This document shows, piece by piece, positions 1 to 64,000 of a stretch of DNA of 64,000 bases. Within the stretch, counting starts at the first letter, position 1; every line of letters starts with the position of its first letter. The stretch lies in the NCBI GenBank assembly GCA_036172245.1, contig JAYWIR010000006.1, forward strand, positions 62,001-126,000, written 5' to 3'. This DNA comes from Raillietiella orientalis. Its lineage: Eukaryota. The notes under the pieces were generated by a model. That model was not told where the DNA came from. It worked only from the letters and a program-made list of their open reading frames with translations, and did not search any database. Made by a program: the position numbers and the translations under genes.

Positions 1-1563
1 TTCGTCGCATGTCCTCGATCTGGAAGATTCCAAGAAAGCAGCCGATTGGATGGTCAATTGCAGCCTGGCTGTGCGTTTCGCTGCTTCTGCCGGCTGCTTT
101 CGTTTGCTGCCGTCGAATGCTGGAGCGAACGAAGGCTGCGCTCGGATAATTCTCAGGCAATCGGAGGACGCGTTGTGGCGCGCGGGGCCAACGAACGAGC
201 GTGGTCGTGAAACGCGATGGGATGCCCACCTGGCGAGGTCTCGCCAGGTGCAGAACACATCCCGGAGGTGTGCCGTGGATGGCGCCCGCCAGCCTGTTCC
301 GCGACGGAAGCTTGCGTTTGGCAACGTACCTGCCTGCTGCTGCAGGAGGGACGTGTCCAGGGCCGCAGCCGTTGGCGGCAAGGCACCAGCAACTGCCTTG
401 TGCTGCTGCCTTGCTGGCGTCGAAGACGAGCGGCAAGGTCGGTGGTGCACGAGCGGTGTCGCTTGACGTTGCCGGAAACAGAGGCCGCCATTTGCTGCTG
501 GACGGAAGCACTCGTCGCACACTGCTGCCGCTCGGAGAGGAGCGCAGCGACCAGAACGCAAGGTCAGCCGGAGCTGACTGGCTGCAACCACGAGGGCCTT
601 CCGCTGTCTTCGCTTCAGTGAGGTCAACCCGCAAGAGCGCAGGTGACACGCCCTGCCGAGGAACCGGGGCGGTACTGCCGCAGCTGCCCGCTGCCAGCGT
701 GCAGGCCCACTTACCTCTGAGCAGAGGTCCGTGGGAGCTGGTCTCCTGCTTCCCCGATCCGGGTGGCAGCGTGCATGCTAGCAACGAGCTGCCCGTGACG
801 TGAGCGACGACGTGCTCGCGCACACTCACCTCAAGGGACCGGGGAAACTTCCTACCGATTGCGTGGAGGCTGCGCACCGCACCAAGGTGGGTTGTTTTTT
901 CCGTCGGCATGACGGTGCGGCCGCAGGGGCCTCAGCGCGCTTCCGCGCCCAGCCGGCCCACTGCTTCGGGTGGGTGCAATCGGCGGTCGCCCGAGAGCCG
1001 AGCGCTGGCTGCGAGGCCGCACACCAGCTAGGCGAACGCGGGAGGGATGGAGGGGAGGGACGCACGCGCTCCGCGGGCAAGGGGGAGGGGCAGGGAAGGG
1101 GGATGATGGGTGGGGGCAAGCCGATCCGAGCTGGTTGGCGTCAAGCGGCTCGAGTGGCACAAACAAACCACGAGCACGAACAAACCGAGCTGCGCGCAAG
1201 GGGAACGCGAGCGCAGCAGCGAAGCGACAACACCTAGACGAAGAGGTAGCGGATGTCCCACAGGACGTCGTCTTCCTCCCGTTCCGCTTCCAATCCAACG
1301 AGCTGGACCTCGACGAAAGAGACTCGCTCGGAGCGTGGGGTGTTGGGCGGAGGTGGCGGAGGTGGTGCGTCGCGGCGGCGCTTCGTCCCAAAGCACGGAC
1401 AGATCCTCGAAAAGAAGCGTAGCAAGCGTTTGCCGAAGCGCATGGCTGGCTCGTCTCAATCCGAATGGCAGTCAAGAATGGCGTCACCCTGGAAACCACG
1501 CCTGGACCCTGCAGGCCCCGTGGCGCAGGCGCCGGCACACAGGTGCGCGTACGCGGGGCAGCA
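1..1563. repeat. Arm of a long, near-identical inverted repeat (partner 11582-13159); probably continues left of the window
   Basis: ORFs 201..803(+) and 12357..12959(-) translate identically and coordinates sum to 13160. After a 15-bp indel (TTTCCCAAGGGGGGC, absent near 1456) they sum to 13145. Confidence 0.97.
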
Positions 1564-1640
1564 GCCAGCTGACCACCGACCAGGAAGCACGTCTGGTGGC
1601 GGACGGTCTACCAGCGAACAGGAGCAAGGCTGAAAGAGGA
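1430..1640 (+). mobile_element. Possible pogo/Tigger-like transposase N-terminal relic (psq/CENP-B HTH); also present in the repeat copies
   Basis: Frameshifted peptides SIRMAVKNGVTLETT and LTTDQEARLVA resemble the SIRxAAxxYGVPxxTL and LTxxEExxLV motifs of pogo-family HTH domains. Confidence 0.35.
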
Positions 1641-2326
1641 GAAGGAAGCAACGGGTGCGGGGGGCAACTGGGGAGCTGAACCATCCCTTTCTGGGCAATG
1701 CGGAAAAAGAGGAAGGTGTTCGCGGGCCGAAAGGCAATCGAGTCGCTGAAATGCACACACCTTTTCACGCATGGATAGGATTATATCGTTTAGGATTATA
1801 TCGTTAGAAGGTGGCCATTTGTCATGCGTTTGGAGCATTACTACCCTTTTTTGGTATTAGAATTTGGTTAAACTTTCAAAAGGAAAACCAAATATGTTCA
1901 ATTAATTTCTTGAAAAGCCTCTACGATCAGAGAAAGTCGAATTATCCATTCTCTGCTGAGCGAACAATCCAAACACTTTTTGTTGAAAAATTATTAGATG
2001 CCACTCTGTATACGTACATAAAGAAAGGTGTGAGGAAAGTGAGAAAATCGTTGCTCGCCATAATGATGCCACGACTGCTTGTAGAAGTTTTTCAAGGTGT
2101 TGCCCTCAGTTTCCCTCCTCCGACCAACAGAGGGGTGAATTCATCAAACGACAAAAAAGGTACGGCTGCATCCATCTCATCGAGTCGGTCACATATTCTC
2201 TCTGCGTTCTCCCAGCTCGCTGTTTTTCACACATTGTGTCCTTCAGAAAGTCATTATGGAGGTTCTTTTCTTTGGTAGAGTCTCTGGGGGCTGGAGAGCA
2301 GTTCACTCGCTTGGGCAGAGTCCACT

Positions 2327-4300
2327 CTATTCTTCAAGGTGTAGCGGTACGTTCAGGAGAATATACTGCCTCGGTTCCTGATCCCTATCTCTCGTCCGGT
2401 CAGCCCCTGTAGTATGCTGATGGCGGGAGCTGCAGCCATCGTGTTCCTCATCTTTGCCCTTCTGATCACGACGCTCGTGATGAGGAGGGTGATTGTGGTC
2501 CGAACCATAGGATTGTATCGCGGAACGTTTGCGCTGCCATCGAACATTCCGGCTAAAATGCGTACTCTTGTGGTTTTTTGCAGACCAATCACCGTGCTCT
2601 TTAGCGTGCTCCGGTCCTGGCGCAGCGGCGAGCAGGCGAGGACGTGGATCCGGGTTTCCCTGCCACCACAGTTCATCGCCGATGTTTCCTGTCCAATGTC
2701 TGAATCCGCTTCCACTTAGGATGCCCCCACGGTAAAACATGAGCTGGTCATCCTCAGATTGTGGTGGTAGGTCACTCTGAAAGGCTGTATCTCCAATCGC
2801 TTGCAGGCTCTCCATCCGCGTATCTCGTAGCGGTTGGCAGCCATGGCAACCACGTTCTCTTTTCGGTAGTTTTCCATCATTACACCGCAGATGCTGGCTC
2901 TGGTCGTCAAGATGCAAGCATCGGATGGCTGATATTTCCAAAGCACTCGCGTCTTGCAGGTGAATTTCCCTCTCATCGTTGGCAAAGCAGTCGCATCTTG
3001 TGGAAATTGCCACTGGCTGTCGACTGTTCGCAGTCACGGATGGTCACTGGTGGGCTCTTCCAGGTGTCTTTTGATTTACCGGTACGAAATGCGCCATAAC
3101 TATGGCCAATTCTTCATTCCACAATTATATGCTTCTAGGCACGATCTTGAAGCGTGGTTCGCCGCCAGTGTCTGCTTCGCTTTCTACGTGCGGTCCATGC
3201 TGCCCCATTCTTCATGTTTGTTTATGAGCGCCGACATCAGGCAGCTCGAGCTGTTGATCATCTTCGAAAAGGATGTGTGGGCTGCAAAAGGCCACTGTTC
3301 CCATTCGGTGGTGCGAGCCAAGAGTTGCCGCGCATCCACGTGGTCGATGGTCTGTCATAGAGACGTCATCCCGGTCCCACCTCCCTCTCTCGGGCGAACA
3401 GCAATTTGGGCGTGACCCGCAGCTTGAATTCTCTCCAGACGATCCTCCTCTGCAGCTGCTTCACTTCCGCGCTCGTCCTGCGAGAGCTCTCAGTGTGTAA
3501 GCACAAACGGCAGTTGTCCTTTCAGCTGCGGTCCTCTTGTTTTCGTTTCCTGCCTGAAGAACTTTTTGCGACTTCCGAATTATTTACGTTCCGATTTACA
3601 CTTTGTGTGGGCAATGGGCAAGTCTGCGGCATTCTCGTAGCTACAAAGCATGGGTGCCCATAATGTCTGCAGCGCATAGGCGGAAACAAAACAACGTTAT
3701 TCTACAAACGCCGAACTAGAAAATTCGTTGTTTTTTGGCAGCAGCTCCACGCAATGTGTTTCCAGTAATTCGCAGCGTACAGCGCACAGAGTCTGTCTGC
3801 CATTTCCGTCAGTGTGTCCCAGTGCAGGTGGACAACGAGCATCCTTATGGAGACGCACTCGCTCGAGGTTGAATCGCTTTTCTTTGGCAGTTCAGAGAGC
3901 TGACCAGAAATCGCACCGGTCAACGCCGGCAACGACCATCGCGATGCTTTGCCATAATGAGACAGTCGCATTCTTCTTGCTTGCTCCGGTTCCCAGTCCA
4001 TCGCTCCATGCCGGCCGAAACAACGCTCCGGGACGTTCAGAAGAAAACGGCGCACGGTGGTGGTGGGGTGTCGGCCGACCGGAGCGTCGAGCATGGCTGT
4101 CCCGCCGGTCGGCATTCCACGCAAGGTCGGGATGGGATTCCTGCGACGTCTGGAACTTCGAAAATCATGTCCATGTTGTTGTCTCTGAATGTTCGGGCGC
4201 AGGAACTCTCAGGAAGAACATTCTGTAAAAACAAAAATCGGCTGCCCGTTGCATGCAGCAGGAGATGCAGAGGGACCGTCCGCGCACGGATACATTTTTC
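2327..4300 (-). mobile_element. Degenerate non-LTR retrotransposon (RT to C-terminal Cys/His region), same family as 49980-52341
   Basis: LMFYRGGIL and VRTTITLLITSVVIRRAKMR align with MLYHGGIL and VRTSIALFIRSIVIRRAKMR of ORF 51967..52341. Upstream RT-like remnants are broken by frameshifts. Confidence 0.75.
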
Positions 4301-4699
4301 ACGTCACACAATACGTCATCCCTGGGCAGAGATCCCTTCTTGAAGAAAAGCTTATTTCTCTGTCATCCCTGCCACGTAAGCGATGGCGAGCATCACGCAT
4401 CGTGAGCAAGTCTGCGAGTGCTCAAAGGAGCGTCTTCCGGAAATGCCTCCCGTCCTTGCACAGCGTTTCCAGCATTCTGCACGGAAATCTGGGGGTATTC
4501 GCCTCCCCCCTTCTCCCCAGTTAAGGCTGCATCGTTCTTGGACCAGAGATGGATATGTGACTGCAGTTATCCGGCAAACTCTTTCTCCTGGTGAGGCTGC
4601 ACTCATATCGCCTTTCGTTCGAAAGCTACGCTCTGGGCAATGCTTGCCGTACAAGCGACGCCAAACGCGGAAGCATGCGAAACACTGCTGGAGCACGCG

Positions 4700-7450
4700 G
4701 CGTAGCAGACGCCTCAGTAGTGCAGCGATTCCAAAGCATCCTGCGGTACTCGCCACCTCATCAAGCTGAAGATCCTACAGGAAGCTCTTCTGTCCGAATT
4801 TCGTGCAAAGAAGCGGGCATGGTATGATTGCGTCTTTGAGCACTCGCATTCCAGAAGCTTCCAGATTCTATTGAACGGCTCTTGGATAGCCAGTAGTAGA
4901 GGGTTCATGGAATTATACGCTTTTTGGGGGGTCAGTAGTTGGCATCGGTCGGTTATAGCTAAGAGCACCCGGTTTCCATTGCCAGAAGCTATGGCGGTTT
5001 CAGCTTTGGTGCACGCGTGTCCTCTGGTTAATGCAGGCATATGCGAGGCCCACTTCAAGGGTAATGGCGGATCGGATACAAGGAGAGAAAATATTAGCGC
5101 TTCCAAACACATATACATCCCCGTGTCGTTTTTCTGTCGTAGGCACCATTGTTTTCCAAACACGGTGGAAGAAGAGTCGTGTTGATCAAAAAGTTCCCAT
5201 TTGAATTTCTGAATCCCCTGGAATGTGCGGACAGCATGAATTGCCAAGGCGCGAGTTGTAATGAAGGAGAGGAACGATTTCTGATCTCAGCATTTCACGT
5301 CATCGGTTCTGAGTGGCACACCGCAGTTCTGAAGGCGTTTCACAATAGTCTTGCGAAGTGATGGTTGTTCCAGGCTCCATACAGTCCACGAAAAGCACAC
5401 TCTTTTGGTCCCACGGACACCCGGCAACAGCGTGAAGCTGCACATCTATCGAAGATAGCTGACGTCCTACGTCCGCATATCATCTCTGCTTCTCTTGACG
5501 ATGGGTCCTGAATCTTATTTCCTCTTCTCGATTGAGCAAGCAACGTTTAGGACGATGACCTTGGCTGCCCTTTTGTTGAATGAGGATCATGAAGAAGGGA
5601 AGAATCCACAACGGGAGCTCAATGTTTCGCAGATCAGCAACTCCCAACATGTCGCGTTCTTCAGCTTCTCAACGATGACGTCATAGGGACACGCTTCGAG
5701 CTGAGGCGGTCTCATTCGACGGCTCAGTACAAGAGGAAAGCCCACATCGGCCTGCAGCAGCGGTTCTCGGTCTTCCACTTTGCTAAACGTCTTTTGGTTT
5801 AGTCTTTCAGCGCGGACGAAGGCATCAGTAGTGCAACCACTGCAATGCGTGTAGCTGCCACGTAAAGAGAAACATGGAGTTGTCCATAAACATTGAGGGT
5901 ATTTCTTCCTCTTCAGGAGGAATGTCTATCAGTTCCACTCAGAAAGGAATTCCTATGGAGGGCGGCGGGGGTGCATGCGTCAGACAGTTGACGCGCCGTC
6001 CAGAATCCCAGCTGCTCCTTTCCCGTGATCTGGCCGGATGCATCCCATCTCGAAGGACCCCCGCAATATCCACTTTGTTGTATTGTTCCGAGAGTGGCTG
6101 CAAGTGGAATGCTCACTGCTCAGGTGGTCTTCCTCATGCGGTCCGTGATTTCTAGCTGCGAGCAGCGATCGTAGCTGGAGACTCACACGCACCGCCATGT
6201 TTACTGCGAGCTCTTGCCGTTCTTGCCGGCCACGCCTGAACACTTCTGTTTCCAGAGACAACAGTTAGCGGAGAGGCAGGAAATCCATGTGTTGTCCTGG
6301 GCCAAGGGGCAAACTTGCTCGAGCTGGTAACTCTCGGTGACCATGCGCGAGAAACCGAACGAGCGCCTCAGCGCCGCCTGCTCGCTTGGCCAAAAGACAG
6401 GCTGGGACGGACGAATGACGATACCGACCTTGGCTGAAAGGGCTGATCTGAGAACTGCAGTTGACTTCCCAACCTCTCCAGAGGGACGGAGTGCAAAAAC
6501 TGTCTAAAGCAGTACTGAACCAAGGGTTACCTTATTACTCACGAAAGAATACGTAAAGGAGCGGAAGCAGGAATGGAAAGGACGAATCGAACTTCGGTGT
6601 AGAACATCGCCCACTGTTCGGGTAGGAATGGCTTGGCTTACCTGCAACAGGGAAAACCGAGATAGTGTGGAAAGCTTGGTTTCCATCGATTGTGGATTGC
6701 GGATGCTTCTTGCAACGGCAGAACTCGAGTGAACTTCGCTAACCTTGCTAACTACTAGTTGGTGCGCCTTGGTGAGCGGAGGGCGGCCAGAAGCCTTCGC
6801 ATGCGGTGGTGCGGTGAGAATGGGAATCCGTGTAGGGATTCGCATTGGCTTCGTGCCCCACCCTGCATTAGCGCTAGGTGGTGGTCATCTCCCTCATGCA
6901 GCGCGGACTGCAAGAACAGAACTGCAAGCTTTGGCTTGAGATGCTAGCAGTGGTCTCATGCAGTCTGGATTCTGAAAATTTCTTTCGTACCAGTCCTGCA
7001 TCATTGCAGGGAAGCGTCCTTTATTGGAATCCATCGGTTGCGTGAAACGAGGATCGCATGCGGAGAAGGACACTGCAGCCGTCGACTCGCTGTGTCTCCT
7101 TTGGAAACTCCCGTTGGCGCCAATTGTCTGCTCGTTCGCATCGGAGAGGTTTCCTCGTTGGCTGGGAGCATCGTTCTTCCGACAACGCATCCGATTGCCA
7201 CTTCTCGTCGATGCTGTTCGTGGTGATTCAGGAGCGTCTCTCTGCTTTCGGTCGCCTGGCTCGTGTGCTCTCAGCGTATTGCGTACCCACCATTCGATGC
7301 ATCCAAGCATTGAGAGTATGCGTCCGTTGGATCGGTGACTTCCAAGGAGCTCTGGTGCACCAGCGACCGTCGCTATGATATCGGATTGCAAGTGTCGAGA
7401 AAGAATCGTAATAATGAACGATTGGCTCACCGAAGGATTTCCTGATGAAA
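4700..7450 (-). mobile_element. Degenerate Ty3/gypsy LTR retrotransposon gag-pol relic
   Basis: Colinear on the minus strand: gag-like CDPRFTQPMDSNKGRFPAMMQD (~7000), RNase H end EPLL...RRMRPPQLEACPYDVIV...ELLICETLS (5587-5778), integrase-like SGNGNRVLLAITDR (~4960). The RH-then-IN order is gypsy-like. Confidence 0.55.
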
Positions 7451-8040
7451 TCCGAAGCTGTGGAGACGGAAGTCGAGTGCTTTTTGCACTGAACGGAGCT
7501 TTCGAAATGAAGTGCAAAGACAAACCGCAACGCGTGTCCTTTGAATGAATGTTTTTGCATTCTTTCCAGTGCACGAGGTTCCTGCGTTTCATTATGTAAT
7601 GTACTTGGGAAGGAAGATTGTCGTGGTGTGAGAATGTACTTTTCCAACAACGATTGCTAGCCAGACAATCTGTAGAATGTCGATCTTAATGTGTGGCAAG
7701 TATTATACAAGTTATACAGAGGCTGCCGTGATGTGCCTGTGAGTAAGGAAAAGCGTACCATCGGCTAGTACGAATTTCACACTGGAAGAAAGCACTTACA
7801 TGGAGTTGCGTCCGAGACGCGCGCCTCGAGAGCCTTCCGCAATCTGCAATGATGGGCCACTGTTGAGCAGCAGACTCAAAGAATGCCGACATCATGCTGC
7901 AGCATTTGAAAAGACTGCTCAGGGTGATGGCAGCGGTTCTTTCCAGAGATGTTTTCAATTGCAACGCGTTTCCTGTATTTCGTCCCATGTTCTCGATCTG
8001 GAAGATTCCAAGAAAGCAGCCGATTGGATGGCCAATTGCA
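7199..8040. repeat. ~840-bp segment repeated inverted at 13098-13939; its last 62 bp also match window positions 1-62
   Basis: ORFs 7228..7650(-) and 13488..13910(+) are nearly identical; coordinates sum to 21138. Confidence 0.96.
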
Positions 8041-8099
8041 ACCTTAGCGGCCTGTGATTTGTAGTTCAATTATGTGGTCCATCATCAGATTTTCATCGT

Positions 8100-10100
8100 T
8101 TGATTCTCCGAAGAAATGCCTACTGCATGCAAGTGGAAGCATTGCTGGCTAGTAAATGCTCTTCGAATGGTTCGTACGAAGGCTGCAATGATGAATAAGC
8201 ATATGTGAAAAAGAAATGGAAGAGATTGCAAAGTACTGATTGGAGGTGATGGACAAGAAGCACATTCTTGCATACCCTTTTTCTGTCTGACCAGGAAGCA
8301 TGTTGGTATGATGTTTCCTGCCTTTTGCTTTAAAATGCTTGGAATCAGTCTTGAAACTGACTTCATGCAGGGCGCACAACTGAAATCTAAACGAATTGCA
8401 TTGATAGGACTGAGCAACAGGATGTTTTTGTCCTGATGGCTTGGGCAGCATGGCTTGCAACATTTGCTCAAGAAATGTCATGAAATTTGTATCCTGGGCT
8501 CGCTATCCATTGTAAGAAACCTGAGTTCCCACAGAAGGTTTTTCTGTTCACAGAATCGTTTCAGCTGCATTCTATCATCTAAACTTAGGGTAATTTTCTC
8601 CATATGCATATGTGTATCCATTCATGTGTTCAGAAAGCAAGACGATTGCATTTTAGAATCCCTCGATTCATTATCAGGATGGCTACCACTGGGTAGCGAT
8701 GCTTCCTCGTCTTGAATCCAGTATGGCCCTTCCATCATCTCATATTGCGAACTCCGTCTACAAAATCATGTTAAATCTGGGTGGTCTTTTCAATACGCCT
8801 GAACAGTAACTTTGTTTTCATTCCTAAGTCACGGTAGTCACTTTGGTGTCTCGAGACACGCTGAAATTTTCAATTCAATATCTGTTTCCAAAAAGACCTT
8901 TGAAGGGACGATGGCTGCTATGAATCCTACATCATGGATTGACTTGCTAGAGAACTGGCGTGTGACTGCAAGTGTGAGAAAGCAGTAGAAGTGGATTCGA
9001 TGGAAATTAAGGAGAATGAGGAAAAATCAAACGGAATGAAGTCGAATAATCAAAGTGTTTCTTTGCAAATGGAGACATGCTCCATTTGAAGAAAATAACG
9101 AGCTTTTCAATATAGGGGTCTGTCATGAATTGCTGACAACTCATGATATTCGGGCATACGCTTGAAGACTCAACTTGATAAGTAACCTCAGTCTGGGAAA
9201 GTCTGGCTTTGTTTGGCCATGAAAACCTATATTAGCAAAAGGACTTGTTTACACGTTTCTCAAGACTGAGCCGTTCATGTTTGCTCCTTGAAAGTACTTT
9301 GACATGACTTATTCATTTCTCAAACAGCTTCCTTCTGTGCATTTCTGGTAGGAAACATTCCATCCGAGGTGGTCATGAAAAATCAATATTGAAAATTCCT
9401 TCCGTAGAACAGTAAGTCCAGGTGGGCATCCGGTGATAAAGTGTCTCTGTTGCTACTCCTAGACTCATCCTGAGGGTTTGTATCACAAAAAGATTTCTCA
9501 ACTATGTTCCCCGTCACATTTTTAACCAGTGCAATGACCGTCATTCCTCTTGATTTTCAGGGATGAATTTATCCTCTTACGCGACCTTCCAAATTTTCTT
9601 ATATTGCGGAATGCTCATTTGTCAGACTGCTTTGCTTTTCATCTCTTGTTTTGGCAAATTTCTTCTTTACGTTCTAACATGGAACCTACCTTGAATGCCC
9701 CAAAACAACCTTGTCTTCCTTTGTAACTTGCAGAAGATAAATTCTTCCTTTCCACTCACTTCAATGATATGGGAAGATGTTCCCATTGTGCCTTGAATTC
9801 ATATGAATGTAGCCCAAAATGATGGCGGTCGAAACCGCAGTTTCTTATCAACTTCTCATCCTCTTTCACCAGAGGCTGGGCTGAATATATGGAGCGGAAT
9901 ATTCTCTTTCTCTAGATGATACGGCGGCACAATCCCACGTAAATTTTTCGGAAAGTACCATAGTTCTTTCCGCATCGTTGACAGTCCGTTCAAACTTTCC
10001 AGTTGAAGCAAGTCTTCCCTTTGACACTGGACGAGACCGCTTGCATCACACCCACAGCTCGATTGGGAATTTTTATGAGAGGATTGGACAAAACGAATGA
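8100..10100 (-). mobile_element. Possible MULE-like DNA transposon relic
   Basis: TGCPPGLTVLRKEFSILIFHDH (~9370-9435) resembles the WRKY/FAR1-type Zn finger; otherwise heavily decayed. Confidence 0.25.
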
Positions 10101-10929
10101 ATCTTCTTTTCTTCTCTCTCTCTCCCTTTCTCTCTCTTTTCATAAGTCAAATCTTTTCGAGATTTACTTCGATTCTTCCCTTTCAAGATGCCACAATGGG
10201 AAAGGTTTGGTGCTGCTCCCGTGGGGTAAGTTGCTAATCGGCAGTGTCATCTCCGCCACCATGAATAGTCATGAATATCGTACTGCAAAGACGATAATTT
10301 TTCAGCTTGGAGCCGTTTGCAGACATATGCGCTCTGCAAAGAGCGATCGTGCGCTCGGCACGAACGGCTACTGCGCCGCTTATCTGAAAAGCTTGCATTT
10401 CGGCATCAGAAGTTCTTAGTGATATCCTGCCAGTGGGTGATCAACAGCGACGTCTTTCGTCCACCCTCCACTAGCGGATGACCCTGGCCAGGGACGTGTC
10501 CGGACTAGTGTTGGACGACATGGGCCTTTATGGAGACCGCAGGTACATGGCTCGAAGGCCGATGAGCAGAGCTGAGCGCGACACAATTGAATTCACGTTC
10601 TCTTCGGTATTGTGAACACCCTATGTGTTTGCAGCCTCTTTTTCCTTAGTCGACTATTCCATGCAAATCGTTCACTTCTTTTTTTTTAAAATAAGCATCG
10701 AAGAATGAATAAATAAATAAACAACGGTAATTCAAATTTCTGTCCGATGCCGCCACAAATCAGATGGCATTCACCGATGACACAAGTGAATTTCCATTCA
10801 GCATTTGCAGGTGGCATCCGTTTGCAAGAGGCAAACGGAGCGACAGAAGTATAAACACGTCTGATATCCCTCAAGTTACATTACATTGACTGAATGCGTG
10901 GGGAGCTCGAATCTCTACCAGGTATCCAT

Positions 10930-11030
10930 GAGGAATTTTATACCTTGTCCAGTAAGCATCAAACCTCACGAGCAGTTGCTTTGCAAACAGGCAATCTGAG
11001 GAAACATCTGCAACGCACGAGCTTTGGCGT
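10930..11030 (+). mobile_element. Possible BED zinc-finger remnant (hAT-like)
   Basis: TGNLRKHLQR peptide; the cysteine pair is not retained. Confidence 0.25.
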
Positions 11031-11581
11031 TACTTTACTGTCTGCCTTTTGTCAAGCGCCTTTCGCCTGACGGCCTCCTTGCGATTCCGAATGACGAAGT
11101 AAAAGACCATCCGTTCTCCCTAAGAAAATGGGCGTTACCGCGCAAACCGATCGTTTCCACACCCAAGGATCGCGCTGTATCCTCATTTCAGAATGATCAG
11201 CTGACTTGGCTTCGCAGAAAGCATGGATGCTGCTAAAGGGCTTTCTGCAATTGCCGAGATGCGCAATTTGGGAAACCAATCAGAAAAGCTGTCCACTATG
11301 CAACGGTTCTTCTTTCTTCATAATGAATAAACCAAGAGGAATTCAAATTTCGAGCAAACCTCAGCTATAGTTGATCGACACGTCTTCCTTGTCTTTTACA
11401 TAAAAGTTCATGAATCGTTTAAACACACATATCTCAAGAAAATAGAAGGAATCGGTAAACATCGCATCCCGCTGAAGAAACAAACAGGAATTCACGTACA
11501 ACCCACGTTGAAAGTCTCGAAACAAGGCAGCTGAGCAGATATTCGCAAACACAAGAGTTTTAAAAAGAGGGAAAAGCTGAT

Positions 11582-13159
11582 TGCTGCCCCGCGTACGCGC
11601 ACCTGTGTGCCGACGCCTGCGCCACGGGGCCTGCAGGGTCCAGGCGTGGTTTCCAGGGTGACGCCATTCTTGACTGCCATTCGGATTGAGCCCCCCTTGG
11701 GAAAGACGAGCCAGCCATGCGCTTCGGCAAACGCTTGCTACGCTTCTTTTCGAGGATCTGTCCGTGCTTGGGGACGAAGCGCCGCCGCGACGCACCACCT
11801 CCGCCACCTCCGCCCAACACCCCACGCTCCGAGCGAGTCTCTTTCGTCGAGGTCCAGCTCGTTGGATTGGAAGCGGAACGGGAGGAAGACGACGTCCTGT
11901 GGGACATCCGCTACCTCTTCGTCTAGGTGTTGTCGCTTCGCTGCTGCGCTCGCGTTCCCCTTGCGCGCAGCTCGGTTTGTTCGTGCTCGTGGTTTGTTTG
12001 TGCCACTCGAGCCGCTTGACGCCAACCAGCTCGGATCGGCTTGCCCCCACCCATCATCCCCCTTCCCTGCCCCTCCCCCTTGCCCGCGGAGCGCGTGCGT
12101 CCCTCCCCTCCATCCCTCCCGCGTTCGCCTAGCTGGTGTGCGGCCTCGCAGCCAGCGCTCGGCTCTCGGGCGACCGCCGATTGCACCCACCCGAAGCAGT
12201 GGGCCGGCTGGGCGCGGAAGCGCGCCGAGGCCCCTGCGGCCGCACCGTCATGCCGACGGAAAAAACAACCCACCTTGGTGCGGTGCGCAGCCTCCACGCA
12301 ATCGGTAGGAAGTTTCCCCGGTCCCTTGAGGTGAGTGTGCGCGAGCACGTCGTCGCTCACGTCACGGGCAGCTCGTTGCTAGCATGCACGCTGCCACCCG
12401 GATCGGGGAAGCAGGAGACCAGCTCCCACGGACCTCTGCTCAGAGGTAAGTGGGCCTGCACGCTGGCAGCGGGCAGCTGCGGCAGTACCGCCCCGGTTCC
12501 TCGGCAGGGCGTGTCACCTGCGCTCTTGCGGGTTGACCTCACTGAAGCGAAGACAGCGGAAGGCCCTCGTGGTTGCAGCCAGTCAGCTCCGGCTGACCTT
12601 GCGTTCTGGTCGCTGCGCTCCTCTCCGAGCGGCAGCAGTGTGCGACGAGTGCTTCCGTCCAGCAGCAAATGGCGGCCTCTGTTTCCGGCAACGTCAAGCG
12701 ACACCGCTCGTGCACCACCGACCTTGCCGCTCGTCTTCGACGCCAGCAAGGCAGCAGCACAAGGCAGTTGCTGGTGCCTTGCCGCCAACGGCTGCGGCCC
12801 TGGACACGTCCCTCCTGCAGCAGCAGGCAGGTACGTTGCCAAACGCAAGCTTCCGTCGCGGAACAGGCTGGCGGGCGCCATCCACGGCACACCTCCGGGA
12901 TGTGTTCTGCACCTGGCGAGACCTCGCCAGGTGGGCATCCCATCGCGTTTCACGACCACGCTCGTTCGTTGGCCCCGCGCGCCACAACGCGTCCTCCGAT
13001 TGCCTGAGAATTATCCGAGCGCAGCCTTCGTTCGCTCCAGCATTCGACGGCAGCAAACGAAAGCAGCCGGCAGAAGCAGCGAAACGCACAGCCAGGCTGC
13101 AATTGACCATCCAATCGGCTGCTTTCTTGGAATCTTCCAGATCGAGGACATGCGACGAA
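11582..13159. repeat. Inverted copy of 1-1563
   Basis: Reverse complement of the window start with only scattered substitutions and one 15-bp indel. Confidence 0.97.
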
Positions 13160-13939
13160 ATACAGGAAACGCGATGCAATTGAAAACATCTCTGGAAACA
13201 ACCGCTGCCATCACCCTGAGCAGTCTTTTCAAATGCTGCAGCATGATGTCGGCATTCTTTGAGTCTGCTGCTCAACAGTGGCCCATCATTGCAGATTGCG
13301 GAAGGCTCTCGAGGCGCGCGTCTCGGACGCAACTCCATGTAAGTGCTTTCTTCCAGTGTGAAATTCGTACTAGCCGATGGTACGCTTTTCCTTACTCACA
13401 GGCACATCACGGCAGCCTCTGTATAACTTGTATAATACTTGCCACACATTAAGATCGACATTCTACAGATTGTCTGGCTAGCAATCGTTGTTGGAAAAGT
13501 ACATTCTCACACCACGACAATCTTCCTTCCCAAGTACATTACATAATGAAACGCAGGAACCTCGTGCACTGGAAAGAATGCAAAAAGATTCATTCAAAGG
13601 ACACGCGTTGCGGTTTGTCTTTGCACTTCATTTCGAAAGCTCCGTTCAGTGCAAAAAGCACTCGACTTCCGTCTCCACAGCTTCGGATTTCATCAGGAAA
13701 TCCTTCGGTGAGCCAATCGTTCATTATTACGATTCTTTCTCGACACTTGCAATCCGATATCATAGCGACGGTCGCTGGTGCACCAGAGCTCCTTGGAAGT
13801 CACCGATCCAACGGACGCATACTCTCAATACTTGGATGCATCGAATGGTGGGTACGGAATACGCTGAGAGCACACGAGCCAGGCGACCGAAAGCAGAGAG
13901 ACGCTCCTGAATCACCACGAACAGCATCGACGAGAAGTG
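13098..13939. repeat. Inverted copy of 7199-8040
   Basis: Direct reverse-complement comparison. Confidence 0.96.
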
Positions 13940-13947
13940 CAGCCGAC

Positions 13948-14476
13948 GAGGTAGCGAATGTCCCACAGGACGTCGTCTTCCTCCCGTTCCGTTTCCAAGC
14001 CGACGAGCTGGACCTCGACGAAAGAGACTCGCTCGGAGCGCGGGGTGTTGGGCGGAGGTGGCGGAGGTGGTGCGTCGCGGCGGCGCTTCGTCCCCAAGCA
14101 CGGACAGATCCTCGAAAAGAAGCGTAGCAAGCGTTTGCCGAAGCGCATGGCTGGCTCGTCTTTCCCAAGGGGGGCTCAATCCGAATGGCAGTCAAGAATG
14201 GCGTCGCCCTGGAAACCACGCCTGGACCCTGCAGGCCCCGTGGCGCAGGCGCCGGCATACAGGTGCGCGTACGCGGGGCAGCAGCCAGCTGACCACCGAC
14301 CAGGAAGCACGTCTGGTGGCGGACGGTCTACCAGCGAACAGGAGCAAGGCTGAAAGAGGAGAAGGAAGCAACGGGTGCGGGGGGCAACTGGGGAGCTGAA
14401 CCATCCCTTTCTGGGCAATGCGGAAAAAGAGGAAGGTGTTGGCGGGCCGAAAGGCAATCGAGTCGCTGAAATGCAC
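13948..14476 (+). repeat. Direct copy of 1243-1756; 13948-14283 is also inverted relative to 11582-11917
   Basis: GAGGTAGCG...AGTCGCTGAAATGCAC is shared with 1243-1756, with a few more substitutions than between the other two copies. Confidence 0.96.
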
Positions 14477-15299
14477 GCAACGATGGCTTTGCATTGCCCT
14501 TTGCTTGGCGATTGAACGCAACAGCACGTCCAACTTTACGATTGCCGTGCAGGAAGTACACTCGGGGTGGGTCAAATGAGAATCGAGGAATCTGGCGTTT
14601 GGCTTGAAGGTGAAAAGGGAACGTTTGCAAGGTAGCGTTGCCTTGACCATGCGGCTTCGAGTGCTGTAAGAAATCATCCGGCGCATGCACTTCCTGCCCA
14701 ATTCTCGACTCTGCCGTTTATAGCTGCTGGAAGTGCTTTGCATGAACTTCGAGCTCCACGTTTTGCGAGCGACGTGTTGATGGTGCACGGAGGCGTCCAT
14801 TCATTTCAGCACTCCCGAGTGAATTGGGGAGACCTGTTTTTTGCAGATTCCTACTTTTTATTGAATCCCTGTTTCCATCGTGCTACGTTTGGGAGCACAA
14901 AAAGATAGAGGTGGCTCGTTTTTGCGTTTCCGTTTGGAGCTGCCTTTCGCCAAAGTCTGCTGCTGCTTTCTGTATGCCATTGGTATAGATGGAAATCCTC
15001 GGTACACTCGTGGTTGCGATGTTCGCATATGGGAGCGTCGTTCTTTCCGATGGGAAATGGGTCTTCTGTTGAGAATTGGAGTGTTGCGTTAATCTTTCTT
15101 TCTTGAGAAGTGCAGTCTTCGTGCGATTCCGAAGACCTGCACTTCGAACACGGTAGCGCCATTGACAGTAGCGTTCCGTGCGATGACCATTTCCTACTAT
15201 TTATGGCAACCAGTTGGGTCACCAGCCTACTGCTCTGCAGTGAACGTGCTTCTCGTGTCCCATGTGTTTTCGCGAGCAACACCTTACTCTACACTTTCG

Positions 15300-17900
15300 A
15301 TTCCCGACCACTTTATTCCCCTTTGCCGCTACCGCAGGTCGCACCTTTCCATGACTCGAGACGCCTGCACTTATCTGTGAGGACTCTTGCAGCCCAAATG
15401 TGTACGATTTCGGTGAAGGTCTTTGAAATGGACACAACAGCAGCCGGCAGCCCTCGTGACGTGTGCTGAAGGTGACCTTTTTCTGCTTTCTTTTTCTTTA
15501 TCCCTCATCCGTGTAAGTGTCGAAGATGGATGCAAAGAGTTTCCTATCGCGCACGTTGTTTCGGAAAACTGGCATTCGGTTTCTTTGGATTCCGTGGGCC
15601 TCAACCTTTCAGGAACTTCAAATGCTTCCCGTGACTCTCAGATTGTGGGCACTGCAAAGGTTCAAAAGTGCTGGGAGAACATAGACGGGGAAGGAAAGGA
15701 AGGAACCACGCTAGGAAGATATGTTCCTCTAATTGCAAAATGCCGTTTCCGTAGGGACCGTAGTTGGTTCGAAACGAAGTGCAAAAGATGCTTTGGGTGC
15801 CTGCTGGGGCTTTCGCATTTTCCCTATTCCCCATTCTCATCAAGTGTCGTCACTCACTGCTTTCCCATTCCGGCAAATTCGATATTTGAAAATTCCTTGC
15901 ATTTCTCCTCAGATTGCACGTCGAAAAACGCAGTACCGTCCACGACGACCAGAATCAACACGTGCGTCCATCTCATACAATCTGCTTTCTCTATATTGCG
16001 AATGGGAAACTTACGGTTTCGAAGATTTCTTCGACTCCGGATGCAACATGATTGGAGTGGAGATGGCAATCAGGCTGCTGCGACTCCATCTTGGGATGCT
16101 GATGGACCTTTTCGGTACGGGGAATAGGATTAGGAAGATGGTAAGTTTGGGGACTGGAGAGCATGGTGGTCGGTGATGCAAAGGCGTCCGTAGTGGCAAA
16201 GGTGCTGTTGCTGACTGTGGCACCCGTCGCTTTGTGTGAGAGTAAGATTCGAGAAAGCGTGCGATTGCGAAAGGGGAAGCAGGAGGTGAGGATGCAAGTT
16301 GTACAGGCGGCAAGTGGAGTGTGGAAGACTTCAGGAACAGGGGAATTGGGATTCAGTTGCTAAGGACCACAAATGTTTCCCAATTCGATCCTGGAATGAT
16401 GTCGCTGGAGTGGCGTGGAATGATTTCTTTCTTAAGGTTGAGTAGGGCTGGCATGCTTTGCACGTTCTTGAAGAGGAAGGATGCACACTTCCAAAGTGCC
16501 AGGTTTGTGAAGGGAAGATGCGGTTCTTTCTGCAGTTCAGAAACCTTCCTTGGAGGTGCGAATGTTTCGGGAGGAGAAATAAGAAGGGGTGTGAAAGAGG
16601 GGGAAGAGGAGAAATGGAAGAAGAGATTTAGGAGGGGAGGATGGAAACCCGTGCGCTTGCGACTCTTAAGAGACGGACCTGGTCTTCCTGATGTTCTTCG
16701 GCTCCCCGATTTTCCTGGAGGAACTTCCATTCTTGTACAGACATTTCCTTCTCAGCTTCAGTTAATTGCTTCAAAATCGATTAGGACAGTGGGTAGTGGC
16801 TTCAGTGAGCAGCAAGGTGCGTCCAAGAGTGATTTTTCGAACGTTGGATGCGCTCGCCGCTCGTGGTTCTGCCTTTAGTTTTGTGGGGTTTCCGCGCCTC
16901 GAGCTATCACGGACTGGAAGGAAGGTGCACCTGGTGAAAACAAGGAATCGACTATTTTGGAGAAGAGGATCCACTGGGTCCTGTTCTGGCTTAGTTTGCC
17001 TGAAGTCTTGACCGGTTCATCTAAGCATGGAGTCTCCAAGGAGATGGGCCACCTCGTTTCTCTTCCTCGAACGAAAGTCGAAGGTAGGGAGATGCATGGG
17101 AGTCTACCGGGAGTGTTTTTTTCGTGGGAAGAAAATGAGTTCCGTATTCTCTTTGAGCTCTTCCTCAGCAACCTCTCGGTAGCTCCCTAGAGTATGAGTT
17201 GCAAATGGTGGCGACATTAACCGAAGTCTCATCGCGCGACGCATTCTCATTGAGTTTCAGGGAATGTCTCGTCTCGACCTTTTTCCCGACATCCCATCCC
17301 AACGGGACTGGGATGCTCTCTTGTCGACTCCTTGGTGGTGTATACTGGACTCTCAGCGCCTTCGGGGGATGGGCCTTTAGTGTGCAGAAAGGGATGGAAG
17401 TTCTATTGAATTCTCCCTCTCCTTTTTTTCCTCATGAGTCTCCAGAGTTTCGATGTCTCTGTAAAGTCTTTCTTCTCTTCTCATTCCTCCTTCCCTTTAG
17501 TGTTCTTCCTTTGCTTTGCTTGCTCCCTGAGAACGGCGCTTCCAGGAAAAAATGCCGTCCACAAAGTGAGCGTCCGAGGAGACCAGTGGAGAGTGAGATC
17601 CGAGGAAGGGGAAGGCTAGGGCAGCCCAAAGTTCGAAGGACTCTCCGGAAGGCTACAGTTGTGCAAGGTAAGTTTTCGTTTTCAGGCAACTTAGCGCTCG
17701 GAGGGGAGGGGGAAGGAGAACCCAAGAGGTTTGGAATCGAGGTTTCCCCAAATCTTACCGTCTCGATCTATCTTCCAGTGAAGCTCCTTCCCCGAGTCCT
17801 TTCTGTTTCCATGGTCCCTTTTCTTTACGAGCTATCAAGAGAATTTAAGGAGGGTCGTATCACTCATACGGTTAGAGGCTAGTGGGTGCAGTTCCATCAC
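15300..17900 (-). mobile_element. Degenerate non-LTR retrotransposon (ORF1 plus APE endonuclease relic, possibly I/Jockey group)
   Basis: Pro/Ser-rich gag-like fragments (16.6-17.9 kb), then FKNVQSM...IIP...ET (endonuclease start) and a decayed GDLN/HH-like region near 16030-16075. Confidence 0.35.
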
Positions 17901-18889
17901 TCTATGGGTGCTGCTGGGTCGGTGTCTTGTGCGTGTCTCTTTCATTCTCTGGAAGATTCTGGTTTTGTTTTAGCATTCCGAGCGGTTGTCGTGGAAAGAA
18001 GACTTCCTCCTGAGACCTGCTCTCTATCGGCTCCACGTGAAGGACTCCATCCAGTTCCGCTGAATGAAACGTCCCTGAGCATACTTGCAACGCATCCAGT
18101 AATCAATTTTCAGTAATCATCAGGCAGCATTTCTGAATTAGTAAGGGAGACAGTAGAGAAGCCATGTGAACACGAATCCACAACGATATTTTTTTAGAAC
18201 AGTATTCTCGAAATTTTCCATAAGAAAGCAGACATTCTGATTGATGGCATATGATAGATTGCAAATAGATTTATTCTCAAGCTCATTCTCCAGAATTTTG
18301 AATTAATTAGTTCCACTTCATACCTGTGATCAGTGCTCCGTCATAGAGAATTTTCATGTGGATGTAAGAGAGAGACGATGAGAAAAGAGAACATGGATTA
18401 TTCCTTGAATACACGCAAAAAGGCGAAATTTGGAATTAAACAGTGCTGGACAAGATAATTTAAATAATCCTTAAATAATTCCTTACATAATGTAATAATT
18501 ATTTGCATACTTATGTTTGAACTATTTTTTGTGGATGAATTTTTCAAGTATATACATAAGTTTGATTTCACTTGGAAGCTGGGTTACATTGAAAAATATA
18601 CCACCGGTTCATTGTGAAAATCTGGCAACTCCGACTTTGGATTCTCTCTGAATGAGTAAACGCAGATGAAGCTCGCATGATTTTGGTGCCTCTTTTTAAA
18701 ATAACATCCACATTTAAAATTATTTAATAGAGCAAGGTAGAAGAAGGAAGATATAGAAAAAAATTTCACGTAATCAATAAAAAGAGCAGAAGAGAGAGAA
18801 AGGGGGAAAAAGGAATTGATAAAAAGAGAATCACTAGAAGAAATAAGTTTCATGACTCACAGGCGTACGTTATATATGTATGTGTCGAT

Positions 18890-18936
18890 GTCAACAGCAC
18901 ACTGGTCCCGAGGCAGTCACCCATCCAAGTACTAAA
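18890..18936 (-). pseudogene. 5S rRNA 3' fragment
   Basis: Reverse complement TTAGTACTTGGATGGGTGACTGCCTCGGGACCAGTGTGCTGTTGAC matches the box C region and 3' end of 5S. Confidence 0.85.
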
Positions 18937-21900
18937 CAGAATGAATCTATTTCTAGGAAACAAATATGCACAAGAGGATAGTCTTTTTCATGCCTCGTAG
19001 CTGGAGTAATTCAAAACGTGAGTTGTTTCATAATGTGTGGAAGGAAGGTATCAGCGAGCTGATCAGGTGTGCCCATGAATGGGATACTTCTGCAAACTTT
19101 CCTAAAACTATTTATGTGTTTTTTCTTTTTTACTTCAAGATTTCGTGCTTCCAAATGCATAGATAAATTTTCGGATACCATGAAAATTGAAAACTGACAG
19201 TTGCAACATTCAAGTTAAATGTGTTTAAACGTGCACGTTTCAGTCTTTGAAATGTGAACCAGTACTGATGATCGATATGGTTAGTTAGTTTCTGTTAATA
19301 TTGTTTGGTTATACACTGATGAAACATTTGCTTTTCATTCTCTAATGCACAGTTTCATTGCAAATGGGTGTCCAGTATGTTGCAGCAAATCGATTTAAAA
19401 TGAGTAACATCATTCATTGTTCTCAAAGTAGTATTTATCATTCTTTTCATTAACCATGCAACAGTTATGATTATAGCCGCATTGTCTCGTTTTTTTTTTC
19501 ATTTGGATCATAGAGTATATTTAGAAACATCAAAAAGAAAATCTCTGGTTAATGTCAGGATTTTCGTGTAATTATTTCACATTAAATTGTATTTATGAAA
19601 CAACGTGCAAATAAAGAGTTGTAACATGGAAATAATAAGAAAACTATAGGTTTATGTACTGACTGTTTTTGCAGCCACTGTAGTTGAGGTAGTGCTGTGG
19701 CTTTGATGTACAATTTTACAGATTATGCTATTACACCACTAGGCAGGCAGCTTTATCAGCTGAGTGTAGCAGTCATGTTACCTTCCGAACATTTGGCATC
19801 CTAACCATGCCCTTGCGTCTTGTCCCACACAGAAAGTATTTTTTTACAGATGTGTGGGGAGTGGATTAGGGATGAACAGGCTGGACTGCATGCTTGAACA
19901 GCTGCAGCCCCATGTAGTTTGAAACAAAGAATTACAGCCATCTTGCCAAGGGAATGTAGCTTCAATTTCCTTTCAAGACCAAGTTTCTACACCTATAAGT
20001 TTTGTAGTAAAATGCATTAATTGTGTAATTACGATAAGTCTGAATATGCAGCTCCCATTCTCCGAATTTCCTTGGGAATTGTTCCATGCAACTGGCCTTG
20101 ATGTTACTGTTGCATCTCCTGTGTTCAAGTTGTCTATCTGCTGACTTACTGTTTACCAGCTCATTGAATTCCTGAAATCATTATTTTCGTATTCTCTGAT
20201 TGTCAGGGTGGGCCTCCTTTGTATGGAACTTTCTTTTCTTTTGCAAATATGCACTGATGTGCCTTTCTGTGAGTGGCTGGTGTACTTAGCTGCTGTCTGC
20301 ATCACTACTAATCATGTGAACATGAACTGTGAAGCAACCTTTAGATAAGATCTATGTCCCCCATGTTTTTGTGACCTGGTACCATATTGGGTCTCACTGT
20401 GAGGGCATCATGCATGGTGAATACATGATGTGCTTACACTAAAACCTCTTTCTCTGCACCTCTGCATTCTGGATAGCTGAACATCATGTCAAAATGGAAG
20501 GAGTTGTTACCTGTCATTGGCTCATTCTGAAGTATCATCTTTCTGTTTTCTCAATTTGGGTATGCTCCTTCCAAGACTGTTGAGTGGAGAAACTGAAGTC
20601 CATTTCTAATGCCTAGCTGCTCAGCAGGAGTGAGGAAGCCTTCCAAAGGAATTGTTAATCAGGATGCTCAATAGATGGCTATATTGAATCACAGACTTTT
20701 TGTAAAATGTGCCAATAAAATATTCTTGGCCCACCCGGCTATGCCAAGTACCACCTTTTTCTTTGATGTCTTCATTCTGATATGGCTGTTGAGACCCCTT
20801 TTATGATCAAAGTGTTTGCACCACCCAAGTTGTCTTCTGTCATATCTGATGTGACCACTTTCAAAAGAATTCACCCTTTAGTACCAGGGCAAAGTTTTGA
20901 GGCAAATTCTAATTGGAATCTTAGATATCCTACAATCTTGTATATAAAAAATACCGAACGGATGCTCCGCATGTAGGTGACTATGAAGAATTGTTGCGCA
21001 ATCCTTAGAACCCACTAAACGGGGAAGAATCTTAATGCAGTCCCTAGAATTCTCAACTTTGTGAGGCCAGTAATCTTTGTAAGGGGGGCAAAAGGTAGCT
21101 ACGAGTACCCTTTTCCTTCGTGCCCTGCGTATGCTCTGCGACAGGTAGTTGAACAATGCTCCTAAAGGATGGGAATCCCTAGGGGGCATCGTCTCACTCC
21201 CCGTAGTAGATTCCTGGGGAAGAATCTACTGCAGGAAAAACAGTAACGAAAACAAAGACCAGAAAGGCCGTGGAAAAAGTTCAGAACAAGATCAGAAGAG
21301 AACAGCTGCAAATGAAAAGTGAAATCAAAAAATGCTACCGAAGAAGGCATCAATACACCAAAACTAAGAGACCAATGGGCGTTGGCAATGAAGGAGAGTC
21401 AAGCACACCTCAGCAAAAAGATCAAGGCTAATCTGTTGACTTTCTGCCTAAAGAAAGCAGAAGAAACACAGGAATGCGCCATGAGATGAAATGGGAAAGA
21501 TACAAGAATCACAAAGGAACGGAGAGATTGACTCCCAAGGCTTAGAGGCCTATTGCATAGGTCAAAGGTTGCGCTCGTTCTGAACAGAGACCGAGAGAGT
21601 GCACGCGATACCTCTCACACAATTTAGTCAATTTCGCTTCTCTGTAATGAAGAATGCAGCTTTCTTCGGAAGTGTGTTCAGCCCCTCGCAGTTTGGTCTT
21701 GTAAACAATTTACAAAGTAAAGGTCCCACGATAGATGTTCCTGATGCAGTTACGTAGATTTCTTAGATCAGTGTTTTTGAAACGTCACACTCTCTGTATT
21801 CTCCATCAAGCTCTGCTGAGGCAGTGGAAAACGAGCATGAACTGTGTTCTTTTCGCACGAGTACTCAGTTTTTGTGAGTGACTATGTTTTCTTGTTAGGT

Positions 21901-23989
21901 GTTTCTCGCGAGAAGTGGTATTACCAATGACCTTGCCAAATTGAGAGCGCTAGTTCAAGGAGCTATCGAAGAGACAATCTAATGGTTCCTCCACGGAAAA
22001 TTCCTCTTGAGAGATGTTTCTCGATAACTAATGCACACAAAAGAAAAGTAGGCGTAGCGTAAAAAGCTACGCGAAGTAGGAAACGGTTTCATCTGACTTT
22101 AAAAGCAAAAAAGAGAAAGACAAAGAGTGCAAATTACGGCAGTAAAAGCTTTGAAATCCCGTGTTGGTTGAAGTCGAGAGGGAATGAGAGAGACAGTCGA
22201 AAGAAGAGAGATGCACGAACGGACATCGGAGGGGAGAAAAAATATATAAATGAAAAAATTGCAGTGTTGCGATTCTATGGGTTGTGGTGGCAGACTGCTG
22301 GTATTTCGCAGAGAAAATGCATGAACATGTCCTCCTCTCGAGATGGTAATCTACAGCTCGAGAGACTTGAAGCGCTGTTGACTGATGGTTAAACGTGTTC
22401 TGGCCTTGTGCACACACCGATACGTGGTGGAACTCGGTTCACTCCTGCATGAACCCCGGCTGTTGCGTTGGGCTGGGTGTCGTCTGCAGCATTATATCCT
22501 CTTTTCTTTAAACCAGTTCTAAGGTTGAATTAGAGCAGCGACTGAAGTCCTCGCGTCCAAGGAAACCATTTGCCAACCAAAGTTGGCCATGGAGCCGTGC
22601 ACAGAAACTTCTATCTAAAAGTTGTGTGTGTGTTTTACCTGCTCCTGTATTCTGTGGGTGCAATCGTATGAAGCAACTGTGAATTTACTGGTACTCTCAG
22701 TTTCAATGTTCAGGTGAACATCATAATAGCAGTGATGTCTCGTTCCGATCTGTATGTTCAACCTGAACGAGATCTTCGTCGCCTCATCTCTATTTAAAGT
22801 CATGGAAAAAGAGAAAGATTCTGTTAGAAATAACATTCATCATCCCCTTAGTAATAGAACATATCTCGAGGTTTTCAAGAGGCTTTCCGAGAGACCTTTG
22901 GTGGGGCACACATCCAATGATCATCACGTTTTGCAGAACTTTGTTTTTCTTAGAGTACAAGAACAGTAATGTTAGTTCCCCTTCTTGAAAATTCTAAAAG
23001 AACGAGACGATGACAAGACGAAGAGCAAGATTGCCATTAGTCGCGGACTAAACTGTAGTTATTGGAAAGGGAAACAGTATCTTTCTCTGTTCATCATCAG
23101 GAAGCAATTTGTATTTCCGTTTCTTCACCTATCATCATCATTCTGTCGTCACTGAAACTGTGAAGATTACCAGGGAAGGCAGGAACTGGATACTTCAAAT
23201 ATGATGTTATGATGGTTCCTTATTTAAACGAACCAGAAATATCCGTTTGGAACCGCTTCCTCAAGGGAAGAATGGGGACTTTGTTTTGCACACGAAAGAT
23301 CCACGTCTAATCTGTTTGCATGATCGTCAGATGGCCCGAGGTGAGGTCGCTAAAAGATAAGAAAAAATTCCATTGCTTATGACAGCGCTGCTGATGCGCT
23401 CCGAGATGCAAGGCGGAAGCAAGTTGCAGTCGCACTTCGCAAAGAAAGTGCGAAGTCTTCCTTCAGATTATTGCAACTTATTTTTTCTTGCTTGACTTCT
23501 TGAGATGAGCGTTGACGGATCGAGGAAACGTGATCTCGCATAACTTCTCTCTGTGCTGGTTTCCGGGCGCTTTCTTCTTGTTTCCCCTCTCCTGTTCATG
23601 CTGCGGCTAGCAGGGAACTTTGCATTGGAGCATTCCTTTGCATTTCTAGAGAGCGAAGTTCCAGATGGGAACAGTGAGCCAACCGAGTTGTCGATTTCAG
23701 GAACAGCTTGTTTACTTGGGGCTGAGGGGTTCAGGAGAAGAACAAGGCGACAACATCCGTTTATTAGCCTGGAGGAAGATCAATGTTTAAGATGTTGGAT
23801 GCAAGTTAGAAAGTGAAAGGTCGGTAGCGGTTCGTTCGTCGTCACGAGTTCTCGGGGCCCGAGCAGGAAGCCAGCAGCTTTCAGAAACCTGCTCCGCAGT
23901 CTGGGGAGATCGAAGAGTTCGGCATGCAGCAATTCATCTGGGAATGGACTCTTCCCTCGGGACATAACGGTCAAAAAATCAAAAGTGAA

Positions 23990-24640
23990 TCGACACAGTG
24001 AGTCGTGGGTTCGAGTTCCTTCCGCGAGATGACGCTAGTTGGTCTACATTCATTTGGGTGCAGCACTGGTTGCAGTTCAAACCGGATGCCCCGATGAGGG
24101 CCGGGACAGTGGGAGCTGACTTCCGGATCCTTCCAGGAATCAAGGAGTGGGAGTTTCCCTCGGGTTGTGAAGGAGCGGGTCTCCCATTCAGGGGGGACCC
24201 TCCGCGTCGTACCGATGAAGTAGGTGTGTAGCCACCTCTCGAGAGAGTGCAGGGGAGTGTGTACCGCTCCTTTCTTAGAAATTTCGGAAGCGTCCCTCCA
24301 GAGTACTCTTCAGAGGAGTAAACAGGAGCGGTTTCTTTGTGGGGGATCCCGCCAGAGAGAATAAGGAAGGAGGGGACTCCGGAATAAGGAAAGACTTTCG
24401 GGTTCCTTTCGGAGACAACCAGGGCGGAGGTGATCTCCATTCCGGGGATCCCTCCCCAGGTGCGAGAGGAACGGACTCCGAGTCCTTCTTGGATTCATAG
24501 GGTGGTCCCCTATCGGAGTACCCCTATCCCGAAGAATTACACGCACCCTCGGGTGGTGTGGAACAGCGTTAAAGCGCTGCGTGAGCCACCAGGCGCGCAA
24601 CGGCTCTCGAGCTACTCAGCGAACCAAAAAAAAAAAAAAA
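23990..24640 (+). mobile_element. tRNA-headed SINE-like element, copy 1 (head partly missing)
   Basis: B box GGTTCGAGTTCC near 24007, conserved core TCCTTCCAGGAATCAAGGAG, 3' motif CACGCACCCTCGGGTGGTGTGGAACAGCGTTAAAG, and an A-run at 24626-24640. Confidence 0.75.
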
Positions 24641-24939
24641 CTGGAAGGCACCATCAATAGAGGTTGAGATTAAGAGAGCGGGAAAATTGCTAATTCAGGA
24701 ACAACCGCTGCTGGATCGTTTCCACCTTCGAGATTGGCGACGAGTCTATGGCGCTTCTCTGTAAAAATGCTAGAACCACGTCTTGGGAGGAACCAGGGAT
24801 CCACTGCCGGATTTGGGGAGAGCAGCATGCATCCCCCTCCAGCGCGTTTCCTGGATATGTGTCTAAAATTTTTCATTTTATGTTTAGGGGTTGAAGAGAT
24901 AGATATCATGATGATTATGACGCGTTGGTGAGGCTTGCC

Positions 24940-25440
24940 GTGCAACTCCACTGGCAGTGAAGACTCGATGGCCCCAAGGCGGCAAGCAATACCAACCTGC
25001 AAGTGTCATCGAGAGATCGTCAACCATGGCAACGCTGATGCCAGCTCGTTCTGTCGCAGCCTCGGATTTCCGACGAGGAAACTCCTCCTTCTGCACCAAG
25101 CCCTGCAGCAGCATTCGCGCGGCGTGCTCACTCGCCAGATTGGATGCACCCCCCGCTGTCAGTGTGTGGGTCATCGCGTGCTTTCGCGACGCAGCACGAG
25201 CTCGACGAATCGAACATTCGCATCTCCCAGGAAACACCAAGTCACCGAATCCGACGGTGATATTCGGGTCCCTCACAGTTTCGCGTGCAAGAAGGAAATT
25301 TCCCCCCTGCCCTCCTCCAAGAGGGAAAGAGACACCTCCCTTCCTCGTCCCTTCTCATCCGGTTTCGCTTCAAGGGCCCCAAAAGCAGAGCGGCTTCCTA
25401 GGACGGCTGATGAAAGAGCGACGCGTTCAGTCCGCTTTGG
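24940..25440 (+). mobile_element. Tc1/mariner transposase relic (DDE domain)
   Basis: Ordered decayed motifs: RWPQGGKQYQPASVIER (cf. RRPGERYxPxCV), LQQHSRGVLTRQ (cf. FQQDNAxxH), LPGNTKSPNPTVIFGSL (cf. WPxxSPDLNPIENxW), MKERRVQSALEA (cf. SMPRRxxAVI). Confidence 0.55.
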
Positions 25441-26100
25441 AGGCCGTGCGGCTGCGGCCGTTGGTACCAAACGTCGCCGGTTCGAATCCCTTACAGGGGG
25501 AGGAGAACCAGCGGCGAGAATGGGGGGTGCCTCATGGGTGTCGAGTTCCCCCCGCAGCGGACGACGACGTTTGTTGGCCGACAGGTTGAGGGGATGGCAC
25601 CGGATCCCTCGTTGACTGGAGGCGACTGGACCCTCCGGGGCCCTTCGAGAAACCAAGGAGCGCTGGTTATCTTTGGGACTCCCTTCCAATTGTGAAAATG
25701 GAGCCGGTTGTTCGACTCCATTCTCACGTGTGCTGCGGAACAGTTGACACCGCCCTGGGGGGTTTGCCTCTCCAGAGTGTAAGAAGCACGCTGCTCCCTT
25801 CGGGGTTGCCTCCGGAGAAGAAGTTTCAGGAACCGATCCTTTCCGGATTCCCTTTGGAGAAGAAACGATGACCGGCCCCCTCCGGGGGCTCCCTCTGGAG
25901 AGAATAAGGAAGAGATTCTCTTCGGGGTTCCCTCCAAAGCGTAAGAGGAACAAAATCCTTCCTCCGGAGCCTTCCTGAGTTCACAGTGTGGTTCCTTCTG
26001 GGGCACCCATTAACTTGAGAGTCACACGCACCCTCGGGTGGCGTGGACAGTTTGTTAAAGACCATCATGAGCCCCCCTAAGGAGGCGGACGGTTTTTTAT
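25436..26100 (+). mobile_element. tRNA-headed SINE-like element, copy 2
   Basis: B box GGTTCGAATCCC at 25479-25490, shared core, about five internal ~40-bp units, and the shared 3' hairpin motif. Confidence 0.8.
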
Positions 26101-28574
26101 TCAAAAAAACAAACCGAGAGAAACAAAAAAAAAAAGGAAAAAGGTGGAAGGAAAACAACGAGGCCAAAAGAATCCAGAAGGATTACCAACGTTCCCGGCA
26201 GGCCGTAATTCGAATCACTCACTTTCACCTCCTCCGGAGTCAGCATCTTTGGTCCATAGGCAGATTCCCGTTCCTGAAGAGCAGCTGCCCTATGCGTCAG
26301 CGGTTCCCTTGGACCTCAGCAGGCAGGAGCGCATCCAAAGCCTAGCAGTTCATGGAATTCCAGGATGACATCTAGGCTTCGTACTTGGACGAGAGAGAAG
26401 TTCTTCAAAGCGTGCCCTCAACAGACAACGGAAAGGGCGGTTTCTCTTCCCGCTGTTGCGAGGTTCACTTCCTTCTCGATCGCCGACCATCCCAAGCTCT
26501 CCTCCTCCTAGAGTCTGTGCGGGCTCGGAGTTCGGCTTCTGTCCGGTCCCTCGAGTCTGCGGATCGCGGCAGCGGGCACAAGCGGTTCCCAGTGCCACAG
26601 CCACGGTGAGGGGTGGAGTCGGAAGAGAGTGCGTCCAGTAGTACCCGGACGGCCTAGCGGCGACGAAAGGTTGCGTGGGTCAACGAGGCCGGCGAATGTT
26701 CTGGGCCTCCCCGACTTTCTTCCACGAGCAACAATGACTCCCAAAAACCTTTCTCCCGCAACAAAGGAATTGCTTCTTATTCGTTCGGCAACAATGCATA
26801 CCCTCGAGCTTCCGCTAGAGTTTCCTTAACAATGATGTTTTCGACTTTGTTGCGATAAATCCTTTACTTGCATGCAGCAGCAACAGATGGGGCCCGCCAG
26901 CGGTGAGCGGTGCAGGCACCGGGGTTCGGCGCTGAATCCTTCCGGGGTTCGAGCAGCGTCATCCGTTCTTTTTTTCTTTTCTCGCTCACTGAAGACAGCA
27001 ACTTGGCTTGGACCCTCCTCCCTCCTAACTCTTTTCTTCGCCGACAAAGTCCGGGTTTTTCTACTGGGAAATGGTCTCCAGTCACTGCTTCCGTGTCTGG
27101 AAGACTAAACGCCATCTGTGAGCTCATGCTTGGGAGCGGCGAGTCCGCCGAAATTTTTTCTTCCGAACAGGAGGAAAGGTTGCCTGAGGAGCCTTAAGGA
27201 AAGGCTCGTGGCTGGCAGCAAGTTAAACGGGCTGCTCTGAGAAATAAAGGAAAGATTTTTCGCACTTCACAGGAAACGTGCCATAGCTGGGAGCGGATGA
27301 AAAGATAAGAAACGAATCGGTTTGTCACGGATGCGTCATGGCGAGTGTCCTTGAGTCTTAATTGCTGATAAATTGCCGGAGGACGGAGATGGGATTCCAC
27401 AGGCAAGCTCAAGTTAATCTCGGAAGCACAACTTCACCCAATACTCCCACAACTTTACTATTTAAAGGATTCCTTCGAGGACTCCGGTTAGTTGAATTGC
27501 TGACCAACGATATTCATGCGTCAGGAAAGAGGTAGAATGATATCCCTCCAGGTAAGAGAACAAATCGAATCATCGACTGCATGGACTATGGTTCTTTGTC
27601 TTCGCTTAACGATGCTCGGCTTTCGCTTCGCGTAGAATCCCTGGTTAGGTGAGTCCTCATCCGCGCGGTTTGGAGACTACCATAGCAACGCGCATCTGAG
27701 GAGGAGGAGACGCCTTCCGTCGTTTTCTGCCCGAAGAATGCGCGCCTGCAGGAAAATGGTGCGTCCTTTGACCTAATCTCCTGACGATACCCAAGAGCTG
27801 CGTCTGTCGCGTGTGCATAAGAACCAGGCTGTCTTTCCCTCAGCGAGCTCTTTGGACTTCTTCCATTCGAAAAGGGGGCTTTGACTTTCGGTTAGGTGTT
27901 CTCCCATGCGTTGCGCCATGCTCAGTGTGCCAGCCCCATTCCCGCGAGCACCCAGTGCAGTTGCGCGTTGCTCTCACCCCGGCGTGTGCTTCCGGGAATG
28001 TCACGAGGAAGACCGAGTGAAGCACTTAGCGTTCAGCTCTGGTCCGCGTTCGACCCCGGCAGACGTTTTTGCTCGTGGACCCTGCGAGGTTCGACTTCGA
28101 TTTGTCTTCCGGCTTTCGGTCAGCGCTCTGCGGAAACCGCAACCGAATCAGTGTGGGTGGATTAGCGCCGGGTATGGTTGGATTGGTTGACTCGAGGGCT
28201 TTTCAAATAATAAACGACTCTTCTCCGAAGAAACGGGGGTCGCAGCGTTCCGGAACAGGTCCATGGATGGAGAGGCAGGATGAAATCTTTCCGAGTGAAG
28301 CCACCGCCAGGGTGCTCTGGAAGCGGTAGCGCAGGGGATGCGCGCGACTCCCCTCTAGATATTTTCGGACGCTCAGCGTGTTCCTATCCGCTCGCCTCAC
28401 ACGCAAGGACGGGCACCGGAAGCCGATTTCCCGTGCGAGGAATCCCAGCAACGCACGAACCCACGCGTGCTTGGCGTTCTCTTCCGTGAACAGAGGAAGA
28501 TCTCTCTGTTCACGGAAGTGGTATAGTGCAGCTGCCTAGAGGATTGGATGGGCTCTCCCGAGATGCGGCCCTCC

Positions 28575-29195
28575 TTGGCGGTTGCGTGTCTGCGGCCTCC
28601 ACGAGCGGCACCAGGCGCTGTGGGTTCGAAACCCTTCCGGAGAATGATGGACTCCGAGAAGGGGAGATGCGTCGTGGGTGTCAAATACCTCCTGGCAGGA
28701 TGAACGCTGGCTGGCCTTCACTGGCGGAAGCAGCCGGAAGCCGGATGACCCTGCTGACTGGACGGGATTGCAAGTCGACACTCCGAGGTCCTTCCAGAAA
28801 CCAAGGAGCCGGCTCTCTTGAGAGTCCCTTCCGGTTGTGCAAATGAGGCCGTACCATGGAGCCAGTTGATGCCTTCTTTGGTGGTTTGTCTCTCTAGGGT
28901 GCAAGAAGTTCGGGGTTCTCCTCTGATGGGAACCAGGAGCGGCATCCTTGCGGGTTCTCTCCGGCGACAACCAGGGCAAGGGTTCTCTTCAGGACTCCCT
29001 CCAAGAGTAAGAGAGAAGACTGCTTCCTCCTAGCATTCCTTCTTCATCCATAGAGTGGTCCCTATGGCGTTGCCCCCTATAGCTTGAAGAGTTGCACCCA
29101 CCCTCGGGTACATGAGAGGTGTCAAAGTGCTCCGTGAGCCCATGGGCGCACCGTTCTTCAGCACCTGGTGGACCCAAAAAGAGAAAAAGAAAACT
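28575..29195 (+). mobile_element. tRNA-headed SINE-like element, copy 3
   Basis: B box GGTTCGAAACCC near 28624, core GTCCTTCCAGAAACCAAGGAG, 3' CACCCACCCTCGGGT motif, and an A-rich end. Confidence 0.78.
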
Positions 29196-29319
29196 CCGAG
29201 ATGTGGACGGCCTGACAGATCTCCAACGGTCGCCACCGTGCAATGCATCAGGGGGTGCCGAGTTCCTATCTAACGCAGCTTCGGCCGCGCTGCCTCGCAA
29301 TCACCTTAATCTACATACA

Positions 29320-29430
29320 CGCATTCATATTAATGTATATCTATACATATATACATACATCTATATCTATATCTGCATCTATCTATCTATATGGGTAGAT
29401 AGATAGATGGATAAATAGGATGGATGTAGA
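29320..29430. repeat. TA/TAGA microsatellite with a strand switch (14-bp inverted repeat)
   Basis: CATCTATCTATCTA-TATGGG-TAGATAGATAGATG at 29376-29409. Confidence 0.9.
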
Positions 29431-30082
29431 ATGAACATCTGCATTTATTTTCGAGATCTTTCGGGATTTTGAACCCGCACATTTTGAAACTTCCGGCTAC
29501 CACACGTGCAAGAAGATGCATGAGTGCACGGCGCCAGTTCTCCCTAAGTCAGAGGCTGCACTGAGGGCAGCAGTGGGTGTGCGCCTGCCTCGGAACGGGG
29601 GTAGAGGTGGGCTGGCGTTCTTCGCAGCAGCAATTCCTTCCTCTTCCTGCAGTGACCCTTCCGCACGTTCCGAGCTCTTCGGGAGCTTTTCGGGAAAATC
29701 TGCGCCGCACTGCTTGCGACCCTTGTGATCCGACCCTTTTCTTTTTTCTTTTTCTTTTTTTTTGTGATCTTTAAGCACCGTGCAGGCACCAATGGGGCAG
29801 AAACCGTCGTTGGCCCACCCACAGGGCCGCCCCAGCGGGTGCTGCTCGTCCTCCTCGCACTGATATGCTCGGGGGCGATTTGCCAAGTGGGCGCTCCCAG
29901 CTCGAAGGTCGCGACCGAAGCTCCAGGAAGCTCTGCCGGGAGGCACCAGAACGCTCTGCAGAGAAGGGAGGACTCCGTTAATACCCAGCCGACCGATCAG
30001 CCCGGAGCGACGGAAGAACTCGATCGAGGTTTGCCAGTTCCGTCCAGAGCGCGTAGCAGCCACTGATCCCCATCCTTCACCG

Positions 30083-31391
30083 TTGCCAGGACCGGGAGGA
30101 CCTGAAGTGCTGTCGGCGCTCGCTGCTTCTTGGGGGCTCTCTCTGCCCGAGGGGCACTCGCAATCGGCCGTACCTTATGGGCGGCTCCCTCGCAGCCCGG
30201 GTCACGGCGGCTTTGCAGGACGACCTGCCCTGAGGCCACCTACTTACACCTCTGCGGAGCCCTTGTATCTGCCACACACCGGCTGGAAGTTCGGCACCTA
30301 CGAAGGGTCTGCCGCTGATGTCTCACGGCCCAAGCAAGAGGCTCCGACCAATTGGTTGTACGGTGGCGCCACCTTCCTCGCCCCGCCACCTGTCTCTGAC
30401 GGATCGCCCGCGCACACAGGAGGGCCTGCGGTCGGTCTGGATGCCAATCCCAAGGGATGGACATTCGGATCCCACGGACAGGCGGCTGCCAAGCAAAATC
30501 CCTCCGGGGCTCCGTTTTTCTCGGAAGAACCGGAAGGCGACAACCCTGCAAGCGGCGCTGCGTCCGCTGCCGATGGAGCAGCATGGAGTCAGCTTCCTGG
30601 TGGCGTCGATTTTCCTACCAAAGGAGGCGCTGGCATTTTGAAGCAACCTGCTCTGGCTGGCGACGAAAGCTTCCCCCAGAGTGCTTGGGGGTTCGAAGCC
30701 CAAAGTTCCAAGACCCCAGCTTCCCCGGGGAGCAGTTTAGGACGCGATCATCCCCCCCTAGGAGGTCCCACAGGTCGGTAAAGGGAGGATGTACCCCGAC
30801 GGTAGCCTTTCTCCAAGTCAGCCTTATTGGATTTGGATTTCAGGATTCGGAACTTTGGAAGGAAGCGCCAACTCGAGCGCCAGCAGCGTCCCTCAGAGGC
30901 CTCCTTTCGTCAGAGATGGCACACACTTTGGAGCTTCTTTGGCTGACCACTTTGCTTCCAGAGGCATCTGGGTCGGCACTGGCGTCTTCCGTCCGTTCGC
31001 GACCGATGGAGGGAGGTGGCTTGCAGACTCGGAGGTGAGCCTAGTGACCCTCCTGCGGAGCAGACGGGTATCAACTCCGAGACTTGGCCCAGTGGTCAGG
31101 TGGGTGCAGTCCGTCCTCGGGAACCGACCCGCCGGCATGGAGCATGCCCGGGGCAGGTGTCGGGTCGTTCTCGAGGTCATTTGGTGGAGATGAAATCGTA
31201 AGTCCACCGGCCCAGCCCGACCGCGGGACGCCTCCGGGGGAGTTGCGATGGAGGCAGAAGGAGGGAAGCACCGACACCTCCGACTGCCTCCACTCCTCCT
31301 GGGTCACATGAGCACCTTCCCTGACGATCGCCCTGGAGGCGCGACTGCCTTTTACCGGGTCGCACCGCTCAATCCCTTCCACGCGTTCCCA
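30083..31391 (+). mobile_element. Probable decayed ORF1 (gag-like) region of a non-LTR element
   Basis: Gly/Pro/Trp-rich 232-aa frame, then an RRM-like stretch (YWIWISGF...LADHFASRG) and a frameshifted CCHC remnant (CLH...LGHMST) near 31284-31320. Confidence 0.3.
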
Positions 31392-31447
31392 CGGGCCCGG
31401 TCAGTACTTGGATGGGCGACTGCCTAGGAACCCCGGGTGTCGTGAAC
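31392..31447 (+). pseudogene. 5S rRNA 3' half (from about nt 63)
   Basis: CGGGCCCGGTCAGTACTTGGATGGGCGACTGCCTAGGAACCCCGGGTGTCGTGAAC is a near copy of 31831-31886. Confidence 0.93.
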
Positions 31448-31737
31448 GTCCTTTGGAGGGACGCGCGTCCCCAAGCAAGAAGACTTGCAGCTTTGAAACC
31501 CAAAGATCTTAATTTTCGTTGCAGCGCGGATCAACAACTCCTCCGACATTCCTTTTCTTTTTTGCAAACGATCCTCCTGTTGCCTGGTCACAGATGAGGA
31601 AGCCTGTTCCACTGCTCGTGCCATCCACCTAGCCGCGAGAAGGTTTCTCCTTTGCTGGCAGCTTCCTTGAACGTCTGAGAGGGTGCGAACTGCTGACTTA
31701 ACTCTTGTAGCTCGCCATCGCCCCGAGAGAACGAGCG

Positions 31738-31744
31738 AAATAAA
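31738..31744 (+). promoter_or_regulatory. AT-rich upstream element at about -30 from 5S
   Basis: AAATAAA at -31 to -25, the usual position of TATA-like elements of 5S genes. Confidence 0.35.
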
Positions 31745-31768
31745 GGCGGCGTTAACGATTAGTTGCAT

Positions 31769-31887
31769 GTTCACGGCCATACCACGCTGAAAGCACCGTC
31801 TCTCGTTTGATCGGCGAAGTTAAGCAGCGTCGGGCCCGGTTAGTACTTGGATGGGCGACCGCCTGGGAACCCCGGGTGCTGTGAACG
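31769..31887 (+). rRNA. 5S rRNA gene
   Basis: GTTCACGGCCATACCACGCTGAAAGCACC...TTAGTACTTGGATGGGCGACCGCCTGGGAACCCCGGGTGCTGTGAAC, ~119 nt. The terminal helix GTTCACGGC/GCTGTGAAC pairs and the internal control region is intact. Confidence 0.97.
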
Positions 31888-31891
31888 CCCA

Positions 31892-31896
31892 TTTTT
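31892..31896 (+). terminator. Pol III terminator (T5) of the 5S gene
   Basis: TTTTT immediately downstream of the 5S 3' end. Confidence 0.8.
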
Positions 31897-32879
31897 GCTG
31901 GGAACGCACGCGTGCGGAGAACAAATGTAGCGGCGAAGAAAAGCACACTTCGCATCACGTGCATTTTGGTGATGCTCATCATGTCGTGCCGCTGGAGAAT
32001 GCAGCCGCTGCCATGGCTTGGCGAACGCGTGCCAATGCCATTGCTTATCGAGATCGCCTCCCCCTTATCATTCTCCTTCCTAAGCGGCTCTTCTTTCATT
32101 CGGAAACCAATTCGGCGCACCCGTGACCCAACCGGTTGCTTGGAAACCCGTCCCCGTCGGGGTGTGGCAACGCTGCATTCCTTGCATCCGCCGAAGGAAG
32201 CCCTCTGGAAAAACGCAAATGGCGCAGGAACTCGTCGGAATGTCCAGTTTCTCTGTGGCGAGCAACAGCCATCTGCAAGAGAAGAAAAGCCGCCGTGTCG
32301 CGTCTCGCCACTCTATGGAGCCGGCTGCTACGCAACGCTCTCGAGCCATCCTTGCTTCAACGGACGCACCATCGAGCAACGCAGAAGTTACCATGGAAGA
32401 AAATGAGAAGCTCGCGAGGTCAAATGTCAGCACCCGGTCAGGGTACCTCTTGGCAAAGTCCACGTGGACCAGTCCAAGGAAGGCAGGGAAGACACCTGGA
32501 ACCATCCTGTCGAGGACGACAGGGCACGGAAAAGAAACGACTCCCAGTAAAGATGGGACTCGAGTCAGGACTCCGTGGCTGCGACCCGGAAACGCGAAAC
32601 CCTAATTTGCGGGGGCCTCTCCCGTCTATGGGGTGACCTGGCTCTCTTACGCGACCTCTGAGCCTGCGTATCGCCGGTGCAGCCAATGCTGCCGCTGCTC
32701 GGCTTCCCTGAGCGAAACTCGGAGCCATCGCCCTTCCAAAATCTGAATCGCGCGTCTTCCTTTTCCGAAGCTCGTTACAAAGTCAGCGATAGCAGGTCAC
32801 ACGAAGACACACCAAACACATACATCTCCCTTCGGTAAAGGAAGCAAAAGCAGCACCTCTTATCAGAACAGAGGGTCGC

Positions 32880-33400
32880 AGCGCATTCTCCGAAAGACAC
32901 GTGCTTAAGAATCGCAACGAGGGAGCGCAATCCGAGGAAATATGCGTGGGAACACCATTCCCTGGCTCCCGAACGGCAACTGCAGCGCTCCTGAAGCTCC
33001 TCAACGTGCAGCTTGTGAAAGGAGCGTCTTTGCCACTGTGCTACCGTCCTGAAAAGGAAGGCGGTCCCAAAACATTTGAGGACCGTGTGCAGCGCAGAAA
33101 GATCCCACTCAACTTCCTGCAAAAACCTCAGCTTTGCTTTGTTTCCCCTACCATCGGCAGGTCAATGACGGTACCTCGCCGCAAGACTCTTCAAAGGCCT
33201 CTATGCGCAAACAAATTGAGAACGCTCCCATGAAACCATAGCACCTCTCCCAACCTTTCGATATGGCGGGTGCTTTCCATCGGTTCCCAAGATGCGAAGC
33301 GCTCAAAGGCTGCAGAAATCTCAGCGCTGTCAACGGACAAAAACAGCAGATGGGATGTGCTCGGCTACGGATTTTCTTGCAGCAACCCTGGAAGAGGTCA
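32880..33400 (+). mobile_element. pogo/Tigger (DDE_1) transposase relic
   Basis: KGASLPLC, ANKLRTLP and HLSQPFDMAGAF (cf. LPxxTTHxLQPLDxGxF) occur in order across frameshifts. Confidence 0.55.
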
Positions 33401-33849
33401 CCACTCCGGGAGGTGAGATTCGACGGAAAACAAGGTTATAAAGGTTCGATGCTATGTTCCAGGGCATCGGAATATGTGTAATTGGAAGGGTTCCGGAAGC
33501 GGAGAAAAACATAAATATTTTGTCTTCAAGAAGATCACCAACAAAGGGGTTCCTCTATCACTAGGGTGGAGTGAAGGCGATGGAATCATTTAGCGTAACC
33601 AGTTCCTGCTGACGACCCAACTTCCCCAACGCTCCCACGATCAAAGTAGAACGGCAGATGTTTGCCATCACCCAGGACCAATGGGCATCAGAATGACCAA
33701 GCATCTGCTCCAAATCCACTCCATGGTTCGAAGCACTAGTTGCTCCCACCTGGTCACTGGGAGGAGTCCCAGAGTGGTGGTTCCTACTTCACACCCATTT
33801 TCGTTCACTGTTTGCTTTCGACTTTCCTCTTTACAAAACATCGCAGTCA

Positions 33850-34080
33850 CTGCCAACAACACCTCAGGCTAAAGGTCGAAGTTCACTGCAAAAATGATCA
33901 CCGATGATCATGGCTTTAAGGAAAAGTCTGGCCAACTAAATGCATAAAGCACTTATTTACAGAAATCGTTCTGCTTCCCTTCTGGAGACACCAAAAGCTC
34001 TCATCCACTTTATTGTGCAACAATTTATTCCACCCATTCTGCCAAACAGACTCACTGCAGCCCTGTTTCTGAACAAGCAC
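33850..34080 (-). mobile_element. Possible integrase zinc-binding remnant (Ginger/KRBA2-like)
   Basis: Frameshifted GGIN..., FGVSRREAERF and VNKC peptides. Confidence 0.25.
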
Positions 34081-37000
34081 ACCATTTGAATGTCTTGGCG
34101 CTCGCTGCCGTTTCAGTTTCTTCCTTCTGCGACTTCAACACCATGCATTTGAGTTCTCCATCATGAACACAAGTCCACTGTTCATACAAGCTGTAATCCA
34201 TGCACCCAACACCACCACAGGAAAATTCACTTCCAGAAATTTCATGCAAAAGTCCATGCAACAGCCAATTTGCTTCGAAACTTCATAGCACCAGTTCCTA
34301 TCTTCTTCACACTTTACCTATAGTCACAGCAGCCACCAGATGCAACACTTCTTCCACCCCATTCAACAGTGAATGTGTAACTATCAACTTCCTTTCTCCC
34401 CAAAGTATCCTGCAACAGGAAGCTCAAAAGCGAAAACTGGCACCACAATTGGAAATATGTTACTGCACAGCCAAACAAACAGCATAGATGCAAATGATCA
34501 TCCTTTGTACTCCAAAATCACCAATCCAAATAGCATCCCAACAGGCACAGCTTTACTAAGTCCAATTACCACAGCAGAGCCCTCTATACAATGACCATCC
34601 ATGCTTCAGCAAATCAGGAGCACCTACAAATGCTCTCCATCTCTAACTGAACATTACAGAAGCAAAAAAGAGCTTCTGCATGTAGAGAGGTAACACAGTT
34701 TCCATCAACAGCCACTCCTAAGGCTCCTCATCTCAAGTATCCAGGGGAAGCCTCATATCTTCCCATCCAAATAATTAAACAGCTCAAATCAGGAACACAC
34801 AAACATGCATTTAACATCAGGAAATCCTTCCACCCTCACAGCTCCTATGTCATTGTAGCAGACAACAGACAATGCACTGGATGAGGGACCACGCAAAGCA
34901 AAATAGAATACCAATCGAAAATGCAAGCATCTTGGCATGCTGCATGCCCTCATCACGATAAGGACACTCTGGTTACAACAAAACCCATGTAACCAAAGCA
35001 GGCCACACTAGGCATACTTCATACCAGTGTGCACAGAAACATTCCAGTTCAGAAACACAGTCCCTATTCAAAACATTCCTCAATATTGCATGTTCATGGC
35101 AAACTATGCTGTCTTTTCTTCATCATACTCAATACAATAAACATCAAGAGAGAAATAAAAAAGCATCTTGTATTTGAAGAAATTCTGATAACACTGCACC
35201 AGTTATGACTACACCTTGGTTTACAAAACATCCATCAGCTTGTCCCTGGGAAACCATCTCAATCTGGATGCTTCAACACAGCTTGCCTACCTTATTCGAA
35301 GGAGGGGGCACCCATGCATTGTTCCCACTCACATGGCATTTTCATCAATCTTTGGATACTGAATGGTGCAAAAGCCAAAGTTACTTCAGTTCATTAATCG
35401 GCATTTCGTACTTCAGCCATCCATCCAGGATATGGCAAGAAGTTCAACCAAAATTCCACGTGATTCTCTATTTACTAGATCCCATATCCCTACTCAAGGG
35501 ACCAAGGGACCCTCTTCCAAATGTTCAGCTCCACAACAAATGGATCCAATTCTAAAACAAGGAAGCATGCGTACACAACACGAAGTTAACACAACCATGC
35601 AAGAGTAATGCTAAGCAGGGAAGGCTTGCAATTTCAGAATAACCATCAACAGCAGTACTCTGACTGGGGCGGTATTCATTCATCACCAAACAGATCAAAA
35701 AAAAAAAATTAAAATCGAAATGCTTCCCCCATTCGTAAATTCAAAGGATTCACAAAGTGTACCGTTTTTCAAACAGCTGGAAGCAAGGGATCCACACAAA
35801 GTAGCTTGGGGTGACACGCCCATTGCGAATGGACATCAAGGTGTTGTGCTGTTTCCCTATAAGATCACGGACTGGTTCCCATCATAAAACACATGAAATC
35901 TACATTTCGCGACGTCCATACAACCCATTTTCCATTATTCCATCGACGATACCTCAACCGAGTTGGCACAACATTCCACCACGACGCTCCACGCTACTCA
36001 TCCGCCTGCGCGCCATCACGCGCTTCATCCCGTTGGTCGCTGCACCCACGCTTACCATAGGCGAAAGGAATGGCCTACGTGGCCCTCGACCTCACTAACC
36101 TCTAACTGAACGGAAAAGAGAAAGAGCCGGCGGCGTTCTGGGGAGATGTCTGGAACCGAAGGAGTTTCCCAGCTGGCTTTTGAGGAAGCGCCCATCAATC
36201 GATTCGGTTCTTAAATTCAGAGAAATACGTTTATCTTTAAGTGCACGCTCGCTCCTCTCCATGTACTGCAAGTTCTGCATTTGAAGACACCCACGAGTAC
36301 AAAGCAGCCATGATCTCTCCTCTGTTGTCATGTCAACAAGATGCAGTTTTGAAAGCAGCAAGAAATGAAAGTCTCTTGTTCTACTTCTAGAGAGACGCAA
36401 AACTTGCACATCCATTCCGTTTGATGTGGATTTTGGGCCATTAGTAGGAACTCTATTCCGTTTGAATTCCCAGACAAAATCGTAACCAGAATTCACATCT
36501 ACAACGTTGGGTAAAGAAGGGCTAATGGGAAAGACAGTTTTGATGTAAGCTCAAATTCTAATTTTTTCCAAATGATCTCAGAATTTGGCGAAAAATTTTC
36601 CAGAGGTACTCAGTAAATGCCCAAGATCCAGACACGTACATTTTTTTCCAATGTGTTCTTACATCAACTGCATTTTCAGTAGATAAACCTGTGAGTTTGC
36701 CCAATAAAGGTTAAAGCTGATTTGTGTTAAGCATTTATTTTCTCAGCACTTTCTTGGTTTACGATATCTGAACGCCGTGCTCAGTTCTCCCTGAGGGTGA
36801 AACCAATCTTTTTGCTTTTGGAATCGATTCTCACGATCACTCTTTCAAAAAGCATGGTGGAGAAGAACCAGATGCTGTCATCTGTTGATTCCACAAACTT
36901 CAAGTAGCAATTGCCGGAATGCTAAATGAAAAGGAAAGAAATCGATTAACAATTTTGCACTTGGTATTCCTGAGAGGGAAGGTATTTCCGGTCTGGCTGT

Positions 37001-40000
37001 CAAATGAAAGAATTTTGAGTTTTCTCAAAAAGAAGCGGTGTGAAACAAAAATGTGACCAAGTTCTTTGGTGGATTCCTCTCTGTGCAAGAATCGAACAGA
37101 AACTCTGGTAGTGTCGTTCGAAACGTTAGAACGTGTTCTCTCAGAAGACACAGTCAAAGTTCTGCAAATGCGTGTACAACACAGAAAGATCCGAAACACA
37201 GTGAACAAAGTAGTGTTGCCTTCAGAACTCCTTCTGCAAAATATTATCCATTTGAAGACATCAGGAGGGAGATCCCTCCTGATGTCTTCAGATGAAGAAA
37301 TCTCACAGTGACATGAGCGCTCGTGGCTTTCCGGACATGCAAAGCAAAAGGAAAGGTGGCCACACAACGAGCTAAGCATCTCTTTTACGCGCTGACTCGG
37401 TAGAAGTCGTGCGATCTCTCGACAGCTGGTTCCAGGAGCGCAAATTGCTCTTCGCGGCACAGAGGAGGGGGAATAAAGGACAAAGCAAGACAAGGGAGAA
37501 CCAGGAGGACTGACAAGTAAGACTGCGTTCGTACGGGTGCTTTCTCGGGAAGATTCGTGGATTTTATTTCCATCACCTACCTCCCAAATGTATTTTTGGG
37601 GCCTCAGAACTACCTCGAATTTCTCCGTTATTTTCACAAAGATCTCAGGAAATTTGTCAGAGCTACAGGGAACCTGGAATAACGGTTTTTAAAGATGGAT
37701 TGAAAGCAAATTCTGGACTGCAAACCTTATATAAGTTTTGCTCCTTGTCTTTCGCAGCTTCCAATACACTGACGATTTTCTTTAGGACGAAAGGTGGAAC
37801 TCTCGTCAGCATGGATTCCAGCTGAAGTATTCCACTTGCGGCCATGGATGCCACCAGTGGTTTATTATTCTTCTTGACGGCTACACTGGAACATACGAAA
37901 GGGTGCGTTGACTAAAGAAAGCCATATGTGTACACGCAACCCCATCTCGAGTTTTCCTAGCAAATAGCAGTCACGCATCAAGCAACGTGCTGTTGAAATG
38001 AATCCACTTTGCTCTCCTCTGCCTGAGAAGAGAAATGAACTTTCTCAAAAAAAGTAGCAGAGCTTTGCAACCGCGTGTTTTTCGCGTGGGGTCACCGAGT
38101 TACAAGACAGGAACCCGGATATATTCCATGGTGATTCCTCTTTGCGAGTTCGAACTCTTCAAGCACACATTGAATGTCAAATTAGTTCGTCCCGTGTTCA
38201 CCTAAAGAAGACCCTTGATGCACCCCGCTTCTTGCTGCATCCTCCGGCTGGCTGACGAAGTCACCGATTCAGAATCTTGAATTTCCGAAGACGAAAGCTG
38301 AGAGCATGGGGTCCGAGGGACCAGCGCGGCAGTTACGCTGCTTTCTTCAAATTTCCTCGAAGTAGAAGAACGGTTCGTCGGCGTTGTGGTTTGCGTACGA
38401 AAGAGGCTTTTCCCTCCAAAGGCAGTGAGCGTTCAGATGGTCGTGAAACCAGGGAGACCATGGGAATATTTTCCGCATCTGCGCTGCTACTCTTTCACAT
38501 ACCGTCAGTTTTAAGCTGAGAACATAACGACAATATATTTCTTTCTTGAGTGCTGCACCTGTTGCATTATTTTCTATCCGATTTCAAATGGACGAAAATT
38601 TCCAAGAGGGACACGAAATACGACTCCGAAATGTAGCTACTTTCAATGTACATTTCTTATCCATTCTGTGCACTTAGGCGGAAGAACCATCGCACCATAT
38701 CAGAAGCAAAGACTCCTTTCTACACTCACTCGATGCCTTGTTTCCCATCGGAAAGCTTTCTGAGCTGCTTGGCACTGGATGGCTCATTCTTTTGATCTTC
38801 GGATTGCGCATTCCGTTCTGTGCAAGTACTTGGTGCATCATAAGAACTTCCAGCATGGAGTAGTGTTTAAACTATGATTAAAAGGACCCCGTGGTGAGGA
38901 CGCGCTAATGCAAGAAAGATGCCCTCTGAGTCTTCTTGCTCCCATCCAGATCTCCGGACCTTTTTTCGGTGATTTTGTGCTCACTGCTGTTCTCATTGCG
39001 GAGCACAGAGTCGTCCTTCCATTGCAGGGCAACTCTTTGCCACATGGTTCACCTTATCTCTTCTAGCTTCTTTCCAGGATTCTGAATCGAAGGTCTCCAA
39101 GCCATTCCCATGTCGACGAAGGAATTCCGAGTGCTCCAAACCGAAACGAGTAGTCTGTTGTAGCTTTTGATTCGATCCTCATCGTTTTTGTAGACAGCTC
39201 AAGAAAATGTTCTTCCGCTTCACTACTTTTCGTAGTGATTTCCATTTCAATCTTCGTGTGCAACACAGAAAGAACGTGCCTTGCCACTCTACGAAAGAAC
39301 CAACGCACAAAGCTCCCCTCCCTCAATCAGATGCAAGAGAATGCACATTTCATGGAGATTACCTTTCGAGTTTGAACTTGTAAACCTCTGGATCCTTCTC
39401 AAGGTTAAGAACGGCCTCGCCTAGGTTGCCTACTTTTTGCGCGAATGTAAGGTGGCCTCCCTGGTTGCTGAAATCGTCTGCAAAATAAGTGAGCATATCT
39501 TTAGAGATGCCTACTGTTTCAAAGATATCTCGAGAATATTCTTCTTGAGATTGTCCAGAAGTCCTTTCAGAGCTATTTGGTTCAAAGGAAAGACTCCGCT
39601 GAATGGAAGGTTTCCAATGAGTGACGATTTTGGATTGTAATGAAAATAGGAGACTGGGACGGATGTAATTTTTTGAAGTTTTGAAGCAACCATCGCCGAA
39701 ATCTGAAAGAATTCACTTCATCTCCAAGAGAACAGACGGTTTGAAGTAGCATGCAATGCAAGTTCTTTGGTTTAGGCACATTTTAGACGCGTTCGGTTTG
39801 GTTGTCACCAATAAGGCGAGCTTAAAACCACACAAGAGGATACTTGATTAATGGACACTCCACTGGCGTGTGGTCTGTCCACAGAGAACCCCGAAAATGC
39901 TGGTACCTCAGTCTTTTCCGGCACCAGCCGCCCATTCGCCGGAAATCCAAAGAAGTTGGTTTCCTTCGCGCTGCCTTTCTCAGTAGATTTGGGAGCAAGG

Positions 40001-41849
40001 CTGTCGTGCTTTTCTGAACAGAGAATTGGCTCCCACAGTTGATGCATTGATTCGTGAGAGAATACTCACTGCACCACTCTGAGTTGCACCTGGAATCTAC
40101 GATCCACGCTTCGGAATGCGTCGTGCTTGGAACAAGATCTATTGCCTTGCCTAGGATGTTGACATTCAGCAAGTAAAGGCCCTGTTTTGTGTGATGGATG
40201 TGAATGACTACTCAACTTCCTTACCTCTTTGCTCTTCAAGTCAAGTTGCAGGTCATCTGCAGCATCAGTATTTGGGAAACTGCAAGAGAGAATACAGGAA
40301 AAAAAAAGCAAAATTTAGAGCATGTTCTGACGTTGCAAACTATCTGGAAGATGGAGAATAGGAAAAAGTCATACTTCGTAGTGGAGAGGAATCCTGCTGC
40401 CAAGACAACAAAAACCCGGTGCATTGGGAACAGCATGTTCTTGGGCCTCAATTCCTTTCTTCACTGCAATTACAGGGTGAAATTGTCTTCGTGCTGGACT
40501 TGCGGGAGACTGTGAATTTATAGAGCGTTTTGATAATTAAAATGCTCAGTTGCTGGATGGAATGAAAATAACTAGCACTTGATCTTTTTCCATTACCTAA
40601 TGCTGATTTTCCTGAATCTCAATGATCATAAGGACCCTGTATTTTTGCATAGGGTAACTGGAGTCAGAGGCTGTAGAGAGACTACGCTTCTACCAAAGGA
40701 GTCTGAATGTTGCTCCCTCCTGGTAATTTCTACCGCTGTGTTCTTAGATGACATGGATAAGAATCAAGAACGGGAGAAGAAGATTGCATTATGGGAAAGA
40801 AATGGCATGGATGAATGTTGTTTCCGGCCTGATTTAAGTAGTTAGGAGATACGCCAACTTTTCTCACCAGTCATTTTTCATTCTCATGCAAATGATTCCT
40901 CTCTTCTGCTTGTTTGGTTCGTTCCGTGTCAAGCGACACTTCGGTTTCTGCTGGGCCCCGTATTCCCGCTTTCGCTTTCGCTCGTGGTACAAAGTCGCGA
41001 ACCTCTGAGTGCTTCCGTGTACCGTGTTTGTTTTTTGTGCGAACGCATAAGAGCACGCGCGCACGGTTGACACAAAGAAGAGAATGCCGTCCCGCATGAA
41101 GTGGCACGTGTTGGGACTGAAATCGCGATTCTTGGGAGATTCTATTTTCTACTAGATTTTTGACTACCCCTTCTGTGTGGAAGCGTAGCCACGTCTCAAT
41201 ATCCGCCAACAGTTAGGGTACTCACGTGACTTCGTATCGGAAGCTGCTTTTCTAGTACGCGATCTTAATTTTCGAGTAGGATCACGAGACTCATGTAGAT
41301 GCATTTGATTGGAGGGTAGGCAACTAAAGATGCTGCTGCTTCGTTCTAAAGAAGGTAAGCGAAAGTTCGGAAATTCCTCTTCCCACTCTCTCTCTCCTTC
41401 TTTCTTCTTTTTGTGCTTTCCCTGCCTGCCCTTTCTTGCGTTTTCCTGCTCCTTCCTCTCTCCTTCTTCCTGAGCTCCCCCTCCTTCTAGGGGTTGCGCG
41501 CTCATTGGGAGGCGGAGAGGCAAGACGCGGACAGGAAACAGCTCCAGCGTGCTGCTTTCCAGGAGAAGCCGGTGTCCGCACAACTGCACCTTCGAGCAAG
41601 GCCGCTGTATGCAGATCAATGTGACGAGAGGGAGGAAATGGTTTGCTATGCTCATCTGCGATCTGAGATGAGATTCACATGGGTGAATGGAGAATACCTT
41701 GGAAGCAGGAAAGTGAGATTCTCTCGAGGGTAGAAAACGAACCACAAAAGGGGCGTCGAGGATCCTCTGCGGTGCATAGCAGAACATAGCAGAACGTCTA
41801 TGGTAGCTTCAGTTTCTCGACAACCAGCTATTTGGATCCAGCTGTGCTT

Positions 41850-42890
41850 CCTCCATCTCCTTTCCTTCTGCTACAGAATCTTTGCTTCGAAGTTCCTCTC
41901 TCTACTGTGATGCCCAACTTTTCATTGTTCTAAGTCGCAATCCTGAGAGCGCCAACGATGGCTCAAATTTACTTGCTTCTTGGGATAAACTTAGCAGCGG
42001 GAGCAAAAGGAAGGACTCGCTGCTACACGTCCAGAGGATATCTTCCAAGCTGCATTGATAAATGATCCCTTAAGCGTTTTACAATAGGACTTTTTGGCGT
42101 CCTCTGCAAAGTTTGCCCAAGTGCGTCCAGTTTGACGTCGATGTGTCTGTCGGCCGTCTCTGTTGAAGCTCGCTATCAGGTGTATCGCGCTGGGCAATCC
42201 TCTAGAAAGGTACTTTCCTCTTGTTGTCTTCCATTCTCTTCCTGTGGAACTCTGTGCGGCAAAAGAGCACCCAAAAGCAATCGTCCTTTGTGTTCTTTTG
42301 ACGGTCACTTCTTCATTACAGATGGAAACCCTGTCGCATTAGCATTCCGGCAGAAAAAAAAATCGCTTTCTGATGACAGCATCTAACGGTGCATGTCTGG
42401 AGGGAAGAGACGCCCATCTCATGTCTCACAGGGCTTATCCGACTTCATCTTCCACCCATCACTTCAAATGGGATGCAATTTTCCATGAGGACGAGAGGAG
42501 TCTCGACGCGAAGGAGCCGCTCATCATCAGTTGATGAGTATCGTGGATTCCTCAAGCTGTTGTTCCCTCGCCCTACTTCTCATACATCTTTCCAATACCC
42601 AGGGGTGCCAGCAATTAATAACAGGGACTGGACCTCTCGGCTTGCATTTGAAGCGCACATGGCCTTTGACTCCAATAATTCTTGACTGCGGGTCCATTCC
42701 GTCTCCATTTCAGTCCTTGTTGTGGATGAAGGAACATCTGAGCTGTCCGCATCCAAACTACCAAGACCACCAGTTTCTGCCTTCAGTTTTTTCGTGTTCC
42801 CATCGAAACTTGCTGCTCGTCCCTTGCACCCTACCAAATTCTTGTAACACTGTTTCCTGGGGATCTATAGTTATCCACAAGAACCCTTGA
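41850..42890 (-). pseudogene. NACHT/P-loop NTPase-like pseudogene fragment
   Basis: LLLIAGTPG plus a 1-nt frameshift restores GTPGIGKM (Walker A-like, ~42585-42625). Downstream NFAEDAKKSYCKTL resembles the NACHT GFSxxxxxxY motif. Confidence 0.4.
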
Positions 42891-42919
42891 TTTCATTCCT
42901 TTTCATGTGGTTTCACGGC

Positions 42920-43670
42920 CGACAATGCGGTCCGTGTGGCTGCGATCTACGGGTGCCACCAGCATTGCGGGTTTGAATCCCACCCGAGGAAGCATCGACG
43001 CCGAGAAATGGAGTGCGTCATGGGTGTGGAGTCCCGCTGACAAAATGACGCTCTTTGAACTGTAGCCTTCGGTTGCGGCACTGGTGAAAGCCAGATGCCC
43101 CTGTTGACTGGTCGGGATTGGAATTCGACCCTCTGGGATCCTTTTAGAAACCAAAGAGCGGTTTCGTTCGGAATTTCCCTTCGGTTGTGAAACTGAAAGC
43201 GTATTATGGAGTTGGTCGATGCCTTCTTCGTGGGTTGCCTCTCCAGAGTATAAGGAGCGCGCTGCTCCCTTCGGGGTTTTCTTCAGAGGAGTAAATAAGG
43301 AGCCGTTCCCTTACGGGTTCTTCCTAGAAGAAATAAGGAGTATCTTTTTCTGGAGCCCCTCCTGATAGAATGAGGAAAAGGTTCCCTTCTGAGAAAACCA
43401 GAAAGAGGATCCCCTTCAAAGGTTTCCTCCCAAACGTAAGAGCTACGGACCCCTTCCCCTGGAGACTTTCCTGGATTCATAGGGTAGTCCCTTTGGGTTA
43501 CTCTTTATAACTTGAAGAGTCACACTCATCTTCGGGTGGGGTGGACAGCGTTAAAGAGCTTCGTGAGCCTCCCCTAAGAAGACGAACGGTTCTTCAAGAA
43601 CCATCCGCCTTCTTATCAGCACTTGACAAATCAACCAAAGAAAAGATCCCCTCTCCAAACAAAAAAAAGA
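42920..43670 (+). mobile_element. tRNA-headed SINE-like element, copy 4
   Basis: B box GGTTTGAATCCC at 42970-42981, shared core, internal units, and 3' motif CACTCATCTTCGGGTGGGGTGGACAGCGTTAAAG. Confidence 0.8.
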
Positions 43671-43989
43671 AAGCTGGAAGGAAAGTAGCTAAAGCAGAAC
43701 CCAGTAAGATCTACATTGGGCACTCTTCCTTGATGGGAAGAAAGTACGACGCCTTGTTTAAATGTTTCCCTCTGTACTGATTTTCCCACTTTCTTTGCAT
43801 CTGGTATTAGCCATCCACAAACTATTTCCAATTCGCTGCCACCACCGGAGGGAAGCAGCGACACTGGCGATTAATTGAACGCATTTCCGCTTCGCTGCTT
43901 TCTTTCCGATAATTACCGATAATTAAATCGTTGTGAGTGATCGTGATATGACTGGTTCTTATTTTTTAAAAAAATTCACTAGTGTTTAG

Positions 43990-44790
43990 GAATCTACATC
44001 TCGAACAAAATCCACATTGCATTTTCAACTTTGCCAGGAAGTTCCAAATATTCCTCACTAGCACCGCTTATGTCAGCGTAAACGCATTCTTCTTCATAAG
44101 CGGCGTGCTGGTTGCCACCGTAATGTTTCAGCAAATCAGCAGGATTGACGCCATATACAAAAGCACAAGGAACCGGAAGACAGTGTTGGTCGTGGTCTTT
44201 GCTTACGCCACAAGATGCTTGAGGTACAAAGTCAGGAACACGGGTCATCAACACCGAAATTCCATGTGAGTCTAACGCCGATGCTTGCTGCAAGCATCGC
44301 CTGGCTGGCCACACTGTTTATTTACTTCGGCAGCGGCTCTTTTTGAAAACAGGAAACGATCCCTTATTTCAAAACTCCCTGTACTAGTCGAACACCTTGT
44401 ATATCCAAAATTACTTGAGAGACAAAGATGGCAAACGCAACATGGTACGTCAAAATCATTTGTTTCGGAATGGGATGTGATACTGGCGACCCTGGGATTT
44501 GCGGTTGCGAATCTCCTACCATTCTTGCATTGGTGCGACGTGGAAAGGGAAACGTTCAGGCCTTCAATTTGGGAAGCTTCCAGTTTACCTGTTGGTGTCG
44601 TACAGCGTTGACACACTCGTCTAACCTCTGTGACCATCGTGGTGCCACGCTGCGCCACGTTCACGCGCCATAATTATGCTCGCAGCTGTTTGTCATATTT
44701 TAGTAGGTGCCGAGAGGCCATTCTGGATCACAAAAGAAATTTGCAATTACAAAATGTTAATTTCTTCATGCGGCAAGAAACCGATGCGTT
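43990..44790 (+). pseudogene. Acyltransferase-3 / NRF-6 (nose resistant to fluoxetine)-like exon remnants
   Basis: FQIFLTSTAYVSVNAFFFISGVLVA...YATRCLR ends at a GT donor (~44224), cf. SVDTFFFISGLL...RYLR. A decayed next exon reads LTSV..CATFTR / ERPFW..EIC (~44620-44750). Confidence 0.65.
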
Positions 44791-45413
44791 GGGTGACTGC
44801 ATACGTGCTATTAAGATCATCACGGGCTTGTGACTTCAGAGGTTGGGTGCGCGGGGAGATACTGAAAACGACAGAGAGAGATGAAAGAACGATGTTGCTT
44901 GAAGGAGCAGTCCGTCCACCGAAACCATGGTGCGATTCCTTCGTCGAAACCCATGCGCTTGCAACGGGTGCGAAGAATCATCACCGGGACTCGCGGGGTT
45001 CTTCTCGTTCCAGGCAGGTGGCACGTAATGCAGGAAATCGACGAATGACGGTCCTCAAGTAGAAGACGCAACCTTTGGGCTTGATGGCTGCAGGATACCT
45101 CAAAAGCGAACTGCCAGCCGCACGCAGTTCTCATGCAGCTGCTCCTGTAGCGATAGCCTCGCGCTGAACCACGGCAGGCTTGCTCCTTCCCTCCGTGAAG
45201 AGGCTGTGAAAAGCGAGTGAGCGAAACCAGATGGGTACGGGAAGACGCAGCTTCCTGGCGAATCAATTCGGTTCCGCGCAATCAGCGGCTGTCCTGACAG
45301 TTCCGAGAGAGATGGGGTCTGAATCGAGAGTCCTCATTTGGAGATCACTCTGCATGCTGATCGCTCGCATCCTCAACCAGCGACAGCAGATTCCAAAGTC
45401 CATTTCACTTCGG

Positions 45414-45464
45414 ATGAAAGCCGTCTGATATCTATCTATATCTATCTATCTATCTACATCTACA

Positions 45465-45522
<58 letters not shown>

Positions 45523-45719
45523 GTATATATATGTGCATATATATATATGTGTGTATATATATATGTGTATATATATATATGTGTATATATATATACACAG
45601 ATGTAGATGTAGATAGATAGATAGATATAGATAGATATCAGACGGCTTTCATACACATACATACATATATATATATGCACATTATGGATAAGAGAGAACA
45701 CATACATACATACATATAC

Positions 45720-45753
<34 letters not shown>

Positions 45754-45774
45754 GTGTTCTCTCTTATCCATAAT
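45414..45774. repeat. (TA)n-rich compound microsatellite forming two adjacent palindromes
   Basis: Arms 45414-45469 and 45597-45652 (56 bp), plus a second inverted repeat spanning 45681-45774 (~38-bp arms). Confidence 0.95.
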
Positions 45775-45959
45775 AAGCGCATGTATTTCCACGGTGGGAA
45801 AGCGCATTCGGCTTCCAAGCAACAGATTTCCGTCACCCGCAGAGCCGTTGATGATGGAAATCCTTTGGGTTCTTCTTTTCCTTCTGTCTTCGCTGTTTTT
45901 TCCTTCCATTTTTTTTTTTCAGTTTATTTTTTTTGGTTCGCTAAATACCTTAAGAGCTG

Positions 45960-46690
45960 ACGCGTGCCTCGCGGAGCACGTGGCAATTTAACACTGTTCC
46001 ACTCCACCCGCGAAGGGTGCGTGTAATTCTTCAAGATAAGGGGCACCATGGGAGGAGATCCGCCCTATGAATCCAGAAAGGTCTCGGAGTCCGTTCCTCT
46101 GACTCCTGGAGAGGGAACCCCAGAACGGGAGGACCACACCTCCACCCTGGTGGTCTCCGAAGGGAATCTACTTCCTCATTCTCTCCGAAGGGAGCCGCTC
46201 CTGTTCACTCCTTTGAAGAGAACCCCGAAGGGACGCTTCCGAAATTCAGGGCGGGCTCCGCTTCCCTGGAGAGATCGCTCTTGCTTCCTTTTACTCTCTG
46301 GAGAGGTGGCGACGCACCTTCGTCAGCACGACTAGGAGGGTTCCCCCCTGGAATAGGGGATCCGCTCCTTCAGCACCTACTCCATCTGAACAAACCGGAG
46401 GGGTCCCTCACGGTGGGATCCGCTCTCCATTGCACAACCGGAGGGACAACTTTCCACTCCTTGATTCCTGGAAGGACTCGGAGATCAACTCCCATTCCGG
46501 CATTCATCGGGAGCCTTCGATTTTAACCACTACCGCTGCCGCGCCCGAATATTTAGGCCAACCAGCGCCATCTTGCATAATAAACTCGGAACCCAACGAC
46601 GCAGGGCATCAGTTTCTTTCGTAGAATTCGAACCCGCGACGCATGGTGCCACGCGCGGAAGCCTTAATCACAAAGCCTTCGACGCAGTCA
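45960..46690 (-). mobile_element. tRNA-headed SINE-like element, copy 5
   Basis: Reverse complement has A-box-like GGCTTTGTGATTAAGGC, B box GGTTCGAATTC, core TCCTTCCAGGAATCAAGGAG, and 3' GAATTACACGCACCC..GGGTGGAGTGGAACAGTGTTAAA. Confidence 0.8.
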
Positions 46691-46899
46691 AGAAGACTAA
46701 GGTGACGAGATGAGTCTTCGCTTTGCCCTATTTGCTCCCCTCCTTCCCCATTTTTTTTTTTTTTGGATCCTCAGAAGGGAGATTTTCTGGAACTTCCAGC
46801 GGTGGCGGCTTCACTCTTTTTCAAATAGGAAATGCAGCTCAATGACACGCGGGAGGTTCTTCAGTTTTTACTCGCGATGGTCCGCGAAGATACCAGAAG

Positions 46900-48450
46900 A
46901 TATTCGCGGGAATTCGTTGCCTCCACGCTCAGCAGATGAGGAGGGAGGGGGCTGAAGACGGACTGACTCCCATTTCCACGCCACGTCGCAGTCCATCGAA
47001 AGATCGGATCGTGTGATCCGTCCGTGTGAAGAAGTTCGGAGCCAGTGACAGTCATCCCTCTGCAACAAGAAGGACCGATGCAAGTCCTTCTCACGCACTC
47101 CCGATCTCTTGTTCCACCCTGGAAGCCACTGGACGATACTCTTTCTGGGTCGGTCGAGGCGGCAGGAATCGGGGAGTCGTCCCAAGGAGGCGAACGAGTG
47201 CGCGGCATGGACGGTTCTCAGAGCGCGTCGCACACCTGGGAGGCCACCGAGCCAGATGGACGCGACCTCCGAATGTCAGTGGAAGGTGCGATGTGTTGAG
47301 ACGGCTTCCCTGTGCATGTCCATGTGGGCTTCGCCTCGCTTGGCGGACGGACAGCACTCCAAGTGAAGTGTCGGGATTGGCGCATCTGCTTGCTTTGCTG
47401 CTGAGTCAGCAGGAAGTTGCCCGCTTTCATCCAGATCCTCTCGCTCTGCGTCTGGTTAAGCCCTTGGACTGACGGGATGAGACGCGGAGTTTCGGCGCGG
47501 TGATTCCTTGGGATGAAAAGTCCCGCACGCCAGAACGGTTCCCCAATCCTGCCCGTCACAGGATGGAGGAGCATACTTGACAGGCCGTCCGAGAATAGCC
47601 GGAAGAAAGGCAAGATTTCGCCTCGGATTCCAGGAGAACAAGATGAATCGTCTTGTCGATCACTGAAAACCGAAGAGTTTTGCTGATGTGTATATGGATC
47701 AGGAAGTCGCCCCCCTCAATCGCAGCCTCGAGGCGCTTTGATGAATCCTCCCGAGGGGCAGGTTCCGATCCGCTTGTGCTGCTGGGATGCAAAGGAGAAA
47801 TGCGAGATATATCAGCATGCAAGAAGGGCACGTGCGATGTCGCGTGGAGCAAGAACGATGCAACTGGAACAACTTGTCGGTGTGAAGAGCCGATGCAGAA
47901 CAAGGGCATGCATGTCCTAACGTGTAATGCGGTCGAACCAAAAGGGAGGAGATGGCGCGTGGAGGAAGGGAAGAATGCTGTTTCTTGCAGAGCTTGTTAT
48001 ACGTCGAGGGGAAAACAAGTGGTTGTTGCCCTTCCAAGTATCTTGCCTGCCTTGGGCTGTCTTCTGCGCTTGTTCTTGAGAAGAACGTTTATGGCAAGAG
48101 GTTGGCATCAGACAGTTTCAAGGAATGTAAGGAGGTCGGAGTCTGTTCTTTTTCCTCCAGGGTTCCTCTTGCACCCGAGTGGCGGAGCAGAAGCGGGGTA
48201 CTAAGAAATGCGGAGGATTCTTGGATACTGGAGAGGCGTTCCTATGCAAGGTGCAGGCAGGCCAAGGAATGCACGCGAAAGAAGAGGCAGGCGCACGGGG
48301 AAGTGCGGCAGTTCTCGGGTGAAGAAGGCGGGAAGCACTGCCCTCCAAAGCCTCCAGACGAGCGGCGTCTAAAGGCATGCGCGCGGCTGCATGTGGTGGT
48401 ACAGCGTTTCAGGGTGAGTAACCTCTTCGCAGAAAGCTGCGTGTAGACGA
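46900..48450 (-). mobile_element. Degenerate non-LTR retrotransposon 3' portion
   Basis: RYLEG (cf. KYLG) near 48040 and a decayed C-terminal HRTFH..EVASIW segment near 47250-47300. Confidence 0.35.
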
Positions 48451-48719
48451 GCTAGGAAGAAAAGCATGCAAATAAGGTTTATTGGGCTCTCTGCAGCCGA
48501 TCTCAAAAGATTTGCAGCTCATCAATTTTTGCAACTGCGACGAAGACAGGGTCAGCAAAAAAGACTTCCACTACCAAATTATCAGGAATCGTTCATGGCT
48601 ACGTTACGGTGAAAGCATCGCCTATCGTTTTATCATCAAAGTTAAGCAGCGTCGGATCCAGTTAGGGATTGGATGTGAGATCACCTGGGATTCACAAGTG
48701 TCGTGAGCACCTTTTAGTG

Positions 48720-49607
48720 GCAGGAACGCACATCTCTGGCTGACTGTCGCTCCCGGTTTGCAGCTCCCTCTGACGAGTTCTAGTATTCGGTGGCTCGTAA
48801 TAGCGCCCGCTCCTTCCCGCGCGTCTTCTTCCGCGACTCTGTCACGCGCAGGCTGCAGCTTTCCGGAGCGTCAGCGTAGGCAAGACGGGTCGTGCGAGTC
48901 ATCGGATTCCGGTCCCCGTGCGTCTACGAGATCTCTATGCAGGTCTTTGACAGCTGCAGAAATCGCCCGCGGGCTCAGGAGGGCATGTGCTCCCAGGAAG
49001 GGCTGTCACAGATTTCGCGCCGATTGCACCTTGAGTGCTCCTTGGCTTCACGGCGATTCGAGCGTGCTAAAGCAAGGAGCGGTTGAGGAAGTGGAGAGTC
49101 TAGAGACACCTGGACTCCAGAATCCATGCCAAAGGGTCTGCGTGGCAGCTTCGTTGAGCGCATTTCTTCGGCAGCACCCCTGCTCCACTCATGCAGTCCA
49201 GCAAATGACTGCGACTCTAGCGGCGACTCTGCGAGTGGATGGCGGCGCCCGGCGCCAACCGTTTGCGCGCCCAACCCGGGGTCCTACAGCGTTGCCCGCT
49301 ACCTGCGGATTGCGACCAGGTGGCCCCACCTGGGAAGAATATGGACGGACCTCGAGGGCATCCTGCAAAGGATGGACCCTCCTCCCAATGGAGAGTGATC
49401 CCTTCCCGGCCCACCAAAGTCTTTATTTTTTTTTTCTATTTTTTTTTTCGTTTTGTTTTTTCCCCAGTCCCTTCCGCTGCTGTGGAGAGTCTCGCCGGTC
49501 TGCGTACCGGCGACCCAGCAGGTCCTGTGTTGTGTTGACCGTAGTGGGGCCTAATGCTACGTTTATATAGAGAATTAATAGACGCCCCGGCGTGATCGGG
49601 TGGCAAC
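48720..49607 (+). mobile_element. 3' portion and 3' UTR of an L1/Tx1-like element, same family as 58840-62450
   Basis: 49396-49607 aligns with the reverse complement of 58840-59061 (GTGATCCCTTCCC, T-rich tract, terminal CGCCCCGGCGTGA.CGGGTG). Confidence 0.85.
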
Positions 49608-49977
49608 CACCAACTTGGAGTCCGTGTTCACAAAAGTGATCGAAAACCAGTTTCCTGATCTCCTGAGGTCTGCTCCCTTAGAGAGAAACCTCACCCTGGG
49701 TGACCGGAACGAGGCGGGAACGTCGCCTTCGTCTTGAAACAGCTGTGTCAGCCGCAGTACCAGGGCGGTCAACTCTTCCGCGAAGCACTGAAAAAATCCC
49801 TGGCGCCTTCCTCCTCTTGAAACCCCTGATCGCGGTGATGATTTCATCGGTCGTGAAGGGCTCGTCGAGGCTTTCCCTGTCCTCCTCCCCTATGATCGGG
49901 CCTTCATCCGGTAGCAGCAACCGCGAGGTGTCCCGTTCCGGAGGTGCCCTGGCGTAAGGGAAGGAATAAAACCTCCG
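49608..49977 (-). mobile_element. RT N-terminal fragment of the same family
   Basis: Same-orientation homology to 61177-61563; peptides EPFTTDEIITAIRGFKRRKAPG and LVLRLTQL. Confidence 0.9.
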
Positions 49978-49979
49978 CA

Positions 49980-52950
49980 CGGGTCGGGAATTGGGACAAC
50001 TTGAAGCGCATCATCCACGTATTTTGAAAAGCTCAAGATGCTTTCCTACGATGCTTGCAGAAACGACTCATCCGTAACAGCAGGAAAGTCTAGAAGAGAA
50101 AAACTCCATGGAAGAAGTGAAGCAGGCATTCGGAGGACTCCGCAGGGATGTGACTGCAGGTCCTGATTGCATGCCCATCTCGCACTATCAGCGGTACCTG
50201 CACGTCTACTTGCATTCGTTTCACGAGCTGACGCTTCGCTTCCAAGAAGAACGGAGGCTCCTCGAGTCGTTCCACGATAGCAGCATCAGGCGGCTGCCAA
50301 AGGGAGGAGACCTGCACAGGTCGCCCAATGGCGGCCCATCTCCATCTTGGACACGGACGCAAAGTGGTTGGTCAAGATCTTAGGCAGTTGGTTGGGTCAA
50401 CCGCCTAAGCAAGACGCTGCCATCCGACATCTCCCCAATGCAGACGTGCGCGGTGCCCGGAAGCATTATGTCTGACAACGTGAACTGTGCCCAGTCCACC
50501 TTAGGCTACAGCGCTACATCGGCGGCAACCTGGTCCTGGGTTTCACTGGTATGGAGAGGGCGTTCGACACCGTGGACCATGGGTTGTTGCTGAAGATTGT
50601 GAAGAAACTGGGCGTTTCAGAATACTTCGGTCACTACGTGGAGAAGAATCTCGATGGACAGTACTGCAAGCTAAGCATGAACTGGTAAGACATGGTAGTC
50701 ATCCGGATGGCAAGCGGAATCCGCCAAGGAGACGCCCTCAGTCCGATGCTGTTCGTGGTATACAGGAAGGCGGTATCTTTTCTGGTCCACATTGACGGCC
50801 TTCTCCAAGGAATACGCGTTGACCACGTCGTACTGACTCACCTGGAGTATGCGGACAATCTACTCTGTTCCCTCTAAAAAGAAAGGGTTCTCATGAGTTC
50901 CTCAGTGAGGTGGAGTCCATCGAAAGAGGAGTGCAATTGAAGATCAACAGCCAGAAATAGCAGCTATTGCCCATCAGAATCCTGGACCTCTTCGCGTCAA
51001 CAGAGGAAGAATTCCGAGTGATCAAGTATCTGGGAATCCACATTAGCGACTCCCCAGCTTTGCAACAGGTGTGGAAAAAGATCCTGGGGAAAACGAGAGA
51101 AAATGCTGCAAAATACAAACGGCTCAACTTCTGTCTGAAGCAGAGGGAAAACCTGTAGAACAAAGTCCTCATACCCAAGATGGTCTTTGGAGTGGCCATC
51201 GGCCGATTAGACAAATGGACGAGCAAGAAGATGGAACTATTGAAGCGGAAAATACTCTGGAAAGAATTCAAGCCGCGGATCGGGCTAAAACTCTTGTGTC
51301 GAACGTGATAGAAAGGCGGGACAGGAATGAAGTCGCTGGAGGGATTCCTGGATCTCCTGCACGTGTGAGAAATCATGAATCTCGCCAACAAATGGGACCA
51401 GGGGCCTCATGCGACGCGCAGAGCCTTCTCACATTTGCAGAACATTTCGAGATGCGTCATGTCTGCCCTTATGGGCAAACACGAAAGTGGAAACACATCG
51501 ACCCTACTTGGTAGAAAAAGCAGGCAATGCAGAACAAGCAATAACTCAAAACAGTGTCAAGAAGTAAGGAAATATGGGTAGGCGAACCGGGCATGCACAT
51601 TCTATACTCCCTGAGTATCTCACGGGACACCATGGAAGGGATATTCCATAGGCCATGAATGACCATCAGAAACTGCGAGCAGTTCGCAACAAGCGGCTAC
51701 CGCCAGCAGATGCGAATGTTTCGCCTCATTACGAAGATGGTGGAACATTTTTTCCACAAGTATAGAGAACTCTGGAAAAATCAGAAATCCAACTGCTGGC
51801 TCCTGATCATCAGAGCAAACATCCGAGAAGCGGTAGCAAGGAATCTGGATCAGGACCACGATCTATCTGCTGCAGACAGCCGCTAGGGTTGGGGTCAGAT
51901 AAACCTGATGGAGGTTGGAATCATGGTCTAAACGAACGACATGCCACCCAACACTCAGGATGACCCGTGATGCTTTATCACGGAGGCATCCTGAGAGACA
52001 CGAGGACAAAATCCTCGGCAGGCAATGTCCGGAACGAGATCTGCAAGACTTGTGGAGTTAGAGTAACCCAGCTTCATGTACTCACCTTGCTGATGCCTCA
52101 CGGCGACTGGGTCAAACTAAAGCAGATAACCGGCCTGCAGACGATGAAGATGAAGGTCCGCACTTCCATCGCCCTCTTCATCAGAAGCATCGTGATAAGA
52201 AGGGCAAAGATGCGGACCCGCGTGAACGGACAATACGCAAGCAGTGGATATCCTGAAAGGTTCATTAAGAAAGAAGATTGGGATCAGGAGCTGTGGATGT
52301 ATTCCCACTTGGGCTTACTATTACATTCTGCAAAAGATTAAGGAAAGTAGTCAAGTGAGTGGAATCCCCAAGAGAACTCAGTGACTCATTGCCGCAGAGC
52401 ACATCTGAACGTGATCAGCAAGTGACAATGGGTGATATTGAGAAACACTAGTAAACTGCGGGTTGCATCCGTGCCATTGGAGCCCGACTGAGACTGCAAA
52501 CCACTACGCAGCGATAAGAGGTAACCAGAATGGCAGTCATCTTCATCGGGGTGGCTTCAAAAGAAACTCACCTGGAAGAGGATGCCTAGGAGATCATCGG
52601 CATCCACCGCCGGTTAATGACGGTTTGGGATGAAGAACCCTGTGATGGTTTTCCTTTCCCCCTCTTTATTCATGTTTTCTTCTAGGTTCCACATCTCCAT
52701 TTGTTCCGTGGCTTTCCTGATGCTTTTTTTTTGATCCAGGTGCACGTGGAGCGATACCAAGGATTCCTAACCCTTCCCACTCACATTGTTTATTTTTGTT
52801 GTCTTCTTGCCCCTCCTCCGTTTGGGACTCTCTGTTGTCAATGGCTGTTTGTCGATGTATCCACCCCTTCATTTCTGGTAGTCGTCATCGGGAACTAGAG
52901 ATTTCAACTGATTTATTTTTATAACGTTCTCGGCAAGAGCGGGTGAAAAC
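49980..52950 (+). mobile_element. Degenerate L1/Tx1-like retrotransposon: RT, C-terminal Zn motif and 3' region
   Basis: EEVKQAF..AGPDCMP, GIRQGDALSPMLF, YADN, KYLGI, CKTC..H. Multiple stops and frameshifts; terminal motif at 52921-52950. Confidence 0.9.
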
Positions 52951-52959
52951 TTCATCCGC

Positions 52960-53990
52960 CTGTTATCAGATGCGGCGAAGAAAGAGGTCAATTCGGTTAA
53001 CGAGATGTTAGGTGCTATGCACGCATCGAAGCTGTTCGCAGGGGAGCCCGGGATAGAGGGAAACGTTCACTACGTCTTCTTCTACGAGCACTGTACTGGC
53101 GAGAAGGCTCCGCGTGATCGTGCGGAGTCGGGTTTCTCGTCCATAGTAGGATGTCCATAGTTTTTTAATAAACGCCCGGGCAACCCGGTGACAGCGTCCA
53201 TAGTAGGATAGCGGAAGCGGTGCGCAGCGCTCGATTCGACCAGGAAGGGCGAATCGGCCAATTTGTACTCAAGATTCAATCGACCTCGTCGTGGCGAACG
53301 TCTACGCGCCGAGCGGCTTTCATCGGCATGCCGAAAGAATCGAGTTCTTCGACGTGCTGGAAAGCCAATGGCTCAGGAACTCCGGAGCCAGAGTGGCACA
53401 TCTCGTCGCAGGGGACTTCAGCGTCCACCTGCTTTCTAACGAGACGAGGTCAGAACGGTCGCGGGTGGACGAGGCATGAGCATCGGTGCACGCGCGTAAC
53501 TTGCAAACCTGCGAGTCTGAATTGGAAAGGTGCGTGGATCACGTCTACCTCGATGAGCACCTGCTCTCACGAGTGGGGAAGAGAGGCAGGTTACCGTCCA
53601 CGTTATCGGACCATGACAGGCTGGAGTTCGAGCTCCTCCCGCCGGGCAAGGGGCCTCCGCACAATGCTTGGAGGATGCCGGCGGATTGGCTTATTCATCC
53701 GGAAGCGGCAGAGCATTTTCGACAGTTTCTCCGTGGCTTTGCATCCGGCAGACTTTGACGATCTAAAAAGATCGGTTCGCGAGTTTTGCGATCGGTTTTC
53801 TCTGCACCTGCTGCCCCGCGGCTTCGGGGAAGGCGTGGCCCATAGCAGAGAACTTCTGCAGACGCGCACCTTCTCTAGATGCGCGGAAGTCCGGCGCCTC
53901 GCACAGTACAAGGCGAGGCGCCGGACTCCCCTGCCGCGGTTTGGCGAGCGCAAACAGTGCATACTAGACGCGACCACGGCGCTTGCGTGA
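52960..53990 (+). mobile_element. APE endonuclease fragment of an L1/Tx1-like element
   Basis: CGVGFL, ANVYAP, AGDF, DHVYL, SDH and WRM motifs; homologous to 62016..62441(-). Confidence 0.9.
53153..53194 (+). mobile_element. 42-bp 5'-truncated retroelement insertion with a 15-bp target-site duplication
   Basis: CGTCCATAGTAGGAT at 53138-53152 and 53195-53209 flanks ...TTTTTTAATAAACGCCCGGGCAACCCGGTGACAG. Confidence 0.85.
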
Positions 53991-54062
53991 TTTGTGGCTA
54001 TTTATATTTTGTAATCTATTTATTTATTTAATAAATCCTATCTACTGGAAAGTGACAGTGCA

Positions 54063-55440
54063 GTGCAGCTGAGGACGATCACCAGCAGCAGCGACACCAC
54101 AGTGGAGGACTTGCATTCCGCCACGGCGACAGCTCACCAGTCCGCCGCAAGGATGCAAGGGGAGTTGGGGGACAGGCCGACGTCACCCCAGCCGATGGAG
54201 GTAGCGTCCGGAGAATGTGCAGGGTCGCCGCGTGTCGCCTACGCGACGGCGCTGGTATCGCAGCCTACGACCTCCCAAGTAGCGGGGAGCTCGAAGGCCG
54301 CGATGCCATCTTGTTCGGCTGCAACGACGCGGCCATTTTCTTACGCGGAGGTGGCAGCCGGAAATTCCAACGCTCCACTACGAACATTTGGAAAGCCGGA
54401 AGTCGGCGAAATGTGGATGAGCCGATCGTGCGGATCAGTGCGAATGTGAAGCCGATCACATTCAAAACAGGACTCATCAGGATAAATAATATCAAAGAGG
54501 TGCATTTGACCCTCTATAAGGAGAATGTGGACTTTGACCACGTACAAGCGATCATACCGAGCACGACGGGTTCACAGTCTACACGGACAGTGAACCCCTC
54601 ATCGAGACCCTGATCAAAAAGGGCATAAATGTACAAGGGAGGATGGTCCGTGGAATCGGCGAAACACCGAATACAATGGTGTTTCTTGGAGGAGTCTTCA
54701 TGACAACAAATGAACAAGCGGTGTGGAGTTTCCTCACCAAGTACGTTGAAGTTATGGATGTGGAATTCCGGAACTTTTCAGGAAACGTGTTCTCCGGCGA
54801 TGTCATCGCCAAGATCAGGTTATTTAAAGATGAGAAGATTCCGGGACTCGCCCAAATCGATGGGGATTCCCAGGAAGTCTTCATACGATATAGGCAACAG
54901 CCTACATTTTGAACGGGTTGCAAGCACTTTGACTACAGGATCAGTGCTTGTCCAAGGTCTCGGTGCTTCCGCTGCAGCAAGTAGGGACACCAGATCCAGT
55001 CTTGCAACCAACCTAAAGTGTGTGCCTTCTGTAAGGCAACGGGCCACGCGAGGTGGAGCTGCACAGAATACGCCAACATGCGCGGGCCCTCGCCTGTACA
55101 GGCAACCTTGCGCACGGGCAGTATCGTAGGCAAGGAAGGCGACTGAGCCGCGATCATTGAGAAAGTAAGGGAAACAAGAAGAGAGAGAGAAGGTGGAAAA
55201 AGTAAGGGAGCTCGTCCCAATATCAAAGGATGACTTCATCGAAGTGAGGAAAAAGGGGAAGAGGAAGATGCTCGCTAATGAGCAGCAGGCCTTCGACAAA
55301 CCCGAGGAAAAAGCAGAAGAGAAAATGGAGACAGTCGAGCCCGTCCCGGAAACGCAGGAAAATCTGCAAATCAATGAGGAATTGGCAAAGCTGAATGAAG
55401 AGGTCCAACCGGGAACCAGCAGAGAGGAGCAGGGGAAACT
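54063..55440 (+). mobile_element. ORF1 (gag-like) of an L1/Tx1-like element, disrupted
   Basis: SYAEVA motif, RRM-like region (54643-54912), three CCHC knuckles (e.g. CFRCSKxGHQIQSC, CAFCKATGHARWSC) and a charged tail. Confidence 0.85.
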
Positions 55441-57316
55441 GGGTGTGTGGGTGTACGCTGACCAACCTGCCCAGAGCCTCTCCTTGCCCGCCATCCGTGG
55501 CAGCATACGCCGACGACCTTCTGCTTCTGTTGCCCATGTTCACAGCGGTGAAATCGGTCGAAGACTTCGAGCTGATCCGTCGGGAAGCGGACATGAGCGT
55601 TAACAGGGCGAAGTGCTCCGTCGTACCGGTGGGTGTGTCGTGGGAGGGGCAGGCCGGCTGGATCCGCCTGGGGACCCCCACGGGCAGGTACTTCAAGTAC
55701 CTTGGCGTTCCGTTGGGCGAATTCTGCTCGTCAGAAGTGTGGTCAGCCTGCCTTCAAAAAGCAGAGATGCCTCTCGTCCCGTTCCTTGGCGGTAAGTTCG
55801 TCTTGCCGTAAAGGGCGTGCGTCTGGAACACTTTTCTTGCCTCCTTCCTCCGTCTGCTGTTTTTTGTTTGCCCGCCCCCCTATTTGGTGAAACTACGGGC
55901 GCAGCGTCTCCTCCGTAAGGCCTTGTGGAGCGCTGCACGATCCCGGATTCGCCTCAAAGATTTGGTGGCGCCGCGCCAGGACGCTGGCTTGGGCATCCTG
56001 ACCATAGAGAAGATTGGACTGCAGGTGCAGTTCCCTCTCCCTATGTGGGAAATTGTGGTCTTCGCACTGGTGTGCTCCGGCTCGCCATATCCTCCAGCGA
56101 TGTGTCGGCAGTGCAAGACTTGTTTCGTTGCTGCCGCGCAACCTACGCCAGAGGACTGGATTTGGCTACCCTCTGAGGCATCTGTCCTCGTTGTTGTTAG
56201 CCCATCCCTGGATCTCCTGCCGCCTCACGAACTGGGATGCCTGGCGGCAGGAATCTCTGGAGCACTGAACTTCCACTTTGGATGTGCGTCTAGGGCAATT
56301 GCGACCTCTACCTTTTCCAGTTTGCGTAGGAGACCCCTTTCAGGGTCCTGGAGTTATCCTGCAGGACTGGTCGCTTTGGTCCTGAGTAGCCATCTCAACC
56401 CTGGAGGCTGCACTGTCTGCCCTGAGGGCAGACAACAACAGTAGACAGCCGGCAGGGAGGGAGTTCTCCTGCAGCATTGCAGAAGTCGAAAAACTCCTGA
56501 GCGGCTGCAAAACGACTGTGTTGCTGGATGCTGCCACTTCTCGTCACCGGGCAAAGGGACTCCTTTGGTGGAGTGAACTTCTTAGTGTACCCCCCGAAGA
56601 ACTCGTGGTCCCTTCCCTCTGCATTGATACCTCGGTCTTCCCGCTTCGATAGGAACAGGATGTTCTGCTATGCATGCACTGGAGCTTCCAGTGCAATCAT
56701 CGCAGACACCTGGTTTCCGGGGGAGTTGCTTCCCCAAACTGTCTTAGGTGCAGGGCGATGGAATCGCTTCCGCACCTACTTCTGGGCTGCAGTATTTTGC
56801 GGGAGTTATGGCAAAGACTTGCTTCGGTACTTCGTCGTCCCGAACACTGCTGCCACATCAAGCTGCTGCAACGCTTCTTCAGCGGAGGCGGACTGAAGAA
56901 AGGTGATGTGACCGCAACAATCTGCTGCATCCGCGCCATTGTGACGGCCTGCCGTAAGCTCCAAGGAAGTTCGCAGCGAAAGGACGCCACCAGGATAGCT
57001 GCCAACCTCATGGAGGCAGCTGCAAGGTGTTCTCATCTGCCCAGAAAATTCGATAGGGAAGTCGCCATCATCAAGGGGCGCTTCTAGAAGAAGGGGAATG
57101 TTTCTTACCAAAGATCCCTTCCTCCCTCCCTTGTTTTTTTGTTTATTTTGCGTTCCCACCCTCTGTTCTCTTTTTTGAAGCCGGCCTGCGTGCCAGTGGT
57201 TTTCCTGTTAAACTTTTTCTATGGGCGTTTTTTTGTGTGTCTTGGGGGGATACACATCCCTTCAAGTTTGTGGTTTGCTTTCCTGAATAAATGTCCCGCC
57301 GTGACCAGGTTCAAAC
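55440..57316 (+). mobile_element. L1/Tx1-like element: RT C-terminal half, Zn finger and 3' UTR
   Basis: VAAYADDLLLLLP, FKYLGVPL, GLGI, CLRCRAMESLPHLLLGC, stop at 57087, T-rich UTR, terminal motif at 57286-57316. Confidence 0.92.
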
Positions 57317-57319
57317 CTC

Positions 57320-57760
57320 TACGAGCACTTGCGCTCCCACGTGTGGAGACGGGGAAATGTACTGTCCGCGCTCTTCGAAGACTCCTTGGTGAAACTTGAA
57401 ATTCTTCCGCGTGACAGGCAAGCGCTCCCCCTCTTTAACATGGTGTCTTCCAAGGGACTCGCTTAACGTGTCTAGTGCTCCGGAACACTTCAGGGTGTTC
57501 CTGCAAGGCTGCAGCGTGCAGACGCTCGATGACTGGGACGATTTCAAGGTCTGTGAGCAGTTTCCCCTGTACCATCTCCCAAGAAGTTAGGTATGACGGG
57601 AGTGTTGGGAGCGAACGAGCGCATTTACAGGCTCGTCGTTAAACCCGAACACTGGACATCCGCTTATTATCGAAGTGCAAAGCCAAAGCCTTGCGACTCG
57701 CCTGCAAACCACGTCGACCAGTCTGTTGGTCGACGACGTTCAGGGTAATCAGCCCAGGCG
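57320..57760 (+). mobile_element. Fragment of an L1-like endonuclease/linker region
   Basis: WCLPRDSL...DWDDFK resembles the post-endonuclease W.L..SLL...WDxFK segment. Confidence 0.45.
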
Positions 57761-57762
57761 GA

Positions 57763-58830
57763 GTTTGTCATCCGGATTCTTCGAGGCATTTATTATAGAA
57801 ATGATAACAAGAACCAAGTAATTGTGGTGTGCTGAAGCACTTGGTTTACCTCTTGACTCCAACTTCTTGGTCACCGGTCTGTAGACCGGCAAAGGGAGAA
57901 AAAAGACCACGAACAAAAAGAAACAAAAAGAGAAAATAAGAGGAGGGAGATGTTAGTTGGTAAGCGAGAGCGAAGAAGGGTCCATTTGCCGCATGGATAC
58001 ATCCTTTGCATCCTTACCAGGATCCTTACCGAGTTGTATGCTTTGCAGGATCCTTATCGAGTTGTATTCCTTTGTTTCCCATGTGGGGCTATCTCCATGT
58101 GGTCTTCGAAAAGATCCTTGTCCCGCGGATGGCATTTCACCCATTCTGGCATCTCCTTGTCGCGTTCCACGCCTCCTAGATTCAGGGAATGCAACAGAAA
58201 ACTGCTTCGAACACGACCAGCAGAAAATCGAAACGATCGTAGAAACGTTTAAAAATGTCTATGGAACCGCCTTCGGGAATATCTAGGATCACTGACAGAC
58301 GATCCAAGAGAGGACGAAGGGCGGCACAGTTTAACAGATGGTGTGCTAAATTCTCTTTGTTCGATGCAATTTTCACAACGGGCATCTACACTCTCTTGTT
58401 TCCAATGATGGAGGCGTGCAAACGCAAGTCGGGACAATACTTCCGTGGCAAGCTTAGGGGTGAGGATGCTTCTCGTTTCTGAGAAGTCGGTTATGAGCAG
58501 CGCGGTGCAGCACGGATGCAGACTTGCTCTGAAACCTGATGCACTGCCTGGTGACCACTTTTCGGACGGGGCGAGGAACCTGACATCGCCTTCGCAGAAG
58601 CATGTTGGAATATCAACGGATTGCGTAACGACGAGAAAAGGCAAAGCATGGCGAACGCTCTTTCCGTTTCGACTTGGCACTCCTGCAGGAGATTCACAAC
58701 ATCTCCGATGAGCAGGTGTCTGGCATGAGCAGCGCTCAGGCGGAACGTTGCACTGGCTAAGAGGTTCAGCAAAAACGCACGGAGTCGGGTTGGTCGACGA
58801 TCACAGAGTGACGGAACAGTGCTTAGCGCT
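57763..58830 (-). mobile_element. 3' portion and 3' UTR of a related L1/Tx1-like element
   Basis: CENC plus ENLAHHLLNC (frameshifted Zn finger), T-rich UTR, hairpin at 57873-57890, terminal motif at 57763-57794. Confidence 0.75.
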
Positions 58831-58839
58831 GGATTCAAC

Positions 58840-61800
58840 GTTTTCACCCGGTCACGCCGGGGCGTTTATTTAAAAACTTTCGGTATTTGTGGTATAAGGC
58901 CTCGCTGCGGCCAATAAAACATAGGGAGCTGCCGGGTTGTCGGTGCACAGACCGACTTGACACTTCACGTCAGCGGAAGGGGATGGGGAAAACAAAAATA
59001 AAAATAAAGGAAACTGGAAACACAAAAAACCATAGTTCTTTGGAGGGCTGGGAAGGGATCACTGTCCGCTGCGTGGAATTTCCATCCTTTGCAGTATGCC
59101 GACGAGGTCCTTCTGCAGATTTCCCAGGTGGGTCCATCGGGATGCTATTCGCAGAAAGCGAGCTGCATACTCGATGACATCCCTTCCGTTAACACCTTCT
59201 GCTTCGTCGGATCCACTCCAAGCCGCCACAATACCGCGGATGTAGCTGAGCGTTGCTACGACAGCGGCTGGCTACAAGGCGTCCCGCACGAAGCCGAAAA
59301 ATGTCTCTGGAAGGGCTACCTTCCACGATCCCTAGGGTCGTACCGAAACATTCCCAAAGGGGCCGGAGGGCAACCCAGTCAACTAAGAGGTGCGGAAGGG
59401 ATTCACGCTCCCCACACCTGGCACAGTTTGGATTCAATCGTCCCCGTGTCCAGTGATGGCGACGTGCGTTGCAAGGGAGTCCCCAGTGCAACAGCATAAG
59501 CGCCGACTCCTGCCATTTTAGGGGAAGGATCCTTCTTCCGGTTATCATTGCGGGTCACTTCAGGTCATCCGTCGTGATGCCGAGCAGCTCGCCCCATTTT
59601 TTCAGTCCTTACGGAAGGACGCTCTCGATTGTAGCGTACGCCAGCTGTCCCATGGTCCAACCGCTCATCAACTTTTCTCTGCCTGCGATACGGCAAGAGA
59701 CCTGCCACCTCGGCGTCCGGCTGCTGACGAGGGCCCTACGTAGGAAGGGCAGCACCGTCGCTAGGCAGGTCGTCTCTGCCCACTTGCTCCTGGCTGGACA
59801 CTCCAGGATCTCGCGTAAAGTGCAGCGGGCGTATCGGCCGCGTCACAGGCTATTCCACGTCTCGTGGCTCCTCTGATTCACTACCGCCCACATGCCAACT
59901 GTTTCTTCCAGCCATGCGCTCGAGTTGACGGGGCCGCAGATCATCAACGCATTCTCCTTCGCCAGGGTGGCTATTCGTCCGAGGAGAAGATCTTCCTTCC
60001 ACGACATAAAAGATGAGATGCAAGTCCTCCCATTCCGGATACACGTCTGGCGAGGAGGTGGGCCGGAACACACCAAGCATTGCTCCACAACTTCGCCGCG
60101 ATGGTCAAGGTTTGCCATCGCGGCTGAATTTCCATGCGCTCCAGCGTCAGGAGGCCTAGACCACCATCTCGACGCAGAGCGCACAAGTCCATCAAAGGGA
60201 CTCGGCTCCTCCCCTTGCCCCAAAGGGAGATGGCAGGAGGTCCTTGGTCCTCTGCTTAATTTCCACGGGGACGGGACAAACAAAAAGTAGGGGGCGGAGG
60301 ATGGGGGCCGCGAAGGCGTTCCAAACCGCGGCCCGCTCCAGCAAGTGGAACTTGCCCTCCAGGAACGGGCCGATCGCCAGCTCCACTTTCTGGAGACGGT
60401 CTGACCAGGCTTCTGACGGGCAGAAGACCCCAGCGGAACGCCAAGGTACTTCAAATACCCGCCCGTTTGGATCCCCAAGCGGATGCAATCAGGCCGTCCT
60501 ACCCACGTCGCTCCAACTGCCACCACCGACGGTTTTGCCCTGTTAACCCGGAGACCCGTCCCACGGCTTAGCAGATCGAAGAAATATTCGACTGCCGTTG
60601 CCGGGGCGGACATGGGGAGCAGGAGCAGAACATCGTCGGCATAGGTTGCTACGGCAGGCGTGCCGGGGCACGAGCTCGGCAAGGCAGCCAAAGTCGTCCT
60701 GTACGCTCTCAGCACCAACTCGAAGTAGGTGCTAAAGAGCAGGGGACTGAGGCTATCGCTCTGCCGTATCTTGCGGCGCACTGGCACGCCGTACACGTTT
60801 TGTCCTCTGAAAAAGATGTTCGTCAGCGCGGCGCGCCAGCAGGAGCGCAGGTACGCCGTCAAGGTAGGTGGGAAGCCCATGCGATGCAGAAGCTCCAGAA
60901 GTCCCTGGTCCACGCAGTCGAACGCTTTATGGAGATCGACTGCGATCGTTAGGGCACGCTTGCCCGCCCGGCTGTCCCCATCCTGACCAGCGGTCACCCT
61001 CAAATCGGGGTTGCCGACAGTTCCCTTCCGCTCTTTAACTTCGCATTGCACATGAAACCATGTGCAGGCGAAGAGCAGGTTAGCCTCCATACTTCGCCCA
61101 GGAACAGCGTAAGTCTGCTCCGGGCTAATTACGGATTCGGCTACCTGTCCGAGCCGCGCAGCCCACAGCTTCCCGACCAACTTGATGCCCGTGTTCATGA
61201 CCGTGATCGTACGCCAGTATTTCAACTTACGGAGGTCTCCTCCCTTAGGAAGGAGCCTCATCCTAGCTGACCGGAACGAGGTGGGAACATCGCCTTCTTC
61301 CCGGATCAGCTGTGTCAACCTAAGCACCAAGGGGGTCATCTCTGCCGCAAAGCTTTGAAAAAACTCCGCGGGCAGGCCGTCCTCCCCTGGTACCTTTCGC
61401 CTCTTGAGCCTTTTTATCGCGGTGATGATTTCACCGGTCGTAAAAGGCTTGCCGAGGCTTTCCCTCTACTCCTTCCCTATAGCCGGGGCTCCGTCCGGGA
61501 GCAGCAGTCGCGAGGTGTGCCGCTCGGGAGGCGCCCTGGCGTATAGGGAGGAATAAAATTCCCGAGGATCTGTCGAATCGCGGCCGGGGCCGAGGTTCCC
61601 GGTCCTGGTCGTCCAGCAGGGTGGGCGGCCCGAACTGCCAGGCTTGGCGCTCAGCCCCGGCTCGGTACTCGGCCAGGCGACGGACGTTGGGGGTCCTCGC
61701 GTAACGACGGGCGTATAAATATGCCCTTTCGTTGCGAATACCTTCCCCAAACCCGGAGGGAAGTCGCCCCAGGGGAAACTCCTCACAGAACTCGCGGACC

Positions 61801-62450
61801 GAACTCTTGAAGACGTCCCAATCATCGAGATTCCGGAGGGTGACGCCTCTCAGGAATTGGCGGAGATGATCCGCCGCACCTGGGAGCCACGTCCAATCCC
61901 CTGGCAGACGCCACGCCCTGGATGAGGGTCCTTTATCGCGTGGCCAGACATCGAAGATCAGACGGAAATGGCCGGACAGCGTCGACGGGAGCCTTCCTCG
62001 TTTACCAACTCGTGTTCACAGGTCGTGGTCGAGGAAAACGTGGTCGATGCTGTCCTCCATTTCTGGGTCCCCCTCCATCAAGTTGCGCGCACGCACGTCG
62101 GTGCACAGCTCGATCGTCGCGTTCTTCTGCGTGCAGCACGCACCTGAGAGCAGGCGGAGGTTAAAGTCCTCGGCTATCAGGTGGGCCTTGCGCACTCCTG
62201 CATCAGTCAGCCAGTCGCGCTTTAGATACTGGAAGAACTGAGTTCTTTCCGCGTACACTTTGATGCCGCTCAGAGCGTACACGTTGGTAACGATGAGATC
62301 TATCGTGTCGGACCAGCTGAGAATCATCTGTCCAACCCGACCGTTGTCATCGAAGCGCACGTTCCTCACGGAAGCATCGACGGCTGGCTTTAAAAAGAAC
62401 GCGACACCGCAGTTGTTGCGGTTACCGCATCGCCAATACAACCGATCCCC
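58840..62450 (-). mobile_element. 5'-truncated L1/Tx1-like non-LTR retrotransposon ORF2 (APE, RT, Zn finger) with 3' UTR; disrupted
   Basis: CGVAF, TNVYA, EDFN, IDHVF (62016-62441); WRTITVMN, DLHKAFD, RQSDSLSPLLF, YADD, KYLGV (59843-61339); CARC..ESLPHLL (59189-59548). Confidence 0.95.
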
Positions 62451-62514
62451 GAAAAACCAAGGACCAAAGCGACCCCCGAAAAAAGGCTAAAGCTGAAGTA
62501 TCGGGTGTACCTAT

Positions 62515-64000: not shown

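What the first reader, a model, noticed from the sequence alone, without database searches (positions are those of the whole stretch)
53138..53209. A 42-bp retro-insertion with a perfect 15-bp TSD pins down a poly(A)-less LINE terminus
Seen: CGTCCATAGTAGGAT flanks GTCCATAGTTTTTTAATAAACGCCCGGGCAACCCGGTGACAG on both sides. Removing the insert and one TSD (57 bp) restores CGVGFLVHSRIAEAVRSARFD, which aligns without gaps to CGVAFFLKPAVDASVRNVRFD of the 62-kb paralogue. The insert starts with a re-copied 9-nt piece of the target and ends with AATAAA, a CCGGG-CAA-CCCGG hairpin and TGACA, with no A tail. Inference: target-primed reverse transcription began just downstream of the hairpin and aborted after about 35 nt.
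Basis: partly seen in the sequence, partly recalled or inferred. Interest (0 to 1): 0.7.

Follow-up and report, generated by a model that had tools for sequence, protein, structure and literature searches.

The report
Tiny truncated LINE insertion, two-A end
A 42-base scrap of a jumping gene's tail was pasted into an older jumping gene; it is an ordinary cut-short copy, but it shows the unusual end shared by about a thousand such elements in this genome, which stop two A's after a small hairpin instead of carrying a long poly(A) tail.

Summary
Confirmed: a perfect 15-bp duplication flanks a 42-bp insert in a dead LINE's endonuclease gene, and 14 of 14 paralogues examined have the empty site. 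The insert is the extreme 3' end of an L1/Tx1-like LINE. Its motif (AATAAA, GC hairpin, GTG-NN-AA) occurs 1011 times in the genome, in families whose ORF2 proteins are only 53-70% identical. Corrections: the true end is NN-AA (here GACAG, last A changed); the hairpin here is a decayed variant; only 4-6 of the '9 re-copied' bases are target-only, the rest are microhomology. Such target re-copying is rare (1 of 58 junctions) and looks like a failed microhomology join. Very short inserts are not unique (32, 38, 59 bp), and lengths do not pile up at the motif's boundary. Long A tails are rare (4 loci with 8-15 A, one inside its TSD), so the RNA is probably polyadenylated and copying starts two A's into the tail (inferred; no RNA data). 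The scan had already reported this terminus and the nesting on other pieces of this genome. Ordinary truncated insertion; the shared terminus is a variant of 'stringent' LINE ends.

The parts
53138..53152 (+). 5' copy of the 15-bp target site duplication
53153..53158 (+). target-templated extra bases GTCCAT (GTCC only if the donor is family A); they start at base 2 of the TSD, one base short of the inferred first nick, and carry the copy-private CC
53159..53161 (+). microhomology AGT shared by target and element 3' UTR (ATAGT, 53157-53161, if family A)
53159..53193 (+). element-derived part (about 35 nt): T-run, AATAAA, hairpin, GACA
53167..53172 (+). AATAAA hexamer; GTTT (53160-53163) can pair with AAAC (53170-53173)
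53173..53190 (+). terminal GC hairpin, variant form (stem CCGGG 53176-53180 / CCCGG 53184-53188, loop CAA)
53191..53194 (+). terminal ACAG, where other copies read NN-AA
53195..53209 (+). 3' copy of the target site duplication
53093..57315 (+). host: 5'-truncated dead L1/Tx1-like LINE (APE endonuclease to C-terminus), interrupted at about 53970-55455 by other sequence; own decayed terminus at 57286-57315
53079..53092 (+). 5' copy of the host LINE's own TSD (14 bp with one mismatch, 12 bp exact; 3' copy at 57316-57329); the host sits in the endonuclease region of a third LINE
58841..58870 (-). intact copy of the shared terminus, end of the 59-62.5 kb LINE (family B)
49577..49606 (+). another copy of the shared terminus (two substitutions)

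Best explanation
The 42 bp are an extremely 5'-truncated insertion of an L1/Tx1-like LINE made by target-primed reverse transcription. (1) Shown: the elements of this lineage end AATAAA - GC hairpin - GTG-NN-AA and make 10-17 bp TSDs. (2) Inferred: ORF2p holds the RNA by the hairpin and starts copying at a fixed distance, two A's into a poly(A) tail that is added right after GTG-NN; pairing with the target is not needed, since family B targets begin with C. (3) Inferred: the first nick lay at 53137/53138 and the second 15 bp further on. After about 35 nt the cDNA end paired by AGT (or ATAGT) with the single-stranded 15-nt target overhang, was extended over GTCCAT up to one base short of the nick, came off, and was joined to the overhang's end; this gives TSD + partial target re-copy + element end + TSD. 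(4) Inferred: the donor was a family B subfamily that carries G at hairpin position 6 and prefers C-rich targets such as CGTCC. The insert is dead and has no function of its own.
For: Empty sites and private CC variant. 1011 motif matches, control 0. After GGT: G 70, A 71, A 70 of 75 at +1, +4, +5, then variable; A-run of 2 or 3 in 208 of 229 and never over 5 (sample enriched for GACA/GATA ends). TSD of 10 bp or more within 1 kb in 63 of 229 (control 6 of 190), starting right after NN-AA in 38 of 63. Full element with ORF1 and APE-RT ORF2 ends in the motif. A8-A15 at 4 loci, one with 11 A inside its TSD. 14 of 14 family B targets start with C. G6 form in 8 other loci, 5 of them family B with C-start targets; nearest sampled terminus is of that kind (5 edits against 7 for family A). 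Microhomology and extra or duplicated target bases at truncated 5' junctions are described for R1/R2 and L1 (PMC2718515, PMC2912911, passages) and dissociation-and-rejoin is the model of templated insertions (PMC12426944, passages).
Against: No RNA evidence at all. The insert is 4 edits from any sampled 26-nt terminus while its two TSD copies are identical, so part of the divergence must predate insertion, and no exact donor was found. ATAGTTTTTTAA is also an exact family A variant (7 of 118). The hairpin has no covariation support (changes at the two free positions are mostly CpG-type). The target re-copy is a single case (1 of 58), so its mechanism rests on one junction. The long A-runs could be slippage.
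Confidence: 0.75

Rival explanations
1. Same insertion, but the template RNA has no poly(A): it is cut or trimmed to end exactly in NN-AA, and reverse transcription starts at the RNA's 3' end.
For: A-run never over 5 in 229 sampled termini; only 6 loci genome-wide with 6 or more A; AA|C junctions of family B need no A:T pairing.
Against: AATAAA kept in 218 of 229 at a spacing typical of a polyadenylation signal (the spacing rule is recalled); 11 A between the motif and the TSD at one locus, 15 A at another.
Confidence: 0.3
2. The donor RNA was family A (ATAGTTTTTTAA...GACA) and was inserted in trans by a family B enzyme, made possible by the shared 3' signal.
For: ATAG+TTTTTTAA is a family A form (7 of 118); GAC ends are common in family A; the site CGTCC scores below all 118 family A targets and above the family B median.
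Against: Family B subfamilies also have AGTTTTT(T), GAC ends and the G6 hairpin, which explains site and sequence together without trans action.
Confidence: 0.2
3. Not retrotransposition: a break was repaired by polymerase-theta-type joining that copied 35 nt from some genomic LINE end and duplicated 15 bp.
For: The partial target re-copy is the kind of scar that templated insertions leave (PMC12426944, passages); the hairpin is a diverged form, as in an old DNA copy.
Against: The piece stops exactly at the element's 3' end and the TSD starts where it starts in 38 of 63 other copies, with a typical length; no donor with this form exists elsewhere in the assembly.
Confidence: 0.07
4. Assembly artefact.
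For: No reads were examined.
Against: An artefact would not put a family-type terminus in register between two exact 15-mers; 62 other copies have the same layout.
Confidence: 0.02

Closest known systems
5'-truncated non-LTR insertions made by TPRT (human L1, PMC2912911; Drosophila R1/R2, PMC2718515; passages read)
   Same: TSD, exact 3' end, variable 5' end with microhomology, extra bases or duplicated target bases; R1 makes 14-bp TSDs
   Different: Only about 35 nt were copied; the extra bases come from inside the TSD itself; no poly(A) as in human L1
Stringent-type LINEs with a 3' stem-loop: monocot L1 lineage and Chlamydomonas L1-1_CR (PMC3747384), UnaL2, ZfL2, SART1 (PMC5135761); passages read
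   Same: Conserved terminal hairpin shared among related elements, taken as the RT recognition signal
   Different: Here the signal is about 30 nt, nearly invariant across families with 53-70% identical ORF2, and is followed by only AA, not by poly(A) (stated for L1-1_CR and SART1) or a tandem repeat (UnaL2); no experiment here
Target-preferring Tx1-clade LINEs (Tx1, Keno, Kibi/Koshi, Tx1-Mar; PMC4494074, passages read)
   Same: APE-RT ORF2, CCHC ORF1, family-specific target preference, often inside other transposons, tandem insertions around a TSD
   Different: Targets here are coding regions of sister LINEs; RT identity to named relatives at most 34%; tree position unresolved; I could not read what the classic Tx1 3' ends look like (PMC85248 not held)
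Polymerase-theta templated insertions (PMC12426944, passages read)
   Same: Short microhomology priming, brief extension on flanking DNA, release and rejoining
   Different: Here it is one junction of a retro-insertion; RT itself could do the same; the enzyme is not identified

Membership tests
5'-truncated TPRT insertion of a non-LTR retrotransposon | Target site duplication with a demonstrable empty site | tested here: met
   15 bp, 14 of 14 paralogues empty
5'-truncated TPRT insertion of a non-LTR retrotransposon | 3' end coincides with the 3' end of an RT-encoding element | tested here: met
   (last base G instead of A)
5'-truncated TPRT insertion of a non-LTR retrotransposon | Site matches the endonuclease preference of the donor family | tested here: inconclusive
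   fits family B (n=14), not family A (0 of 118 score as low); donor family is inferred
L1/Tx1 group of LINEs (donor and host) | ORF2 with APE endonuclease, RT and C-terminal zinc motif; ORF1 with CCHC knuckles | tested here: met
   PF03372, PF00078, weak PF13966, PF00098
Tx1 clade in the strict sense | RT groups with reference Tx1 elements | tested here: inconclusive
   (quick tree, 37 of 38 rows, no named Tx1 reference): four own ORF2 form one long branch (support 100), placement unresolved; ORF1 similar to a fish protein with ZCCHC3-type domains at E 2e-6 to 7e-9, but the Pfam models themselves are not hit
Tx1 clade in the strict sense | Family-specific target preference | tested here: met
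   family A ACAGC/ACAAC-type sites, family B C-start sites; 9 of 75 termini antisense in one endonuclease stretch
Relaxed, poly(A)-recognising L1 (mammalian type) | Copies end in a poly(A) tail | tested here: not met
   6 loci with 6 or more A against 1011 motif matches
Stringent-type LINE | Conserved 3'-terminal stem-loop | tested here: inconclusive
   stem nearly invariant, 27 loop forms, folds at about -9 kcal/mol, but no covariation; the search pattern itself fixed most stem bases
Stringent-type LINE | 3' end required for retrotransposition / bound by ORF2p | not testable with these tools
   needs a retrotransposition or binding assay
Stringent-type LINE | SINE partner sharing the 3' end; lack of processed pseudogenes | not tested
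   short copies examined were truncated LINE ends; no SINE search made
Known structured RNA family | Rfam match | tested here: not met
   no match at the insert or the termini in 52000-59500 at E up to 1

The most novel reading that the evidence does not exclude
This LINE lineage uses one nearly invariant 30-nt signal (AAUAAA plus hairpin) as a ruler: any of its divergent enzymes binds it and starts reverse transcription exactly two A's beyond GUG-NN, without pairing to the target, so families can mobilise each other's RNA while keeping their own target sites. The 32-42 bp inserts would then show that this signal is all that must be copied, a very compact tag for RNA-templated, sequence-biased insertion.
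Probability: 0.25. Interest if true: 0.65.

Novelty: new variant of a known kind. Interest (0 to 1): 0.33.

Why it matters
The insert itself is a fossil of a routine event. The shared terminus matters more: how L1-type reverse transcriptases pick their RNA and their start point (hairpin or poly(A)) is an open question, and here about a thousand copies of divergent families agree on the end to the base, with rare poly(A)-bearing exceptions. That makes a clean test case. The junction is also an unusually legible record of how a truncated cDNA is joined to the target.

Tried and rejected
Pile-up of truncations at the motif's 5' boundary: rejected; lengths of 58 TSD-defined inserts run on evenly (2 under 60 bp, one being this finding). 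Family A as sure donor and 'donor = host family' (my early notes): dropped; the host is about 70% identical to the family A element in DNA. Helitron 3' end (recalled likeness of the hairpin): rejected, the motif ends APE-RT elements and makes TSDs. Compensatory change in the insert's stem (G6/C16): single case, cannot be told from decay. Read-through priming from a donor that sits before ACAGCGTCC (two such sites seen): needs an extra deletion, not pursued. RNA evidence: no RNA holder listed; no reads laid. Junction classes (25 'extra', 13 blunt, 15 microhomology of 53; 3 more lacked references) overstate 'extra' because of subfamily divergence. Paper searches for a tail-less L1/Tx1 terminus and for TSD-templated junctions found no description of this motif; the library lacks most subscription papers and Repbase, so this is weak. 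No supplements were read. Atlas search of ORF2 gave only generic RT clusters without taxa.

Full report
Observation. The 15-mer CGTCCATAGTAGGAT lies at 53138 and 53195 and nowhere else in the window, around the stated 42 bases. Without the insert and one copy the frame reads CGVGFLVHSRIAEAVRSARFD, gap-free against the 62-kb paralogue. A genome search with the downstream host sequence gave 39 other long matches among 40 scored of 651 candidates; the 14 fetched all have one copy of the site, and none has the CC of this copy. The CC is in both duplicates and in the internal GTCC, so all three were copied from this site.

Setting. The window is G000:C6:62001-126000 of a 210-Mb eukaryote assembly. 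No light-harvesting gene was found; the 18S gene looks arthropod-like to me from memory, which I did not test. The host is a 5'-truncated dead LINE, 53093-57315, with its own 14-bp TSD (one mismatch) and a decayed terminus, itself inserted in the endonuclease region of another LINE.

The terminus. The pattern TAAACGCCCNGGCN{2,4}CCNGGT matches 1011 times, the reversed control never. In 75 distinct termini the next bases are G (70), two family-specific bases, A (71), A (70), then anything. In a larger set of 229, enriched for GACA and GATA ends, the A-run is 2 in 75, 3 in 133, 4-5 in 8 and under 2 in 13; an exact TSD of 10 bp or more was found within 1 kb for 63 (control 6 of 190), 10-17 bp, mode 14, starting right after NN-AA in 38 and one or two A earlier in 17. 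The third A is mostly the first base of family A targets (85 of 118 start with A). An element with ORF1 and a 1203-residue APE-RT ORF2 ends in the motif, and four ORF2 that end in it are 53-70% identical. So the motif is part of the elements, and the end is NN-AA; the insert's GACAG has lost its last A. The hexamer is AATAAA in 218 of 229. The stem is nearly invariant (11 matches, control 2, with another base at stem position 7) and the loop has 27 forms, but the two free stem positions show no covariation.

Poly(A). Four loci have 6 or more A under one pattern and four have 7 or more under another, six loci in all. The runs in the second set are 12, 9, 8 and 15 A; at the first, 21 nt of hairpin and 11 A lie between two copies of an 11-bp TSD. 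I infer that the RNA is polyadenylated after GTG-NN and that copying normally starts two A's into the tail. All 14 family B targets begin with C, so the start needs no A:T pairing there. No RNA data could be laid, and an RNA that simply ends in AA remains possible.

How special is the insert? Other very short copies exist: 32 bp, 38 bp, and a copy of about 59 bp in tandem at a used site. Lengths run on evenly with no peak at the motif boundary. The 5' junction is rare: only this one of 58 begins with 5 or more bases of its own TSD (9 here; 0.1% of control pairings reach 6). Part of the 9-mer is element sequence: family A 3' UTRs read GGATAGTTT (never GTCC before ATAG in 118), family B UTRs often AGTTTTT. 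The site CGTCC scores below all 118 family A targets and above the family B median. The G at hairpin position 6 recurs at 8 other loci, 5 of them family B with C-start targets, two with GAC ends, and the nearest sampled terminus is one of these (5 edits against 7). So family B is the likelier donor: 6 nt of target re-copy, 3 nt of microhomology, about 35 nt of element. With family A it would be 4 + 5 nt and insertion in trans.

Mechanism. Shown: TSD, empty site, shared end, private-variant re-copy. Inferred: nick at 53137/53138, copying of about 35 nt, second nick 15 bp on, pairing of the cDNA end with AGT in the 15-nt overhang, extension to one base short of the nick, release, and joining to the overhang's end. 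Microhomology, extra bases and duplicated target at truncated 5' ends are described for R1/R2 (PMC2718515, passages) and discussed for L1 (PMC2912911, passages); release and rejoining is the model for polymerase-theta templated insertions (PMC12426944, passages). PMC13580325 (passages) added nothing.

Comparison. It works like a stringent-type LINE end (PMC3747384 and PMC5135761, passages) on an L1/Tx1-type element. Target preference is Tx1-like (PMC4494074, passages): 23 of 75 termini are followed by LINE ORF2 sequence with five query elements, 9 of them antisense in one endonuclease stretch, and each family has its own short site motif; I did not exclude that some same-site copies are duplications of one insertion. 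Best relatives are at most 34% identical in the RT region, the top named ones from ticks, a fish and frogs; a quick tree leaves the lineage on a long branch without firm placement, so strict Tx1 membership is open. Seven paper searches showed no description of this motif, in a library that lacks most subscription journals.

Earlier notes of the scan report the same terminus and the nesting on other pieces of this genome; I had reached both before reading them, and took from them only the GTTT/AAAC helix, which 183 of 229 termini could form by a loose test.

Verdict. Real, correctly read in outline, ordinary as an event. The lineage-wide two-A terminus is a new variant of a known kind and is testable; interest 0.33.

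Noticed in passing
window 55104-55160 +: 5' fragment of U4 snRNA (Rfam RF00015, 35.5 bits, under the gathering score of 46, E 2.7e-5) inside the ORF1-like piece that interrupts the host LINE; no TSD found. Possibly a tailless retro-copy.
   Followed up: partly
window 62497-63999 +: Open frame of at least 501 residues, A-rich, running off the window; no Pfam hit and no usable Atlas hit.
   Followed up: partly
window 1-1570 with 11575-13159, and 7199-8044 with 13094-13939: Long, 98.7-98.9% identical inverted copies; 1236-1759 also recurs directly at 13941-14479. A recent inverted duplication or a large inverted-repeat element.
   Followed up: no
window 23999-26097, 28586-29195, 42936-43594, 45923-46603: A dispersed repeat with several copies at 68-75% identity in both orientations.
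   Followed up: no
window 45428-45757 and 29312-29417: Simple tandem repeat arrays.
   Followed up: no
L298 (= L049), G000:C6 near 5698614-5698643, minus strand: Shortest insert seen: 21 nt of hairpin plus 11 A between two copies of an 11-bp TSD, whose ATAAA doubles as 5' microhomology.
   Followed up: yes
L202, G000:C49 460695-460792: A truncated copy of about 59 bp inserted in tandem at a site already used by a sister copy.
   Followed up: partly
L068, G000:C1 8044857-8052300: A family A element with long open ORF1 and ORF2 is followed by the 3' part of a sister copy at a site (TCAACCGTCCC) that resembles the family's usual antisense site in the endonuclease region.
   Followed up: partly
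window 58555-58840: The minus-strand LINE of 59-62.5 kb is inserted antisense in the endonuclease region of another LINE, close to the same GVG motif that the finding interrupts.
   Followed up: partly
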